DNA of 63,426 bases, filler included. It is 8 parts of 8 records of this genome, joined end to end, with 100 filler letters (N's around TTAATTAATTAA, not from the genome) between each part and the next. Parts side by side here need not be neighbours in the genome. Positions count along the whole stretch, not along the records: positions 47,320 to 63,426 come from SRR31156797_37118; 7 more parts are not named here. The stretch is one strand, 5' to 3'. The notes beneath the pieces are model-generated. The model was not told the origin of the DNA and ran no database searches. It saw only the letters and a list, made by a program, of their open reading frames with translations. This document shows, one piece after another, positions 1 to 63,426 of this stretch (positions are counted from its first letter, which is position 1; every line of letters begins with the position of its first letter). Made by a program: the position numbers and the translations under genes.

Positions 1-2262
1 TTACAGGGAATTGCTCCTGAAGACAAAGAAAGAGCCAAAAATATAATTCATAATATTAGTCAGGAAAAAACAAAAGGAAATCCTGAATATCTGGCTATCC
101 GAAAAGATGGAAGTACTTTCCCAATTTTAATCTATTCAAGTATAATCTACAAAAAAAATGAGCCTATTGGATTGCGTGGGGTTATAATTAACATTACCCA
201 GCAAAAAGAAGCTGAACAAGCCTTACGTGAAAATGAACAAAAATTAAGACTAATTATTAATAACTCTCCGGTTGGTGTTAGCACAACCGATCTTAAAGGT
301 CGTTTTGTTGATGTAAATCCAGCCCTCTGCAAAATAACAGGATACACAAAAGAAGAGATGATTCATAAACATTTTAACGAATTCTCTCACCCCGACGATA
401 AAGCAATAAACAGTAAAAAGTTTGAAAATCTTGTAATCGGCAAAATTCCATACTTTAAATTGGAAAAAAGATACATCCATAAAAACGGAAATATTATATC
501 AGTACTTATACAATCTCAGCTCATTAACGACCACCAAGGAAATCCTCTCTTTCAAACAGCTGTTGTTGAAGACATTACAGAACAAAAACGAGCCGAACAA
601 ATTCAAAAAGTACTTTATAACATTTCAAATGCAATAGTAACATCAGTCGATTTGGAAAAACTTATCGGATTAATTCGAATTGAACTTGGTACAATTATCG
701 ATACAACAAACTTCTTTGTTGCACTCTACGATGAAAAAACTGATATTATTTCGCTCCCGTTTTTTGCCGATGAAAAAGATAATCATTCCAGTATCCCAAA
801 AGGGAAATCATTAACCAAATACGTAATTGAAACAGAAAATTCGTTGTTGGCAAACATCGATTTAAAGAAAAAACTACATAAACAGGGAAAACTGGATTAC
901 ATTGGGAGCCTGTCGAAAGTTTGGCTTGGCGTACCATTAAAAACAGAAGGAAAAGTGACGGGTGTACTGGCTATACAAAGTTATAAAGATGAAAATGCAT
1001 TTACAGAATCGGATGTAAAAATGCTTGAATTTGTTTCCGAACAGATTAGTATTTCCATTCAGCGCAAAAAAGCAGAAACCGATTTAAAAAGAGCATTAGA
1101 TAAAGCCAACGAATCGGACCGGTTGAAATCATCGTTTTTAGCTACTATTTCGCACGAGTTGCGAACACCGCTAAATGCAATTATTGGTTTCTCCGAATTC
1201 CTCGATAAGAACCTTTCTTCTCCTGATGTAGAAAAATTTGGACAAATAATTAATTCAAGTGGTAATCACCTGCTTAGTATTGTTAACGATTTATTTGACA
1301 TTACTCTTATAGAATCGGGAGAAACCAAAATAAAAAAAGAGAATGTCAAAATAAAACTGGTGCTCCAGGAAGTTTTTAGTGTAATTGAAAACTACAATGC
1401 CCGAAAAGATATTTCGGGAGTTGATTTCAAACTCATTGCTCCCCCGGAATACAATGATCTGATAATAAAAACCGATTCAAATAAATTAAAACAAATACTT
1501 ATTAACCTTTTAAAAAACGCATTTAAGTTTACAGAGAAAGGTTCGATAAATTATGGCTTCGATGTTATTGAAGAAAATAACAAAATGTTCCTGCGCTTTT
1601 TTGTTATAGATACCGGAATTGGAATCTCAAAAGATAAACAGGAACTAATATTTGATATTTTCAGGCAGGCCGAAGATTCAAATAAACGACGGTTTGGTGG
1701 AACAGGAATTGGATTATCGGTTGCTAAACGGTTAACAGAATTACTGGGCGGAAAAATATGGCTTAAATCAGAAATTGATAAAGGAAGTATTTTCTATTTT
1801 ACAATTCCTGCTGAAAAAACCAAAATTAAACCCAAAACTATTGTACAACACGACAACATTATAACCAATAAAAACAATTTGGTTTTGGTTGCCGAAGATG
1901 ACGATTCAAGCTATGTCTACCTAAAAACCGTTTTAAACAAATTTGGTTTTGAAAGCATAAGAGCAATAAATGGAAAAGAAGCCATTGATATTTGTACTAA
2001 AAATCCGGAAATAAATCTGATACTAATGGATATTAATATGCCGGTTATGAATGGTTATGATGCCACAAAAATTATAAAAGCAAAATTTCCGCAAATTTCA
2101 ATTATCGCACAAACAGCATATGCTGTTGCCGGCGATCGCGAAAAAGTATTTGAAGCTGGTTGCGATGAGTATATTTCAAAACCAATTCAACAAGAGGTTC
2201 TTATGGATAAAATTGAAAAAATTTATGCACGTAATAACTCCAATGGTTTTATAAAAACTTAA
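1..2262 (+). CDS. Hybrid sensor histidine kinase/response regulator (PAS-PAS-GAF-HisKA-HATPase-REC), 5'-truncated
   Basis: Frame is open back to base 1 (LQGIAPEDKERA...RKDGSTFP, PAS-like). H-box SHELRTPLNAI, N-box QILINLLKNAFKFT, G-boxes DTGIGI and GGTGIGL, receiver DINMP and SKP. Confidence 0.95.
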   Translation, partial: LQGIAPEDKERAKNIIHNISQEKTKGNPEYLAIRKDGSTFPILIYSSIIYKKNEPIGLRGVIINITQQKEAEQALRENEQKLRLIINNSPVGVSTTDLKGRFVDVNPALCKITGYTKEEMIHKHFNEFSHPDDKAINSKKFENLVIGKIPYFKLEKRYIHKNGNIISVLIQSQLINDHQGNPLFQTAVVEDITEQKRAEQIQKVLYNISNAIVTSVDLEKLIGLIRIELGTIIDTTNFFVALYDEKTDIISLPFFADEKDNHSSIPKGKSLTKYVIETENSLLANIDLKKKLHKQGKLDYIGSLSKVWLGVPLKTEGKVTGVLAIQSYKDENAFTESDVKMLEFVSEQISISIQRKKAETDLKRALDKANESDRLKSSFLATISHELRTPLNAIIGFSEFLDKNLSSPDVEKFGQIINSSGNHLLSIVNDLFDITLIESGETKIKKENVKIKLVLQEVFSVIENYNARKDISGVDFKLIAPPEYNDLIIKTDSNKLKQILINLLKNAFKFTEKGSINYGFDVIEENNKMFLRFFVIDTGIGISKDKQELIFDIFRQAEDSNKRRFGGTGIGLSVAKRLTELLGGKIWLKSEIDKGSIFYFTIPAEKTKIKPKTIVQHDNIITNKNNLVLVAEDDDSSYVYLKTVLNKFGFESIRAINGKEAIDICTKNPEINLILMDINMPVMNGYDATKIIKAKFPQISIIAQTAYAVAGDREKVFEAGCDEYISKPIQQEVLMDKIEKIYARNNSNGFIKT

Positions 2263-2403
2263 CTGTTTTTTTCAATTTATAAATTAATACTTGATTCAAA
2301 TAATCTGGTTTTACCCCCGTAAATTGAGTTTAAAAAACACTCAACTCTTTTCATAATATCTTCCTCACATTTGTAAAAAATCATTTTTTTTGATTCATAC
2401 CTT

Positions 2404-2432
2404 TTTGAACAAAAGTTTTTTTAATATATTTG
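2404..2432 (+). promoter_or_regulatory. Bacteroidota-type primary sigma promoter (TTTG...TAnnTTTG)
   Basis: TTTG at 2404-2407 and TATATTTG at 2425-2432, upstream of the 2552 operon. Confidence 0.5.
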
Positions 2433-2551
2433 ACTTGCAGTTTACGACAAACTACAAAAAAGCCTGAAGTTGCTTTTTAATAACACATTACGCACAAAAC
2501 CCTGAAGGCAATAAGATTTTGTAAATATGCAAAATACTACAACAAAAAACC

Positions 2552-3661
2552 ATGAAAAAGATTATTGCCAGATATTTAATTGTTCTGTTTTTTTTACCTT
2601 TTTATTTAAGCTGCGAGAAAGAAGAAGAAATTCAAAAAAATCCAATAGAAATAAACGCAACTATAACTCACCCGGAAAATTATGGCGAGAATACTGGCGC
2701 AATAGATATAACAGTAACCGGCGGAACGTCTCCCTTTTCTTTTATATGGTCGAATAACGCAATAACTGAAGACATCGAAAATATACCTGCAGGAACATAT
2801 TATGTGGTTGTAACAGATAGCAGAATGCAGATAAAAACCGACACATTCGAAGTAACGCAGCCCAATCCAATTCCGTTAATCATTTCACTGGAAACTGAAA
2901 ATCCCACAGAAACCGGATCTGCAGACGGTAAAATTCAAGTTACACTGAATGGAGGAATTCCCCCATTTTCATTTAACTGGTCGAATGGAGAGACAACCCA
3001 AAATCTTGAAAATATTACGGCAGGCTCATATATACTTACAATCACAGACAATTCAAATCAATCCCTTACCGATACTATTTCATTATTCGATAAGTTAATC
3101 GATATAGAAGGGAATAAATATGCAACCATTAAAATAGGGGAGCAAATCTGGATGAAAGAAAACTTGAAGGTTACACTTTCTGCCGATAGCACTCAGGTTG
3201 AAAGTTCAATTTATAATAACGACACATTAAACCTTGAATCGCATGGCAGGCTCTATTCATGGGATGCTGCAATGAATGGTTCGAGAGAAGAAAAAGCACA
3301 GGGGATTTGCCCAAATGGCTGGCATATTCCCAGCGACGAAGAAATAAAAATTCTTGAAATTACTTTGGGAATGACTCGTCAGGAGGCCGACATAAGTAAC
3401 AACTGGAGAGGAGAACAAATAGGAACGCAGTTAAAAATAAATGGCACTTCGGGTTTTGACGTAACGCTCTCCGGCAGATGTTCCGGCACCGGGAGTTTCA
3501 GCTTCATCGACCGGGTTGGTTATTTATGGACCTCTTCAGAAAGCAGCGACAATTATGCGTGGCGACGTTGTTTGGACAAATATGCAAGCGATGTTGGCCG
3601 GTATAACACTTTCCCAAAAAGTTACGGCTTTTCAATTCGATGTATCAAAAACGACGATTAA
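2552..3661 (+). CDS. Lipoprotein with two SprB-like repeats and C-terminal FISUMP (Fibrobacter succinogenes major paralogous) domain
   Basis: Lipobox YLSC. Repeats GGTSPFSFIWSN..TEDIENIPAGTY and GGIPPFSFNWSNGETTQNLENITAGSY. FISUMP motifs IGEQIWMKENL, GRLYSW, GICPNGWHIPS, GFSIRCIK. Confidence 0.85.
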   Translation: MKKIIARYLIVLFFLPFYLSCEKEEEIQKNPIEINATITHPENYGENTGAIDITVTGGTSPFSFIWSNNAITEDIENIPAGTYYVVVTDSRMQIKTDTFEVTQPNPIPLIISLETENPTETGSADGKIQVTLNGGIPPFSFNWSNGETTQNLENITAGSYILTITDNSNQSLTDTISLFDKLIDIEGNKYATIKIGEQIWMKENLKVTLSADSTQVESSIYNNDTLNLESHGRLYSWDAAMNGSREEKAQGICPNGWHIPSDEEIKILEITLGMTRQEADISNNWRGEQIGTQLKINGTSGFDVTLSGRCSGTGSFSFIDRVGYLWTSSESSDNYAWRRCLDKYASDVGRYNTFPKSYGFSIRCIKNDD

Positions 3662-3674
3662 AACATGTTCTGAA

Positions 3675-4022
3675 ATGAAAAAAATATTTCCTTCATTCCT
3701 TTTGCTCTGTTTTCTAATCTGCCAATGCAGTAAAGAAAAGGATGAAATTGAACCAACCCAGGATTTAATTTATACTTCATTAATTGCAGAAAAAGACACA
3801 CTATTGCCCGGCGAGGATACTAAAATCAGAGCAACAGCAAACGGCAGCAACCTCAATTATTTTTGGTCGGCCACAAAAGGCGACATATTAGGTTCGGGAG
3901 TAGAAGTAACTTATGCTTCTTCGCCCTGTCATATTGGAATAAATCAAATAACCTGTAAAATAACCGATGCAAATAATCAATCCGATTCAAAGACCATTGA
4001 CATTGTTGTTCTTGAAGAATAA
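3675..4022 (+). CDS. Small Ig/PKD-like lipoprotein
   Basis: Start reassigned to MKKIFPSFLLLCFLICQC (lipoprotein signal). LNYFWSATKG and ITCKITD resemble PKD strands. Confidence 0.65.
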   Translation: MKKIFPSFLLLCFLICQCSKEKDEIEPTQDLIYTSLIAEKDTLLPGEDTKIRATANGSNLNYFWSATKGDILGSGVEVTYASSPCHIGINQITCKITDANNQSDSKTIDIVVLEE

Positions 4023-4941
4023 TATTATCCTGTTACTACTTCTGTTCAGTGTTTCAACAACACAAGCACAGTGCCTTTCTTCTGTAAATCCGGTAGGTGG
4101 AACCAACAATTTACTAGTTCTTGAGAAAAATTCGTTGCGGGTTATTTCATTCTATAAATACGGGCAGGGTTCACAATATTTTGAAAAAACCAAACATTCC
4201 GATTTCGACTTAATTAGTAAAGCATACTATAATTATCTTTCAACGGTTTTAGGGTATGGACTAACCAACAAGTTTACCGTTGAACTCGAAACGGGTTATT
4301 TTTTTAATAAAACACAAATTTATGATCTTGACCCTCAATACGAATTAACCGGTAAGGGATTATCGAATTTTGTAATAATGGGAAAACACAGCATATTCTC
4401 TGAACCCGTAAAACGAATTTATATTACCGGAGCAGCCGGGATTAAAATCCCATCTTCCAGAAATCCACAACTGGTAAACAATGTTGAAATCCCGGTTGAA
4501 GTGCAACCAACTATCGGAGCTTTTGGATTTGTTTTTAATGCTTCTTTTATAAAAGAAAATTCGGAAACAGGAATGCGATATTTCCTAATCTCGAGAATGG
4601 AAACAAACACGGCAAATAAAAATAATTACAAACTGGGAAATTCATTTTTTAATTCATTCTATATTTCAAAGCACTTGATGTTTCCCTGGCTTAAAGGAGA
4701 CTGGACAACCATTTTGCAACTAAGAAATGAAGTCAGAACTTACGATACTTTCAACAATGTAAAAAAAGAATCTTCGGGAAGTACCTTGTTTTTTCTGGCT
4801 CCTCAACTTAATTATGTATACAAAGAAGAATGGAATCTTTCGGGCATGATTGATATCCCGGTTTATCAAAATTTTAAGGGAACTCAACTTGGGGCAGGAT
4901 CAGGTATTACATTCATTCTGTCTAAAACATTTCGGTTATAA
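3967..4941 (+). CDS. Putative outer-membrane beta-barrel ('transporter' family)
   Basis: Signal peptide ending AQA-QC, amphipathic beta strands, G(L)SN motif, GIKIP, IDIPVYQ, C-terminal aromatic (TFRL). Start position uncertain. Confidence 0.6.
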   Translation: MQIINPIQRPLTLLFLKNNIILLLLLFSVSTTQAQCLSSVNPVGGTNNLLVLEKNSLRVISFYKYGQGSQYFEKTKHSDFDLISKAYYNYLSTVLGYGLTNKFTVELETGYFFNKTQIYDLDPQYELTGKGLSNFVIMGKHSIFSEPVKRIYITGAAGIKIPSSRNPQLVNNVEIPVEVQPTIGAFGFVFNASFIKENSETGMRYFLISRMETNTANKNNYKLGNSFFNSFYISKHLMFPWLKGDWTTILQLRNEVRTYDTFNNVKKESSGSTLFFLAPQLNYVYKEEWNLSGMIDIPVYQNFKGTQLGAGSGITFILSKTFRL

Positions 4942-5069
4942 GAAAAACGAAAAAAACACTAAATCCTTTCTTCCATCGATGTTTTAAGGCATTTCAACAA
5001 AAAAATCACATCCTCCACATCAAATTATATTAAATTTATTCTGAATGTTTAAACTAAATTTCTCAGAAT

Positions 5070-6212
5070 ATGAAAACAGCAATTTGGTTTCTCCTTATTG
5101 GCATTCTGGTTGCCAGCTGCAATCCCATTTTACAACCCGTCAAACAACGTAATCTTACAATTCTTCATTTAAAAGGAAATGCTTACGAACGTGGATTTAT
5201 ACATGGAGAAAATTTGCAAAATCAAATCGACACAATTATTTCACGCTGGAGAAAAGAGGTGGAGAATAACTTCAATACCAATTTTGAAAAAGTAATTCAT
5301 TCCTTTTTTGAAAAAACAACCATGCACGATACCATAAAAAAATATTCTCCCGATTTATTGGAAGAAATCCGTGGAATTGCTGATGGCTCGAAACAATCTT
5401 ATGAAATAATACTTGCACTGCAAATGAGCGAAGAGATAGAAATTGCAGGTGATTATCTTTTTTCGGCAAAATGCACTTCTATTGGTTCTGCAAAAACGAT
5501 AAATCAGCCAACAATAGTTGCTCAAAACATGGATCCACCTCTTTTTATACATGGTTTCCCAACTTTGCTTCACATTATAAATTCAAATGAAGAAAGTTAT
5601 ATTTTTACTTTCCCGGGATTTATTGGTTTATGTGGAATGAGTAAAAAAACTGCGGTTGCCTGCAATGGAATTTCAATGCTCAATCACAGAAAAGACGGAT
5701 TGCCAGTGGCTTTTATTATGCGTTCAGTTCTTACGAAAAACAACGAACCCGAAGCGTTCAGTTTTATTAAAACAATTCCACATGCAACTCCACAATGTTA
5801 TACCATTGGGGGAATTGACTCAGTAAAATGTTTTGAATGCTCCGCAAACTCGGTTGATGAATTCTATCCCTTCGACAATAAAAATTTTACACTGCACACA
5901 AACTTTGCTAATATAAACCGCGATTTTAACCAAAACTATATCGATTTACTGGCCAAATACAACAAAACAATTGATGACCCTTATTTCTGTCCGCGTTATT
6001 TTCTGGCTTACGATAAAATAAAAGAAACAGGTTTTAACCTGGATGCAGAAAAAATAAAAGACATTTTGAGTTTGCCAGAACCAAAACTTCAACCCATTTC
6101 AAATTCAAACACTTATGGTTGCCTGGTTATGGAAATAAAAGAAAATCCGGTATTACTTATCGCTCCCGGAAAGCCAAATAAAACTGAGTTTGTAAAAATA
6201 GAGTTCAATTAA
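5070..6212 (+). CDS. C45-family autoproteolytic Ntn acyltransferase/hydrolase, lipoprotein
   Basis: Lipobox VASC. GNAYERGFIHG, EEIRGIADG, nucleophile CTS, AQNMD, HTN. Confidence 0.8.
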   Translation: MKTAIWFLLIGILVASCNPILQPVKQRNLTILHLKGNAYERGFIHGENLQNQIDTIISRWRKEVENNFNTNFEKVIHSFFEKTTMHDTIKKYSPDLLEEIRGIADGSKQSYEIILALQMSEEIEIAGDYLFSAKCTSIGSAKTINQPTIVAQNMDPPLFIHGFPTLLHIINSNEESYIFTFPGFIGLCGMSKKTAVACNGISMLNHRKDGLPVAFIMRSVLTKNNEPEAFSFIKTIPHATPQCYTIGGIDSVKCFECSANSVDEFYPFDNKNFTLHTNFANINRDFNQNYIDLLAKYNKTIDDPYFCPRYFLAYDKIKETGFNLDAEKIKDILSLPEPKLQPISNSNTYGCLVMEIKENPVLLIAPGKPNKTEFVKIEFN

Positions 6213-6304
6213 AAATATTTAAACTTGTTCTTTATCGCGCTGTTTAACTGTTGTGTTCGACCCGAAGAAAGTTTATTATATTATTTTTATCGAAAAATTA
6301 CATT

Positions 6305-6955
6305 ATGCAACCAACAGTTTCCAAAATAACAACATTACAAGAAAATATTTCAACTGCAATTCTTTTTGATTCTACCGACCAGTTTTCACTCTCTTTTCTT
6401 AATAAGAACGAGAAAGAATATATTGAAGAAAAACTAAAGAAAAACGACGATTGTACAGTATACCAACATCCCATTTTCCATTTTTTTGGAAAAATAAAAA
6501 AAGACGCTGAAAACTACATCCAAAAAGAATCGGCCCGAATTGCCGGCGCCAAACTTTATGGTCTTTTGAAAGCTGAGAATATCAAATCCGTTCAGTTAAT
6601 GAATTTTAGCAATCCCGAATTTATGATTGCATTTCTAGAAGGTCTTTTACTTAGCAGTTATTCCTTTGCAAAATACAAGAAAGAAAAAGATGTATATATT
6701 CCAAAAGAGATTTTAATCTTCGACAAAGAAACCGACAACCAACAATTAAAAGAGATACAACAGTTGGTGCAAGCTGTATTTTATGGCCGCGATTTAGTAA
6801 ACGAACCCCTCTCTTTTTTAACAGCTACACAATTCTCTGCTGAAATTGAGAAACTTAGCACCGAAGCCGGATTTTCTTTAGAAATATTTACAAAACAAAA
6901 AATAGAGTCACTTAAAATGGGTGGCTTGCTGGCAGTTAACAAAGGAAGTATCGAT
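6305..6955 (+). CDS. pepA: Leucyl aminopeptidase (M17), 3'-truncated by gap
   Basis: EGLLLSSYSF.KYK, RDLVNEP, MGGLLAVNKGS. Confidence 0.88.
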
Positions 6956-7055
6956 NNNNNNNNNNNNNNNNNNNNNNNNNNNNNNNNNNNNNNNNNNNNT
7001 TAATTAATTAANNNNNNNNNNNNNNNNNNNNNNNNNNNNNNNNNNNNNNNNNNNN
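6956..7055. other. Artificial contig spacer
   Basis: 44 N + TTAATTAATTAA (stops in all frames) + 44 N. Confidence 0.99.
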
Positions 7056-7124
7056 CAGGTCGCCGAAACTCTTGGTAAGCCCCTTAACCTCGACCTTAAC
7101 ATCGTTATAAGTTTGAGCACTCAA
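7056..7124 (-). CDS. ABC transporter ATP-binding protein, N-terminal fragment (truncated by gap; not in ORF track)
   Basis: Manual translation MSAQTYNDVKVEVKGLTKSFGDL from a TTG preceded by RBS CAGGAGA. Confidence 0.7.
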
Positions 7125-7262
7125 ACCGTATCTCCTGAATTATCGTCCCAAACGGTCCGGGTTTGGAACCGGAATAGAGGTTTTTAGCCGGCGCCTGTTT
7201 GCCGATTTCTCGCTTAGTTTTTTGGATTAAATAAATTCTTCCAAACAAGCGCCGATTATTAG

Positions 7263-8615
7263 TTAGCCTGTGTATTCCTCGTCCGTAATCACCAAAGCCC
7301 GATCAATTACGTCCATGGCGTGGTCTATTTGGTCCTTGGTGATGATCAACGGCGGAGCCATCACCAGCACGCTGGCCGCGCCGGCCATCAGGTACACGCC
7401 CTCTTCCATTATTTTGGCCAGAACCCGGTTTTTAGCCGTCGGCGGGGCGGGCGGCTCCTGGAGAGCTTCGTGAACCGGTTCCCTGGTTTTACGATCCTTG
7501 ACCAACTCCAACCCGCAGAACAGACCCTTGCCGCGGACGTCGCCCACGCTCGGGTGCTTCTCCTTGAGTTCCAGTAATTTCACCATCAGGTAGTCGCCCA
7601 TCTCGGCCGAACGGGCAATCAGGTTTTCTTTTTTATATGTTTCTATGGTTGCGGCGCAGGCGGCCATGGCCACTGCATGCCCGGAATAAGTATGTCCATG
7701 GAGAAACGGCGTGGAATCGAACTTGTCGGCGACCCATTTACGTATGCAGGTCGCTCCCAGCGGTACATAACCTGAATTGATCCCCTTGGCCATGGTCATG
7801 ATGTCCGCCACAACGCCATAGTGTTCCATCGCGAACCATTTACCCGTCCTACCGAAGCCGGTCATAACTTCGTCGGCAATCAGCAAAACTTCATACTTGT
7901 CGCAAATCTCCCGGACCATGGGCCAATATTCATCGGGCGGCGTGATGATGCCGCCGGCGCCGAAAATCGGCTCTCCAATAAAAGCGGCAACTCGCCTGCC
8001 CCCGCCTTCGTGCCTTATGACGTCTTCGACATGTTTGGCGCACTGTATATCGCAGGAAGGATATTCGACTCCAAAGGGGCAGCGGTAGCAGTACGGCGGC
8101 ATAATGTGAATCGAACCCGGCACCGCGGGTTCGTACGACCAGTTCCGGAAGTCGCCGCTGCAGGACATGGCCCCGTAAGTGGAACCGTGATAAGACCTGT
8201 ACCGAGATATAATCTTGTCTTTACCCGTCATGATGCGGGCAGCTTTTACAGCCCCTTCCACGGCTTCGGTCCCGCCCGGAGTAAAAAAGACCTTGGACAA
8301 ATCACCGGGCGCCACTTCTGCAATCAATTTCCCGGCCATGGCCCGGGGTGCGGTGGTAAACTGGGAGTTAACACAGGGAATCCGTGCGGCCTGCTCACTT
8401 ATGGCGCTTATGACCGGTTCGCAGGAATGCCCCAAGTTGCTGAAAACAAACTGGGAAGTAAGGTCTAAATATTCCTTGCCGTTAGAGTCGTAAAAGCAGG
8501 CCCCCTCGCCCCGTTCGACTACCAGGGGCTTAAATCCACCCTGAACGATCCAAGGCGTTAGTACATGATCTTTTTCATATTCCAGTATCGTTTGGACATC
8601 CATATTATCAAACAT
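7263..8615 (-). CDS. Class III PLP aminotransferase (omega-amine/taurine-type family)
   Basis: SYHGST, LIADEVMTGFGRTG, AKG (PLP lysine), HGHTYSGH, VRGKGL. Start at MFDNMD after RBS CAGGAGG. Confidence 0.92.
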   Translation of the reverse strand: MFDNMDVQTILEYEKDHVLTPWIVQGGFKPLVVERGEGACFYDSNGKEYLDLTSQFVFSNLGHSCEPVISAISEQAARIPCVNSQFTTAPRAMAGKLIAEVAPGDLSKVFFTPGGTEAVEGAVKAARIMTGKDKIISRYRSYHGSTYGAMSCSGDFRNWSYEPAVPGSIHIMPPYCYRCPFGVEYPSCDIQCAKHVEDVIRHEGGGRRVAAFIGEPIFGAGGIITPPDEYWPMVREICDKYEVLLIADEVMTGFGRTGKWFAMEHYGVVADIMTMAKGINSGYVPLGATCIRKWVADKFDSTPFLHGHTYSGHAVAMAACAATIETYKKENLIARSAEMGDYLMVKLLELKEKHPSVGDVRGKGLFCGLELVKDRKTREPVHEALQEPPAPPTAKNRVLAKIMEEGVYLMAGAASVLVMAPPLIITKDQIDHAMDVIDRALVITDEEYTG

Positions 8616-8775
8616 GCTTTCCTCCTGTATCTGTTCTGATAAACAGACTTGATTTGTATTCGAGCGATTTGTCATCATCAGGACCGCAATCCGGTCGAGA
8701 TATATTGATATTTTTCAAAAGCCAATTTTGTTTCCTCCCAACAGCATCTTTATGATGCTTCGACAGATTGTTATG

Positions 8776-8792
8776 AGCAAACCCAATGCCAA
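8776..8792 (-). promoter_or_regulatory. sigma54 -24/-12 promoter for aminotransferase-ABC operon
   Basis: Minus strand reads TTGGCATTGGGTTTGCT (GG-N10-GC). Confidence 0.75.
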
Positions 8793-8865
8793 AGAGCACC
8801 AACTTATTTTATTCTGTAAATTTAGATTGTTACGAGAGCCTCAATGCGCACGCTCCCAATATGGA

Positions 8866-8902
8866 AAGCCCAATATTCTGCATGATGCAAAATATTGGGC
8901 TT
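8866..8902. promoter_or_regulatory. Long palindrome, putative enhancer (UAS) for the sigma54 activator
   Basis: AAGCCCAATATTcTGCAT-G-ATGCAaAATATTGGGCTT, 75-110 bp upstream of the -24 box. Half-site repeated at 9128-9142. Confidence 0.55.
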
Positions 8903-9290
8903 GGCAATGGGATCACTGAGGTTTTCAGAAATGGATGGCCGCTTAAAACGCCTCGGCGCCCGTCTTTTTCTTGTAACTACCCTTCTTTAATAAGAATATG
9001 TTTAGACGCAGGCTGTTATAATAAGCCTGCAATAATAAGTAATCTTGAAATTTTGTAGAAAAATTGCGTGGCTTAAAGGCCGGTTTGGGAGCTAAATTTA
9101 TCTTTCAATCAGTTGCACCGCCCCAATGCCCAATATTTTGCAGAAAAGAAATGAAGGTTTGTGAAAGTCAAAGCATACATTTTGAGAGTTGGGCCGCCGT
9201 GGAGCGGATTCGGGTCTATGGGCAATAAAATTGAAACCGACACAATCAAAAATTACTGCCGCGTCGGTACCAATCTTGGTATTTATAATA

Positions 9291-10061
9291 TTAATGGGCT
9301 GTCCAGCCCGCGTCTACCAGCAGAATATGCCCCGTGACAAAATCGGAAGCTTCCGAAGCCAGGTAGACCACGGCGCCTAAAACGTCCCCCGGTTGACCTA
9401 CACGACCTAATAACATCTTACCGTCTATGATTTCCTTGTACTCGGCATCAGCGATAAAAGGTCTGGTCATAGGGGTTTCGATCACGGCCGGCGCCACAGC
9501 GTTAACATTCACGCCCAATTGTCCCCATTCCAAAGCAAGTTCCTTGGTCAACAAATTCACTCCTGCCTTGCTGGCGCAGTAAGGGGCGCGGTTGTTTATG
9601 GCCACTGTGCCGGTATCGGAGCTTATATTGATTATTTTCCCTTTTTTCTGCTCGACCATAACCCGCCCCACACTTTGACAGCAGAAAAAAACGCCGGTTA
9701 AATTTGTGTCGATAATACTCCGCCAGTTTTCCTCTGTAACCTCGAGGGCCGGTTTTGGAACATTAATACCGGCGTTGTTGACTAGAATATCGATTCGTCC
9801 GAACTCGGCGACCGCTTGATCCACTGCCGTTTTAACACTGTTAAGGTTGGTCACGTCCACCTGAACCGCCAGGGCGCGACGATCATGTTTTTTTATATCT
9901 TCTGCAACTGTCTTGAGGGCCTCAATATTCCGCCCGGTAATAACAACATCTGCACCGTAATAGGCCAGGCCTTCAGCAAGATACCGCCCGATGCCGCTGC
10001 CGGCGCCTGTGACCAGTGCGACTTCCCCTTCCAGTGAAAAACCAGGAAACTTGTTTGACAT
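9291..10061 (-). CDS. SDR oxidoreductase (gluconate 5-dehydrogenase/KduD-like family)
   Basis: TGAGSGIG, NNAG, YCASK, VTGHILLVDAG. Start moved to MSNKF after RBS GGAGA. Confidence 0.9.
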   Translation of the reverse strand: MSNKFPGFSLEGEVALVTGAGSGIGRYLAEGLAYYGADVVITGRNIEALKTVAEDIKKHDRRALAVQVDVTNLNSVKTAVDQAVAEFGRIDILVNNAGINVPKPALEVTEENWRSIIDTNLTGVFFCCQSVGRVMVEQKKGKIINISSDTGTVAINNRAPYCASKAGVNLLTKELALEWGQLGVNVNAVAPAVIETPMTRPFIADAEYKEIIDGKMLLGRVGQPGDVLGAVVYLASEASDFVTGHILLVDAGWTAH

Positions 10062-10320
10062 AATCATATCTCCAATTCTACGGCGTATCGAATCACTATG
10101 AGTTTGCGGCTCACATCCCATCGTGCTTGATTCATATTACTTACTCCATAATGAAAAAGGAAGAATAACACATTTTTCAGTCAAGGCCGTAGTTCTCATA
10201 ATTTTTGTTTTCGTTACAAATCAACTTCTCCGTCGCCAAAAGAATCGGAAAGGAATCCGACGACGGGCGGCCTCCAAGTCCTGTGTCGTTTTCAATACCA
10301 CATCTCCCACTTTCGATTAT

Positions 10321-10635
10321 TCATGTCGATTGAATGAACGCCGTCAGCTCTCGTGCATTCATTATTCCGGTTTTGCGCCTGATGACCTTCCCGTCGCTTA
10401 CCAAAAGCAGCGTGGGCGCCCGGCTGATTTCCAACCCGGCCATTGCAGCCGGGTTGGCTTCACTGTCAATCTGCATCACGACCAGGTCCGGGCGTTTCTC
10501 TGAAACCTTTCCAATCACTGTTTTCAAAGCTTTACAATGCGGACAAATTTTCTTGTAGAAAAGAACAATGCCGCTGTTTTCCTGCATCCGGGCCTGGTAA
10601 TCCCCGTCAGTCAATTCTATTGCCGTCATCTCCAT
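10321..10635 (-). CDS. Thioredoxin-family protein
   Basis: CPHC active site, cis-Pro motif APTL, terminal G. Confidence 0.85.
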   Translation of the reverse strand: MEMTAIELTDGDYQARMQENSGIVLFYKKICPHCKALKTVIGKVSEKRPDLVVMQIDSEANPAAMAGLEISRAPTLLLVSDGKVIRRKTGIMNARELTAFIQST

Positions 10636-10649
10636 TTGGTTCATCCCTT

Positions 10650-12161
10650 TCAACCCCAGCCGTCAGCCCGCAGACCGGCCATGTAATCCATCAGGGTCCG
10701 CAGCATCTCATCAGCTTCCTCGGTTTTCGTATCAATCATGTTGTTTAGCTGAAATGGATCCGCATATCGATCATACAGTTCATCCCTGTGAGGCGTCTCC
10801 GCGGCTGTTCCCGGCGCGCAAGTCCAAATTTCCTCATCCTCTTCCATGTTGGACAACCCGACCGTGGCCCCCATCTTCATCTGGTCAGCCTCTTCTTTAG
10901 AGTCCAGCCAGTGGATGAAAGACCAGTCCTTTGAAACGATGCTCCATGAAAAATTAAAGTACCCGGTGATAATAAAATCCCGAATCGAGTCTACTTCGCC
11001 CCGCATCAGCGGCAAAAGGCTTTTGCCCTGCATGGGCATGAAATCAGGATTCGGGTTAAGCTGCGCAATGATATTGTTCACGGATGCGGTCCGCTCATTG
11101 ACAAAATCCATTATTGTGGCAGCCACATCAACGGTTTCAACAAAAGACGAAATCCGCCCCTTCATGCCGTCAGGATGCTTGATGATAAGGGGAATGTGAG
11201 ACAATTCTTCATAAGGCCAGGGGCGGCATTTCCGGATGATGCCATGCCCGTGCTCGCCGTCTCCAAAGGGTTCGCCATGATCGGAGAGAAAAATTATCAA
11301 CGAGTTGTCATACAGATCCAACTCCTTTAAACGGTCAATAAACTTCCCCAGCCATTTATCCACCATGGTGATTTTTTCCGCATACAGCATGCGGATGTGG
11401 CGGGCTTCCTCCTCGTTCACATACCCTTCTACCGTTGTCGCAACCGGGTTGATAAGCTCGATGCCGCTGTAATCCGGATCATAGGGACACTTCAGGTCCG
11501 GGTCATAAATCGAAGGAGGGTCCCAGGGTTCATGAGGGTCAAAGCTGTCCAGCCAGAGGAAAAACGGGGCGCCCTTATCCACCTTGTCCAGGTAATCAAT
11601 GCCGGCCTTGACGGTCATGGCCGCCATCTGGTCCTCGTCGGTCTTCCAGGTTTGGCGCAATGGCAGGTAATCCTCCAGTTCCTTCTGGGCCAGCAGGCTG
11701 GGCATGATTTCAGCCTTCTGACCGTTGGCCGCTTCCTGAAATACCGGCCGGTGAAACCGGTCCATGTCAAAGTCGTACGGCAGCGGTTGATAATAGGAAT
11801 CCCACTGGTGCCCGCGGATAAAGTCCACATAATTGAAACCCCGGGCGTAACCGTAACCCGGCATATGCATCATGGGACAGTCCGTAACCATGGCTGTCTG
11901 AATCCTGTTGGTCCACATCAGGTCTGTCAGCGTTGTGTCCCGGGACGTGAGTTTGCGCCATCCCGAGTAAGGCAATGTGTAACGCCCCGTGAACAAGGCC
12001 CTGCGCGTCGGAATGGTCGGGCACCCCTCGGCATAGGCGTTCTCGAACAAAACGCCGTCCTCGGCCAGTTTGTCTATATTGGGGGTTTGAATCCATTCAT
12101 TGCCGTAACAACCCAGGTAGTCGAAACGCCAGCTGTCAGCCATTATTACAATTGTGTTCAT
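10650..12161 (-). CDS. Sulfatase-like alkaline phosphatase superfamily hydrolase (Thr at nucleophile position)
   Basis: IMADSWR, TPNIDKLA, CPTIPTRRALFTG, DPHEPW, SDHG, ELYD..DP.QLNN. Confidence 0.85.
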   Translation of the reverse strand: MNTIVIMADSWRFDYLGCYGNEWIQTPNIDKLAEDGVLFENAYAEGCPTIPTRRALFTGRYTLPYSGWRKLTSRDTTLTDLMWTNRIQTAMVTDCPMMHMPGYGYARGFNYVDFIRGHQWDSYYQPLPYDFDMDRFHRPVFQEAANGQKAEIMPSLLAQKELEDYLPLRQTWKTDEDQMAAMTVKAGIDYLDKVDKGAPFFLWLDSFDPHEPWDPPSIYDPDLKCPYDPDYSGIELINPVATTVEGYVNEEEARHIRMLYAEKITMVDKWLGKFIDRLKELDLYDNSLIIFLSDHGEPFGDGEHGHGIIRKCRPWPYEELSHIPLIIKHPDGMKGRISSFVETVDVAATIMDFVNERTASVNNIIAQLNPNPDFMPMQGKSLLPLMRGEVDSIRDFIITGYFNFSWSIVSKDWSFIHWLDSKEEADQMKMGATVGLSNMEEDEEIWTCAPGTAAETPHRDELYDRYADPFQLNNMIDTKTEEADEMLRTLMDYMAGLRADGWG

Positions 12162-12327
12162 TGATGCTCCTCCATGGTTTGTTCTTCTTTAGCTCCGGCC
12201 GAATCCGACCCAAACAGATTTAAGTTCGTCTTTTCTTCCGGGCCGGCCTCATCCTCCCGGTCCATTGGTTGGATATTTTAAGCCGTTAAATGCAAGGTGA
12301 TGCTTTTCTTTTCCTTCTTTGCTATAG

Positions 12328-12344
12328 TGCAAAAGAAATGCCAA
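12328..12344 (-). promoter_or_regulatory. sigma54 -24/-12 promoter for sulfatase-like operon
   Basis: Minus strand reads TTGGCATTTCTTTTGCA (GG-N10-GC), divergent from the activator gene. Confidence 0.8.
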
Positions 12345-12482
12345 TTTGATTTAATCTTAATTTACAATATGTTAACTAATCACAACAAAATATTCCTCAA
12401 TATTTGACAATTAATTCCGCCAAATGTTACAGTTTATCGGATTTCTGCAATATTTGATAATTACCGGAGGCCCGAGGCTATA

Positions 12483-13297
12483 ATGCAAGTTTCTGAAGAG
12501 GAATTCTTCCGGCAGGCGACCCTGCACACCTGCTGCAGCCTGGAAACTGAAAAGGCTCTGTTTCACTCATTCGACTACCTGAGGCGTTTCATTCCCGCGG
12601 ACCAGATGACTTTGAACTATTTCGACGAGGAAACAGACGAAACCGTGATGTGCGCCTCGGCCACGCCCGCAGGCGGCGTCGCCTGCGATATCCGTTTCAG
12701 ACTCACGCCAGATGAACGAGCATTCTTTCTCAACCCGGAATTGACCCCCGACTCACTCCTCCTGAACAACACGGCCGGCCTGCCAATAGTGGACCGGTAT
12801 GTGGAAGCCTTTGGCAAGCCGGATTCATCCATTCTGTTTCTTCGGCTTCGAATAGAAGGAATACTCCAGGGAAGCCTGATTCTGAGAGCTGACGGCATAA
12901 ACCGTTTTACCGATGAGCACCTGCATCTGTTCGAACTGCTCAAGGATCCATGGACCATCGTCATGATCAATAACAGGCAGTACCAGGAACTGGTTCGCCT
13001 GAAGGAGCTTCTGGCCGATGATAACCGGTACCTGCACAAGGAATTGCAGAGACTGGCCGGAGATGAAATCGTCGGATCGGCAAAGGGATTGAAAAATGTC
13101 GTCACCCTGGCGCGGCAGGTTGCGCCGCTTAACAGCCCTGTTTTGCTGCTGGGCGAAACCGGAGTCGGCAAGGAAGTCATCGCCTCAAGCATTCATGCAT
13201 CTTCAAACCGCAGTGAAGGTCCGTTTATCAAGGTAAACTGCGGCGCCATTCCGGACACGCTTATTGACAGCGAACTGTTCGGCCATGAAAAAGGAGC
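12483..13297 (+). CDS. sigma54-dependent transcriptional activator (GAF + AAA+), 3'-truncated
   Basis: Walker A GETGVGKE, VNCGAIP, SELFGHEKG(A) ending just before GAFTGA. Confidence 0.93.
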
Positions 13298-13397
13298 NNN
13301 NNNNNNNNNNNNNNNNNNNNNNNNNNNNNNNNNNNNNNNNNTTAATTAATTAANNNNNNNNNNNNNNNNNNNNNNNNNNNNNNNNNNNNNNNNNNNN
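13298..13397. other. Artificial contig spacer
   Basis: 44 N + TTAATTAATTAA + 44 N. Confidence 0.99.
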
Positions 13398-15837
13398 ATA
13401 AAACAATGTTGGGCTTATCCAGCTCTAAACCTCCGTTAATGTTGAGCAAAGCATAAGCATCTTGCGATAATCTTTCGGTATTGGCATCTTCGAAGAAAAT
13501 TAGCGACTTGTAGGAATAAGAAGGAGTTACAAAAAGTTTGATGGTAGGAGTGATGTTCACCCGGGCATTTATCCCAACAGTAAAACTGTGTTCTGGCGCC
13601 AGACTAAAGGAATTGCCTGCATATTCCTGTTCGGTTCCATCCACATCAGTAGAATCGAACTCCGTTACCAGCCATGCATAATTGGCAAAAAAGTCGAGTT
13701 GCTCAATAATGGCAACGTTAACGTTGGCTTCTGCCCCATAAGCTGTGGCTTTTCCTCCATCCTTAAACTTTAGGTTAAACTCTCCTGATTCGCTGTCTGC
13801 TACCCATGCGCGGGTCTGAAAGTTTTTGTACAACTGGTAAAAACCCGTAACATCAACCGATATTCGATCCAGCCAAACACCTTTAAAACCCAATTCAAAA
13901 TTGTCGAGGATTTCTGCATCTATTACCTCTTTTTCGCCGGTTGAGGTAAACTGCAGTACATTTGGGCGTCTTCCGCGCGCATAATTGGCAAAAAGATTAC
14001 CATATTCGTTAAAACGATATTTTAAACCGCCCTGCCAGGTAAATGAAATTGTATTCTTTTTAATTTCCTGCGAAGGACTTTCTGCAAAAAGCAGGTTGGG
14101 GTAATTTCCTGTAAGTATTCCTAAAACAGAGGATTCTCCTCCTGAAAAAGTTGCTTCGTTGCTAAGTTTATAACGATCGTAAACGGCCCTGAAACCTCCG
14201 GACACAAATATTTTTTTTGATAACTGATAACTTATATCAATAAAACCTTCAAGAGCCATGTTATTGGCCTGATTAAAGTTTTCCTCCTGGTGGTTTTCGG
14301 GTAAAGTTGTTCCTCCCAGTTCTCCAAAATCAGCTAAAGGCGGGATGGCCGAAAGCGTATTTGGATTACCACTTTCATCAACTAAAGGAGAAATGGGGAT
14401 GAATAAATTAGCCAGGTGTTGCTCATTGGTTGAAAACCAATAATTCTGATCGGCTTTTTCACGCCAAAAGCTTCCACCAAGCGATCCATTTAAACGACTG
14501 TTTTGCGAGAAGTTTCCACGTAATTCCTGGTAAAACTGCGAAGCATTGGCATTTTCGGCCATGTCGATAGCCTCCGAAGCTGTTCCATCTCCATCCCAGC
14601 GCGATGATGCCTCTGATTTTCGGTACGAAGTAATGGAGGTCCAGTAATTGTGTTCGTTAATGTAGAAACGGTAATTTAAGGTAGCATCAAAAATCTTTTT
14701 AACAGAACCAAGGTTATCGCCTTGTTCATGTGAGGCAACACCACTAAAAATACCGGTTGTTCCATTGGTATTGGGCAGGCTGTCGGGCATAAACGCAATT
14801 CCCGTGTCGTCGTCATTCTGATAGTTTAGAACCAGGTCGATACGATGATTCCATTGTGGTTTAAAACGAACAGAAAAACGGCCGGCTGTAGTTTTATTGC
14901 CCATTAAATAAACACCGGCAGTATTTTTTATATAGCCGTCGGAATTGTTATAAATACCGGCAGCACGAATGGCAAGTTTATTTTCGATAAGCGGAACATT
15001 TACCATTCCCCGTAATTCCTTTTGTCCATAATTACCTGTTCCGGCGGTAATGCTGCTATGTAGGCTGTAGGTTGGCATTTTACTCACAAAATGAACAGCA
15101 CCAGCCTGTGCCCCTCGTCCAAAGAGGGTGTTTTGTGGACCGCGTAAAACCTCAACACGTTGCATGTCGAAGAGTTCGGGTGATGACGAATGTTCGCGGT
15201 TAATGGGAACATTATTAAAAAACACCGAGACACGAGGTTGTGATGCCGGGCTAATCTCATCGCTGCTTAAGCCACGAATTGAAAAAGTTGGACGATTGGC
15301 TCCCTGCTCTCGTATTAGCAGGCCCGGAACATATTCTGCCAAATGACTTAAATCTGTAATATTTGATTGGATCATTCTTTTATCGCTAACAGATGTAATG
15401 GCAGTTGGAACATCCAAAATTTGTTGTTCCCGTTTTTTTGAACTGACCATAATTGGCTCAAGATGAACATTGTCAAAAAGTAACATTACACTTTTTTCGT
15501 TTCGTCCTTCCTGTAAAATAATATCTACCGTTTTTGTTTTGTACCCCACAAACGACACTCGTATTCTGGCTCTACCGGTATTTAGGTTGGTAATAAAAAA
15601 TTCCCCTTCTTCGTTGGTGTTTACCACTTTGTTTGCTCCGTCAACACTTACTGTAGCTCCGGAGAGTACATTGTAGTCTTCATCGTAAACCGATCCGCGT
15701 ACAAAAACGTTCGGAAGTACCTGTGACACTGCCTCTGTATTGCGGTATTTGCGTTTTACCTTGTCGCGTTTTTTGGCTTGACCAAAAGCCGTAGAAAAAA
15801 TAAGAAACAGGAATAAAATGCTAATTGCTGTTCTCAT
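13398..15837 (-). CDS. TonB-dependent receptor with N-terminal CarboxypepD_reg-like domain, 3'-truncated
   Basis: Signal peptide, VSFVGYKT, plug motifs SIRG and RVEVLRGPQNTLFG..A.AG, barrel strands. Confidence 0.92.
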
Positions 15838-15948
15838 GATACATGTTTTCTGAATTTGTTTTGTGAAATAACGAAAAGCTACAAAAAATAATATATGAAA
15901 CTTGAATTGTTTAACGTTTTTCGATGAATATAGGTTTAAATTCCCTGA

Positions 15949-16425
15949 TTAATGTTTTACTGCGAAAATTGGAAGGTGGAGCCAAATTGCCAACTCATCC
16001 ATTCGTTTTTGAGCTTCTTCTCTGGTTTTACATTTTTGAATTGTAAGTGCCGGACGCTTTTTTCTGTTCACAAAATAAATACGGTATTCATGTTTATCCA
16101 GTGCAATGCTTCTGTTCGATCGGCTATATATTCGCGATACAGTTCCCATGGGTACAAGTGTAAGCCCAATAAATTTACTTGTTGATTGCCACTTACCTGT
16201 TTTAAAAACGCCAAACCATAGATTCGTTTGCCTGAAAAGTCCGGTGTCGGTGTTTATTTCCATTCCCGAATAAGAACCTAACAAGAACCAGCCAATAAGT
16301 GCAAAAATAAAAGCAATTATCCATTGTTGGTGAAGGGCAAAACTTATGGCTCCAAAAATAAAAGCAACTCCAAAGAAAATGATGGGAGGAGTAGCCGTTC
16401 TGGATATTTTATTATGGATGAGCAT
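15949..16425 (-). CDS. Hypothetical membrane protein (two N-terminal TM helices)
   Basis: 158-aa ORF, hydrophobic hairpin, co-oriented with neighbours. Confidence 0.65.
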   Translation of the reverse strand: MLIHNKISRTATPPIIFFGVAFIFGAISFALHQQWIIAFIFALIGWFLLGSYSGMEINTDTGLFRQTNLWFGVFKTGKWQSTSKFIGLTLVPMGTVSRIYSRSNRSIALDKHEYRIYFVNRKKRPALTIQKCKTREEAQKRMDELAIWLHLPIFAVKH

Positions 16426-16474
16426 TGTTTCAAAGATAAAAAATCAGTACAAAACAGTGCTGCCTCCTTTGCAC

Positions 16475-17110
16475 TTATTCCAGTTTTAGACCTCTTTTCT
16501 GAATGTAATAATGCCATAAAATGTAGGTAGCTGCTGATTGGTTGGGAGAGAGTTTTTTCATGTATTCAATAATTTCGTCTTTGGTTGATTCGGGAGGAAC
16601 CAGTTGCAGTTCATACGCTGCTTTTATAGTTGCTAAATCACCCGGAGGAAAGATGTCTGAGAAATGAAGGCTCATAAGAACATACATGTCGATGGTCCAG
16701 TTTCCAATTCCCTTTAATCCGATCAGTGTTTTACGGATCTCAGGTTCATTTAGCTGGTTAAGTTCTGTTAGTTTAAGGTGCCCTTCGATAATTTCTTTTG
16801 CAAGAATTCTGGAATAATTAGTTTTTTGACGGCTAAAAGTACAGGCTCGTAATTCTTCATCGGTAAGTTTTAACAGGTTATCGGGAGTAACATGTTTTAT
16901 TTTGTTAACGAGTTTGTTGTAAGTTGCTTTTGCCGATGCCAACGAAACCTGTTGTTCAAGAATGGTAAGAATCAGTGTTGCAAAATTGGGCTCTCGATGC
17001 CAGAATGGGGGATAGTCGTATTCCTGAATTACAACTTCCAGTTTTGGTTCTTTGGAGGTACACCAATCACAAAGTTTTTTAAAATGCGCCTCACTCATTA
17101 TCTTTTCCAT
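16475..17110 (-). CDS. DNA-3-methyladenine glycosylase II (HhH-GPD, AlkA-like)
   Basis: ILEQQVSLASA, HhH LKGIGNWT, PPGD. Confidence 0.88.
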   Translation of the reverse strand: MEKIMSEAHFKKLCDWCTSKEPKLEVVIQEYDYPPFWHREPNFATLILTILEQQVSLASAKATYNKLVNKIKHVTPDNLLKLTDEELRACTFSRQKTNYSRILAKEIIEGHLKLTELNQLNEPEIRKTLIGLKGIGNWTIDMYVLMSLHFSDIFPPGDLATIKAAYELQLVPPESTKDEIIEYMKKLSPNQSAATYILWHYYIQKRGLKLE

Positions 17111-17182
17111 ATTCTAAAAATAGAAAATTTTAATTCTTGTTGAACAGTATTTTTAGGCTGTTGCATGCACGGAGTTAATTGC

Positions 17183-17213
17183 AAAAAGAAGAGGGACGCT
17201 AAGCATCCCTCTT
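17183..17213 (-). terminator. Intrinsic terminator after PHP gene
   Basis: Minus strand AAGAGGGATGC-TTA-GCGTCCCTCTT followed by CTTTTT. Confidence 0.75.
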
Positions 17214-17326
17214 GAAGGCAATACCGAATTAAATAAATAAAAATCTTTACTCTAAAGATTGTTTTCTGCCTTCTGGCTAAAAAACGCGTAATACTGGTTT
17301 TTAGTATAAAGGTTTGTTTTTTGAGT

Positions 17327-18409
17327 TTACAGATCAAGCGAAACTTTCAGGTTTTCAGTTCCTTTTACATACAAATTTTTTACTGCGAATTGGTTTGTTG
17401 CATCTTTTGCAATGGTTATCATTGTTTCTCCATTGGCTGGTATAGTAAAGCTCATTTCTTTTGAAACCAATAAAAAAGGAACATCACTTGTGTTTTTTAC
17501 GGTATAGGTTTTTCCTTTTTTATTTTCATTGTAATAAGTTATTTTAACAGCCGCATTAAAAAAAGCATCGAGGTATTCTGCTTTACCGGCTAAATTATGC
17601 CCAAACCAGGCTATGGTTCTGTTGGCAAAAAGTGCTTCACGTAAGGCGGCTTTGGTACGCTTGCTTACTAATACCAATGTCATTGGGCGATGGTATTTCT
17701 CCAGGTTATAGAATTCTGAGTTAATCCCGTGAATGTCGGATGCCGCGTGCGGAGCAATGTCTTTATCCATGCACCAGTCGAGGGCGATGGGGTACCACTC
17801 TTTTTCGTTAAATACTTCAATGGCGTGCAACATCCCATTTTCGTGAAGTTTTGTATGCTCGTCCCACCATTTGCAGGTATCAGGCTGTTGGGCTTTCCAT
17901 CCCGGATGATTCCAGATAAAATAAGCATCTTGCTTTTTCGCAGCCTCAAAAGCATCTTCCCAATTTTCAGTATCAAGTGCTTGTGTGTCTTCCAAAAACA
18001 AGGCATTAAAGTGCCCTGGAGGCATACTGCGGGTTATTTCGCCTGCCTTTACCAAAATAATATTCTTTTGCTTAGCACGGCCCAGTGCAATCTTGTACGA
18101 TGAATTATCATCGCCACCAACATCTTTTTTACTTGGATTGCGTTCAATGTGATCGGTAATGGCTATTGCATCCAATCCTTCGTTGTAAGCCTCATCAATA
18201 CGAACTGTTGGCCACACAATTCCGTCGGAAAAAACAGTATGCATATGGAAATCGCATTTTAATGTTTGATAGCCCAGAATATCTGGAACATTGATGTTTT
18301 TTCTTGCTTTATTGTTAAGCAATTCAGGCATTTGAATGTTGTTAACGTCTTGTGCCATAGTGTTTAATCCAATTAGTATGGCAATAAATGTGAATAATTT
18401 TGTTTTCAT
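17327..18409 (-). CDS. Secreted PHP-domain phosphoesterase (Sb-PDE-like)
   Basis: Signal peptide. DFHMHTVFSDG, AITDH, GHFNA, WNHPGW, SDIH. Confidence 0.85.
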   Translation of the reverse strand: MKTKLFTFIAILIGLNTMAQDVNNIQMPELLNNKARKNINVPDILGYQTLKCDFHMHTVFSDGIVWPTVRIDEAYNEGLDAIAITDHIERNPSKKDVGGDDNSSYKIALGRAKQKNIILVKAGEITRSMPPGHFNALFLEDTQALDTENWEDAFEAAKKQDAYFIWNHPGWKAQQPDTCKWWDEHTKLHENGMLHAIEVFNEKEWYPIALDWCMDKDIAPHAASDIHGINSEFYNLEKYHRPMTLVLVSKRTKAALREALFANRTIAWFGHNLAGKAEYLDAFFNAAVKITYYNENKKGKTYTVKNTSDVPFLLVSKEMSFTIPANGETMITIAKDATNQFAVKNLYVKGTENLKVSLDL

Positions 18410-18438
18410 TTTAGTTGTTAAAATTTTGTTTTGTTTAT

Positions 18439-18970
18439 CTATTTTTTTGTTTTCAGGTATGCTTTTACTTTTCCCGGATTATCGGTGTTGATGTAATCTG
18501 CTTTGATGGAATACATAAAATCATATATCTTCTTACTGTCACCCGTATTCCAAAAACGGACTGCTTTGTTTTTTGCATGGCAGTCGGAGATGAAGCGTAA
18601 AAGTTCCTGTTTTTCTTTTTCCGGGATGTTGCCTTCTCCGCGCCACCTTGTAAACCTCGAAAGGTTTTGGCTAATTATGGCCACCTTTTCTCCTGCAGGC
18701 CCAATGGCATCTTCCGGTTCTCTTCCATCAAACCATATAAAGTCGGAATAATTAGTGTAGTTGCTTTTCTGAGGTCGGTTTCCGGAAATAACAATCTGAA
18801 TGCCACCTGCAAAGAAAAATTCAGGGTATTTCTTTAGTGTCTTCTCAAGAGTATTAAGAGTTGGTTCGGCTTCTGATTTTATATCGATCATTAAATGAAA
18901 GTTGTTAACCTCTTTTGTTTCTTCTAAATATTTTATTAGCGGCTGAAGGTATAATTTGTAAAGCGTGTTT
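18439..18970 (-). CDS. PI-PLC/GDPD-superfamily phosphodiesterase-like protein (Aim6-like), 5'-truncated
   Basis: Frame open to the gap (TLYKLYLQPL...LMIDIK). ISGNRP, FDGR, VRFW, DYINTD. Confidence 0.7.
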
Positions 18971-19070
18971 NNNNNNNNNNNNNNNNNNNNNNNNNNNNNN
19001 NNNNNNNNNNNNNNTTAATTAATTAANNNNNNNNNNNNNNNNNNNNNNNNNNNNNNNNNNNNNNNNNNNN
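18971..19070. other. Artificial contig spacer
   Basis: 44 N + TTAATTAATTAA + 44 N. Confidence 0.99.
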
Positions 19071-19532
19071 GGGAAGATAATCGTAAAGTTGTTTCCATTT
19101 TTTACAAAGAATTTCGGCAGCTCTACCAGAAGATACAATTGGCACCAGTTTGGTTTTCGAATCTTTTGTAAGAAACTCCGGTAAATTCATAGGAAGTCCG
19201 GCCCCCGAAAAAATAATATCTACTTTTTCAGAAACAGCAGTTTTTACCATATCCGAGAAATTTGTTAGCGCCACCATGATATTCACACCAATTACGCCGT
19301 TAGTTTTTTCCCTGGTGGCCTGAATCTCTCTTTTTAAAGCCCTTATATTAGCATCAATAAAATCTTTGGCGTAATCTTTCTCAAACATCCCGATTCCAAC
19401 TGCAGCAATAACACCTACCCCGCCTTCATTGGCTACGGCAGCTGCTAATTTCGACATGGAAATTCCAATGCCCATTCCACCCTGAATAATCGGAAGTTTA
19501 AGTTCTAAATCTCCAATTCTTAAAACTTTCAT
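19071..19532 (-). CDS. Nitronate monooxygenase/FabK-like flavin oxidoreductase, 3'-truncated
   Basis: PIIQGGMGIGIS, LAAAVANEGG.G, GVNIMVA, SGAGLP, VPIVSS. Confidence 0.88.
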
Positions 19533-19847
19533 TCTTTAACTTTTAAATCTACAATTTCACAAAGATACGCTTAAAACAATACGAAAAACACGAAACTGTA
19601 ATTTAGAGCGCGTTTATCTTGGTTTTATAATATGCGATTAAACATTGAAAAATGAAATCATTAATAAATTGAAAAACTGGATCTGTTTTCTCCTGTATTC
19701 AATGTTTTTATTTTGGAAAGTAACTTGACAGAAATAAAAAGGAACTACATATATTTTAATCATTAACCGACAAATAAATTCATTACAATTGGTGTGGTAA
19801 CTGAAGAATTCGTTATTTTTGAACAAAAAAATTTAAACAAATTTAAA

Positions 19848-20402
19848 ATGGAAAATACGAAACTACAGGATATAATAGATTCCAAAATATTAAATGAAAG
19901 AAAGATTTTTTTATGGGGACAAGTTGATGATAAATCGGCAAAACAAGTTATTGAACGGTTAATGTATCTCGAACTACTTGACCCCGGGAAAGAGATTCAA
20001 CTTATTATAAATAGTCCGGGAGGATACGTTACTTCAGGATTTGCAATTTACGATACTATAAAAAGTATTTCGAGCCCGGTATCAACAATTTGTTCCGGTC
20101 TGGCTGCATCTATGGGATCAATTTTGCTTTCGGCAGGAGAAAAAGGAAAACGATTGGTTTTACCCAATGCAAAGGTTATGATTCACCAGCCAAGCGGAGG
20201 TGCTGGTGGTACCGCAGCCGACATAGAAATTCAGATGAACGAAATCATCAAAACTAAAAATTTGGGCGCTAAAATTCTGGCCGAAAACTGCGGGCAACCC
20301 ATTGACCGGATTCTAAAAGACTTTAACCGCGACTATTGGATGTCGGCTGAAGAGTCGATAGAATATGGTATTGTTGACGGGATTATTGAAACGCTGGTTT
20401 AA
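19848..20402 (+). CDS. clpP: ATP-dependent Clp protease proteolytic subunit
   Basis: INSPGG, GLAASMGS (catalytic Ser), MIHQP (His), RDYWM (Asp). Confidence 0.95.
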   Translation: MENTKLQDIIDSKILNERKIFLWGQVDDKSAKQVIERLMYLELLDPGKEIQLIINSPGGYVTSGFAIYDTIKSISSPVSTICSGLAASMGSILLSAGEKGKRLVLPNAKVMIHQPSGGAGGTAADIEIQMNEIIKTKNLGAKILAENCGQPIDRILKDFNRDYWMSAEESIEYGIVDGIIETLV

Positions 20403-20432
20403 AAACAATCCTGTTAAAATATTTTGAAAACT

Positions 20433-20480
20433 TTAAAATCCCTGGAAATTCAAATCATTTAAAATTTCCGGGGATTTTAA
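20433..20480 (+). terminator. Stem-loop after clpP
   Basis: TTAAAATCCC-T-GGAAATT ... AATTTCC-G-GGGATTTTAA inverted repeat. Confidence 0.55.
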
Positions 20481-20546
20481 TAAAATATAAAACCATTATT
20501 ATTATTATTTAAAAAGAACAGATTTTACTAAATTGTAAGTAAAAAA

Positions 20547-21965
20547 ATGTGGACCAAAAACCTCTCTATTCTTTTTATCCTCTTATCTATTTCAACTTTA
20601 AAAAATTTCGCTACAATTTACCGTGTTGGAAGCACAAAAAACTTTAAAACACCCAACGAACTTTACAATGCAAATGTTATTCAGGAAAATGATACTATTG
20701 AAATTGACGCTGAGGAATTTCGAGGACAAGCAACACTTGCAGTTTGGAATCCCAATAATTTGTTGATTCGCGGAGTTAACGGACGCCCTCACCTTTTAGC
20801 CGATGGTGAATATATTATGGGAAAAGGCATTTGGGTGTTTGGTGGTAATAATATTAGGGTTGAAAATATTGAATTTTCGGGAGCAAAAGTTCCCGATAAA
20901 AATGGTGCAGGCATTCGGTTAGACGGTACTGGAATGACTGTACGTAATTGTTATTTTCATGATAATGAAGACGGTATTTTAACCTCAAATCCATACGACG
21001 GACATATTCTGATTGAATACTCGGAATTTGCCCACAACGGCTACGAAAACGGATATTCACATAATTTATATGTTGGCCATGTCGATTCGCTTACCTTCCG
21101 GTTTAACAATACACACCATGCAAAGGTTGGGCATGCAATAAAATCGAGGGCACAAAATAATTTTATTTTATACAACCGGATAATGGATGAAGAAGATGGT
21201 TATTCAAGCCGGTTAATAGATTTGCCAAATGGTGGGTTAGCCATTATTATGGGAAACCTGATAATGCAGGGAATTAACGGAATCAATAGTAATATGGTTG
21301 GCTACGGACCAGAAGGGCTCGAAAATGACGCCCCGCATGAGTTGTATGTAATTAACAATACTTTTGTAAATAAACGAATACAATCGTGCCTGTTTATTAG
21401 CATTAAAGAGGGCACTTCAATCGCAAACATTTCAAATAATATTTTTACCGGTGGTGGTACAATTTATAGTGGAACAGCAACAACTGTGCAAAATAATCTG
21501 GTTGAAAATACAATTGAAAATGTTTGGTTTAATGATGAAAATAATTTCGATTATTCAATTTTATTAAATTCTATGGCAATTGATTCAGGAACTGAAATAA
21601 GCCCGGTTCACAGTTTTTCATTAACTCCCGACTTTATTTATAAACATCCGACAAGTAAGGAACAACGAAATAATATTAATACAATAGATATTGGTGCGTA
21701 TGAACACTTATACATAATGAATTCAAAAACTCTCAATCGAAATGAATGGAATGTTTACCCGAATCCAACCACAGGTAAAATAACCCTTCAAAATGGTATT
21801 GAAGAAATACGGAAAGTATCGGTTTTCGACATTGCAGGGAATTTAATATTGGTTAAAACAAATACAAAAAGTATCGATTTAACAAAACTGAATTCAGGCA
21901 TTTATATTTTAAAAACAGAACAAAAGAATAGTAAAATTTTGCAGCATCGAATAGTGCGACTTTAG
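20547..21965 (+). CDS. Right-handed beta-helix protein with T9SS type A C-terminal sorting domain
   Basis: Signal peptide, pectin-lyase-like repeats (NGAGIR, FHDNEDGIL, HNLY, KSRA), DIGAYE, CTD VYPNP...LNSGIYIL...IV. Confidence 0.85.
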   Translation: MWTKNLSILFILLSISTLKNFATIYRVGSTKNFKTPNELYNANVIQENDTIEIDAEEFRGQATLAVWNPNNLLIRGVNGRPHLLADGEYIMGKGIWVFGGNNIRVENIEFSGAKVPDKNGAGIRLDGTGMTVRNCYFHDNEDGILTSNPYDGHILIEYSEFAHNGYENGYSHNLYVGHVDSLTFRFNNTHHAKVGHAIKSRAQNNFILYNRIMDEEDGYSSRLIDLPNGGLAIIMGNLIMQGINGINSNMVGYGPEGLENDAPHELYVINNTFVNKRIQSCLFISIKEGTSIANISNNIFTGGGTIYSGTATTVQNNLVENTIENVWFNDENNFDYSILLNSMAIDSGTEISPVHSFSLTPDFIYKHPTSKEQRNNINTIDIGAYEHLYIMNSKTLNRNEWNVYPNPTTGKITLQNGIEEIRKVSVFDIAGNLILVKTNTKSIDLTKLNSGIYILKTEQKNSKILQHRIVRL

Positions 21966-22021
21966 ATAACGGCAATTCTAAATTCAGGCTAAATAAGCAT
22001 TTTTTATTAACGCATTAAAAA

Positions 22022-22642
22022 TTATTGTTTTTCCAGTTTTACATTATAAAAATCGGCTTTGTTTAATTGTTCCTTAGCAACCGGTTTAAAAAAAACTCCA
22101 ACTACAACGGTATCCTGCAAATCTAAAATATCAGTTCCGTATAATTTTAACTCATCTCCCTTCGACGAAATTTTATAATACACAGTATCTTTTTTTCGTT
22201 CCAGTGATAAAAAATCAGTTTCGTCATTACATAAACAATTTTTCATTGCAGTTCCATACCCAATAGTTACACCCCTTCTAAACATTCTGGAAATTGTAGA
22301 ATCTTTTATACCAATTTCGCCAAAAACTGAATTTTGATCGGTTGTGTTCCGAATCATTATTCCAATTCTGTTTTGCGAAAAATCACTGTCATTTGGTTTA
22401 ATATTTGTCGAAAATGTAAAATCTCCAACTGCTTTTTTATAAACAAAATAATAGTCTCCGGTTTTTTCAGCACTTTTCAAATCAGGTGCAGTTATTTCAA
22501 TTTTATTTGTCTTTTCATTGAAATCGAAAAATGAATTGTTTTTTACCGCACCAATTTTTATACCGGTATACTCTTGCGAAAAAACAGAATAAGGCAGCAC
22601 TATAACCAAAAACAGGATAAATATATATGCTAATTTTTTCAT
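22022..22642 (-). CDS. Secreted concanavalin A-like (DUF1349-like) protein
   Basis: Signal peptide. YFVYKK..GDF, GIMIR, LERK.DT...S. Confidence 0.55.
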   Translation of the reverse strand: MKKLAYIFILFLVIVLPYSVFSQEYTGIKIGAVKNNSFFDFNEKTNKIEITAPDLKSAEKTGDYYFVYKKAVGDFTFSTNIKPNDSDFSQNRIGIMIRNTTDQNSVFGEIGIKDSTISRMFRRGVTIGYGTAMKNCLCNDETDFLSLERKKDTVYYKISSKGDELKLYGTDILDLQDTVVVGVFFKPVAKEQLNKADFYNVKLEKQ

Positions 22643-22721
22643 TTTTTATAGAAAAATAAATGATGTTAATAGATTCAAATCCATGTTCATCTTAAAATAA
22701 ACCATTAAATCGTGAATTGGT

Positions 22722-23720
22722 TTATAACGATTCTCTTAGTTTTAACGATGCCGGAAGTATTTTTTCTATCCTTTTTTTATTCTTTACAAAATCGGCAGCA
22801 CTTTTTCCCATCTCTTCAAAATCGACTGAAATTACTGTAATTCCACCTCCTACAATTTCTTTCATTGGTGTATCGTTGTAAGAAATTACGCCAACATCTT
22901 TTCCCAGATTAAGATTCTTTTTTCGGCATTCTTTAATCACATCTACCAAATCGGCTTCACGTATTACAAAATATGCCTGCCCTTTTTTTATCGAAGCTTT
23001 TTTGAAACGCGATATTTTGGTATATTTCAGCCTATATTTTTTACAAATCTTTTTTACTGCCAACACTGTTTCCGAAGGATGTGGCGTACTCTTCTCTTCA
23101 TAAATTAATACTAATTCATTGTATTTTTTTAGTTTCTCAAATCCCTCTTCCAAACAGTTTTCTACCGATTCATTAAAATCTTGTGTAAGAAAATTCATTT
23201 TCCCGGCAACAGGTTTCCCCATGTCGAGAATTAAAAGCTTATTGGGATCAATTTTTTCCAAAATTGAATCGATTCCGGTATGATCCATATTCATAACCAC
23301 GTACATACTGTAACGCCCTAAACTGTTTTGAATTAACTGATGAAAAACCTCTGGGTTATAATGATGAAACATTAAATCGACAGAATATGATTCAGGCAAG
23401 TTTGTACGGAATGATTGGTATAACTGTTCTTTAAACGCACTAAAATCGTCGAGTAACATAAAAACTTTAAACGATTCGTTAGCCACATAATACCCTTTTG
23501 TTGGTGCCGATTCTACAATGCTTCTTTTTTTAAGAACATTGTATGCTTTAAAAACGGTATCGCGCGAAAAGCCACTTTCAGAACTCAACTTATTAACCGA
23601 TGGAAGCGAATCACCAACTTTTAGTTTGCCGGTACTTATAGCTTCTGTTACAGAATGTACAAGTTGCTGAACTTTGGTTTGTCCTTCGGCAAAATCAATA
23701 TTTATTTGAAATTTCCTCAA
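22722..23720 (-). CDS. GntR-family regulator with sugar-binding domain (FucR/AraR-like)
   Basis: wHTH GDSLPSVN..SRDTVFKAY..L, C-terminal GVISYNDTP..ITVIS. Directly downstream of fucI. Confidence 0.88.
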   Translation of the reverse strand: MRKFQINIDFAEGQTKVQQLVHSVTEAISTGKLKVGDSLPSVNKLSSESGFSRDTVFKAYNVLKKRSIVESAPTKGYYVANESFKVFMLLDDFSAFKEQLYQSFRTNLPESYSVDLMFHHYNPEVFHQLIQNSLGRYSMYVVMNMDHTGIDSILEKIDPNKLLILDMGKPVAGKMNFLTQDFNESVENCLEEGFEKLKKYNELVLIYEEKSTPHPSETVLAVKKICKKYRLKYTKISRFKKASIKKGQAYFVIREADLVDVIKECRKKNLNLGKDVGVISYNDTPMKEIVGGGITVISVDFEEMGKSAADFVKNKKRIEKILPASLKLRESL

Positions 23721-23766
23721 TGTAATCTATTAAAATGTTACCCGATAAAACCGGGTAACTATACAT

Positions 23767-24798
23767 TTACTTATAAAGTGGTCCAAAATTCTCGCATGCC
23801 TTATAATCAGAACTTTCTTTTTCCTGACCAAAAGCTGCCCATGCACTTGGCCTGAAAATATCTTCTTCATAGACATTATGCATACAAACCGGAATTCGCA
23901 ACATAGATGCAAGTGTAATTAAATCGGCTCCAATATGGCCATAGCTAATTGCCCCATGATTAGCTCCCCAATTTGCCATTACCGAATATACATCTTTAAA
24001 CGCTCCTTTTCCTGTTAATTTTGGCACAAACCAGGTGGTTGGCCATGTAGGATTTGTACGTTTATCGAGAATTGCATGTACATCATCTTCCAGTTCAATG
24101 GTGAATCCTTCAGCAATTTGAAGAACCGGCCCCTGTCCTTTTACCAAATTTATTCGCGACATGGTTACCGGCATTTCACCCGCAGTTTTAAACTGGCTCG
24201 AAAAGCCGCCGCCTCTGAAATATTCACGTTCTGCCGGGCAAAAACGTGTATTTTCAAGGCATTGTTTTTTATCTGTTTCTGTAATCTCCCAGAAAGGTTT
24301 CATTACCGGATTTCCATTTTCATCTTTCTGCTGTGCTGTGGCATCCATTGTTGTTGAACCCGAATTTATTAAATGAATAATCCCGTTTTTTGCCAATCCG
24401 GTTAATTCTTTTCCGCTAACTCTTTTTATTGCTTCCGGACTCCAATATGTTCTAACATCGGAAAAAATTTGAGCCGTGTTTGTCAGTAAGTGCCCAAATA
24501 ACATTGGAACTGCATTTAAACTATCGTTTTCAGTAGCAAAGACAAATGCCTCTCTAATTCCGTTCCAGTCGAATGAAGAATTTAAAATTGTTTCCGAAAA
24601 ATCGCCATTCGGGTAATAATCAGTCCACTGACGTTGCCCCTGAAAACCACCGGCAATAGCATTTCTACCTAATGACTCTTCACCAAAACCAGCTTCTTTT
24701 AATTTTGGGTTTCCTATCATCAAATCGCGGAAAATCAATGTCATTTTAACGACAATTTCCCACTCCCAATCTTTTCTTTTTCGATCTACTTTTTTCGA
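23767..24798 (-). CDS. fucI: L-fucose isomerase, 5'-truncated
   Basis: [40 protein letters not shown]. Frame open to the gap. Confidence 0.95.
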
Positions 24799-24898
24799 NN
24801 NNNNNNNNNNNNNNNNNNNNNNNNNNNNNNNNNNNNNNNNNNTTAATTAATTAANNNNNNNNNNNNNNNNNNNNNNNNNNNNNNNNNNNNNNNNNNNN
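24799..24898. other. Artificial contig spacer
   Basis: 44 N + TTAATTAATTAA + 44 N. Confidence 0.99.
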
Positions 24899-25131
24899 AT
24901 AAAAATATTTCTTTTGTTTTTATAAAAAAAAGGATTATAAAAAAAGAACTGCTTCAAAAATGGTATTTTTTTTGTTTTCTCTTGCTTTTTTTTATTTATT
25001 TGATTTCGTCCAAGAAAATGATCTATAAGTGTATGCCTTACAAACGGCCACATTATTATATCATCACAACTAAAACAAAAATTTTCTATTGGAAATTGTT
25101 CTTCAACTTTTAAGAAATCTTTTAATTCCAT
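24899..25131 (-). CDS. Hypothetical polysaccharide-locus protein, 3'-truncated
   Basis: MELKDFLKVE..WPFVR after RBS GAGGA, follows GT4 gene. Confidence 0.5.
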
Positions 25132-25170
25132 TTTTCCTCTTTCCAAATTATATACAATAAAATTAGAAAA

Positions 25171-26337
25171 TTATCTTTTTTCACAGTCACCTGAAATTAA
25201 TTTATTATATATTTCCTCAATATTTATTACTACTTTAGTTTTACTAAAATTCTCTCCAATAAAACCACTAATCTTATCCGAATTATATTTATTATAGTTT
25301 TTCATCATCTCTTCTATTCCATCTGCCAAAGCAATAGGATTATCTTTTTCAACTATTATCCCATTAAACTCCCTAATATATGTTGATGGACCTCCACAAT
25401 TAGTTGAAACCACAGGTTTTCCACAAGCCATTGCTTCAGCACCGGTCATACCAAAAGTTTCAAATTGACTGGCTATTACCAAAGCATCAGAATTATTTAT
25501 ATAAGTAGGTAGCTGAGAATACTCAACCTGTCCATGAAAACTAACATTATTTTTCAAACCTAAATTCTCTGAAAATTGTTTCCATTTATCTATATCAGTA
25601 CTTTTCCCCAGTATATTTAATTTTATATTATTTAATTTTCTTTTAATCACAAGCTCTTCCATAGCTTTTAACAAAGTATCTATCCCTTTTAATTTAATTA
25701 ATCTACCAATACTAATTAAATTAAAATTATTCGTTTTGTCTTTTTTTTCTGGTATAAATAGATCTGTATTTACTATATTAGGGATAGTTATAACATTTTT
25801 TCTATACTTTTTAACTTTGTTTTTTAAGAAGTCACTTACAGTCATATATTCTTTTGCATTCTTCAATATTAATTTTGTATATTCTGGATACTGTTCAATA
25901 AACCTAGTTTCAAAAAAACTAGCATGTTCAGTAACCACAAAAGGAATATCGTATTTTTGACTTATTAAATAAGCTGCATATCCAGCAGGATAAGTTACAT
26001 GAGCGTGAATTATCTCAGGTTTTCCCCATTTCTCAATAACTTCCTCGAAAGATTCTAGTACTTTTTTTTCATACCTGTTTGTATATTTAGTTTTATCTTT
26101 TGAAAATAACTTTAAAAATCTATGTTTAAAATGAGTCAAATTATCTTTTTTTTCTACAGATTTACCTAAAACTTTTAATAATTTCAAAGGCTTACTCAAA
26201 GAAAAAAGCTGCATATCAAGTATTGCAATATCTAATTTTTTATTCTCAGCTAAAGCTTCAACTTGTTGTTTAATGAAAATACCATTAATATTATTTAATT
26301 TATTCGGATACCATGATGGTATCATCAGTACTTTCAT
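25171..26337 (-). CDS. Glycosyltransferase family 4
   Basis: IPSWYP, IIHAH, TEH, IPN.V, GRL..LKG, ETFG..GAEAMACGKPVV. Confidence 0.92.
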   Translation of the reverse strand: MKVLMIPSWYPNKLNNINGIFIKQQVEALAENKKLDIAILDMQLFSLSKPLKLLKVLGKSVEKKDNLTHFKHRFLKLFSKDKTKYTNRYEKKVLESFEEVIEKWGKPEIIHAHVTYPAGYAAYLISQKYDIPFVVTEHASFFETRFIEQYPEYTKLILKNAKEYMTVSDFLKNKVKKYRKNVITIPNIVNTDLFIPEKKDKTNNFNLISIGRLIKLKGIDTLLKAMEELVIKRKLNNIKLNILGKSTDIDKWKQFSENLGLKNNVSFHGQVEYSQLPTYINNSDALVIASQFETFGMTGAEAMACGKPVVSTNCGGPSTYIREFNGIIVEKDNPIALADGIEEMMKNYNKYNSDKISGFIGENFSKTKVVINIEEIYNKLISGDCEKR

Positions 26338-26356
26338 GACTTCTCCCATTATTACA

Positions 26357-27109
26357 TTATTTTTCCATATTTATTTTCAATAACTTCACATAAATTACAA
26401 ATACATAAAACATTGAAAAAACTGATAAAACAAAACCTTCAACTCCATCTAAAAATCCCAATTTTACAATATACATTTTTATAAACTTGAATAATGGTCT
26501 ACTTAATATATCAAATACAGTTGCTCTTTTTCCTTTTTTATGTCTTCTAAGTGCACCCTCTGATGTATATCTATTAAATTTATCAAAATAATCTTCCACA
26601 GTATTATAAGTATAATGCAATAATGTCTCAGTTATTTTCCCTTTAGGTTTATCCGTCATGAATGTCTCATGAATAGGAACATTATCAAACTCTCCTGTAT
26701 TTTTTCTAAATAACCTTACAACATAATCATTACTCCAACCACCATGTTTAATTTTTTTACCAAATATGACAGAGCATCTATTTACTTCATACACTTCATA
26801 GTCTGTATTTTTACTATATATAATTTTTTTAATCTTCTCTTTTAAATCATTAGTTACAACCTCATCAGCGTCAATTAAAAGCACCCATTCTCCCTGGCAC
26901 TTTTCGATTACAGAGTTTTTTTGTCCTCCATAACCTTTCCACTCTTCAGGAAAAAACTTCACACCATAGTTTAAAGCTATCTCTTTAGTTTTATCCGTGC
27001 TAAAACTATCTGATATTACTATCTCATCAGCAATATCTTTTACCGCTTCAAGTGTTCGTCCTAAATTTTCCTCTTCATTAAAAGTAATCAATCCTACAGA
27101 AAGTTTCAT
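26357..27109 (-). CDS. Glycosyltransferase family 2 (KdtX/WaaE-like LPS core)
   Basis: ITFNEE, DSFSTD.T, IDADE, RLF, IHE, GFLDG..G. Confidence 0.9.
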   Translation of the reverse strand: MKLSVGLITFNEEENLGRTLEAVKDIADEIVISDSFSTDKTKEIALNYGVKFFPEEWKGYGGQKNSVIEKCQGEWVLLIDADEVVTNDLKEKIKKIIYSKNTDYEVYEVNRCSVIFGKKIKHGGWSNDYVVRLFRKNTGEFDNVPIHETFMTDKPKGKITETLLHYTYNTVEDYFDKFNRYTSEGALRRHKKGKRATVFDILSRPLFKFIKMYIVKLGFLDGVEGFVLSVFSMFYVFVIYVKLLKINMEK

Positions 27110-28857
27110 TATCCTTCACCATTTTCTGCAACTTTAAATTGTGTATCATAAAGTTTTTTATATATTCCATTTAACGCAAGAAGTTCTTCATTTGTTCCAC
27201 ACTCTTTTAACTCTCCATCTTCCATCACTATAATTCTATCAGCGTGTAGAATTGTCGAAAGTCTATGTGCTATAACAAAACTTGTTCTTTGTTCCATCAA
27301 TCTATCAAGTGCTTCCTGTACTATTTTTTCTGATTCAGTATCTAGAGCACTTGTTGCTTCATCTAAAATAAGAATTTTTGGATCTTCTAATATAGCTCTT
27401 GCAATAGCCAGTCTTTGCTTCTGACCACCACTAAGCCTTACTCCTCGTTCTCCTATTTCAGTTTCAAAACCTTCCGGTAGCTCTTTTATGAATTCATAAG
27501 CATTAGCCTGTTTCGCTGCATTCATCACTTCATCATCACTAGCATGTTGTTTTCCATATTTTAAGTTTTCTTTTACAGTTCCGGAAAACAGAAAAGTATC
27601 TTGAGGAACTATTCCTATATTTTTTCTCAATGATTCAAATTTCAAGTCTTTTATATCTACACCATCAATAGAGATTTTTCCACTGTTTATATCATAAAAT
27701 CTAGGTATCAATCTCACTAAAGTTGATTTACCACTTCCACTTTTCCCTACTAGAGCAATCATTTCGCCAGGATTTACAGATAAGTTAAAGTTTTTAATCG
27801 TTTCCTCATTATCATTATATGAAAAATCAACGGCTTCAAAACTTACTTCTCCCGTAACACTTTTCATAATTCTTGCATCATCTTTTTCAACTAAATTTGA
27901 TTTTAGATTAAGTATTTCATAAACTCTGTCCAGTGCTGCCATATCAGATTGAAGATTATTATTTAATTTAGTTAGTTGAATAATTGGGTTATATATTAGC
28001 CCTAATCCTGTTAAAAATGCCATTAATTCTCCGGCACTCATCTTACCACTAACAACAAGTGAACCTCCATAGTAAATCATTGCAACCATTACCAAAGTAT
28101 TAAAGAATTCCACAATTGGTCTTATTCTGGCATCTATTTTTTTCTTTTTAAAGTTAACTTTAAAGTTTTTTTGATTTTCATGCTGGAACTTCTCCATTTC
28201 AAATTTTTCATTTGCAAATGATTTTATGACATTAATTCCAGTAATTGCCTCTTGAAGTATATTATTAAATCTTCCTAAACTCTCCTGAATCTCTTTACCT
28301 GTTTTTCTTAGTCTTTTAACATATTTTTTTATAATCCAACCACTAAATGGTATCACTACAAAACATATTATAGCTAGTTTGTAATTTAACGTTATTAATC
28401 TAATTAACAACACTAAAATTGTTAAAACCTGAGTAATAATTCTAAAACAGTTTTGAATTACCATTCTTGTTTTAGGAATATCAGAGTTAAATCTTGTCAT
28501 TACGTCTCCGGTTTTTGCTGCTGCAAAAAACTCATGAGATTGTGCTAATAGATTTTCATAAAGATCAGTCCTAATATTTTTAATAATATTACCTGAAATA
28601 TAACTTTCAACGTACACTCTATAATAAAGCCCTAGCCCTTTGATAAACATTATCCCAAAAAGAGCTACACTTATCATCATCAACATAGTTATATCTTTTT
28701 CAATAAGTACATTGTCTATTAAATACTGTGCTAACCACATCGGAGCCGCTTCTGTTAATGAGATTAACGATGCTAACACCATTCCAACTACTGATAGAAG
28801 TAAGAATGGTTTTATATATCTAAAATACTGATCAAAATATTTTCTAATTTTTGTCAT
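27109..28857 (-). CDS. msbA: MsbA-like ABC exporter (TMD + NBD)
   Basis: Six-TM N-terminus, GKSGSGKST, LSGGQKQR, ILDEATSALD, AHRLST. Sits in an LPS locus. Confidence 0.75.
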   Translation of the reverse strand: MTKIRKYFDQYFRYIKPFLLLSVVGMVLASLISLTEAAPMWLAQYLIDNVLIEKDITMLMMISVALFGIMFIKGLGLYYRVYVESYISGNIIKNIRTDLYENLLAQSHEFFAAAKTGDVMTRFNSDIPKTRMVIQNCFRIITQVLTILVLLIRLITLNYKLAIICFVVIPFSGWIIKKYVKRLRKTGKEIQESLGRFNNILQEAITGINVIKSFANEKFEMEKFQHENQKNFKVNFKKKKIDARIRPIVEFFNTLVMVAMIYYGGSLVVSGKMSAGELMAFLTGLGLIYNPIIQLTKLNNNLQSDMAALDRVYEILNLKSNLVEKDDARIMKSVTGEVSFEAVDFSYNDNEETIKNFNLSVNPGEMIALVGKSGSGKSTLVRLIPRFYDINSGKISIDGVDIKDLKFESLRKNIGIVPQDTFLFSGTVKENLKYGKQHASDDEVMNAAKQANAYEFIKELPEGFETEIGERGVRLSGGQKQRLAIARAILEDPKILILDEATSALDTESEKIVQEALDRLMEQRTSFVIAHRLSTILHADRIIVMEDGELKECGTNEELLALNGIYKKLYDTQFKVAENGEG

Positions 28858-29695
28858 TTATTTTCCCTTCCTGTATCTCGATTTCATCAACAATGGGCAT
28901 TTTCCTTTTATTTAACCAAGGCTTTGACTGCTTAAGAGTGGTTTTGTTTATTTTTTCTAACTCTTTTTTACCATAATTTAGTTCACTTAAGATTTTAAGT
29001 ATAATATAGTCTCTGTCTTGATAAGTAAATATTCCCCTCATCTCTCTATTAACTGTTTTTACCAAAGTAAAGTTTAAAAAAGCAATTGAATTTACATATT
29101 TAGTTTTACTAAAGAGAGATGGAAAATAGAATTTTCTAATACTATCAATGTCCATTACTACTAACTCATTATTTTTAACCCCAAAGTTCCAAAACGTGGG
29201 ATCTTTATGATGAAAATCACTTTTCAAAATACTTAAATATGTTTCAATAAATTTATCCAGTAATTCTTTTTTATCATCAGCCTCTTTTAATACATCCATA
29301 AAGTTTTCAACTATAAACTCTCTTGAAATTATTATACTATCAGCGATCAATTTAAAATTAGTTTTATCTTCCATTAAAGCAAAATACTCAAATGCTTTAA
29401 TTCCCAACTTTTTTAAGTGACATGCCATATAATAACTTCTCTCACCCGGAGTTGAAAAAAAGTTCGCACCAACTTTATATGAATTATTAAAAAACTTTTT
29501 TAAATAAAATATTTCATCTTTTACTTGAATTTTATATATTTTTCTCTTCTTAACTTCTTTTATGATATTTTCTTTTATATCGTTCGTTAGATATTTATGT
29601 AGTTCATTTAAAATTTCTTTATCCAGATTTTTATCCAGACTTTCAATTTTTTTTTCTTTATAATATCTCTTCAAATTGTTTGAATATGGTTTCAT
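28844..29695 (-). CDS. LPS kinase (Kdo/WaaP/InaA family)
   Basis: YLKKF, HKDPTFWNF (catalytic loop), MDIDSIR. Confidence 0.7.
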   Translation of the reverse strand: MKPYSNNLKRYYKEKKIESLDKNLDKEILNELHKYLTNDIKENIIKEVKKRKIYKIQVKDEIFYLKKFFNNSYKVGANFFSTPGERSYYMACHLKKLGIKAFEYFALMEDKTNFKLIADSIIISREFIVENFMDVLKEADDKKELLDKFIETYLSILKSDFHHKDPTFWNFGVKNNELVVMDIDSIRKFYFPSLFSKTKYVNSIAFLNFTLVKTVNREMRGIFTYQDRDYIILKILSELNYGKKELEKINKTTLKQSKPWLNKRKMPIVDEIEIQEGKINDKN

Positions 29696-30743
29696 TTCTA
29701 TAATTATCCTTTACAGTTTGATAAGCGCATTCACTCATCTTTTTACGTATTTCTGTATCCAATATCAATTTTTCTGTCTTTTCAAAAAAAGAATCGATAT
29801 TCTCGAATTCAGCTAAATAACCGTTTTCCCCGTCTAAAACTAACTCTGGCATACTACTAATATCAAATGCTATCATTGGTTTTTTTGCCATTCCTGCTTC
29901 AACTAAAGTATTTGCACTTCCTTCAAATTTAGATGGAAAAAGAAATATATCCACCGATTCAAATAAATCTTTTATATTACTTTTAAAACCTGCTAAAATA
30001 ATCTCTTTGTCCAAGTTATATTTTGATATCTCTTTTTTTATTGCATCTTCCAACGGACCTTTTCCTGCTATTATAAGTTTAAACTTATAATTTTTATCTT
30101 TTAATTTTTTAGCAATTTTAATTAAAAACAGCTGATTTTTTTGATCAACTAGCCTTCCTGCATTTCCTAGGACTATTTCATCATTTGTTTTCTCATATAT
30201 CTTATTAAATTCTCTCGCTTCGTACTCTTCTATATCTACTCCGTTATATAAAACATGAAGTTTACTCTCATCTATTAACTCTTTATTATTTTTTATTATT
30301 GATTTTTTTATCTCTTTTGAATTTGCAATAACTCCCGTTACTAGCTTTCCAAAAATAAATCTATTTAAGAAAGTATTCTTAATTGGATGAGGCATCCCTC
30401 TTCTATAGAGTATTTTCTCTACTCCGGCAAGTTTTGAAGCTATTCCTCCTATTTTCACATCAGAAGGCAAATTCATAATAACAGTCTTTATTTGGTTTTT
30501 TCTTAAAAACTTTACTAATTTTATTATCTTCAAAACATTAAGAAAACTTAAATTTCCAACCTCAACCTCTTTTATTTTAATTTTATCTTTATTAACTTTT
30601 TCAAATAGTTCACTATTTTTATTTGTTATCATAAATACATTATAATTGTTTTCTGATAAATATCTTGAAGCTTTATAATGCCATTTTTCCCCTCCGCCCC
30701 ATTTTTTTGTTGTATTGAAAAAACAGACATTTTTTTTCTTCAT
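29658..30743 (-). CDS. Glycosyltransferase family 4
   Basis: WGGGEK, IANS, YNGVD, GRLVDQK, EG..NTLVEA. Confidence 0.92.
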   Translation of the reverse strand: MKKKNVCFFNTTKKWGGGEKWHYKASRYLSENNYNVFMITNKNSELFEKVNKDKIKIKEVEVGNLSFLNVLKIIKLVKFLRKNQIKTVIMNLPSDVKIGGIASKLAGVEKILYRRGMPHPIKNTFLNRFIFGKLVTGVIANSKEIKKSIIKNNKELIDESKLHVLYNGVDIEEYEAREFNKIYEKTNDEIVLGNAGRLVDQKNQLFLIKIAKKLKDKNYKFKLIIAGKGPLEDAIKKEISKYNLDKEIILAGFKSNIKDLFESVDIFLFPSKFEGSANTLVEAGMAKKPMIAFDISSMPELVLDGENGYLAEFENIDSFFEKTEKLILDTEIRKKMSECAYQTVKDNYRNETIFKQFEEIL

Positions 30744-30911
30744 CTCTACTCCTATATTTAAATAAAATTATCCTATTTTAATCTTTATATTAATTCCATT
30801 GAATTATAGCAGATTTTATACCTTTTTTCAATTAATATAAGCTTTTAACTTGAGAAATAAAAAGGGCAAACTAAAAAGTGACACAAAATCATCTTTTTAG
30901 CTTGCCTATAT

Positions 30912-31664
30912 TTATCTTTTATTTATTTTCATAATATAACTTAAAAATAAGCCGGTAAAATACATTAAAAAGCCTGCCCAAATTACATCACTTAAGAAGT
31001 GACCTCCTTGAATATTTCTACCAATTCCCATTAACAAGCCATAAATTACACCACCGTATAACCATTTTTTTCCTTGACTCTTTTTTCTATATAAAAAATA
31101 TGGAAACATCATGAAAAAACCAACAGATGCATGTCCGGCAGGAAAAGAGTTATATTTTCCCTTTAATTTATATAAATTTCTAAGTTTATCCCATCCTACA
31201 GCGCCTTGTTGAGCTTCTACCATTTTCTGAGCTTTTGAACTTAAAACTAGTTTTCCTTTTTTCGCAGGAGGAATATACTCAGCCTCTCCACCAAACTCTA
31301 TTATTTGTCTTGGTCTTGGTCTTCCCCAATACTCTTTTAGTACTGCATTAATAACAATTCCTGAACCGATTAAAAGAAATAAAAACAGATATAGTCCTGT
31401 TTTTCTATATTGCTTAGCTCCAGAGACGAAAAATCCTAATATATATAATATCAGACCTCCTAAAGCAGAGATAATAGCCGGTACAGGTCCAAAATCATAT
31501 AATAATTCAAATATTTTTGCATTTTTCAGAAACCATTCTCCATCTTTATAAAAAAACTCTTGCCAAATAATATCAATATTCCAAATATAAAATGGAATTG
31601 TCAGTATAATTAAACAAAGTAATGGTAATAGTATTTCTTTAACTTTGCTCTCTCTTTGTCTCAT
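30912..31664 (-). CDS. PAP2-family membrane phosphatase (possible lipid A phosphatase)
   Basis: K..WGRPRP, SFPAGH, R..QGGHFLSD. Confidence 0.85.
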   Translation of the reverse strand: MRQRESKVKEILLPLLCLIILTIPFYIWNIDIIWQEFFYKDGEWFLKNAKIFELLYDFGPVPAIISALGGLILYILGFFVSGAKQYRKTGLYLFLFLLIGSGIVINAVLKEYWGRPRPRQIIEFGGEAEYIPPAKKGKLVLSSKAQKMVEAQQGAVGWDKLRNLYKLKGKYNSFPAGHASVGFFMMFPYFLYRKKSQGKKWLYGGVIYGLLMGIGRNIQGGHFLSDVIWAGFLMYFTGLFLSYIMKINKR

Positions 31665-31802
31665 TACTCCCCCTTGTTAAAGTTCAAAAATAGAAATTTT
31701 ATACAAATTAATAACATAATATTTTACATAATATAAAGAATTATAACAAATATCATCACTTTTTTCAATTATTAATAATTTGTCATCTCAAAAATATCAA
31801 AT

Positions 31803-31836
31803 AAAAAAAAGAAAACCCGAATCAAGCGATTCGGGT
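31803..31836 (-). terminator. Intrinsic terminator downstream of tRNA
   Basis: Minus strand ACCCGAATC-GCTT-GATTCGGGT then TTTCTTTTTTTT. Confidence 0.7.
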
Positions 31837-31894
31837 GAAAATTTAACACATAGACTTAAAGGGGGTATAAGTTCTATATGGTTCTATTAAAAGT

Positions 31895-31920
31895 TGGTGC
31901 CGACGAGAGGAGTCGAACCT
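31895..31920 (-). tRNA. tRNA 3' fragment (T-loop, acceptor 3' strand, CCA). Isotype undetermined, Leu or Thr plausible
   Basis: Minus strand AGGTTCGACTCCTCTCGTCGGCACCA, cut by the gap. Confidence 0.85.
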
Positions 31921-32020
31921 NNNNNNNNNNNNNNNNNNNNNNNNNNNNNNNNNNNNNNNNNNNNTTAATTAATTAANNNNNNNNNNNNNNNNNNNNNNNN
32001 NNNNNNNNNNNNNNNNNNNN
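31921..32020. other. Artificial contig spacer
   Basis: 44 N + TTAATTAATTAA + 44 N. Confidence 0.99.
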
Positions 32021-32842
32021 CAGGTTACCAGTGCCATGAAAATGGTTTCGGCTGCCAAGTTAAAAAAAGCACAGGATGCTATATTGCAAATAAGGCCGTA
32101 TGCCGACAAACTGCACCAAATTCTTACTTCGCTCAGTACCAGCTTAGAGAACGTTGACGATTCGGTATATACTCAGCCACGTCAACCAGAAACTGTTCTT
32201 TTGATTTTGATTACATCAAACAGGGGATTGTGCGGTGGTTTTAATACCAATATTACCAAAAAAGCAGTAGAGGTTGCACGTACCAAGTATGGGAAACAAC
32301 ACAAATTGGGAAAACTGGATTTTATGTGTATTGGTAAACAAGGTGAGCGCCAACTGAGACATCGTGGCTACAGGGTGGTAGCTGATGAGCACGAACTATT
32401 TGATGACCTTACTTTTGATAAGGTATCGAAAGTAGCTGAAGAAAGTATGCAGGCTTTTGCCGAGAAACATTATGATCGTATTGAACTGGTATACAACCAG
32501 TTTAAGAATGCCGCAGTTCAGATTCAAACATCCGAGCAGTTCTTACCTGTGGAAATGCAGGAAGGAGAGGAAGAAACTAATTTCGATTTTATTTACGAAC
32601 CTTCGGAACAACACATCATTCAGGAATTGATTCCACGTTCGTTGAAAATACAGTTTTACAAAGCTTTACTCGACTCGCATGCAGCTGAACACGGTGCCCG
32701 AATGACAGCAATGCACCAGGCAACCGATAATGCTACAGATTTGATCGGATCACTTACTTTGGAATACAACAAGGCACGCCAGGCATCTATTACCGGCGAA
32801 ATTCTGGAGATTGTAAGTGGTGCTGAGGCGCTGAATGAATAA
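32021..32842 (+). CDS. atpG: ATP synthase F1 gamma subunit, 5'-truncated
   Basis: QVTSAMKMVSAAKL, SNRGLCGGFN, ARMTAM..ATDNA, YNKARQASIT.EILEIVSGAEAL. Confidence 0.97.
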   Translation, partial: QVTSAMKMVSAAKLKKAQDAILQIRPYADKLHQILTSLSTSLENVDDSVYTQPRQPETVLLILITSNRGLCGGFNTNITKKAVEVARTKYGKQHKLGKLDFMCIGKQGERQLRHRGYRVVADEHELFDDLTFDKVSKVAEESMQAFAEKHYDRIELVYNQFKNAAVQIQTSEQFLPVEMQEGEEETNFDFIYEPSEQHIIQELIPRSLKIQFYKALLDSHAAEHGARMTAMHQATDNATDLIGSLTLEYNKARQASITGEILEIVSGAEALNE

Positions 32843-32856
32843 AATAGAAATCATAT

Positions 32857-32894
32857 AAAAAAGCCGGAATTCAAATTGAGTTCCGGCTTTTTTT
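32857..32894 (+). terminator. Intrinsic (bidirectional-type) terminator after atpG
   Basis: AAAAAAGCCGGAATTC-AAATT-GAGTTCCGGCTTTTTTT. Confidence 0.85.
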
Positions 32895-32969
32895 GTTGAA
32901 AATATCTGCTTCCGAAATTAATCCATATAATACATTAGCCAGCAGAAAATCACGGCAAAAAAGCAACGT

Positions 32970-32997
32970 AAAAGAACCCCGGTCAGAACAACCGGGG
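32970..32997 (-). terminator. Probable terminator of DUF2461 gene
   Basis: Minus strand CCCCGGT-N7-ACCGGGG followed by TTCTTTT. Confidence 0.5.
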
Positions 32998-33113
32998 CAT
33001 TTCATTGAAATCGGGAAGATAAAAAATAAGGGTCTTATATAATATATATTCCAATTAACGGTAAAAAGTAACCCATAAACGATGCATTTTTTCAGACAAA
33101 GATCATTCGTTTG

Positions 33114-33767
33114 CTATTTGGCCAGTGCCTCATATAAGAAGCTATTTACTGGCTTTAGTTGTTCAAAAAGGTTCACCAGGTTTTGTATATACTTCTCATC
33201 TTTTACTTCTTTATCACTTAGCTCTTTTGAAAAAATAAACGATTTATATTTTAGTAACTCGATGTGTTCGTGGTCTTTTGGAAATCCTTTTGGAGCCAGT
33301 TTAAGCTTATCATTATACATCTCCGGGAATGTCGTCATAAAATCTTTCTTTCCGATTATCTCAAGGTACTCATCACCATGCTCGGCCATATAATTTCGAA
33401 TTATTTTTAATCGCTCTGAAGGTGGCATATAAACACCGCCACCAATAAAACTGTTACCGGGTTCAATATGAAAGTAATATCCGGGATTCATGCTTTTTCG
33501 GCCACCTTTACAAATAAAACTCCCAAAGTTTGTTTTATAAGGGCGTTTATCTTTTGAGAATCGTACATCCCGAAAAATTCGGAATACACAGTCTTTAGGA
33601 TTTAATCCTCTTACTTCAGAATCAAACTCTGAGATCTCATTAATCAATATATCAGTTAAAAACAATACCTTCTCTTTACTTTCTTCGTACCATTTTTTAT
33701 TGGTTTGAAACCAATCGCGATTATTGTTTGGGGCTAATTCTTCTAAAAAATTTAATACCTGTTCCAT
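33114..33767 (-). CDS. DUF2461 family protein
   Basis: NNNRDWF, FRIFRDVRFSKDK.PYK, GYYFHI.P, L..APKGF..DH. Confidence 0.9.
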   Translation of the reverse strand: MEQVLNFLEELAPNNNRDWFQTNKKWYEESKEKVLFLTDILINEISEFDSEVRGLNPKDCVFRIFRDVRFSKDKRPYKTNFGSFICKGGRKSMNPGYYFHIEPGNSFIGGGVYMPPSERLKIIRNYMAEHGDEYLEIIGKKDFMTTFPEMYNDKLKLAPKGFPKDHEHIELLKYKSFIFSKELSDKEVKDEKYIQNLVNLFEQLKPVNSFLYEALAK

Positions 33768-33820
33768 TACGGATATTTTAAATTATTTTTATGCTCGAAT
33801 TTAGGTAAAAAACAAACCAG

Positions 33821-34492
33821 ATGTCGAAAAAGTTTGCACTAATAGTTGCCGGAGGAAGTGGGAACAGAATGAATACCTTTATACCAAAACAGTTTATTGA
33901 AATTGAAGGTCTTCCTGTACTAATGCATACTTTTAAAGCATTTCTGTCTTACGACAACAGCATTGAAATAATTCTTGTACTACCTAAAGATCAGCTTGAT
34001 TATTGGAAAAGCCTCTGCCAGAAACATCAATTTAATCCGCCACACCAACTGGCCTACGGTGGCGAAAACCGTTTTCAATCTGTAAAAAACGGATTGGATC
34101 GGATTTCTGAAGAAGGAATAGTTTTTATCCACGATGGTGTTCGTCCATTGGTTTCAAAAGAAACCATTACAAACTGTTTTATAATGACTAAACAGCAGGG
34201 TAACGCTTTACCGGTTATCCCTCCGGCAGAATCGGTAAGGTATGCCGATAAGACTGGAAACCGGTCGGTAGACAGAAGTAAATATTACCTTGTTCAAACT
34301 CCCCAAACCTTTAAAGTGGCTGCCATAAAAAATGCCTATGAAAATGCCCCACACCAAAATTTTTCCGACGATGCTTCGGTTTTGGAATACCAGGGAGAAA
34401 CAATAAACCTGGTAGAAGGCAATCGTGAAAACATAAAGATTACCTGGCCTCAGGACCTGATTATTGCCCGCTCATTTCTTTTTGCACATTAA
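33821..34492 (+). CDS. ispD: 2-C-methyl-D-erythritol 4-phosphate cytidylyltransferase
   Basis: AGGSG.RM...PKQF, GG..R..SV.NGL, IHDGVRP, QTPQ.F, DDASV, N.KIT. Confidence 0.93.
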   Translation: MSKKFALIVAGGSGNRMNTFIPKQFIEIEGLPVLMHTFKAFLSYDNSIEIILVLPKDQLDYWKSLCQKHQFNPPHQLAYGGENRFQSVKNGLDRISEEGIVFIHDGVRPLVSKETITNCFIMTKQQGNALPVIPPAESVRYADKTGNRSVDRSKYYLVQTPQTFKVAAIKNAYENAPHQNFSDDASVLEYQGETINLVEGNRENIKITWPQDLIIARSFLFAH

Positions 34493-34632
34493 GTTATTGG
34501 TTACTTGTTGGGTTAATTTCGCCATTCACCGATTTTATCGTTGGAAACTTTTTAAAACAAAATAGTTTTGTGCCGCGTTTTAGCTTTTGTATTAGGCTTA
34601 TAAAAAGCTTAAACGTAAATTTAACATTAAGT

Positions 34633-34656
34633 AAACTTTCTGAAACCAAAAAGTTT
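34633..34656. promoter_or_regulatory. Possible TetR operator
   Basis: AAACTTT-N10-AAAGTTT palindrome 30 bp upstream of the TetR start. Confidence 0.35.
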
Positions 34657-34685
34657 CCACGACAGAAATGTTTTAACTTTACGGC

Positions 34686-35312
34686 ATGGGAGACAAGAAA
34701 CTTTATATTGTTGAGAATGTTGCTCACCTATATTTAAAAAACGGCATACGGGCAGTTACCATGGACGATGTGGCTGCAGAATTGGGTATTTCAAAGAAAA
34801 CTATCTATCAATATTTTTCAGATAAAAAGACTCTTGTTGCCGAGGTTATTGATTTCTTTTTAAAAGAAAGTAGCGATAACTTCAGAGAAATGGCAAAGAG
34901 AGATGCTATTGACAGCATGTTCACAGTTCGGGAACACGTAGCCTTTATCTTAAAATTTTACAACAACAATATTGAACACGAGTTAAAAAAATCATACCCC
35001 GATCTTTATAAAAAGGTTCGGGAAGTTAAACGCCAACGTATTTTTGAAAATACAATAGAAAATCTAAAACAGGGAATGGAACAAGGTTATTACAGAACAG
35101 ACCTGGATCGATACTTTATCGCAAAACTTCAGGTTGGGCGAATGTTGTACACAATGAATCCCGATTATGGTATTTTTGAAGAATACGAAGTGAATTCCCT
35201 GGCTTTTTTTGATAACATGATGGATTATCACATGAATGCCATTTGCAACGAAAAAGGAATAAAATATTATAAGAAACAATTAAACAGAGTTCAGAATGAA
35301 GAAAAGATTTAA
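34686..35312 (+). CDS. TetR/AcrR family regulator
   Basis: HTH TMDDVAAELGISKKTIYQYF..K. Confidence 0.92.
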   Translation: MGDKKLYIVENVAHLYLKNGIRAVTMDDVAAELGISKKTIYQYFSDKKTLVAEVIDFFLKESSDNFREMAKRDAIDSMFTVREHVAFILKFYNNNIEHELKKSYPDLYKKVREVKRQRIFENTIENLKQGMEQGYYRTDLDRYFIAKLQVGRMLYTMNPDYGIFEEYEVNSLAFFDNMMDYHMNAICNEKGIKYYKKQLNRVQNEEKI

Positions 35313-36672
35313 ACAATTGCTTTTGTTTTTTGCCGCAGCTTCTATTGGGCTTTCAGCAAGTGCACAGGAAGAACAAACATCTTTCTCACTTGAAGAAGCC
35401 ATACAATATGCCATGCAAAATTCATACGTTTTGTTTAATACCAAACAAGATGTAACCATTGCCCAAAAAAGAGTTTGGGAAACGATTTCTACCGGACTGC
35501 CACAGGTATCGGCATCCATGGATTTTACAAAAAATATTAAGGCCGCAAAAACTCCTTTCCCTGTCGCTATTATTCCACAAGAATATTGGGAATTTCTTGG
35601 AATACCAGAAGATACACCAGCGGATGCCACCTACCCTCTTTCCTTTGCGCTGAAATATAATTCTAATTATGGAATTAATGTTTCGCAGCAAATTTTTGAT
35701 GGTTCGTGGATTGTTGGCGTAAGCTCGGCCGAGTTATATGTAAACCTTGCGAAACAAGCAAATGAAAAAACTGAGATTGATATTCGCGATGCAGTAAGCC
35801 AGGCATACTATATGGTGCTGATTAGCGAACGTTACAGACAAGTAATGAAAGAAAGTTTGGCTAACACCACACGTACCTATAACCAAACCAAGGCATACTA
35901 CGAGAATGGTTTCAGGGAGCAGCAGGATGTTGATCAATTGCGCATTCTACAAAAAAATGCTGAAAATGAGGTATTGCGTTCGGAGCGTGAGTTGACCATT
36001 GCAAAAACAGTTTTAAAATACACCATGGGCTTCGATTTGGACAAAAATATTTTGCTAAACGAAGAAATTGACACTTATGTTTTACCTCTTATTGGCGAAT
36101 TAAACACCACTCAGTTGGATTTAATAAACCACATTGATTACCGTTTAGCAAATTCAAATTTCGAAGTATCTGAGAAGCTATATAAACTGGAGAAAACGGC
36201 CTATCTGCCAAAACTTAATGCTTTTTACAGTTACACAAAAACATCGTTCAGTAATAATGCCAACTTGTTTAAAGAAGATTGGTTTCCTTCGTCGTTGGTT
36301 GGAATACAGGCCTCAATTCCTATTTTCAACTCGGGGAATAAACGCTCGCGCGTGCAGCAGGCTCGTCTTGAAATGGACAAAGCCCAAAATGATCGCCAGT
36401 TTGCCGAAATTACTTTACAAAAAGACTATTTAACGGCCTCAGCCGAAATGGAAACAGCCAAAGAGCAGTTTCTGAACATTCGCGAAAACCGCGATTTAGC
36501 AAAAAGTATTTTGGACAAAACGCAGATTAAATTTAACGAAGGTATGGTTAGTAGTGTAGAACTTTCGCAACAGGAAAACCAGTACATTACTATTTGGCAG
36601 CAGCTGGTTTCTTCAACTATGCAATTATTACAATCCGATTTAAAACTTAAAAAAGCTGCCGGAGCTTTATAA
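35296..36672 (+). CDS. TolC-family outer membrane efflux protein
   Basis: SLEEAIQYA.QN, LPQVS, V.QAYY, YLP.L, IPIF. Confidence 0.9.
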   Translation: MKKRFKQLLLFFAAASIGLSASAQEEQTSFSLEEAIQYAMQNSYVLFNTKQDVTIAQKRVWETISTGLPQVSASMDFTKNIKAAKTPFPVAIIPQEYWEFLGIPEDTPADATYPLSFALKYNSNYGINVSQQIFDGSWIVGVSSAELYVNLAKQANEKTEIDIRDAVSQAYYMVLISERYRQVMKESLANTTRTYNQTKAYYENGFREQQDVDQLRILQKNAENEVLRSERELTIAKTVLKYTMGFDLDKNILLNEEIDTYVLPLIGELNTTQLDLINHIDYRLANSNFEVSEKLYKLEKTAYLPKLNAFYSYTKTSFSNNANLFKEDWFPSSLVGIQASIPIFNSGNKRSRVQQARLEMDKAQNDRQFAEITLQKDYLTASAEMETAKEQFLNIRENRDLAKSILDKTQIKFNEGMVSSVELSQQENQYITIWQQLVSSTMQLLQSDLKLKKAAGAL

Positions 36673-36697
36673 CAGAAAACAACAAAAACTTAATACG

Positions 36698-37819
36698 ATG
36701 AAAAAGATTTTAATAATTCTAACAACTGCGGTTATTCTATGGGCGTGCGGTAGCACAAACCCTACCGATGAAGCCGGAAAACGCAAACAGCTTCAGGAGC
36801 TAAAACAAGAGGTTCATGAGCTGGAGCAGCAAATACATACCATTGAAAAAGAACTGGAGGCCAACCAAACTGAAGAGTTTGTAAGAATTAAGGTACTCAC
36901 AATTGAAAATAAAGCCTTCGAACATTTTATTGAAGTAACCGGTAAGGTTGAGGCCGAACAGGATGTAGATGTAAATCCGGAATCTTCAGGTGTTATTAAA
37001 GAGGTATTGGTTGTTGAAGGCCAAAAGGTAACAAAAGGCCAGATATTGGCACGCTTAAACACCGATTTACTGGAACGCTCGGTTGAGGAACTGGAAGTTC
37101 AATTGGATTTGGCCCAAACGAACTTCGAACGTCAGAAAAATTTGTGGGATCAGAATATCGGCTCTGAAATGCAATATCTTCAAGCTAAAAATAACAAAGA
37201 AAGTCTTGAAAAACGCATTAAAAGCCTGAACACTCAAATTGAGATGGCTGAGATTAAATCGCCTATAAACGGAACGGTTGACGTAGTATACCAAAAGAAA
37301 GGGCATATTGGAAATCCTCAAGTCCCTTTTGCAAAGGTTATTAATACGAGCAAAATAAAAGTTTATGCCGATGTTTCGGAAATGTACATTACCAAGATTG
37401 CCAAAGGAGACAAGGTTAGCGTAAGATTCCCGGCACTTAATAAAACAACAGAAGCCAGGGTGGATCAGATTGGCAACTCCATTGATCCAAACAACAGGAC
37501 CTTCAGGGTAAGAATAAACCTGCACAATCCTGATAACATGATCAAACCAAACCTGGTTTCAATTATTTCATTGCGCGATTATGTAAATGAATCAGCCATT
37601 GTAATTCCTGCCTTATTTATTAAGGAAGACTTTAAAGGACATTACACTTATATTGTTGAAAACAAAGAAGGGAAAGACCGTGCCAAAAAAGTTTATTTAA
37701 CACCCGGAGTTACCAACAATAATATGACCGAAGTAACTGATGGTCTTACGGCAGGGATGAATGTTGTTTCGGAAGGATACACCCAGATTGCCAACGGTAC
37801 AGCTGTACAGATTTATTAA
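36698..37819 (+). CDS. RND efflux periplasmic adaptor (lipoprotein)
   Basis: Lipobox LWAC, lipoyl halves GVIKEV.V.EGQ.V.KGQ and IKSPING.V, IDP.NRTF.V. Confidence 0.92.
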   Translation: MKKILIILTTAVILWACGSTNPTDEAGKRKQLQELKQEVHELEQQIHTIEKELEANQTEEFVRIKVLTIENKAFEHFIEVTGKVEAEQDVDVNPESSGVIKEVLVVEGQKVTKGQILARLNTDLLERSVEELEVQLDLAQTNFERQKNLWDQNIGSEMQYLQAKNNKESLEKRIKSLNTQIEMAEIKSPINGTVDVVYQKKGHIGNPQVPFAKVINTSKIKVYADVSEMYITKIAKGDKVSVRFPALNKTTEARVDQIGNSIDPNNRTFRVRINLHNPDNMIKPNLVSIISLRDYVNESAIVIPALFIKEDFKGHYTYIVENKEGKDRAKKVYLTPGVTNNNMTEVTDGLTAGMNVVSEGYTQIANGTAVQIY

Positions 37820-37842
37820 AGAATCTCTAAAAATTCTTCAAA

Positions 37843-39583
37843 ATGGAGAAAGAAAACAAAATAACAGAAATTACACGCGAGTTTAAACCCACCTTTCTCG
37901 CGTTAAAAAATAAAACCACGGTTTATATTTTTACGGTGCTGCTTGTATTTTTTGGAATTTTCTCGTACCAGCAAATGCCGCGAGAAGCTATGCCCGAAAT
38001 TGTGGTTCCATATATTTTTATTCAAACACTTTATCCGGGTAACTCACCGGTTGATATTGAAAATTTATGTACACGCCCCATTGAGAAAGAACTTAAAGGA
38101 TTGAAGGGGGTTAAAAAGGTCTCATCTGCATCTTTTCAGGATGTAAGTACAATTATTGTTGAGTTCAATACAAATGTTACAATAAAACAGGCGCTTCAGG
38201 ATACCAAAGACCGTGTTGACAGGGCAAAATCTGAATTGCCAAACGATCTTCCAAGTGATCCGTACATTACTGATTTTGATTTATCAGAATTCCCAATTAT
38301 GAACGTAAACGTTTCAGGAGAGTACAATATGCGCGACCTGAAGAAGTTTGCAGAAATAATGCAAGATGAGTTTGAAAGTTATACCGAGATATCGGAAGCA
38401 AATATCCGGGGTGTTGAAGAACGTGAAATACAGGTAAATGTAGATCCGCACAAACTTGAAGCCATGGGGCTTTCATTCGAGGATGTAGCTTTTGCCATTC
38501 AATTTGAAAATATAAGTATTGGAGCAGGTCAGTTTACTGCTGATCGAACACGACGTACGATTCGTACTGATGCAAATTATACCAACATTAATCAAATTGC
38601 CAATACCATTATCAAGGTAAATATGGGAAAACCCGTATACATACGCGATATTGCAACGGTGGCCGATGATTATAAAGAACGATCGACAATTGCCCGTTTA
38701 AACGATAAACCGGTAGTAACCCTATCCATCACAAAAAAATCGGGCGAAAACATTCTGTCAGCTTCTGAGAACATTTTTAAAGGAATTGATCAGCTAAAAG
38801 CCCGCGGACAAATTCCCAAAGACCTCGAAGTTATTGTAACTGACGACATGACCAACTACATTGAGGATACGATCTCGAACCTGGAAAACAGTATCATTCT
38901 GGGTATGATTTTGGTAACCTTTGTGTTATTCCTGTTCCTTGGTTTTAGAAATGCACTATTTGCCGGATTGGCTATTCCCCTTTCCATGTTTTTATCCTTT
39001 GTCATTCTCGACCAAAGAGGAATTACCCTAAACTCAATGGTGCTTTACGCCCTTATATTGGCACTTGGAATGCTGGTGGATAACGCCATTGTTGTAGTAG
39101 AAAACGTGTATCGATTATACAGTGAAGGAAAACCGTTGTTAAAGGCAACCAAACAAGGGGTAAGTGAAATTGCCTTCCCGATTATCTCCTCAACCTTAAC
39201 CACTTTGGCAGCCTTCTTCCCACTTTTGGCATGGGAAGGAATGATTGGAGAATTTATGAAGATTCTTCCGCAAACCTTAATTGTGGTACTGGCTTCTTCA
39301 CTGTTTGTTGCTCTAATTTTAAATCCGGCTTTTATCGCCACATTTATGAAATTAGAAGATATCAGAAAAAAAGCAGATGCGAAAAGGGTACTTCGTAATG
39401 CCGCAATATTTGGCGGTATTTCAATTTTGTTTTACGCAGCTCAAATCTTTCTGCTTGCCAATTTATTAGCTACGGTTGCGCTGTTAATGACACTTAACCT
39501 GTTCTTGTTGCGGCCGCTAGCCCGCTGGTTTCAAACCAAATTTCTGGTGTGGCTCGAACACATGTATACCAAACAACTTCGTC
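37843..39583 (+). CDS. RND efflux permease (AcrB/CzcA family), 3'-truncated
   Basis: YPGNSP.DIE, GMLVDNAIVVVEN, STLTT.AAF.PL. Confidence 0.93.
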
Positions 39584-39683
39584 NNNNNNNNNNNNNNNNN
39601 NNNNNNNNNNNNNNNNNNNNNNNNNNNTTAATTAATTAANNNNNNNNNNNNNNNNNNNNNNNNNNNNNNNNNNNNNNNNNNNN
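39584..39683. other. Artificial contig spacer
   Basis: 44 N + TTAATTAATTAA + 44 N. Confidence 0.99.
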
Positions 39684-39684
39684 G

Positions 39685-42339
39685 AATGTAACAGCAGAAT
39701 ATGTTGACCGTATCTCCAAAGGTGATATCCCTGAGAAGATAACTGATGATTACAATGGGGACTTCAATGAGATCAAGAATAACCTCAATCAATGTATTGA
39801 TTCCCTGAATGCCCTCCTTGAAGAAACTGACACTCTTATAGATGCAGCAGTTGAAGGCAAACTTGCAACAAGAGGTGATGCAGGCATGTTCAACGGTAAA
39901 TTTGCCGACCTTGTTTCTAACATCAACCTTGTGATAGACACTCTGGTAGGTCATATCGATCAGATTCCTGCTCCTTTTATGATTATCAATAGAGACTTCA
40001 GTATAGCCTACATGAACAAGACAGGAGCTGCTGTTATCGGTAAGGAACCTGTGGAACTTGTTGGTCAGAAATGTTACGATAATTTCAGGACATCCGACTG
40101 TAACACAGACAAATGTGCCTGTGGAAAAGCAATGAAGACCGGCAGGACTGAATCCAGTGAGACCGATGCTCATCCAGGTGGCAATGACCTTGTGATAGAG
40201 TATAATGGTGCTCCTATCAGGAGCAGAAGTGGAGAGATAATTGGAGCACTTGAAATTGTGATGGACAAGACTGCTGAAAAGTCTGCTCTGGAAGAGGCAG
40301 GTATAAAAGCAGAATATCTTGAAAAGGTACCAACACCTGTAATGGTTGTTGACAAAGAATTCAATATTCAGTTCATGAATGAAATTGGAGCAACAGCTGT
40401 AGGAAAAACACCTGAAGGATGTGTGGGGCAGAAATGTTTCGACCTGTTCAATACTGCACATTGTAACACAGAGAACTGTCAGGTAGCTAAGGCAATGAAG
40501 ACAGATTCCATATGCACAAACGATACTATCGCCAAGTTGCCTTCAGGAGAACTTCCAATCAGATATTCAGGAGCTCCTCTTAAAAATGAAAAGGGTGAGA
40601 TCGTTGGCGGTCTTGAATACGTGCTTGACATTAGCAAGGAAATGGAGATCACAAAAGGAGTACAGAATCTTGTTGAGGCTGCAGTTGCAGGCAGACTTGA
40701 TGAACGTGCAGATGCAAACCAGTTCGATGGTAACTACCGTAACATCATAGAAGGTGTGAATGCAACCCTTGATTCTGTTATAGGACCATTAAACGTGGCA
40801 GCAGAGTACATTGACCGTATTTCGAAAGGCGATATCCCTGAAAAGATCACCGATGAGTATTACGGGGATTTTAATGAGATCAAGGACAATATCAATCAAT
40901 GTATCGATGCCGTCAATGAATTGGTAAATGATGCAGTCATGCTTGCAAATGCCGGTGTAGAAGGCAAACTTGCAACCCGTGCAGCTGCGGATAAGCACGG
41001 CGGTGACTTCAGGAAGATAGTTGAAGGTGTGAATAATTGTCTGGATGCAATTGTCACTCCTATTGAGGAAACAGCAAGAGTAATTAATGAATATTCTGTA
41101 GGTAATCTGCATGCAAGAGTTGAAATAGAGACACATGGAGACTTCAGAAAACTTGCAGATACCCTTGATGAACTTGGCCAGGAACTCGAATCAATTATAC
41201 AGGACTCCAATGCAGTCCTTGGAGCCATTGCAAATAATGATCTTACCAGATGCTCAGAAGTTCAGGGTGTAGGCGAGTTCAAAGAACTGACTGATGGTAT
41301 TGAGAATTGTCGCAGTTCCCTTAATGATATTGTTTCAACTGTACTTGGAGATGCGTCTATATTAGCTGCAACTGCTGAGGAAATGTCAGGTTCAGCCAAC
41401 GAACTTGCATCTTCTTCTACCCAGGTATCATCAACAGTTGAAGAAATAGCAAGGGGGGCACAGATTCAGTCATCTAAAACAGAAGATGTTGCAAAGGCAA
41501 TGGTAGACATGACTCTAACCGTCCAGGATGTTGCTTCTAATTCACAGAGAACAGCAGCTAATTCCATGAATTCAAATGAGCAAATTCAAGATCTGGGAAC
41601 CCTGGCACAGAGCCTTATGGCAAAAATGGAAGCTATAAAGGCAGCTTCCGGAGATTCTTCTTATCACATCAATGACCTGTCAGAAAAATCCAATCAGATA
41701 GGAGAGATCGTAAATTTAATTACAAGTATCGCAGATCAGACAAACCTGCTTGCATTAAACGCGGCTATTGAAGCTGCCCGTGCAGGAGAACATGGTCGTG
41801 GATTTGCTGTTGTTGCCGATGAGGTCAGAAAGCTTGCCGAAGATTCCGGCAATGCTGCAAAACAGATCGCTGTGCTAATACAGGCAATGCAGGAAGGAAC
41901 TACCAATGCAGTAAATTCAATGGACCAGGCCACGTCAGAAGTTGCAGAAGGTGCAGCATCTCTTGAAGAAGCAGTTCATTCAATTGGATCTGTTGTTGAA
42001 TCCGGAAGTGAAGTAGTGAAAATGGTTCAGGATATTGCTGCAGCTGCCGAGGAGCAATCTGCTTCGATAGAAGAGATCTCAGCCTCAGTTGAAGATGTTT
42101 CATCAATATCTGAAGAGTCTGCAGCAGGCACTCAGGAAGCTTCTGCAGCTGTTGAACAGCAAACTGCATCCATACAGGAGATGACTGCATCTGCTCAACA
42201 GCTGGCCAATGTGGCATCAAAACTTCAATCAGTAGTTGTCAAGTTTAAAGTTAGTCAGGACGCAGATTATTCTTTCTCTTCTGATTACCTGGAAGAGTCG
42301 GATGTAGTACAGGATAAACTGGAAAATTTACTTGCTTAA
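39685..42339 (+). CDS. Methyl-accepting chemotaxis protein with poly-HAMP and two PAS domains, 5'-truncated
   Basis: Frame open from 39685 ([19 protein letters not shown]). Hairpin tip [38 protein letters not shown]. Confidence 0.95.
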
Positions 42340-42367
42340 ATTACATGAACATAATTTGAGCCAGAAG

Positions 42368-43141
42368 TCAAATATTGCTGAGCTTTTCATGAAGCTCAGC
42401 CATCCCTTTTAAGGTCAGATGACCTTTTTTGGTGATCATATAATCTCCACGTTCCTCTTTTTGCAGGACCATATTTGTGTCAAGTAGTTTTTGGATATGA
42501 AAAAGCAGGTTGCCTCCTCGAAGGCCGGTAATTTTTGATAGTTCGGAAAAACTCATGGAATCGGAATTAAGGGATCTAAGGATGAGAAGTCTTTGCCTGT
42601 TGGCAAGGGACTCACAGATATCAGTAACAACATCCTCTGGTATTTCATTTAGATCCAATTTGTCACCATATGTATTTGTTTTTTCAGGCGGATTAATGAA
42701 TGAATGCATTAATTCCATTTGCTTATCAAACACCTTAGATGCGGTCAATACGCAGACATCACATTTATCGTTGGGTGCAAAGCTTTTAAGTTCGTTAAAT
42801 CTTTCCCTGAATGATTCAAGTGATTCTTCTGAAAAATTATTTTCAACAAGAAGCAAAGCCATTTCCTGCAAAAGATTAGAAAAAGCTGTTTTACAGAGTT
42901 CTGTTTTATCACAATCGGAGCAAAATCCTTCACTTAGTGTCTCTTTTGTATTCTGGAGCATATAGTGAAGCACCGGACGTGAAAAATCACTTCGCATTTC
43001 CATTAGAAGAGCATTATTATAGTGACTGTTCGAGCGTTCAAGTACTCTGTTAACATCCTTTTTTAGTGAAACTATTTCATACTTCAGATTTTCAAATTCC
43101 TGTAGGAATATACTGTTTTTCTTATCCAGGTAACCGCTCAA
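42368..43141 (-). CDS. Archaeal ArsR-type regulator with C-terminal wHTH (Msr-like)
   Basis: LANRQRLLILRSL...SFSELSKITGLRGGNLLFHIQKL...Y.IT.KG. Cys-rich N-terminal half. Confidence 0.8.
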   Translation of the reverse strand: MSGYLDKKNSIFLQEFENLKYEIVSLKKDVNRVLERSNSHYNNALLMEMRSDFSRPVLHYMLQNTKETLSEGFCSDCDKTELCKTAFSNLLQEMALLLVENNFSEESLESFRERFNELKSFAPNDKCDVCVLTASKVFDKQMELMHSFINPPEKTNTYGDKLDLNEIPEDVVTDICESLANRQRLLILRSLNSDSMSFSELSKITGLRGGNLLFHIQKLLDTNMVLQKEERGDYMITKKGHLTLKGMAELHEKLSNI

Positions 43142-43363
43142 ATGCCTCTCTCCACATTCTTTTTTTGTCTTTGTGCAATTGGAAACACGCTCATTGCTTG
43201 TACATAATCATAACGTGAAACTATATTAATCTATACTTCTGATTCACAGGTATTTCAGGTCTGAATCCAAAACACAAGCAAACATGATATATAGAAAAAA
43301 GTTATACGATGTAAGAAGGTCATACAGCAATTATTTCTTAAAAAGAAAAAAGGAAGAAACAAC

Positions 43364-44557
43364 TTGATTTGCTCAATACTGGATAATGATCTTTATAAGT
43401 TGACAATGCAGATGGCAGTCCTTGAGCTATTTCCACAGGCAACTGCAGAGTACCGATTTACCAATAGAGGTGAGCAGCGGTTTACAGAGTGTTTTGCAGA
43501 AGAACTTAGAAGGATCATTAGTGAGGATATACCAAGACTGATGCTTACAGAGGATGAATATATATGGCTCAGGGAGGAGTGTCCTTACTTTAAACCAAGT
43601 TACGTTGAGTATCTTAAAAATTACCGTTTTGACCCGTCAGAAGTAACTGTAGCTCTGACCAGTGATTTTGACCTTGATATTTCAATAAAGGGTCCCTGGC
43701 ACAGCAGTATTCTATGGGAAATTGTTCTTATGGCTATAATTTCAGAGCTCTATTTTGATATGGTAGAAACAAAATGGAAAGAAGAAGATGAATATGACGA
43801 TCTTCTTAATGAATACGAAAAGCTCATGGTAAACATTGCCAAAGAGCTTGAAAATAATGATTGTGTTTTTTCTGAATTTGGAACACGCAGAAGACGAAGT
43901 TTTGAAATTCATGAGCTGGTTGTTAGAAAACTTCACAAATGCAAGACTTTTTCCGGTACCAGTAATGTTTATCTTGCAAAAAAATATGCTCTCAGAGCAA
44001 ACGGAACTATTGGACATGAATGGATAATGGGTAATTCTGCCCTTATGGGACTACGCAATGCCAACCTTTTTGCACTGGAGAACTGGACTGATGTATACAA
44101 AGGAAACCTTGGGATCGCACTTTCCGATACTTTTGGTTCAGAGCCATTTTTCAGAAACTTTAACCTCAAGTTATCCAAGTTATACGATGGTGTTCGCCAT
44201 GACAGCGGTGATCCACTCAAATTTGCAAGCAGAGTCATAGAACACTACGAGAAAATGGGTATCAATCCACTGACCAAGGTCATAATATTCAGCGATTCTC
44301 TCTCTGCTACAGATGCTATCCGTATAAAGAAAGAATGCGAAGGAAAGATCAATTGTATTTTTGGCATTGGCACAAGCCTTACAAATAATCATGGTTTTTT
44401 CAGGTCAAGTCCACCTCTTAATATGGTAATAAAGCTTCACAGTATAGATGAAATACCAGTTGTCAAACTGAGTGATGATGCAGGAAAAGAAACTGGTGAT
44501 AAGGATGCTATCAGAGTAGCAAATTATATATTTAATAGAAAAGGACTTGATAAATAA
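43364..44557 (+). CDS. pncB: Nicotinate phosphoribosyltransferase
   Basis: [49 protein letters not shown]. Confidence 0.95.
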
Positions 44558-44873
44558 ACGTAAGTTCTCAAATCACATTAAATAACTGAGATATAAGGCC
44601 AAGCGATACCATTAGCAATATGTACAACAACATAACAACAAATCCTCTTTTAATCTCAACATAAGTGCTTTGCTTCATGACATTGTCCCATACAAAGATA
44701 TGGAATACTTACTATATATACTTTCTGAAATAATGTGGTGTTTAAAATTAATATTTTTATTGTACGGTCTATTTTTAATACAGTTATGGTCAAGAAAAGA
44801 CATTCATGTCCATTTTGTATATTTGAAAAACAAGAAAACAACTGAAAAAACAATAGAATATTTGATGAAAAAT

Positions 44874-45047
44874 AATTTTTCAACAAACAAGGATTACCTG
44901 ACAAACACAAAGAAGTTCGTTTTTAGGGCAAAATGCAGAACAAGTATTGTCTGTGAGTAGACAATGTCCGAGGGGATTGGATATTATCGGATTTCTGCAT
45001 TTTGCACCTTACCGTTTTTCCGTTTTTAGCATGTTTGTTGAACAATT
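44874..45047 (-). ncRNA. Candidate ~175-nt structured archaeal ncRNA (alternatively a MITE-like element)
   Basis: Nested inverted repeats 44874-44889/45032-45047 (15/16), 44928-44940/44993-45005 (13/13), 44946-44952/44959-44965, 44967-44971/44987-44991. TATA-like TTTATATA on minus strand at 45066-45073. Confidence 0.5.
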
Positions 45048-45217
45048 AATAGTACTTTTTTATACTATATAAATATATCTTGATTTTCATAAATCATCAT
45101 GATGATGGAAACTGAACATTATAACGTCATAAAAGCACACTGAAAACAGAAAATCAAAGAAGTAGATTAAATAAAAAATAGATGAAAGGAATGAATCTTT
45201 AGTTCATTCCTGTCTTT

Positions 45218-46810
45218 TTACTTATTTCTTCGTATTATTAACAATGACATGAAGATTGCAACTGCAAACAAATAAGCAGCATTTTCATGTCCGGCATTCT
45301 TTGCATCCTCATCTGCACCCATCACATCAGCCACAGTATCTATTGTCTCTTCAATGACATCTGTTACTTCTTCAACAGGTATCGCTGCTTCATCAATTTC
45401 ATCTGTGACCTCATCAACAACACTAAAGCTAGTATTTGTAGCATCTTCTGCTGTGAATTCTACACTTCCTTCAAAGAAATAATTAATTTCACTTTCATTC
45501 ATTGCGTAACTATATATCCTTACTTCATCTATACAACCATCAAAGTATTTTCCGAATGATGGGTTAGAACCAATATTTGTAAAATTCCAGCCAGTCCCTA
45601 TCACACCTTCTTCCTCATAGAGATTTCCATCCACATATAGCTTCACTGTGCCTGCATCCTGATCATAGACCGCTGCTAAAAATGTCCAATTACCTACTGA
45701 AACCGGATGATAGCCTAAAACATCTTCTGTACCACTGAAAGCTGACCAACCAGTACCGCCTCCACGCTGATCAATATTTATCGTACGATCGTATCCGCCA
45801 TTGTCATGAGAAATGACAGTTGTTCGCAATTCATCATTAGATTTTGCCCAGGCAATTAAGGTTGCCTGTGGCATCACATCAGGATTTAAATTAACCGGCA
45901 CCTGAACATAATCACTTGTACCGTTAAATTCCAATGCTTCGTCCATTATTCCTGAGACAAAAGTGGCACCATAGTTTGTTCCATTGTTCCCGTTACCAGA
46001 GTCGTCTGCTATGTCTCCGTTAAATGGATAATACGCCACAAGTCCCTGTTCAGAACTTGCTGCACTACTGGCAGTTGTAGTGGTAGAAGTTGATGTCATG
46101 TTTTCTTCAGTTTGAGCGATTTGGACTTCTATTTCTCCTTCTAAAAGGGAGTTTAGCTCAGTCTGATTCAATTCATGATCATATATCCTTACATCATCTA
46201 TTTTACCCAGAAAATGAGCGTCAAAAGATGGATTTGAACCAATATGAATATAATCTCTGCCAACTTTGTGGGTGCCTTCACCTTCATATGTAGTACCATC
46301 CACATATAACTTTACTTTACCTGAATCCTGATCATAGATTACTGCCAGGAAAGTCCAGTTTCCAGTTGAAACCGGGTGATATCCTAATACACCTTCAGAA
46401 CCACTAAAAGCTGACCAACCAGTGCCTCCACCACGCTGATCTATATTAATTGTACGATCATATCCACCATTATCATGAGAAATTACCGTTCCTCGTGAAT
46501 CACGATCAGATTGGGCCCAAAGAGTCATAGTTACCTGTGGCAATACATCCGGGTTTATGTCCAGCGGTATATAAACATAATCACTTGATCCATTAAAATT
46601 CAATGCTTCACCACTTATTCCTGTGACAAAGGTAGCACCATTATTTGTTCCATCGTTTCCATTTCCAGAATAATCTGCTGTGTCACCATCGAACGGGTAG
46701 TAGGCTATAAGTCCCTCTTCAAGACTTGCAGATGCAAATGATGAGGACATTACTATGAATAACAATCCAACAATCAGTATACTAAAGTACCTAATATATC
46801 CAAATTTCAT
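45218..46810 (-). CDS. Surface protein with two LamG-like jellyroll domains and C-terminal TM anchor
   Basis: Signal peptide. Two copies of GL.AYYPF.G...D.SG.GN.G and F.G.ID.VRIY. Thr/Ser linker, C-terminal hydrophobic helix + RRNK. Confidence 0.88.
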   Translation of the reverse strand: MKFGYIRYFSILIVGLLFIVMSSSFASASLEEGLIAYYPFDGDTADYSGNGNDGTNNGATFVTGISGEALNFNGSSDYVYIPLDINPDVLPQVTMTLWAQSDRDSRGTVISHDNGGYDRTINIDQRGGGTGWSAFSGSEGVLGYHPVSTGNWTFLAVIYDQDSGKVKLYVDGTTYEGEGTHKVGRDYIHIGSNPSFDAHFLGKIDDVRIYDHELNQTELNSLLEGEIEVQIAQTEENMTSTSTTTTASSAASSEQGLVAYYPFNGDIADDSGNGNNGTNYGATFVSGIMDEALEFNGTSDYVQVPVNLNPDVMPQATLIAWAKSNDELRTTVISHDNGGYDRTINIDQRGGGTGWSAFSGTEDVLGYHPVSVGNWTFLAAVYDQDAGTVKLYVDGNLYEEEGVIGTGWNFTNIGSNPSFGKYFDGCIDEVRIYSYAMNESEINYFFEGSVEFTAEDATNTSFSVVDEVTDEIDEAAIPVEEVTDVIEETIDTVADVMGADEDAKNAGHENAAYLFAVAIFMSLLIIRRNK

Positions 46811-47219
46811 TTTACTTACCCTCTTATTTTTATACATTTTTTTTAATCAGAAACACTAATTAATGAAGTTGTGAAGAAGAAATATTCAGAAATCACAGAT
46901 GTACTAACATTCTGCTATAAATTCCACAAAACTAAAGCATAGAATGACCAAGGTCAATTGAACATGTTTGTTTATAATTTCCCACAATTCATCTAAGAGT
47001 CTAATAATTTCTTTAAAAAACGCATGAAAAATTAATATATAAATTTATCGAAATAAGTATTGAAATAATTATATTTTAGTTAGTTCAGATAAAATCCTCA
47101 CAAAAGTGAGAATGAAAAATTTCAGACTTATGTTTGTTTTCCACATCATTTATTTATCAATACTAATTCATAGTCGGAAATTAACTTCTTAGATGATAAT
47201 ATTTATATGTTGTTATAGC

Positions 47220-47319
47220 NNNNNNNNNNNNNNNNNNNNNNNNNNNNNNNNNNNNNNNNNNNNTTAATTAATTAANNNNNNNNNNNNNNNNNNNNNNNNN
47301 NNNNNNNNNNNNNNNNNNN
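47220..47319. other. Artificial contig spacer
   Basis: 44 N + TTAATTAATTAA + 44 N. Confidence 0.99.
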
Positions 47320-50300
47320 CGGGCCTTGAAATAAACGTACTTGTCCGAGGGGCCGTCGAAGCTGGTCTCCTGTGTGCCCTCGTCGATGATCTCCAGGGGC
47401 CCGCCGGCCTTCACCGTTACCGTAGCCGTTCCGCCCTGCTCGAAGTGGGAGAAAACGTTGACGGGGAGCAGGATCTCCTCCTCGGGGCCCAGCACCCGGG
47501 GAAGGGTGCCCAGAACCATAAGATCCGTTCGGACGGGCACCGTCTTTTCTGTGTGACCGTAGGCGGAAGCCGAGGCGGCCACGGCCATGACCCTGACGGA
47601 ACCGACGTAGAGAGGCATCTCGAACTCGTGCTCCCCACTCTCTCCCTCTGCCAGCTCAAAGGGCCCGAAGTAGCGGACCACCGGTTTGAAGCGGCTCGCC
47701 TTCTTGGGCGGCTCGGGATCGGCGCCCTCACCACCGCCTATGGATAAGAGGGTTCCGAAATCTCCGGCCCTCGAGGCGATCAGGTCGTCATAGATATCCC
47801 AGGTTCTCACCCCCAGGGTCTCCTTCGCGAAGAAATCTGACCAGGGGTCGGGGGTCTTGAAGTTCGTCAGGTCCAATAGGCCGTCGTCCACGACCGCCAG
47901 GGTATAGGCCATGGGGCGGCCCTGCTTTTCGGATATGGTTATAGACACCTGTCCCTGGGGTTCGTACTGGGGGGCCGTTTTGATCACAGGTTCCAGCCTG
48001 GTGGCGGGATCGGTGACATTCAGGGGAATGATCCCGTACATCCTGACGGGCAGGTCGTTGGAGCTCCTCTCGTAGGGCTGTACGTAGCTGGCATGAACAT
48101 AGACCGTGGGCGCCATCGCCGCCTCTACGGGAAACTCGATCCTGGTCTGCTCGCTCAGGGAGGGCACCCACCAGGAGTTGATGACACCCGTCCCGTCTTC
48201 CAGGCTGACGAGTATCCTGCCCCCTTCCTCGCTGGGAATCGTTATGACCGCCTGTTCCCCCGTATTGTATTCCTCCTTCTCCGCAAAGAAATTCAGTCTG
48301 GAGATCGAGCTCCCCCTCTGGGGGCTGCCCGCCCAGCCGGGCCAGTCGACATAGATGATCTTTCCCGTGGAGTGTCCGGATACGGGATCGATCACCCGCA
48401 CCAGGTATCGGCCCCATTCGGGGTAATCGATCCGGAAGGACCAGCTGCCCCTTCCCTCGCTTAGGCTGATCTTTTCTCTGGACAGGGCCCTTCTGTAGTT
48501 TCTGGAAACGAAGCGGGCCAGGTCCTCTTCGCTCCGGTCCCACCACCATTTCCAGTCCAGCTTGTACATCTCCACCTCAAGGGTCTTTCTGCCCGAGGGC
48601 CGGCCGTCCGCGTCCAGGCTGACGATCTCTATCTCATGATCCTGATCGGTCAGGAGCATGCCCCGGGTCGTGTCGCCCGCGGGGGGGCGGATACCCGCAT
48701 AGCTGTCGTAGGGGGAGAGGGTCATGAGGTTTCTCGTGATGCTGAAATCCCCTCCCTCTTCGAAGACCTTCGTTTGAAGGTCCACCGTCATGAATCCCGG
48801 GCTCTTCGCCTCGAAGGGAATGGGCAGGCGGATGTCCGCATGCCCGTTAGAGTCTATCCGGCCGGAGAACACGGTTTCCGACGGGGAGTAGAATTCCTTG
48901 CTGGGATCATCAAACTCAAAGGAGCCGTAGCCCTTGAAGCTCGTCTCATGGGCGGAGAGGATCATATCCGTTTCGGTTTTCAGATCCCTGGCGACGGCCC
49001 CGTGAAGCCATGTCACGTCCATGGGAATGCTGGTCAGTTCGGACCTGATCGCCTCGCCGGGTACATCCAGGGAGATCTTCAGTCTGTTAGGCTTTACCGT
49101 TTCCACCCTGAGAGCTTTTGAGAACGACGTCCCCCCCACGCTGATCCTCGCGTTCCAGAAACCAGTGGGCGCGTCATCGCCGGTGTCCGCGTCAAAGCGG
49201 TATATCCCGCCCGTAGAAGATGTGGAGACCATCCTCAGGACTCTCTTGTCTTCCGGATCGAAGAGCTCGAAGATGACCGGGTGCTCTTCGGGCAGGGTCT
49301 TCATCTCGTCCTGCAGGATGAAGCCGAGATGGATCGTATCGCCCGGCCGCCAAACGCCCCGCTCTCCGTATATAAAGCCCTTGAGCCCCTCTTTCACGGA
49401 GCCCCCTTCCACCTCGAAATCGCTCACCGACAAGGACGAACCGTTGTCCACCCGCATCCAGCTGCTCATCCCCCCGCTTGTGGCCTGAAGGGCGAAGGGC
49501 ACCCTCTTGGCGTTCAGGAAGAGGTATCCCGAGTTGTCGCTGACCCCCCTGGCGATCTCCTGCTGCTGGAAGTCGTACAGAACGACCTCCGCTCCGGCTA
49601 CCGCTTCGGAGGTATTGAGATCCGACACATAAACGGTCATGCCGCTGACATCCGATTTCTTGGCGATGACCCCCAGGTTGGAGCTCAGGAAGCTCACCTT
49701 GTCCGTCCGCCTGGCGTAGTAGGTATTGGAGCAGGGATTGTCTCTGTTCCTCCAGTCTGAGTAATAGTAGTTATCCCAGTTGCTACGATAGCTGGGGCCC
49801 GTCCACTCGGATTTGTTTAACGGCAGGTCGTCCTCTTCACTGTGATCGTGTTCGCAGGGATAGAGAGACTGGGAACGCCTGAAAGAGAGCCTGAGCTGAT
49901 AGAGGGCTCCCGGCTCCAGATCGACCCAGGGGGTCAGGTCGAGGTCGAATTTATTCTTGATATTCAGGTTGTCGATTCCCCGTCCTTCGAGGCTGACCGT
50001 TTTGAAGGCAACGGGGCGGCCGACCTTCTGGATATTGTACCCGCCCTTGATGTCGTTGTTGTCCTGCAGAAACTGGACCATGTTGTTTTCATACACCCTG
50101 ATGATCTCGATATCCACGGCCTTCAGGGAGATTGACTCAATGGGGATCAGCAGGCGTTCGCCCGAGGGGAGAATACCGCCCTCCGTTGTGAACCGGGCCA
50201 GGGGCTTTTGCTGCTCATGGGGAAGGGTGAAGGCGATCTCTCTTCCAAGGGGGACGCCGTCGGCGTTCTTTAATGAGGAGGAGATCATCAGCTTTTTGGC

Positions 50301-51200
50301 GGCGGTGTTTACACGCTCCGTATAGAGGATGATCCTGTTGTCTTTTATCTTGAGGTTCGTCATTTCCTCTCCGCCTATCCTGGCCAGGCCGGAGATCTCC
50401 TGCTTCGTATCCAGGGGCATGGAAAAGGAAAGCTCCACAGCCTTTACGGGGCTGAGGGTGTTTTTCCAGCTCATGAAGTCGAATCTGTTGAGGGCCGGAA
50501 TAGGGATCTCTTCCACTCCCTGCCGATCGACCCCGATGCTCTTTCCGTTCCACTCCAGCTGAAGCGCATAGGCCACTTCCTTCCTGGGGATCTCATGGAT
50601 GACAAAGCTGTGGCTGTCCTCCTTGTGGGACCATTGGATGGGGGCCGGCAGGGAGGGCGGGGCCAGCATCTCTTCGATGCCTTCGGCGTCGCTCAGGTCG
50701 GCCGTCTTGACCCGCCCGTATACGGACATGGTTTCGGAATCAAGGGCGTCAACCCGGTCAATGAGGACTTCAACGTCCTGAACGATGGTGGAGAAGGAGA
50801 AACTGAACTCCTCCTTTCCCGCCGGGACGTCGAGGACGTCGCCCAGCCTCAGGCTGGCCGTATAGAACTGACCGCTTGCCAGCCCCTTTTCCGGCACGAA
50901 CTCGATGACTCCGTCCTCCGAGAGAGTCGTCTTCCCTTTGACCGCGGGGTCAAGCTGTATGAGCTTCTGGACCTGCTGCTCGCCGAGCTCCTTGTCCGCT
51001 CCCTTTGCCAGTATGACGCTGATAGGGCTGTTCCGGCTGAGGATCCCCGCCGTATAGGAGGAAATCATCCCGGTATAGTCGGCGGGATTCGAGACCTCTA
51101 CCTCGTCTCTGGGAATGCCGGAGACCTTTTCCGTATCCCCTCGGGCTCCGCAGGAGAGCAGGAACAGGGCTGTTAACAGGAGGAGAGTCATTTTCTTCAT
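47320..51200 (-). CDS. Bacterial alpha-2-macroglobulin family lipoprotein, 3'-truncated
   Basis: MKKMTLLL...LLSC lipobox. YGERGVWRPGD (MG2), TLAVVDDGLLDLT.F.TPDP, IGGG, GSVRVMAVA, LPRVL.P. Confidence 0.9.
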
Positions 51201-51608
51201 ATGGGCATCCTTGCTTTGGGTTTTGAATAATGCATCATCCATGATGACGGTCGTAATCGGAATGACCTTTGGCTCATTTTTTAATCTTCGTTCCGTCCCT
51301 TGAGCCGCCATGGGCCGGGACGGTCTAGGGGATTCAAGTTCGAGGTCTTTGGTTATTGTATATCAGCTTATATTAAATGAACAGATATTGTCTTTAATCA
51401 ATTTGAAAGGAAGAATCATATTAATAGACAACAGAAGGAAGTATTATTAAAATCTGCCCTGGTATGAATTCTGTGGAGGGGGCCCCAGATCTTCCATGAT
51501 AGAATGTATAATCAATGGATGCTTATGATTTCATCACCTTTGTGTTATCATGTTTCATAGTCGTATTGAGCAAAGGATATAAGATGAGCGGAATGATCTG
51601 TGCCGATA

Positions 51609-51637
51609 TTGTCAAATCAGAATTCATGTACTATATT
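51609..51637 (+). promoter_or_regulatory. sigma70-type promoter upstream of RNA hairpin and abiF
   Basis: TTGTCA (51609-14), 17-bp spacer, TATATT (51632-37). Predicted start near 51644. Confidence 0.7.
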
Positions 51638-51643
51638 GTTAGT

Positions 51644-51697
51644 AACAGTACCCGTCACGCCTCTCACAGAAGCGGACCAGGACGGGTCTTCTCATTT
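51644..51697 (+). ncRNA. abiF-type RNA (putative antitoxin/leader RNA)
   Basis: GC-rich hairpin in AT-rich DNA: ACCCGTC(51650-56)/GACGGGT(51681-87) enclosing CGCcTCT-CAC-AGAaGCG and an asymmetric bulge, then a pyrimidine tail CTTCTCATTT, directly 5' of an Abi_2 gene. Confidence 0.7.
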
Positions 51698-51729
51698 ATA
51701 AGCCCTTTTCTTGAGGCAGCTTGTAAGCC

Positions 51730-52692
51730 ATGAAGTACGATTCACCTCCAACGACGATTGATCAGCAGATATCAATTCTGGAATCTCGTGGACTGGAAAT
51801 TACGAATGGAGAAGCTGCTTCTGTTTTTCTGAATAAAGTCAGTTATTATCGTTTTTGCGGATATGCACTGCATTTTGAACACTTTAAAGACAGAAAAAAA
51901 ACTCACAGATATAAAGAGGGAACCACGTTTGACCAGGTTATGGAGCTATACAGTTTCGATTCCAGGCTCAGAACACTGATTTTCGATGCTATTGAGAGTA
52001 TTGAGATCGCCTTTCGTACACAACTCTGTCTCCATTTTTCACAGCTTACTAAGGATTCTCATTGGCCATTGGATGCCGAGCACTTTCTACCAGGTTTTAA
52101 TCATGCGCGATTCGTTGAGGAGATAGAAAAAGAGACCGAGCGTAGTAGGGAAATCTTTATTGATAATTATAAGACGAAGTACAAGGACCCTCCTCTACCG
52201 GCTTCCTGGATGTTGATTGAGATTGTTTCATTTGGAACATGGTCACGAGTATTCAAATCGCTTAAGGATCAGGAAGCCAAAAAGGTCATTTCCCGTTTTT
52301 TTGCCCTCTCTCCCTTTATTCTGGAGTCCTGGATTCATTCGCTGACAGTTTTAAGAAATCTCTGTGCTCATCATGCCAGAATCTGGAATAAGTCGTTAAC
52401 TATTTCTCCAGCGCTTACGAAGTCTATGAAACGTATATATCGAAACCCTACTGAGAAGAAGAGAATCGGATTACAACTTGATATTATCTGTGAGCTTCTG
52501 AAACCTTTGGGAGAGTATGAGATTTTCATTGATAATCTAAACAGCTTGTTTGAAGATCATCCAGGAGTCCCTTATTCCTCAATGGGACTGAAAGATAATC
52601 ATATTGATAAAGAACGAGGTATTCGTGCCCGGCCTGATCGTGAAATTTTAGCTTCCCCGGTCGGATCAGATGACAGAGACAAAGACATTTGA
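51730..52692 (+). CDS. abiF: Abi_2 / AbiD-AbiF family HEPN ribonuclease (abortive infection toxin)
   Basis: P.TIDQQI..L..RGL, L..VSYYR..GY, LY.FD..LR......E.IEIAFRT, P.W...E..SFG.WS, HEPN RxxxxH in LRNLCAHHARIWN. Confidence 0.92.
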   Translation: MKYDSPPTTIDQQISILESRGLEITNGEAASVFLNKVSYYRFCGYALHFEHFKDRKKTHRYKEGTTFDQVMELYSFDSRLRTLIFDAIESIEIAFRTQLCLHFSQLTKDSHWPLDAEHFLPGFNHARFVEEIEKETERSREIFIDNYKTKYKDPPLPASWMLIEIVSFGTWSRVFKSLKDQEAKKVISRFFALSPFILESWIHSLTVLRNLCAHHARIWNKSLTISPALTKSMKRIYRNPTEKKRIGLQLDIICELLKPLGEYEIFIDNLNSLFEDHPGVPYSSMGLKDNHIDKERGIRARPDREILASPVGSDDRDKDI

Positions 52693-52830
52693 AGTATTGT
52701 ACCGGTACATTGTGGCTGTATAAAATCAGGAACCATCCCGGTGGTTTCTGACAGATTGGTAATGACATCTGACGGCTATGTGCTACAATGATCCCTCATA
52801 TACTTAATCCACCCTCCAAGGATCCTCTGC

Positions 52831-54381
52831 ATGACAATAAGCGAACTCAAAGAACATGAGCAAAATTTTATCATGAAACTGGCCGAGCAATGCAAGCTGC
52901 ATCCAGACGATGCCTTCAAAGCGTTAATTGAGACAAGTGTTCGCTGCGCCTTTAAGGGTGATGTCAAAACGATTGTCGAGAATGGCTTTATCAAAGTGCT
53001 GGTGCTGTCGCCGGATTTTTTTAAGTACAAAGATTTTGACCTGATTGCGAAACTGCCGGAACTTGAGGAACTGTATCTCTCAGAAGGCCATCAGAAGAGC
53101 AAGGCGAACAGGGTCAGGAAAATACATATCGGGAAGGAGAGCAAAATCCACACAGTTTCCGTCTGTGCTTCGAAACTGAAAGACCTGGTCATTGAAAACG
53201 ACGGTGTAAAGGATCTGGAGATAGCGGCTCCGGAGCTCGCAACACTGGAGCTCTCCCACTGGGGGAGTCTCAAAAGGGTAGCCATTTCCGGTTTGAGTGA
53301 TATTGATTTGAAAGACTGCCCGATCCCATGGGATTCGTTAAGCGAGCTGGTCATAAAAAACCTGGATATAGATATACCCTTTCCCTTATTGAAGAATTGC
53401 ATCACCATCTCCATCTCGAATTATTACAACAGGGGAGTCGAGCACTTTAAAGGGAATAAGATCGCCTTTCAGTCGGATCGTCTGGAGAGCCTGAAGCTTT
53501 GGGAAACGGGAATCAGATCTTTGGATTTAAAGAGATGCGTCAATCTGAAAGAGATCGATATCACAGAGAAAGGCATCTCTAAATTCGATTTCTGTCCTGA
53601 TCATGTGGTTAAACTTGACATCTTCACAGATAAGAAAACTGTTAAGATCAGGAAGGTTAAGGAATGCCTTAAGCTGGAAGAGCTGAGAATGCGCCACGTT
53701 CCGGACATGAATGTGAAACTCGAGCTGCCCCATTTAAAGTACCTCAGCCTTTTCGACATGAATACGATCACTCTGGATACTGTGAAATGCGAAAGCCTGC
53801 AGCATCTGAAGCTTTACGATGGATCGGTGACCCACGTAAAGATGAAGAAAGGGGAGCTTTATCTGAATAACAGGGTGTCCAGATTGAAGGATATTGATAT
53901 TACCGAAAGCCTGATGCTTAACTGGTTCAGTTATTTTGCGGATCAGGTTAAGGGGATAAAGCTCATTTGCAGAGAGTCTCACCATCTTTTTCATAAATTC
54001 CTGAAAAAGGATTTCTCTGAGATCGAAGATGTAGAGTGCAGCGCTCAGGATCTTGAAGATTTGAGGAGGGGATACAACTGGGATTTCGGGAAGAAGCCTC
54101 TGTTCTGGATCGCCAATCACAAGAACTGCGATAAGGGGACGGCCTTGAAAATATACTGGGCCAACGGTCCTGGCTACTTTACGAAATACGAAAGCCCTTC
54201 GGATATCCCCCCTCATGAGCGGGAAGCCATCAAACTGAAACAGGACATCGAGAAACTCTATCTGTCGGGTTATTATAAAACGGCGAACTATGCTTTCGAT
54301 CCCCATCATGAACACACGGGATACTATGAAGATGTTCAGAACCTGGATAGGCTGCCGCCCGAGATGCTGGAACCAGTATAG
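52831..54381 (+). CDS. Leucine-rich-repeat-like protein with C-terminal DUF4274-like domain
   Basis: Repeats LPELEELYL, LESLKL, CVNLKEIDI, CLKLEELRM, LPHLKYLSL, CESLQHLKL. C-terminal YNWDFG..PL.WI....CDKGTAL.IYW. Confidence 0.7.
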   Translation: MTISELKEHEQNFIMKLAEQCKLHPDDAFKALIETSVRCAFKGDVKTIVENGFIKVLVLSPDFFKYKDFDLIAKLPELEELYLSEGHQKSKANRVRKIHIGKESKIHTVSVCASKLKDLVIENDGVKDLEIAAPELATLELSHWGSLKRVAISGLSDIDLKDCPIPWDSLSELVIKNLDIDIPFPLLKNCITISISNYYNRGVEHFKGNKIAFQSDRLESLKLWETGIRSLDLKRCVNLKEIDITEKGISKFDFCPDHVVKLDIFTDKKTVKIRKVKECLKLEELRMRHVPDMNVKLELPHLKYLSLFDMNTITLDTVKCESLQHLKLYDGSVTHVKMKKGELYLNNRVSRLKDIDITESLMLNWFSYFADQVKGIKLICRESHHLFHKFLKKDFSEIEDVECSAQDLEDLRRGYNWDFGKKPLFWIANHKNCDKGTALKIYWANGPGYFTKYESPSDIPPHEREAIKLKQDIEKLYLSGYYKTANYAFDPHHEHTGYYEDVQNLDRLPPEMLEPV

Positions 54382-54694
54382 AAAACAAGAGGGGCAGACT
54401 TTGCTCAGTCCATGGATCATCCCGCAATAGACCCCCCTGCGGATTTTGAACCAACCTCAGAACTGAGGGACGGGCTGAGCGATCCAGTTCATCCGCCTCC
54501 GTTCCATTGACAAGGCCTTCTCCCGCGACGCGGAAGGGCAGGGATTTGCCCTGTCATCTCCATCGTCGATTCCCATCATGGCGCTGATCACGGCGGTGCT
54601 TTCTCTGTACGGAATTTGGCTGAATTGCTAATATTGCTGTGGATGCTGTAACTTTAATTAATAAAGACATATTTAACTTGTGAAATTTAATCAA

Positions 54695-54716
54695 CAAATG
54701 TAATATCATATGTAAT
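54695..54716. promoter_or_regulatory. Putative SorC-family operator, site 1
   Basis: CAAATGTAAT-AT-CATATGTAAT upstream of the regulator. Confidence 0.6.
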
Positions 54717-54732
54717 CCTTAAGGAGATTAAT

Positions 54733-55698
54733 GTGGAAAGTCATAGTGAAGTATTGAAGCTGGTCGAGGTTGCCAGAATGTACTATGAACAGGAATTGAC
54801 TCAGTCAGAAATTGCTAAAAAGCTGGGGGTTTCCAGGCCCCTGGTCAGTAAAATGCTGCAGAGATGCAAGGATCTGGGAATTGTAAATATTGAAATCAAA
54901 TCCCCTTTGGAAGGTAATGAAGGCTTACTGAATAAGATGAAGATGAAGTTCGATTTAATTGACGGATTAATAGTACCCGCCAATCGAAACAACCTTGATC
55001 TTTCAATGAAAAACCTTCTTTCCCAGGCGGCTCTCTATCTGGAACGTCGCCTTTCCGACCAGGTGAGCATCGGCTTAGGATGGGGGAGTTCCCTGGCGGG
55101 GATCGTCGATGCTTTCAATGCGGGCGAGCTGAATACGGAGCGGGCTATTACGGTCTGTCCCCTCATCGGCGCCATGACCTCTCCGTCCAAGGGATTCCAC
55201 CCTAACGAACTGGCCCGCAGATTCGCCGAGAAGATACAGGGGGAGGCGACCTATCTCCATGCTCCGGCGTTTCCGGGCAACAAGAAAAACTATGAGGTTT
55301 TTCAGCAGACCGACGAATATAAATACCTCAACTCCCTCTGGCAGAGATTGGATACGGCCATCGTTTCCATCGGGACCTATCCTTCGGTTCCCGATCAGGC
55401 CACGGCGCTCCGCTTCGGCAAGGCCCTGAAGGAGAACCATGCCGTGGGGATGCTGCTTTCCTATTTTTACGATGTCAACGGAAACATCATCGAGGGGGAA
55501 AATGACAATGTCATTCGGATCCCGCTGGAATGCATTCGCAAGGTGAGGAAGGTTGTTCTTGTCTGCTCGGGCAATACCCGGGCCAACTCCATATTAGGGG
55601 CCTTGAAAACCGGTCTGGTGACCCATCTGGTCACTGATGATCTGGCAGCCAAAAGCGTATTGGAATTGGAAAGCGAGCTAAGTATTAGGCAAATGTAA
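54733..55698 (+). CDS. SorC/DeoR(LsrR)-family sugar-binding transcriptional regulator
   Basis: VARMYY...TQSEIA..LGVSR..VS..L, IGLGWG, GAL..G.V..LVTD. GTG start after AAGGAG. Confidence 0.93.
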   Translation: MESHSEVLKLVEVARMYYEQELTQSEIAKKLGVSRPLVSKMLQRCKDLGIVNIEIKSPLEGNEGLLNKMKMKFDLIDGLIVPANRNNLDLSMKNLLSQAALYLERRLSDQVSIGLGWGSSLAGIVDAFNAGELNTERAITVCPLIGAMTSPSKGFHPNELARRFAEKIQGEATYLHAPAFPGNKKNYEVFQQTDEYKYLNSLWQRLDTAIVSIGTYPSVPDQATALRFGKALKENHAVGMLLSYFYDVNGNIIEGENDNVIRIPLECIRKVRKVVLVCSGNTRANSILGALKTGLVTHLVTDDLAAKSVLELESELSIRQM

Positions 55699-55734
55699 TA
55701 CAAAATTGACAATTGTAATGCCATATGTTATCTT
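55690..55734 (+). promoter_or_regulatory. sigma70 promoter with overlapping operator site 2
   Basis: TTGACA (55706-11), 17 bp, TG-n-TATCTT (55729-34). CAATTGTAAT-GC-CATATGTTAT spans the spacer. Confidence 0.65.
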
Positions 55735-55770
55735 TTTCCTCCGGTCACCAATTTATTATTTCGGAGGAAG

Positions 55771-56406
55771 ATGATGAAAATGATTGACTATAAGGTGTTG
55801 AATTCTATGCTATTGACCGCGGCTGACGATGTCATAGCAAAGAAAGACTATCTCTCGGAGCTGGATGCGGTCATTGGAGATGGAGACCACGGGACTACGA
55901 TTTCCCGGGCCATGGAGATCCTGAAGGAATCTGTGGAAAAGGGGCCTGAAGATGATCTTAAGCTGTTGTTGAAGAATATCGGATGGGCTCTGCTAGGTGT
56001 CAACGGGGGGGCTACGGGTCCTCTGCTCGGTTCGTTATTCAAGGGACTGTCCGACGGGCTTGAGACCGGGGCTTCGGTGGATGCCGCTGCCGTGGCGTCC
56101 ATGTTCGCCAGATCCCGGGAGGCTGTTCTGAAAGTCTCCGGAGCCAGTCTGGGGGACAAGACCATGATCGATGCCTTCCTGCCGGCTGTGGAGGCTATCG
56201 AAGAGTCGGCGGGAGGAGCCGATCTTATAGCTATGTTTGAAGCCGCGGCCGAGGCGGCGGAAAAGGGTGCGGACAGCACTGTGGATATGGTGGCCAGAAA
56301 AGGACGGGCGAAGAATCTTCAGGATAAATCCAGAGGACACAGAGATGCCGGGGCCAGCTCCATGTCTTTGATTTTCAGAGGTTTCGAAAAAGGAATAAAA
56401 ATGTAA
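55771..56406 (+). CDS. dhaL: Dihydroxyacetone-kinase family L subunit (Dak2)
   Basis: LD..IGDGDHG, GGATGPL.G, GDKTMID, ARKGRA, DAGA.S. Confidence 0.9.
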   Translation: MMKMIDYKVLNSMLLTAADDVIAKKDYLSELDAVIGDGDHGTTISRAMEILKESVEKGPEDDLKLLLKNIGWALLGVNGGATGPLLGSLFKGLSDGLETGASVDAAAVASMFARSREAVLKVSGASLGDKTMIDAFLPAVEAIEESAGGADLIAMFEAAAEAAEKGADSTVDMVARKGRAKNLQDKSRGHRDAGASSMSLIFRGFEKGIKM

Positions 56407-56428
56407 TTAACAAAAAAGGGGGATGTTA

Positions 56429-57433
56429 ATGAAAATGAAGAAGTTTCTCAATGATCCTGATAATGTCGTCAGGGAGTTGCTTGAGGGGCTCTATTATTCG
56501 AATATGGATAAACTGGACCTGCTGCCGAACAACCTGGTTGTGAGCAAGCATATGGGGGATCGGAAGAGGGTTCATATCGTGACGCTCGGGGGGACCGGCC
56601 ATGAGCCGGGGCTCTCCGGGTTTGTCGGCCTGGGCATGATTGACGTTTGCGCTCCCGGCGATATTTTTGCCGCTCCCGGACCTGATCTATGCTTTCAGGC
56701 TATCTCGATGGCCCACGAAGCGTCAAAGGGGGCGGGGGTTCTTCTGATCGTCCTTAATCATTCCGGCGATATGATGACAGCCGACCTGGCGATGGAGATG
56801 GTTGAGGCAGAGGGGCTGAAGGTTCAAAAAATCGTCACCAAAGACGATGTTTCCGTCATCGGTCAGCAGCGCGAGGAGCGCAGGGGGCTTGTCGGCTGCG
56901 TCCCTCTCTATAAGATCTGCGGTGCTGCCGCAGCCGACGGTAAATCGCTTGACGAGGTCTCAAGGGTCGCTGAAAAGTTTGTCAGTAATCTGGCGACCGT
57001 TACCGTCGCGTCCCGCGGCGCCACCCATCCTCAGACGGGAGCCAGCATCGCCGTTTTCGCGGATGACGAGATGGAGATCGGCATGGGACAGCATGGAGAA
57101 GACAGCGGGCAGCGCATGAGGCTCAAGACGGCGGATGAAACGGCCGAGATCCTTTTGGCCAGGCTGCTGGAGCATATATCATTCGATCCCGGAGAAAAGG
57201 CCCTTGTTCTGCTCAGCGGATCAGGCTCTACGACCCTGATGGAGCTGCTCATCGTGTTCAGGCATGTGCATGCCCTCCTTGAAGAGAGGGGGGTCGGCGT
57301 CGGCGCGCAATGGATCGGCGAAATCATGACGGTACAGGAAGCGGCCGGGTTTCAGCTCTGTGTGGCGGCTATGGACGATGAGCTCCTCGGTTACTGGAAT
57401 ATGAAATGCATAACCCCTTACTACCGGGGTTAA
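56429..57433 (+). CDS. dhaK: Dihydroxyacetone-kinase family K subunit (Dak1), paralog 1
   Basis: GGTGHEP..GFVG.GM, G.IFAAP, NH.GD, RRG..G, MEIGMGQHGE. Confidence 0.85.
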   Translation: MKMKKFLNDPDNVVRELLEGLYYSNMDKLDLLPNNLVVSKHMGDRKRVHIVTLGGTGHEPGLSGFVGLGMIDVCAPGDIFAAPGPDLCFQAISMAHEASKGAGVLLIVLNHSGDMMTADLAMEMVEAEGLKVQKIVTKDDVSVIGQQREERRGLVGCVPLYKICGAAAADGKSLDEVSRVAEKFVSNLATVTVASRGATHPQTGASIAVFADDEMEIGMGQHGEDSGQRMRLKTADETAEILLARLLEHISFDPGEKALVLLSGSGSTTLMELLIVFRHVHALLEERGVGVGAQWIGEIMTVQEAAGFQLCVAAMDDELLGYWNMKCITPYYRG

Positions 57434-57516
57434 AAAAGTAGGTAGCCCCTTCTCTTAGGAAAATTCTTTTCTGACCATTATCCTTCCAAAGCAAAATTAT
57501 ATTCTCTGAAAAATAA

Positions 57517-57538
57517 CATATGTAATATCAAATGTTAA
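57517..57538. promoter_or_regulatory. Putative SorC-family operator, site 3
   Basis: CATATGTAAT-AT-CAAATGTTAA, just upstream of TTGACA (57556-61). Confidence 0.6.
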
Positions 57539-57768
57539 AAAATCAGAAATAAAGCTTGACAGTTAGCATTTTTCGGCTAAAGAATATAACTGCAAAGTTT
57601 AAAGAAGAAGAGATTGGGATGAAACTTGTGTCAGTTTTCTTGGTCTTTTCTGCTTTGATCCCTATTGATATCTGCCGGCGGGAACCATGCGGGTTCAGGT
57701 TCCGGGGATGCCGTTGGTGAGCGGTAATTTAATAAACCCAAAGCGGATCGTTTTGCAGGAGGAATGAA

Positions 57769-58632
57769 ATGATTAAATACGGAATGCAGATGTACATGCT
57801 GACGGATTCATTCGGTGAAGACAAGCTGGATCTTATCAAAAAAGCCGGCGACCTGGGCTTTGACGGCGTTGAGATTTCATTCGGCGAACCGGCTGATTTC
57901 CCGGCGGCGGCTGTAAAGAAGGCATTGGCCGAAAACGGCATGGAGATCAATTTCGCCATAGGGCTCGGTCCCGATACGAACAGCATCTCTCCCGATGCGG
58001 AAGTCAGGAAGGCCGGTGTGGAGCTTCTGAAAAGAGCTGTCGATACGGCCTGTGAGGTGACCGGCGGCGGCTGTGTGATCGGCGGTCCGAACTTTGCCGC
58101 ATGGCTCTATCTGACCGGCAAGTCTCCTTCTGAAGATGAGTGGAAATGGGGTGTCGAGAATTACAGACAGGTCTGCGAGTATGCGGCTTCAAAGGATATT
58201 TTTATCGCCGCCGAGGTGCTGAACCGATTCGAAACCCACCTTTTCAACACCCTGGCGGACGCCTACCGCTTCTGCGGCGATGTGGGCCTGGGTAACGCTC
58301 TTGTCCAGCCTGACACCTATCATATGAACCAGGAAGAAAAATCATGGGGCGATTCGATTCGAGCCGCAGGCGACAGGATCAAGTACATGCATGTCATCGA
58401 ATCCGACCGCGGAATAATCGGTACGGGCCTGGTTAACTGGCCGGAAGTCTTTACGGCTTTGAAAGATATCAGCTTTGACGGATGGCTGACGGTCGAAGGG
58501 TTTACGAGGGATTCCGAGGTCGTCGCCGGCCTGACGAAGATCTGGCGTGATCCTGCGGAAAGCGCGGAAGAGTTAGCGTCCGCCAGCCTTTCGGCTCTGA
58601 AAGCTTACGAGAAAGATTATTTCGCGCAATAA
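57769..58632 (+). CDS. Ketose 3-epimerase (D-psicose/D-tagatose 3-epimerase family)
   Basis: GFDGVEI, EVLNRFET, DTYHMN.EE, H..ESDRG..G.G, EGF. Confidence 0.85.
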   Translation: MIKYGMQMYMLTDSFGEDKLDLIKKAGDLGFDGVEISFGEPADFPAAAVKKALAENGMEINFAIGLGPDTNSISPDAEVRKAGVELLKRAVDTACEVTGGGCVIGGPNFAAWLYLTGKSPSEDEWKWGVENYRQVCEYAASKDIFIAAEVLNRFETHLFNTLADAYRFCGDVGLGNALVQPDTYHMNQEEKSWGDSIRAAGDRIKYMHVIESDRGIIGTGLVNWPEVFTALKDISFDGWLTVEGFTRDSEVVAGLTKIWRDPAESAEELASASLSALKAYEKDYFAQ

Positions 58633-58651
58633 GTTCAAAAGGAGAAATGGA

Positions 58652-59665
58652 ATGGGAATGAAAAAATTCATAAATAATCCGAAGGATCTCACGCAAGAGC
58701 TACTTGAAGGCCTCGCCCTTGCGAATCCCTCAAGACTGACCCTTTCAGAGAGCAAGCTTGTGGTAAGCGCAAGCCTGGGCGACAGGAAGCGCGTTCACAT
58801 CGTCACCCTCGGCGGCACGGGGCATGAACCCGCCATCAGCGGATTCGTAGGCCCCGGAATGATCGATATCAGCGTCCCCGGCGATATCTTCGCCGCGCCC
58901 GGACCTCCCGCATGTATAGAAGCGCTCAAGATGGCCAATGAGGCGTCCCAGGGCGCAGGCGTTCTTTTCGTCGTCCTCAACCATGCCGGTGACATGATGA
59001 CCGGTAATATGACCATGGAGATGGCCGAGGACATGGGGATCAAGGTGAAGAAGATCGTTACCCAGGAAGATATCTCCAACGCCGCCCGTGAAAACTGGGA
59101 CGACCGACGGGGGCTCGTAGGCTGTGTCCCCCTCTACAAGATAGCCGCCGCGGCCGCGCTGGAAGGCAAGAGCCTTGATGAAGTCTGCGCTGTCGCTCAG
59201 AGATTCAATGAAAACATGGCTACCCTGGCAGTCGCTCTTCGCGGCGCGACCCATCCCCAGACCGGCGATGCCATTTCGGTACTCGGCGAAGACGAGATGG
59301 AGATCGGGATGGGCCAGCACGGCGAGGGCGGCGGCGGACGGCAGAAGGTCAAAAGCGCCGACGAGACGACTGAAATCATGAGCAAGGCCCTCGTGGACGA
59401 CCTTTCGCTCAAGAGCGGCGATAAGCTGATGGTCGTTATCAACGGTTCGGGAGCCACTACGGGAATGGAGATGCTGATCTGTTTCCGTAAGGCCTATAAG
59501 TATCTCGAGTCACTGGGCATCGAAGTTGTTGCGTCCTGGGTCGATGAAATCCTGACCGTACAGGAAACCGCCGGCTTCCAGCTCTTCTTCGGGAAGATGG
59601 ATGATGAGCTTCTTGGGTACTGGAACGCTCCCTGTGATTCACCCTATCTGAGGGTTATTCAATAA
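58652..59665 (+). CDS. dhaK: Dihydroxyacetone-kinase family K subunit (Dak1), paralog 2
   Basis: GGTGHEP, GDIFAAP, NHAGD, RRGLVG, GMGQHGEGG. Confidence 0.88.
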   Translation: MGMKKFINNPKDLTQELLEGLALANPSRLTLSESKLVVSASLGDRKRVHIVTLGGTGHEPAISGFVGPGMIDISVPGDIFAAPGPPACIEALKMANEASQGAGVLFVVLNHAGDMMTGNMTMEMAEDMGIKVKKIVTQEDISNAARENWDDRRGLVGCVPLYKIAAAAALEGKSLDEVCAVAQRFNENMATLAVALRGATHPQTGDAISVLGEDEMEIGMGQHGEGGGGRQKVKSADETTEIMSKALVDDLSLKSGDKLMVVINGSGATTGMEMLICFRKAYKYLESLGIEVVASWVDEILTVQETAGFQLFFGKMDDELLGYWNAPCDSPYLRVIQ

Positions 59666-59795
59666 GGGGACGTGAGTCTTAATCTTTTTAATATAAAGGA
59701 TTGTTTTTTTAATGTGTAAGATTGGTGACCGAGCTTGGACAGTCCTGATGGCTGTTTTCATTCCCGGTTACAGATCGAGATAATTGGAGGAAGTT

Positions 59796-60851
59796 ATGAA
59801 AAAGATGTTGATGCTGATGGTTTCTCTGCTGACGATTTCAGCGGGAATGGTATTCGCAAACGGACAGCAGGACGCGGCGGCCGCAGACGCAAGCGGTAAG
59901 AAAGTCGTCAAGATGGGCCTCGCCATGCAGAGCAAACAGGCTCCCGCCTTCCATGCATGGGAAGATTACCTTTACGCGAGGGTTCAGCTTGAAGCTGAAG
60001 AGCGCGGCTATGTCGTCGAGTGGACCGCCACCAACGCCAGTGATGACGCCACAAAGCAGGCGAATGACATAAAAGACCTTCTGGCCAAGGGCTGCGAAGT
60101 CATCTTTGCTCCCTGTGTGGACTCCCAGGCCATCCTGCAGTCTGTTGAAGAGGTTCACAAAGCGGGCGCCCTGTACATTTCCTACTGCCGCGCCGTGTCG
60201 CCGGATGCCAAGGGCGCTCAGATTCCCGACGTTACCGTTAACTTCAGTTCAGAAGAACAGGCTTATGTCGGCGTTATGAAAATGTTCGAGATCATGGAAG
60301 CCGACGGAATCGTGCCCACCACTATGATAGACGTTCACGGTCAGGTTATCGATGAAAACGCCACTAACAGGGAAAGAGGCCTGAGAAGGGCCCTCGTAGA
60401 CGCCGGTTACCCCGATCTGGAAGTCGTCGTTTGCGACAGCGGCGCGTGGGAACCCGACGTCGCCCGGGACAGCGTGGACGCAGCCCTTCAGGCGCACCCC
60501 GAAGCCAACTGCCTGTACACGTCCTCAGACTTCATGATGCCCGGCATTCAGACGGCACTTGAAAACCATGAGAAATGGTACCCCCGCAACGAAGAAGGCC
60601 ACGTATACCTGGCCTCATCTGATATCTTCCCCATTGCCATTGAAATGCTGCAGGCCGGATACATCGATACCGCAGTCGACCAGGGTTGTTTCATGTTTGC
60701 CGTTAACGCAGCCAAATCGGCTTTCGATCTGCTGGAAGGTAAAACTGTGGAAAAAGAACAGCTCACTCTGGGAACAATGGCCACCAATGAAGATATCGAT
60801 GACATCCTGGCCGATGATTCTGTCTTCCTGTGGGGTTGGGACTACAGATAG
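59796..60851 (+). CDS. Sugar ABC transporter substrate-binding protein (RbsB-like)
   Basis: Spirochaete-style signal MKKML...VFANGQQD. KQ.NDI.DLL..G, R..G, VDQ. Confidence 0.88.
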   Translation: MKKMLMLMVSLLTISAGMVFANGQQDAAAADASGKKVVKMGLAMQSKQAPAFHAWEDYLYARVQLEAEERGYVVEWTATNASDDATKQANDIKDLLAKGCEVIFAPCVDSQAILQSVEEVHKAGALYISYCRAVSPDAKGAQIPDVTVNFSSEEQAYVGVMKMFEIMEADGIVPTTMIDVHGQVIDENATNRERGLRRALVDAGYPDLEVVVCDSGAWEPDVARDSVDAALQAHPEANCLYTSSDFMMPGIQTALENHEKWYPRNEEGHVYLASSDIFPIAIEMLQAGYIDTAVDQGCFMFAVNAAKSAFDLLEGKTVEKEQLTLGTMATNEDIDDILADDSVFLWGWDYR

Positions 60852-60896
60852 TAAGACATCGGGCATTGTATTTGCAATTTAATAAACTGCAGAATC

Positions 60897-60928
60897 GGGG
60901 CGGGGTTGTTCTAACCTCGCCTTGTTTT
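60897..60928 (+). terminator. Intercistronic stem-loop after SBP gene
   Basis: GGGGCGGGGTT-GTTCT-AACCTCGCCTT then GTTTT. Confidence 0.65.
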
Positions 60929-60961
60929 GAAATCGTTTAAAAATGTATAAAGAGGGGGAGA

Positions 60962-61933
60962 ATGGTGCTGGATAGAATAAAATTATTTGGTAAAAGAAAT
61001 AAACAGCTATTGGGCATGCTTGGTGCCAGTGCGGTTATGCTTCTTGTTCTATCATTTACAGTAGAGAACTTCATGACCTGGACCAATATCACTAATTTAC
61101 TGGCTCAAGTTGCACCAATAGCGTTTATGGCGACAGGGATCACATTCGTTCTGATTACAGGGGGAATGGATATTTCCGGGCCTGCCGTTATGGCGGCTTC
61201 ATCGGTTCTTGCCGTTGCTTTTATGACGAGTTTTGAAAATATCGCCGGAGTCCATCTGGTATCGGGATGCATCGTCCTGCTCATCGCAGGGGGATTTTTC
61301 GGACTCATTAATGGCATAGCCATCGCCAGACTGAAGATGGTTCCGCTGGTCGTGACCCTTTCCATGATGACGATTGCCACAGGCCTCGCCACCGTGCTCG
61401 GCGGAGCGCGCGGACTGCCGACCATACCGTCTGCCTACGCCCACTTCTTCAATAAGTACACCACCATCGTTATGCTTATTGTCATACCTGCTGTTCTTGA
61501 CTTTATATTGAGAGGCACATCCTTCGGAAGAAAGGTTTACTATATAGGGAACAGAGAAGAGACGGCGAAAATATCCGGTATCAACACCGAAAACGTAGTG
61601 TTGGCGGTCTATATAATCTGCGGCGTATGCGCCGCTCTCGCGGGCATCGTCAATGTCGCGAAAATATCAACGGCCAGAGCGTCCATGGGCCCTCAGTCAC
61701 AGATCCTGGACGTCGTCAGCGCCGCCGTGATCGGCGGGGTTTCTGTCAGCGGAGGCAAGGGCAGGGTTCGCGATGCCTGCTTCGGCGCCTTCCTGATCGT
61801 CGGCATCAATAACGTTATGAACCTGATGGGTGTATCGGATTATTATACCACATTGATCAAAGGCTGCATCATCATTTTTGCGATGGGAATCAGTCCTTTC
61901 AGAAACTACCTTTTGTCAAGACAAAGAGCATAG
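60962..61933 (+). CDS. Sugar ABC transporter permease (RbsC-like)
   Basis: G.TFVLITGGMDIS, GLING, FGRKVYYIG...A..SGI, AAVIGG.S..GG.G. Confidence 0.92.
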   Translation: MVLDRIKLFGKRNKQLLGMLGASAVMLLVLSFTVENFMTWTNITNLLAQVAPIAFMATGITFVLITGGMDISGPAVMAASSVLAVAFMTSFENIAGVHLVSGCIVLLIAGGFFGLINGIAIARLKMVPLVVTLSMMTIATGLATVLGGARGLPTIPSAYAHFFNKYTTIVMLIVIPAVLDFILRGTSFGRKVYYIGNREETAKISGINTENVVLAVYIICGVCAALAGIVNVAKISTARASMGPQSQILDVVSAAVIGGVSVSGGKGRVRDACFGAFLIVGINNVMNLMGVSDYYTTLIKGCIIIFAMGISPFRNYLLSRQRA

Positions 61934-61941
61934 GGGAAATT

Positions 61942-63426
61942 ATGGACAGGAAATTACCTCTTCAACTTAACAATATCAGTATGACATTTCCCGGGGTGAA
62001 GGCTCTCAACAGCGTAAGCTTCAGCGCCAATCAGGGCGAAGTCTTAGGACTTGTCGGAGTTAACGGCGCCGGAAAATCAACGATGATGAACATTCTGGGC
62101 GGCGTCATACAACCGGATAAGGGCTCGGAAATCGTCATTAACGGGGAAGCCGTCAGGATCAGGAATCCCAGAGTGGCCGAGGATTTGGGCATCGCCTTCA
62201 TCCAACAGGAGGTCGCCGCATTTGAAACCATGAGCGTATATGAGAACGTGCTCGCCAGCGATTTTGACAAGTGGCGTAAGAAAGGGACGCCCTTCCTGGA
62301 CAAGAAAGGCATGAAAGAGGAAGTCAGGAAGCATCTGGCCACCCTCGATTGCCATATCGACGTTGAGACCCCGACCCACAAACTGACCGTCGGGGAAAAG
62401 CAGATGGTTCAGATCGCCAGGGCCCTCAGCCAGGGCGGTCAGATCCTGCTCTTCGATGAGCCTACGGCTTCCCTTTCCGATCATGAGACTCAAAAACTCT
62501 TTGAGATCATCAATAGCCTGAGAGCTCAGGGCTACATCATCTTCTATATCTCCCACTACCTGGACGAGATTTTCGAGATGTGCGACAGAGTCGTCGCCCT
62601 GCGGGACGGCCGTAAGACCGGCGAATCTTCCATCGCTGAAATCAACAAGGAAACACTGGTCGACATGATGATCGGCCGTGTCGTCGAGACTGCGGAGCGC
62701 AAGGATTCCAGAGATAAGGATGCGGTTATCCTGAGAGCGGAAAACATAACGGGTTCCAAGTTCCCCAAGGACATCAGTTTCGACCTGCACAAAGGGGAAA
62801 TACTCGGCGTCTGGGGGCTCCTCGGATCCGGCAGGTCAGAGCTTTTCAACACATTGCTCGGCTTCGATAAAATGGTAGAGGGAAAGATCTCGTTCAACAG
62901 AGAAGGTGCTCTGGAAGAGATAAGCCAGAAAGACCTGTACAAACATGTGGGCTATCTGACCGAAGGGAGGCATCATAACGGCGTTTTCCTGGATATGACG
63001 ATTGCCGAGAACATCACCAGCTCCGCTCTTGAAAGATTCGCTTCGAAGCGAATCGGCATTCTGAACAACAGGAAAGAAAAAAAAGAATCCCTTGAATATA
63101 TGGAGCAGGTGAACGTCAAAGCCGTTCATGAGAATGTGAATGTCAGAACCCTTTCCGGCGGTAACCAGCAGAAAGTCATCATCTCCAAGTGGATGCTGAA
63201 AAACCCGGACATCCTGTTTATGGATGAGCCTACAAAGGGCGTCGACGTCGGCGCGAAGGCCGAGATCCAGAGCATTATCTTCGACAGGTCTGAAAAAGGA
63301 ATGTCCTTCGTCGTCGTTTCGTCGGAGCTGGATGAGATTATGAGCCTTTGCGACCGGATCATCGTTATTGCCGAAGGCAGGCTCGTGGGCGAAGTGAACA
63401 GAGATGATTTTTCTAAAGAGGCTCTT
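61942..63426 (+). CDS. Sugar ABC transporter ATP-binding protein (RbsA-like), runs off window end; not in ORF track
   Basis: Manual translation MDRKLPLQLNNISMTFPGVKAL...GVNGAGKST, FDEPT, LSGGNQQKV, MDEPTKGVDVGAK, SSELDE. Confidence 0.93.
   Translation, partial: MDRKLPLQLNNISMTFPGVKALNSVSFSANQGEVLGLVGVNGAGKSTMMNILGGVIQPDKGSEIVINGEAVRIRNPRVAEDLGIAFIQQEVAAFETMSVYENVLASDFDKWRKKGTPFLDKKGMKEEVRKHLATLDCHIDVETPTHKLTVGEKQMVQIARALSQGGQILLFDEPTASLSDHETQKLFEIINSLRAQGYIIFYISHYLDEIFEMCDRVVALRDGRKTGESSIAEINKETLVDMMIGRVVETAERKDSRDKDAVILRAENITGSKFPKDISFDLHKGEILGVWGLLGSGRSELFNTLLGFDKMVEGKISFNREGALEEISQKDLYKHVGYLTEGRHHNGVFLDMTIAENITSSALERFASKRIGILNNRKEKKESLEYMEQVNVKAVHENVNVRTLSGGNQQKVIISKWMLKNPDILFMDEPTKGVDVGAKAEIQSIIFDRSEKGMSFVVVSSELDEIMSLCDRIIVIAEGRLVGEVNRDDFSKEAL

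Follow-up and report, generated by a model that had tools for sequence, protein, structure and literature searches.

A divergent AbiFr-like hairpin and HEPN RNase gene that very probably form a type III-like toxin-antitoxin module

Introduction

The locus described here raises the question of whether a promoter-like sequence, a compact hairpin, and an Abi_2 gene that follow one another on the same strand make up an RNA antitoxin and its HEPN toxin. We refer to the whole stretch of DNA that was analyzed, 63,426 nucleotides with filler included, as the window. In the excerpts of the literature available, AbiF is described as a type III-like toxin-antitoxin system in which an upstream noncoding RNA blocks the HEPN site of the toxin, and Cas13 is taken to descend from it (PMC12373285, PMC12737573, PMC13064643). 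The initial annotation of this DNA had named the same points (an abiF RNA upstream of the gene, an RNA-inhibited HEPN toxin, and Cas13 ancestry), and these three sources, as excerpted, bear them out.

Two relatives serve as references throughout. PbAbiF-AbiFr comes from a Prevotellaceae bacterium and its structure is PDB 8VZ6 (Zilberzwige-Tal et al., Cell 2025, via the excerpts of PMC12373285, PMC12737573, and PMC13064643). In Clostridioides difficile, the RNA RCd22 is reported to be cotranscribed with AbiFCd from one promoter, to neutralize this toxin through direct binding, and to lower its expression (PMC12373285, excerpts). Below we assess the protein, the hairpin, the promoter, and the neighborhood of the locus in turn, and we weigh the alternative readings beside the evidence that bears on them.

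Results

The gene at the locus encodes a protein of 320 residues (Table 1) whose match to Pfam Abi_2 spans profile positions 2-184 of 184 (185.7 bits, cut-off 25.6; E = 1.3e-54). PADLOC assigns it to AbiD (236.8 bits; E = 9e-71), and residues 3-286 align by sequence with residues 7-288 of PbAbiF (8vz6_A; E = 8.2e-49). The reading frame is intact, and so is the HEPN motif R-N-L-C-A-H noted in the initial annotation: R209 and H214 fall on R210 and H215 of PbAbiF, whose R210A+H215A variant is inactive (Zilberzwige-Tal et al., as cited in the excerpts of PMC12373285). Rx4H occurs once in the 320 residues, and R209, N210, C212, A213, H214, and H215 are invariant across 19 sequences, namely that of the window and 18 relatives. 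An AlphaFold2 model of the protein reached a pLDDT of 91.1. With this model as the query, Foldseek returned 8vz6_A as the sole match with E <= 0.001 (E = 1.5e-18; TM-scores 0.79/0.84; rmsd 2.7 Å over 294 columns at 33% identity), and the modeled fold is that of the solved AbiF (8VZ6) across the whole protein. The 19 residues at the C terminus are absent from all 18 aligned relatives and, with pLDDT below 50 for residues 302-320, are predicted to be disordered.

This AbiF is at most 62% identical to any entry in a collection of 5.8 billion proteins. The closest named AbiF, at 60% identity, belongs to Oceanispirochaeta sp., and this match is the sole basis on which the earlier description of the locus as spirochaete-like stands; a housekeeping-type aminotransferase gene elsewhere in the window (7263-8678) gave no clear taxon, its best named matches, at no more than 69% identity, being to Desulfobacterota-type and Spirochaetes MAGs.

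Table 1. Coordinates of features at the abiF locus, counted along the window
Feature	Position	Strand	Remarks
-35-like hexamer TTGTCA	51609..51614	+	same in contigs covering it: X2 record 8, X3 record 15, X4 record 18
-10-like hexamer TATATT	51632..51637	+	last T 13 nt ahead of the first paired base
Predicted transcription start, two A's	51644..51645	+	7-8 nt past the -10 hexamer
abiF-type (AbiFr-like) antitoxin RNA hairpin, predicted	51650..51687	+	Rfam RF03085, model R3, family covariation
G at first 3'-bulge position	51675..51675	+	pyrimidine in relatives (A5 column 80)
Pyrimidine/U-rich tail CUUCUCAUUUAUA	51688..51700	+	directly 3' of the outer stem
Predicted hairpin pairing Shine-Dalgarno GAGG (51713-51716)	51695..51727	+	minimum-energy fold, lineage-specific
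abiF gene, 320-aa Abi_2/AbiD-F HEPN RNase (toxin, by homology)	51730..52692	+	Pfam PF07751, PADLOC AbiD, PDB 8vz6_A
HEPN Rx4H motif R209-N-L-C-A-H214	52354..52371	+	on R210 and H215 of PbAbiF
C-terminal 19-residue tail, residues 302-320	52633..52689	+	beyond the part aligned to 8VZ6

Upstream of this gene, every element of the GC-rich hairpin that had been described at the outset is in place. The outer stem pairs ACCCGTC (51650-51656) with GACGGGT (51681-51687) over 7 bp, the inner stem pairs CGC (51658-51660) with GCG (51672-51674) over 3 bp, the 11-nt loop starts with CUCUC, and an asymmetric 3' bulge of 6 nt (GACCAG, 51675-51680) and a pyrimidine tail complete the structure. This is the consensus abiF architecture, with a GC-rich outer stem, a 3-bp inner stem, a loop beginning with (C/U)UCU, and an asymmetric bulge on the 3' side. 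Judged by folding energy alone the hairpin is weak, its z being -1.9 and 9 of 200 shuffles giving an equally good fold; its support comes from homology.

A search with the Rfam abiF model (RF03085), which the initial annotation had suggested as a check, gave a match at 51651-51687 that spans the model in full, from position 1 to 37, and scores 29.2 bits (E = 0.0021 when 351 nt are searched). This score misses the gathering score of 37 bits, and no match in the whole window reaches that threshold; such a cut-off is a matter of annotation rather than of biology, and 6 of the 18 hairpin-bearing loci in our set L001-L020 also fall below it. R1, an early and narrow model trained on six hairpins of the Bacteroidales type, gave the window only 18.4 bits (E = 0.058), and broader models were used instead. 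The model R3 was built from an alignment (A5) of 78 leader hairpins of other loci, with no row for the window, although A5 had been collected with a model (R2) whose 40 training rows included one from the window. R3 scored the hairpin at 40.9 bits (E = 1.2e-9; positions 1-46) with all 10 model pairs formed, whereas its next best match in the 63-kb window, with both strands searched and filters off, reached 11.8 bits. R3 thus finds one unit and no second copy of the motif across the window, and neither tandem or direct repeats nor a CRISPR array was found at the locus, in line with the single RNA unit first proposed.

We observed the same arrangement widely among homologous loci. Of 134 that were fetched, 111 carry a plus-strand hairpin match just 5' of the gene, or 112 of 135 sources when the window is counted, and in these 112 the match is estimated to end 7-64 nt from the gene start. 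Among the 23 sources with no match, 6 have 38 nt or less of upstream DNA and 12 carry a variant hairpin by eye. Covariation among homologous leaders, whose absence the initial annotation would have held against its own reading, is strong: 97.3% of cells are paired and 9 of 10 pairs have changed on both sides. None of 500 shuffles reaches the real value, no slid control has more than 55.6% of its cells paired, and a second count gave a similar picture. The alignments behind every pair count had been fitted to the model and are thereby biased towards structure. The window itself shows one compensatory change, a U-A pair at 51655/51682 where 75 of 78 relatives have C-G. In L001-L020, a broader model identifies the hairpin at 18 loci, and only 12 of these are at or above the Rfam threshold; the Rfam abiF cut-off therefore misses whole subclasses of the antitoxin RNA.

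One position sets the hairpin apart. The first nucleotide of the 3' bulge is G in the window, whereas the 77 plus-strand rows of A5 have C in 62, T in 9, A in 5, and G in 1. Excerpts of a review ascribe inhibition of the RNase to a bulge cytosine of PbAbiFr (PMC12737573). Given that cytosine, and given a pyrimidine in 71 of the 77 relatives, the RNA of the window may bind or inhibit its toxin differently, on the assumption that 51675 is the equivalent position.

The promoter, originally read as TTGTCA-17-TATATT, is where it was placed: the hexamers are 17 nt apart and match the consensus at 10 of 12 positions in a promoter scan. Such a match is by itself not beyond chance, as the 1.8 kb around the locus hold 7 promoter-like sites compared with 4.1 +/- 1.8 in shuffles. 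More telling is its register relative to the hairpin. When 106 distinct homologous leaders are aligned on their first paired base, T occupies -12 in 82% of them, TTG-like letters stand at -41..-39, the most frequent distance of the -10 end is 12 nt, and A is found at -5 in 87%. Counted in the same way, the hexamers of the window lie at -41..-36 and -18..-13, and A is present at -5 and -6. This family register supports the promoter call at 51609-51637. The scan placed one promoter-like site 12 nt 5' of the hairpin and no second between the hairpin and the ATG, so that the antitoxin RNA would lie directly 5' of the toxin gene under a single predicted promoter.

The tail follows the family as well, where 97% of the 106 leaders carry T at +3 and 91% at +8. 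The first 8 nt of the tail contain 4 T's in the window, compared with a family median of 6; this interrupted U-tract suggests that termination at the hairpin may be inefficient. A terminator scan found a single weak, 5-bp terminator-like site at 51674-51689. Taken together, these comparisons indicate that the abiF motif is better described as a promoter, a 5-nt leader, a hairpin, and a U-rich tail at fixed distances.

Comparison with related strains points to constraint on the same segment. A strain about 97% identical (X2 record 8) shows no difference across the 204 nt of 51514-51717, with 21 differences in 50887-51513 and 5 in 51718-51867. Contigs of three further runs carry the promoter, hairpin, and tail unchanged, against about 3% difference in the flanking intergenic DNA. 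At least 14 differences fall in the gene; among those listed, 9 are synonymous and 5 nonsynonymous. The gene order at the locus is the same in contigs of X2, a run labeled as a coral metagenome, and short contigs bearing the leader occur in two further coral metagenome runs.

These results bear on the alternative that the promoter match and the hairpin arose by chance in an AT-rich spacer ahead of an Abi_2 gene. The lack of enrichment of promoter-like sites, the modest z of the hairpin, and the subthreshold Rfam score speak for it. Yet the same hairpin occupies the same place in most homologous loci, promoter and tail are in family register, the leader is unchanged in a strain that differs around it, and the gap between 40.9 and 11.8 bits in the R3 search effectively refutes the chance reading, to which we attach next to no probability.

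The neighbors of abiF are an alpha-2-macroglobulin gene, an LRR/DUF4274 gene, and a SorC-type regulator with a dihydroxyacetone-kinase operon. No defense island was found: the 48 ORFs scanned gave only generic matches at E <= 1e-5 (mad3, mad8, RtcR/PspF-like, AriA, and a Csa3-like wHTH with E = 4e-8). No Cas core protein is among these 48 ORFs, which agrees with the lack of a cas gene asserted earlier, and the flanking ORFs, when scanned with PADLOC and Pfam, revealed no prophage-type neighbors. GC content is 39-47% across 51500-54000 compared with 55-61% in the adjoining 47500-51000.

Two candidate protein partners were considered and rejected. The first is a small ORF (51515-51733; 72 aa) whose stop overlaps the abiF ATG. 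A tblastn search against the 134 loci returned 38 rows at E <= 10, the best at 0.001; of the 13 with E <= 0.1, 12 start at residue 40 or later, the exception covering residues 7-61. These 13 rows sit at the hairpin positions of the loci, over the translated RNA motif. Three differences in related strains fall at codon positions 3, 2, and 1 of the ORF, and the tblastn search of the 134 loci showed no conserved protein upstream of the hairpin. The second candidate, the downstream LRR/DUF4274 gene, had no tblastn match in the 134 loci and no PADLOC match.

The setting of the locus also allows it to be read as a module that is decaying or has been repurposed, with weak RNA inhibition or an inactive toxin, as the remnant of a horizontally acquired islet. 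The G in place of a near-invariant bulge pyrimidine, the interrupted U-tract, a disordered tail shared with no aligned relative, the position outside any defense island, and the step in GC content could all be taken in this sense. They stand against an intact frame in which every residue invariant in the 19 sequences is kept, Rx4H included, a confidently modeled fold (pLDDT 91), the excess of synonymous over nonsynonymous changes among the differences listed, and a promoter, hairpin, and tail unchanged in three further runs despite flanking divergence. We consider decay very unlikely, and an intact AbiF/AbiFr pair remains the preferred reading.

A second hairpin had been proposed to occlude the ribosome-binding site. 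In the predicted minimum-energy fold the GAGG is indeed paired (P >= 0.97 in a context of 117 nt), with -12 kcal/mol, and the fold is kept at -9.6 kcal/mol with three natural differences from runs X2-X4. The proposal stands to this extent; the z is only -1.92, with 9 of 200 shuffles equally good, and the hairpin is not a family feature. From stem end to start codon, 99 distinct leaders have a median of 19 nt (range, 5-233, the largest values probably reflecting mis-estimated start codons), compared with 42 nt in the window.

Two further readings concern the leader. The leader in this lineage might be a two-part switch, in which an antitoxin hairpin with a G bulge and a second hairpin hiding the Shine-Dalgarno sequence couple neutralization and synthesis of the toxin in an RNA of about 85 nt. 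On this reading, G in place of the near-invariant bulge pyrimidine could mean that the hairpin contacts the HEPN site differently, the conserved U-rich tail would have been recruited as the 5' arm of the second hairpin, and AbiF, when it binds or cuts the leader, would directly switch translation of its own toxin on or off, an arrangement not described for PbAbiF or AbiFCd in the excerpts of the literature available. We regard such a switch as unlikely. Alternatively, the hairpin could act exclusively in cis, as a 5'-UTR attenuator or a translational operator through which AbiF represses itself, being neither released nor active in trans. It forms the 5' end of the mRNA with a U-rich tract after it, the start codon in the family is very near (as little as 5 nt away), which often leaves too little space for a Shine-Dalgarno sequence, and in the window a second predicted hairpin pairs the GAGG. 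However, the RNA binds and neutralizes the protein in two studied homologues, in C. difficile both in trans and in cis (PMC12373285, excerpts), and the PbAbiF structure contains two RNA copies per dimer (PMC12373285, excerpts; 8VZ6). Moreover, neutralization in trans and control in cis are mutually compatible. An exclusively cis-acting hairpin seems to us quite improbable.

Discussion

We consider it very likely that the locus is a single-gene AbiF/AbiFr module, that is, a type III-like toxin-antitoxin and abortive-infection system. Judged by its sequence, it is a divergent, otherwise typical AbiF/AbiFr pair: a full-length but divergent abiF hairpin in the canonical place precedes a full-length PbAbiF homologue that has the catalytic residues, and each computational test of the RNA-antitoxin/HEPN-toxin defense module that the initial annotation had in mind supports its core.

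In the mechanism we propose, a sigma-70-type promoter would drive transcription from about 51644-51645. The first approximately 45 nt of the transcript would form a hairpin of the abiF type at 51650-51687, with a U/C-rich tail after it, and longer read-through of the same transcript would encode the 320-aa HEPN RNase. By analogy with PbAbiF and AbiFCd, an AbiF dimer would bind one copy of the hairpin per monomer, and the hairpin, lying over the Rx4H active site, would keep a growth-arresting RNase silent. Given its extreme 5' position, the U-rich tract, and its nearness to the start codon, the hairpin probably also limits expression of the toxin. Partial termination or processing could yield the short RNA in excess over the full-length mRNA, and the predicted hairpin that pairs the Shine-Dalgarno sequence may add a further layer of control in this lineage. 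If the labile RNA were lost, for instance upon shutoff of host transcription by a phage, the RNase would be set free. The analysis itself shows the layout of the sequence, the homology, the covariation, and a leader conserved in related strains. We infer the start site, short-RNA release, attenuation, and trigger at this locus, and we take RNA binding, active-site block, and toxicity from papers on homologues.

Published work on relatives already covers RNA binding, active-site block, toxicity, and the link to Cas13, with mechanism and structure reported in 2025, and the present locus opens no new question. Its value lies in annotation, as a further and divergent AbiF/AbiFr pair whose protein shares about 33% identity with PbAbiF, the member of solved structure.

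PbAbiF-AbiFr is among the closest known systems. Both have a single-gene HEPN toxin of about 300 aa, alignable end to end with the catalytic R and H in register, and one hairpin unit directly upstream on the same strand with no array. The window protein differs in being only about 33% identical and in having 19 extra C-terminal residues, and its leader differs in the G at the first bulge position, the subthreshold Rfam score, and the 42-nt spacer with its predicted hairpin. The two hairpins also fall in different sequence subclasses: Bacteroidales-type leaders have an AGC/GCU inner stem and a CAAAUN bulge, whereas that of the window has CGC/GCG and GACCAG.

AbiFCd-RCd22, from the phi027 prophage of C. 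difficile, likewise combines an Abi_2 toxin with an abiF-motif RNA upstream (PMC12373285, excerpts). As described there, RCd22 contains two abiF motifs 19 nt apart and a separate terminator, whereas the window shows a single motif and lacks a clear separate terminator; and AbiFCd resides inside a prophage lysis module, in contrast to the lack of prophage-type neighbors in our PADLOC and Pfam scans. The Rfam family RF03085 shares with the window both stems, the CUCU loop, the 3' bulge over its full 37 positions, and a location upstream of an Abi_2 gene, and differs in that the window, at 29.2 bits, stays below its gathering score of 37.

CRISPR-Cas13 (type VI) resembles the module in its HEPN RNase fold and RNA-bound regulation, and AbiF has been proposed as the ancestor of Cas13 (PMC12737573, PMC13064643, excerpts). 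The window differs in that its 320-aa protein contains a single HEPN motif and in that neither a CRISPR array at the locus nor, among the 48 ORFs scanned, a Cas core protein was found, and Foldseek matches of the AbiF model to Cas13 chains were not significant (E of about 0.8-2.8).

Finally, ToxIN, AbiQ/antiQ, and TenpIN share with the locus an RNA antitoxin just 5' of an endoribonuclease toxin, a single promoter, and a role in abortive infection. In these classical type III systems, as outlined in the excerpts of PMC12373285, the antitoxin consists of tandem repeats that are cut by the toxin, a terminator precedes the toxin gene, and the toxins are not HEPN proteins, whereas the window has one hairpin, no repeats, and a HEPN toxin. 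Since tandem repeats are lacking here and PbAbiF is described likewise in the sources excerpted, "type III-like" is an apt label for the module.

A single abiF-class RNA hairpin precedes the abiF gene

The initial annotation described a promoter, a structured RNA and an AbiF HEPN nuclease gene at 51609-52692, and all three are present in the sequence as described (see the table). The hairpin starts 12 bases past the -10 box, has an 11-nt loop beginning with CUCUC and a 6-nt 3' bulge (GACCAG), and is directly followed by CUUCUCAUUUAUA. On their own, the promoter match and folding energies are unremarkable: a promoter scan gave 7 promoter-like sites in 1.8 kb versus 4.1 +/- 1.8 in shuffles, and the folding z-score is -1.9 for both the antitoxin hairpin and a second hairpin 3' of it, with 9 of 200 shuffles equally good. 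The case is therefore carried by comparison with relatives.

Features of the abiF locus, its surroundings and homologous loci
Feature	Position	Strand	Remarks
-35 TTGTCA	51609-51614	+	sigma-70-like site; 17-nt spacer to -10
-10 TATATT	51632-51637	+	with -35, 10/12 consensus matches
Hairpin outer stem ACCCGTC/GACGGGT	51650-51656 / 51681-51687	+	
Hairpin inner stem CGC/GCG	51658-51660 / 51672-51674	+	
GAGG	51713-51716	+	13 nt ahead of ATG at 51730
abiF frame	51730-52692	+	320 codons
Bacterial alpha-2-macroglobulin gene	47268-51311	opposite	upstream of abiF
LRR/DUF4274 promoter-like site	52762-52789		ATGACA-16-TACAAT with TG
LRR/DUF4274 gene	52831-54381	+	downstream of abiF; 516 aa, leucine-rich repeats, C-terminal DUF4274 domain
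abiF-type hairpins in homologous locus L126	148-192 and 1198-1240		first before matched abiF gene (211-1065), second after
Unmodelled variant hairpins in homologous loci L002, L007, L030, L069, L071, L080, L086, L097, L103, L110, L111, L132	about 30-90 nt upstream of the abiF match		

Rfam at gathering thresholds returned no match in the whole window. In a permissive scan of 51450-51800 the only match was abiF (RF03085), the motif to which the initial annotation had pointed, on the plus strand at 51651-51687; it spans the full model (positions 1-37 of 37, E 0.0021), but its 29.2 bits lie below the gathering score of 37. For comparison we used 134 loci (54 from genome_contigs, 80 from metagenome_contigs) encoding protein relatives at 27-46% identity. 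Among the first 20 loci, 12 have abiF just 5' of the gene at Rfam's own threshold. A narrow covariance model of six hairpins from these Rfam-positive loci (R1) scored only 18.4 bits on the window, but retrieved a varied set of hairpins at other loci, each lying on the strand of the gene and a short way 5' of it. In the resulting 40-row alignment, the window hairpin is typical of a large subclass with inner stem CGC/GCG and bulge CACCNN, whereas the Bacteroidales type has inner stem AGC/GCU and bulge CAAAUN.

A second model built from this alignment (R2) matched the plus strand of 111 of the 134 loci and of the window itself (112 of 135 sources), ending an estimated 7-64 nt 5' of the start codon. 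The 23 sources without a match comprise 6 whose upstream DNA is absent or no longer than 38 nt, 12 where inspection by eye showed another version of this hairpin in the same place, and 5 in which no variant was found by eye. A third model (R3) was built from 78 matches with the window excluded, one of them a minus-strand palindromic echo in locus L099. In an unfiltered search of both strands of the entire window, R3 matched 51648-51690 at 40.9 bits (E 1.2e-9), versus 11.8 bits (E 0.44) for the next best match; the window hairpin is thus a genuine abiF-class RNA and the sole one in 63 kb. A search for tandem or direct repeat arrays found none, in keeping with the single RNA unit proposed at the outset.

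The 12 variant loci were missed by the Rfam threshold and by our own models alike, so existing abiF models miss a whole subclass. Most of these variants have a longer outer stem, such as GCUUACCC/GGGUAAGC, and a loop that starts CGCUUCCC, followed by a U-run. The two hairpins on the single L126 contig suggest a putative pair of tandem abiF modules, an arrangement that PMC12373285 reports in some genomes.

Covariation and register of the leaders

Homologous leaders covary in support of the hairpin. The alignments were fitted to the model and are biased toward structure, but the margin is large all the same: in the 78-row alignment, standard pairs fill 97.3% of cells (shuffles: 83.8%), both partners vary in 9 of the 10 pairs (96 cells), and no shuffle out of 500 came up to any of these measures. 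When the 3' partners were shifted by 1-3 columns, pairing fell to 30-56%, and the 40-row alignment gave a similar picture. The window pair 51655/51682 is U-A, compared with C-G in 75 of 78 relatives. One notable deviation is the first bulge nucleotide (51675), which is G in the window and C in 62, U in 9, A in 5 and G in 1 of 77 plus-strand relatives. According to a review (PMC12737573), bulge nucleotides C32 and U38 of PbAbiFr, the antitoxin RNA of the Prevotellaceae toxin PbAbiF (in PbAbiFr's own numbering), inhibit the RNase.

When 106 distinct leaders were aligned on the first paired base, 82% had T at -12, a position that resembles the end of a -10 box, and TTG-like letters stood at -41 to -39; A occurred at -5 in 87%, likely the transcription start. 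Past the 3' side of the stem, T occupies +3 in 97% and +8 in 91%. The window follows the family register, with its -35 at -41 to -36, its -10 at -18 to -13 (one base from the mode), and A at both -5 and -6 (51645 and 51644). In its tail, T makes up 4 of 8 positions (family median 6), and its spacer from stem to start codon is 42 nt, against a median of 19 nt and a minimum of 5 nt (99 distinct leaders from the 134 loci). Many relatives have their start codon 5-13 nt past the hairpin, within the U-rich tail (e.g., UUUUUUAUG), too close for a Shine-Dalgarno sequence to fit in between; AbiF bound to the RNA would there occupy the ribosome landing site.

The extra spacer length in the window is filled by a predicted hairpin at 51695-51727, in which GAGG is paired at P >= 0.97. 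The support for this lineage-specific element is its folding energy.

Conservation in related strains

Contigs from X2, a sequencing run labelled coral metagenome, span 49500-56500 with unchanged gene order at roughly 97-99% identity. X2 record 8 (50887-51867) differs by 26 substitutions and, at 51431, by a deletion of 4 nt. The stretch 51514-51717 is free of substitutions, with 21 before it (50887-51513) and 5 after it (51718-51867). Had these 204 unchanged nt diverged at about 3.4%, the rate of the flanks, they would carry roughly 7 differences. The unchanged tract begins about 95 nt 5' of the -35 box and thus includes 51514-51608; the 243 nt before it hold 14 substitutions and the 4-nt deletion. 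We looked for protein-level conservation of a 72-codon ORF from 51515 and found none.

Short, low-depth contigs from two runs of other studies (X3 and X4) are identical to the window in promoter and hairpin and, like X2, carry the three differences at 51718, 51720 and 51728. With these changes the Shine-Dalgarno hairpin is still predicted to form (a G-U pair remains after C51720>U), at -9.6 rather than -12.0 kcal/mol; such a modelled, retained fold neither proves nor refutes this hairpin. At least 14 differences lie inside abiF; the 14 listed comprise 9 synonymous and 5 nonsynonymous changes.

The protein resembles RNA-bound PbAbiF

AbiF matches Pfam Abi_2 (E 1.3e-54, profile positions 2-184 of 184) and PADLOC AbiD (E 9e-71). 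Its only real match among all PDB sequences is 8vz6_A, "Abi family protein" (E 8.2e-49), in which residues 7-288 of 300 align with AbiF residues 3-286, and R209 and H214 of the R-N-L-C-A-H motif fall on PbAbiF R210 and H215. An AlphaFold2 model from an input alignment of 19 sequences has a mean pLDDT of 91.1, and the predicted fold has 8vz6_A ("PbAbiF dimer bound to ncRNA") as its sole PDB match at E <= 0.001 (TM 0.79/0.84, 33% identity). In a collection of 5.8 billion sequences, the closest proteins reach at most 62% identity, and the closest named relative is an Oceanispirochaeta sp. Abi family protein (60%). The 19-residue C-terminal tail (302-320), which none of the 18 aligned relatives has, is predicted to be disordered (pLDDT < 50); we see no reason to assign it a functional role.

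Genomic surroundings

The LRR/DUF4274 gene shares with abiF a lower-GC stretch (39-47% over 51500-54000, versus 55-61% in 47500-51000), which suggests an acquired two-gene islet of abiF and the LRR gene. No LRR/DUF4274 counterpart was found beside abiF in any of the 134 homologous loci, and the protein had no PADLOC match. Farther downstream are a SorC-type regulator and a dihydroxyacetone-kinase operon. Besides AbiD, PADLOC gave only generic matches among 48 ORFs and no Cas core protein.

Window composition is strongly mosaic; GC is 29-41% at 44000-47500, adjoining the 55-61% block. The 3' end of the alpha-2-macroglobulin frame (about 47268-47330) translates as a run of X from a run of N, which reflects a gap in the assembly or else masking. 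The frame of an RND efflux permease (37843-39639, plus strand, 598 aa) may be truncated or split: its residues 28-513 match profile positions 12-501, about the first half of family profiles of ~1009-1050 positions.

Comparison with known AbiF systems

Three papers (PMC12373285, PMC12737573, PMC13064643) describe AbiF homologues as bacteriostatic, homodimeric HEPN RNases in which each monomer binds one upstream ncRNA that blocks the active site; in Clostridioides difficile (C. difficile) the RNA works in cis and in trans and reduces abiF expression, and AbiF has been put forward as the ancestor of Cas13. In our working model for the window, a short RNA would be made from the putative transcription start, its release coming either from termination at the hairpin and U-rich tail or from processing by AbiF. 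The Shine-Dalgarno hairpin may serve as a control element, and a presumed trigger would set off the module. It seems improbable to us that the leader couples antitoxin action and translation in one switch in which the bulge contact is altered. The abiF-class hairpin and the PbAbiF-like protein support the original RNA-antitoxin/HEPN-toxin reading, and because the locus has, at the level of sequence, every part of the single-motif form seen in PbAbiF, it is very probably a functional AbiF/AbiFr module. It is a divergent addition to the known AbiF/AbiFr system.
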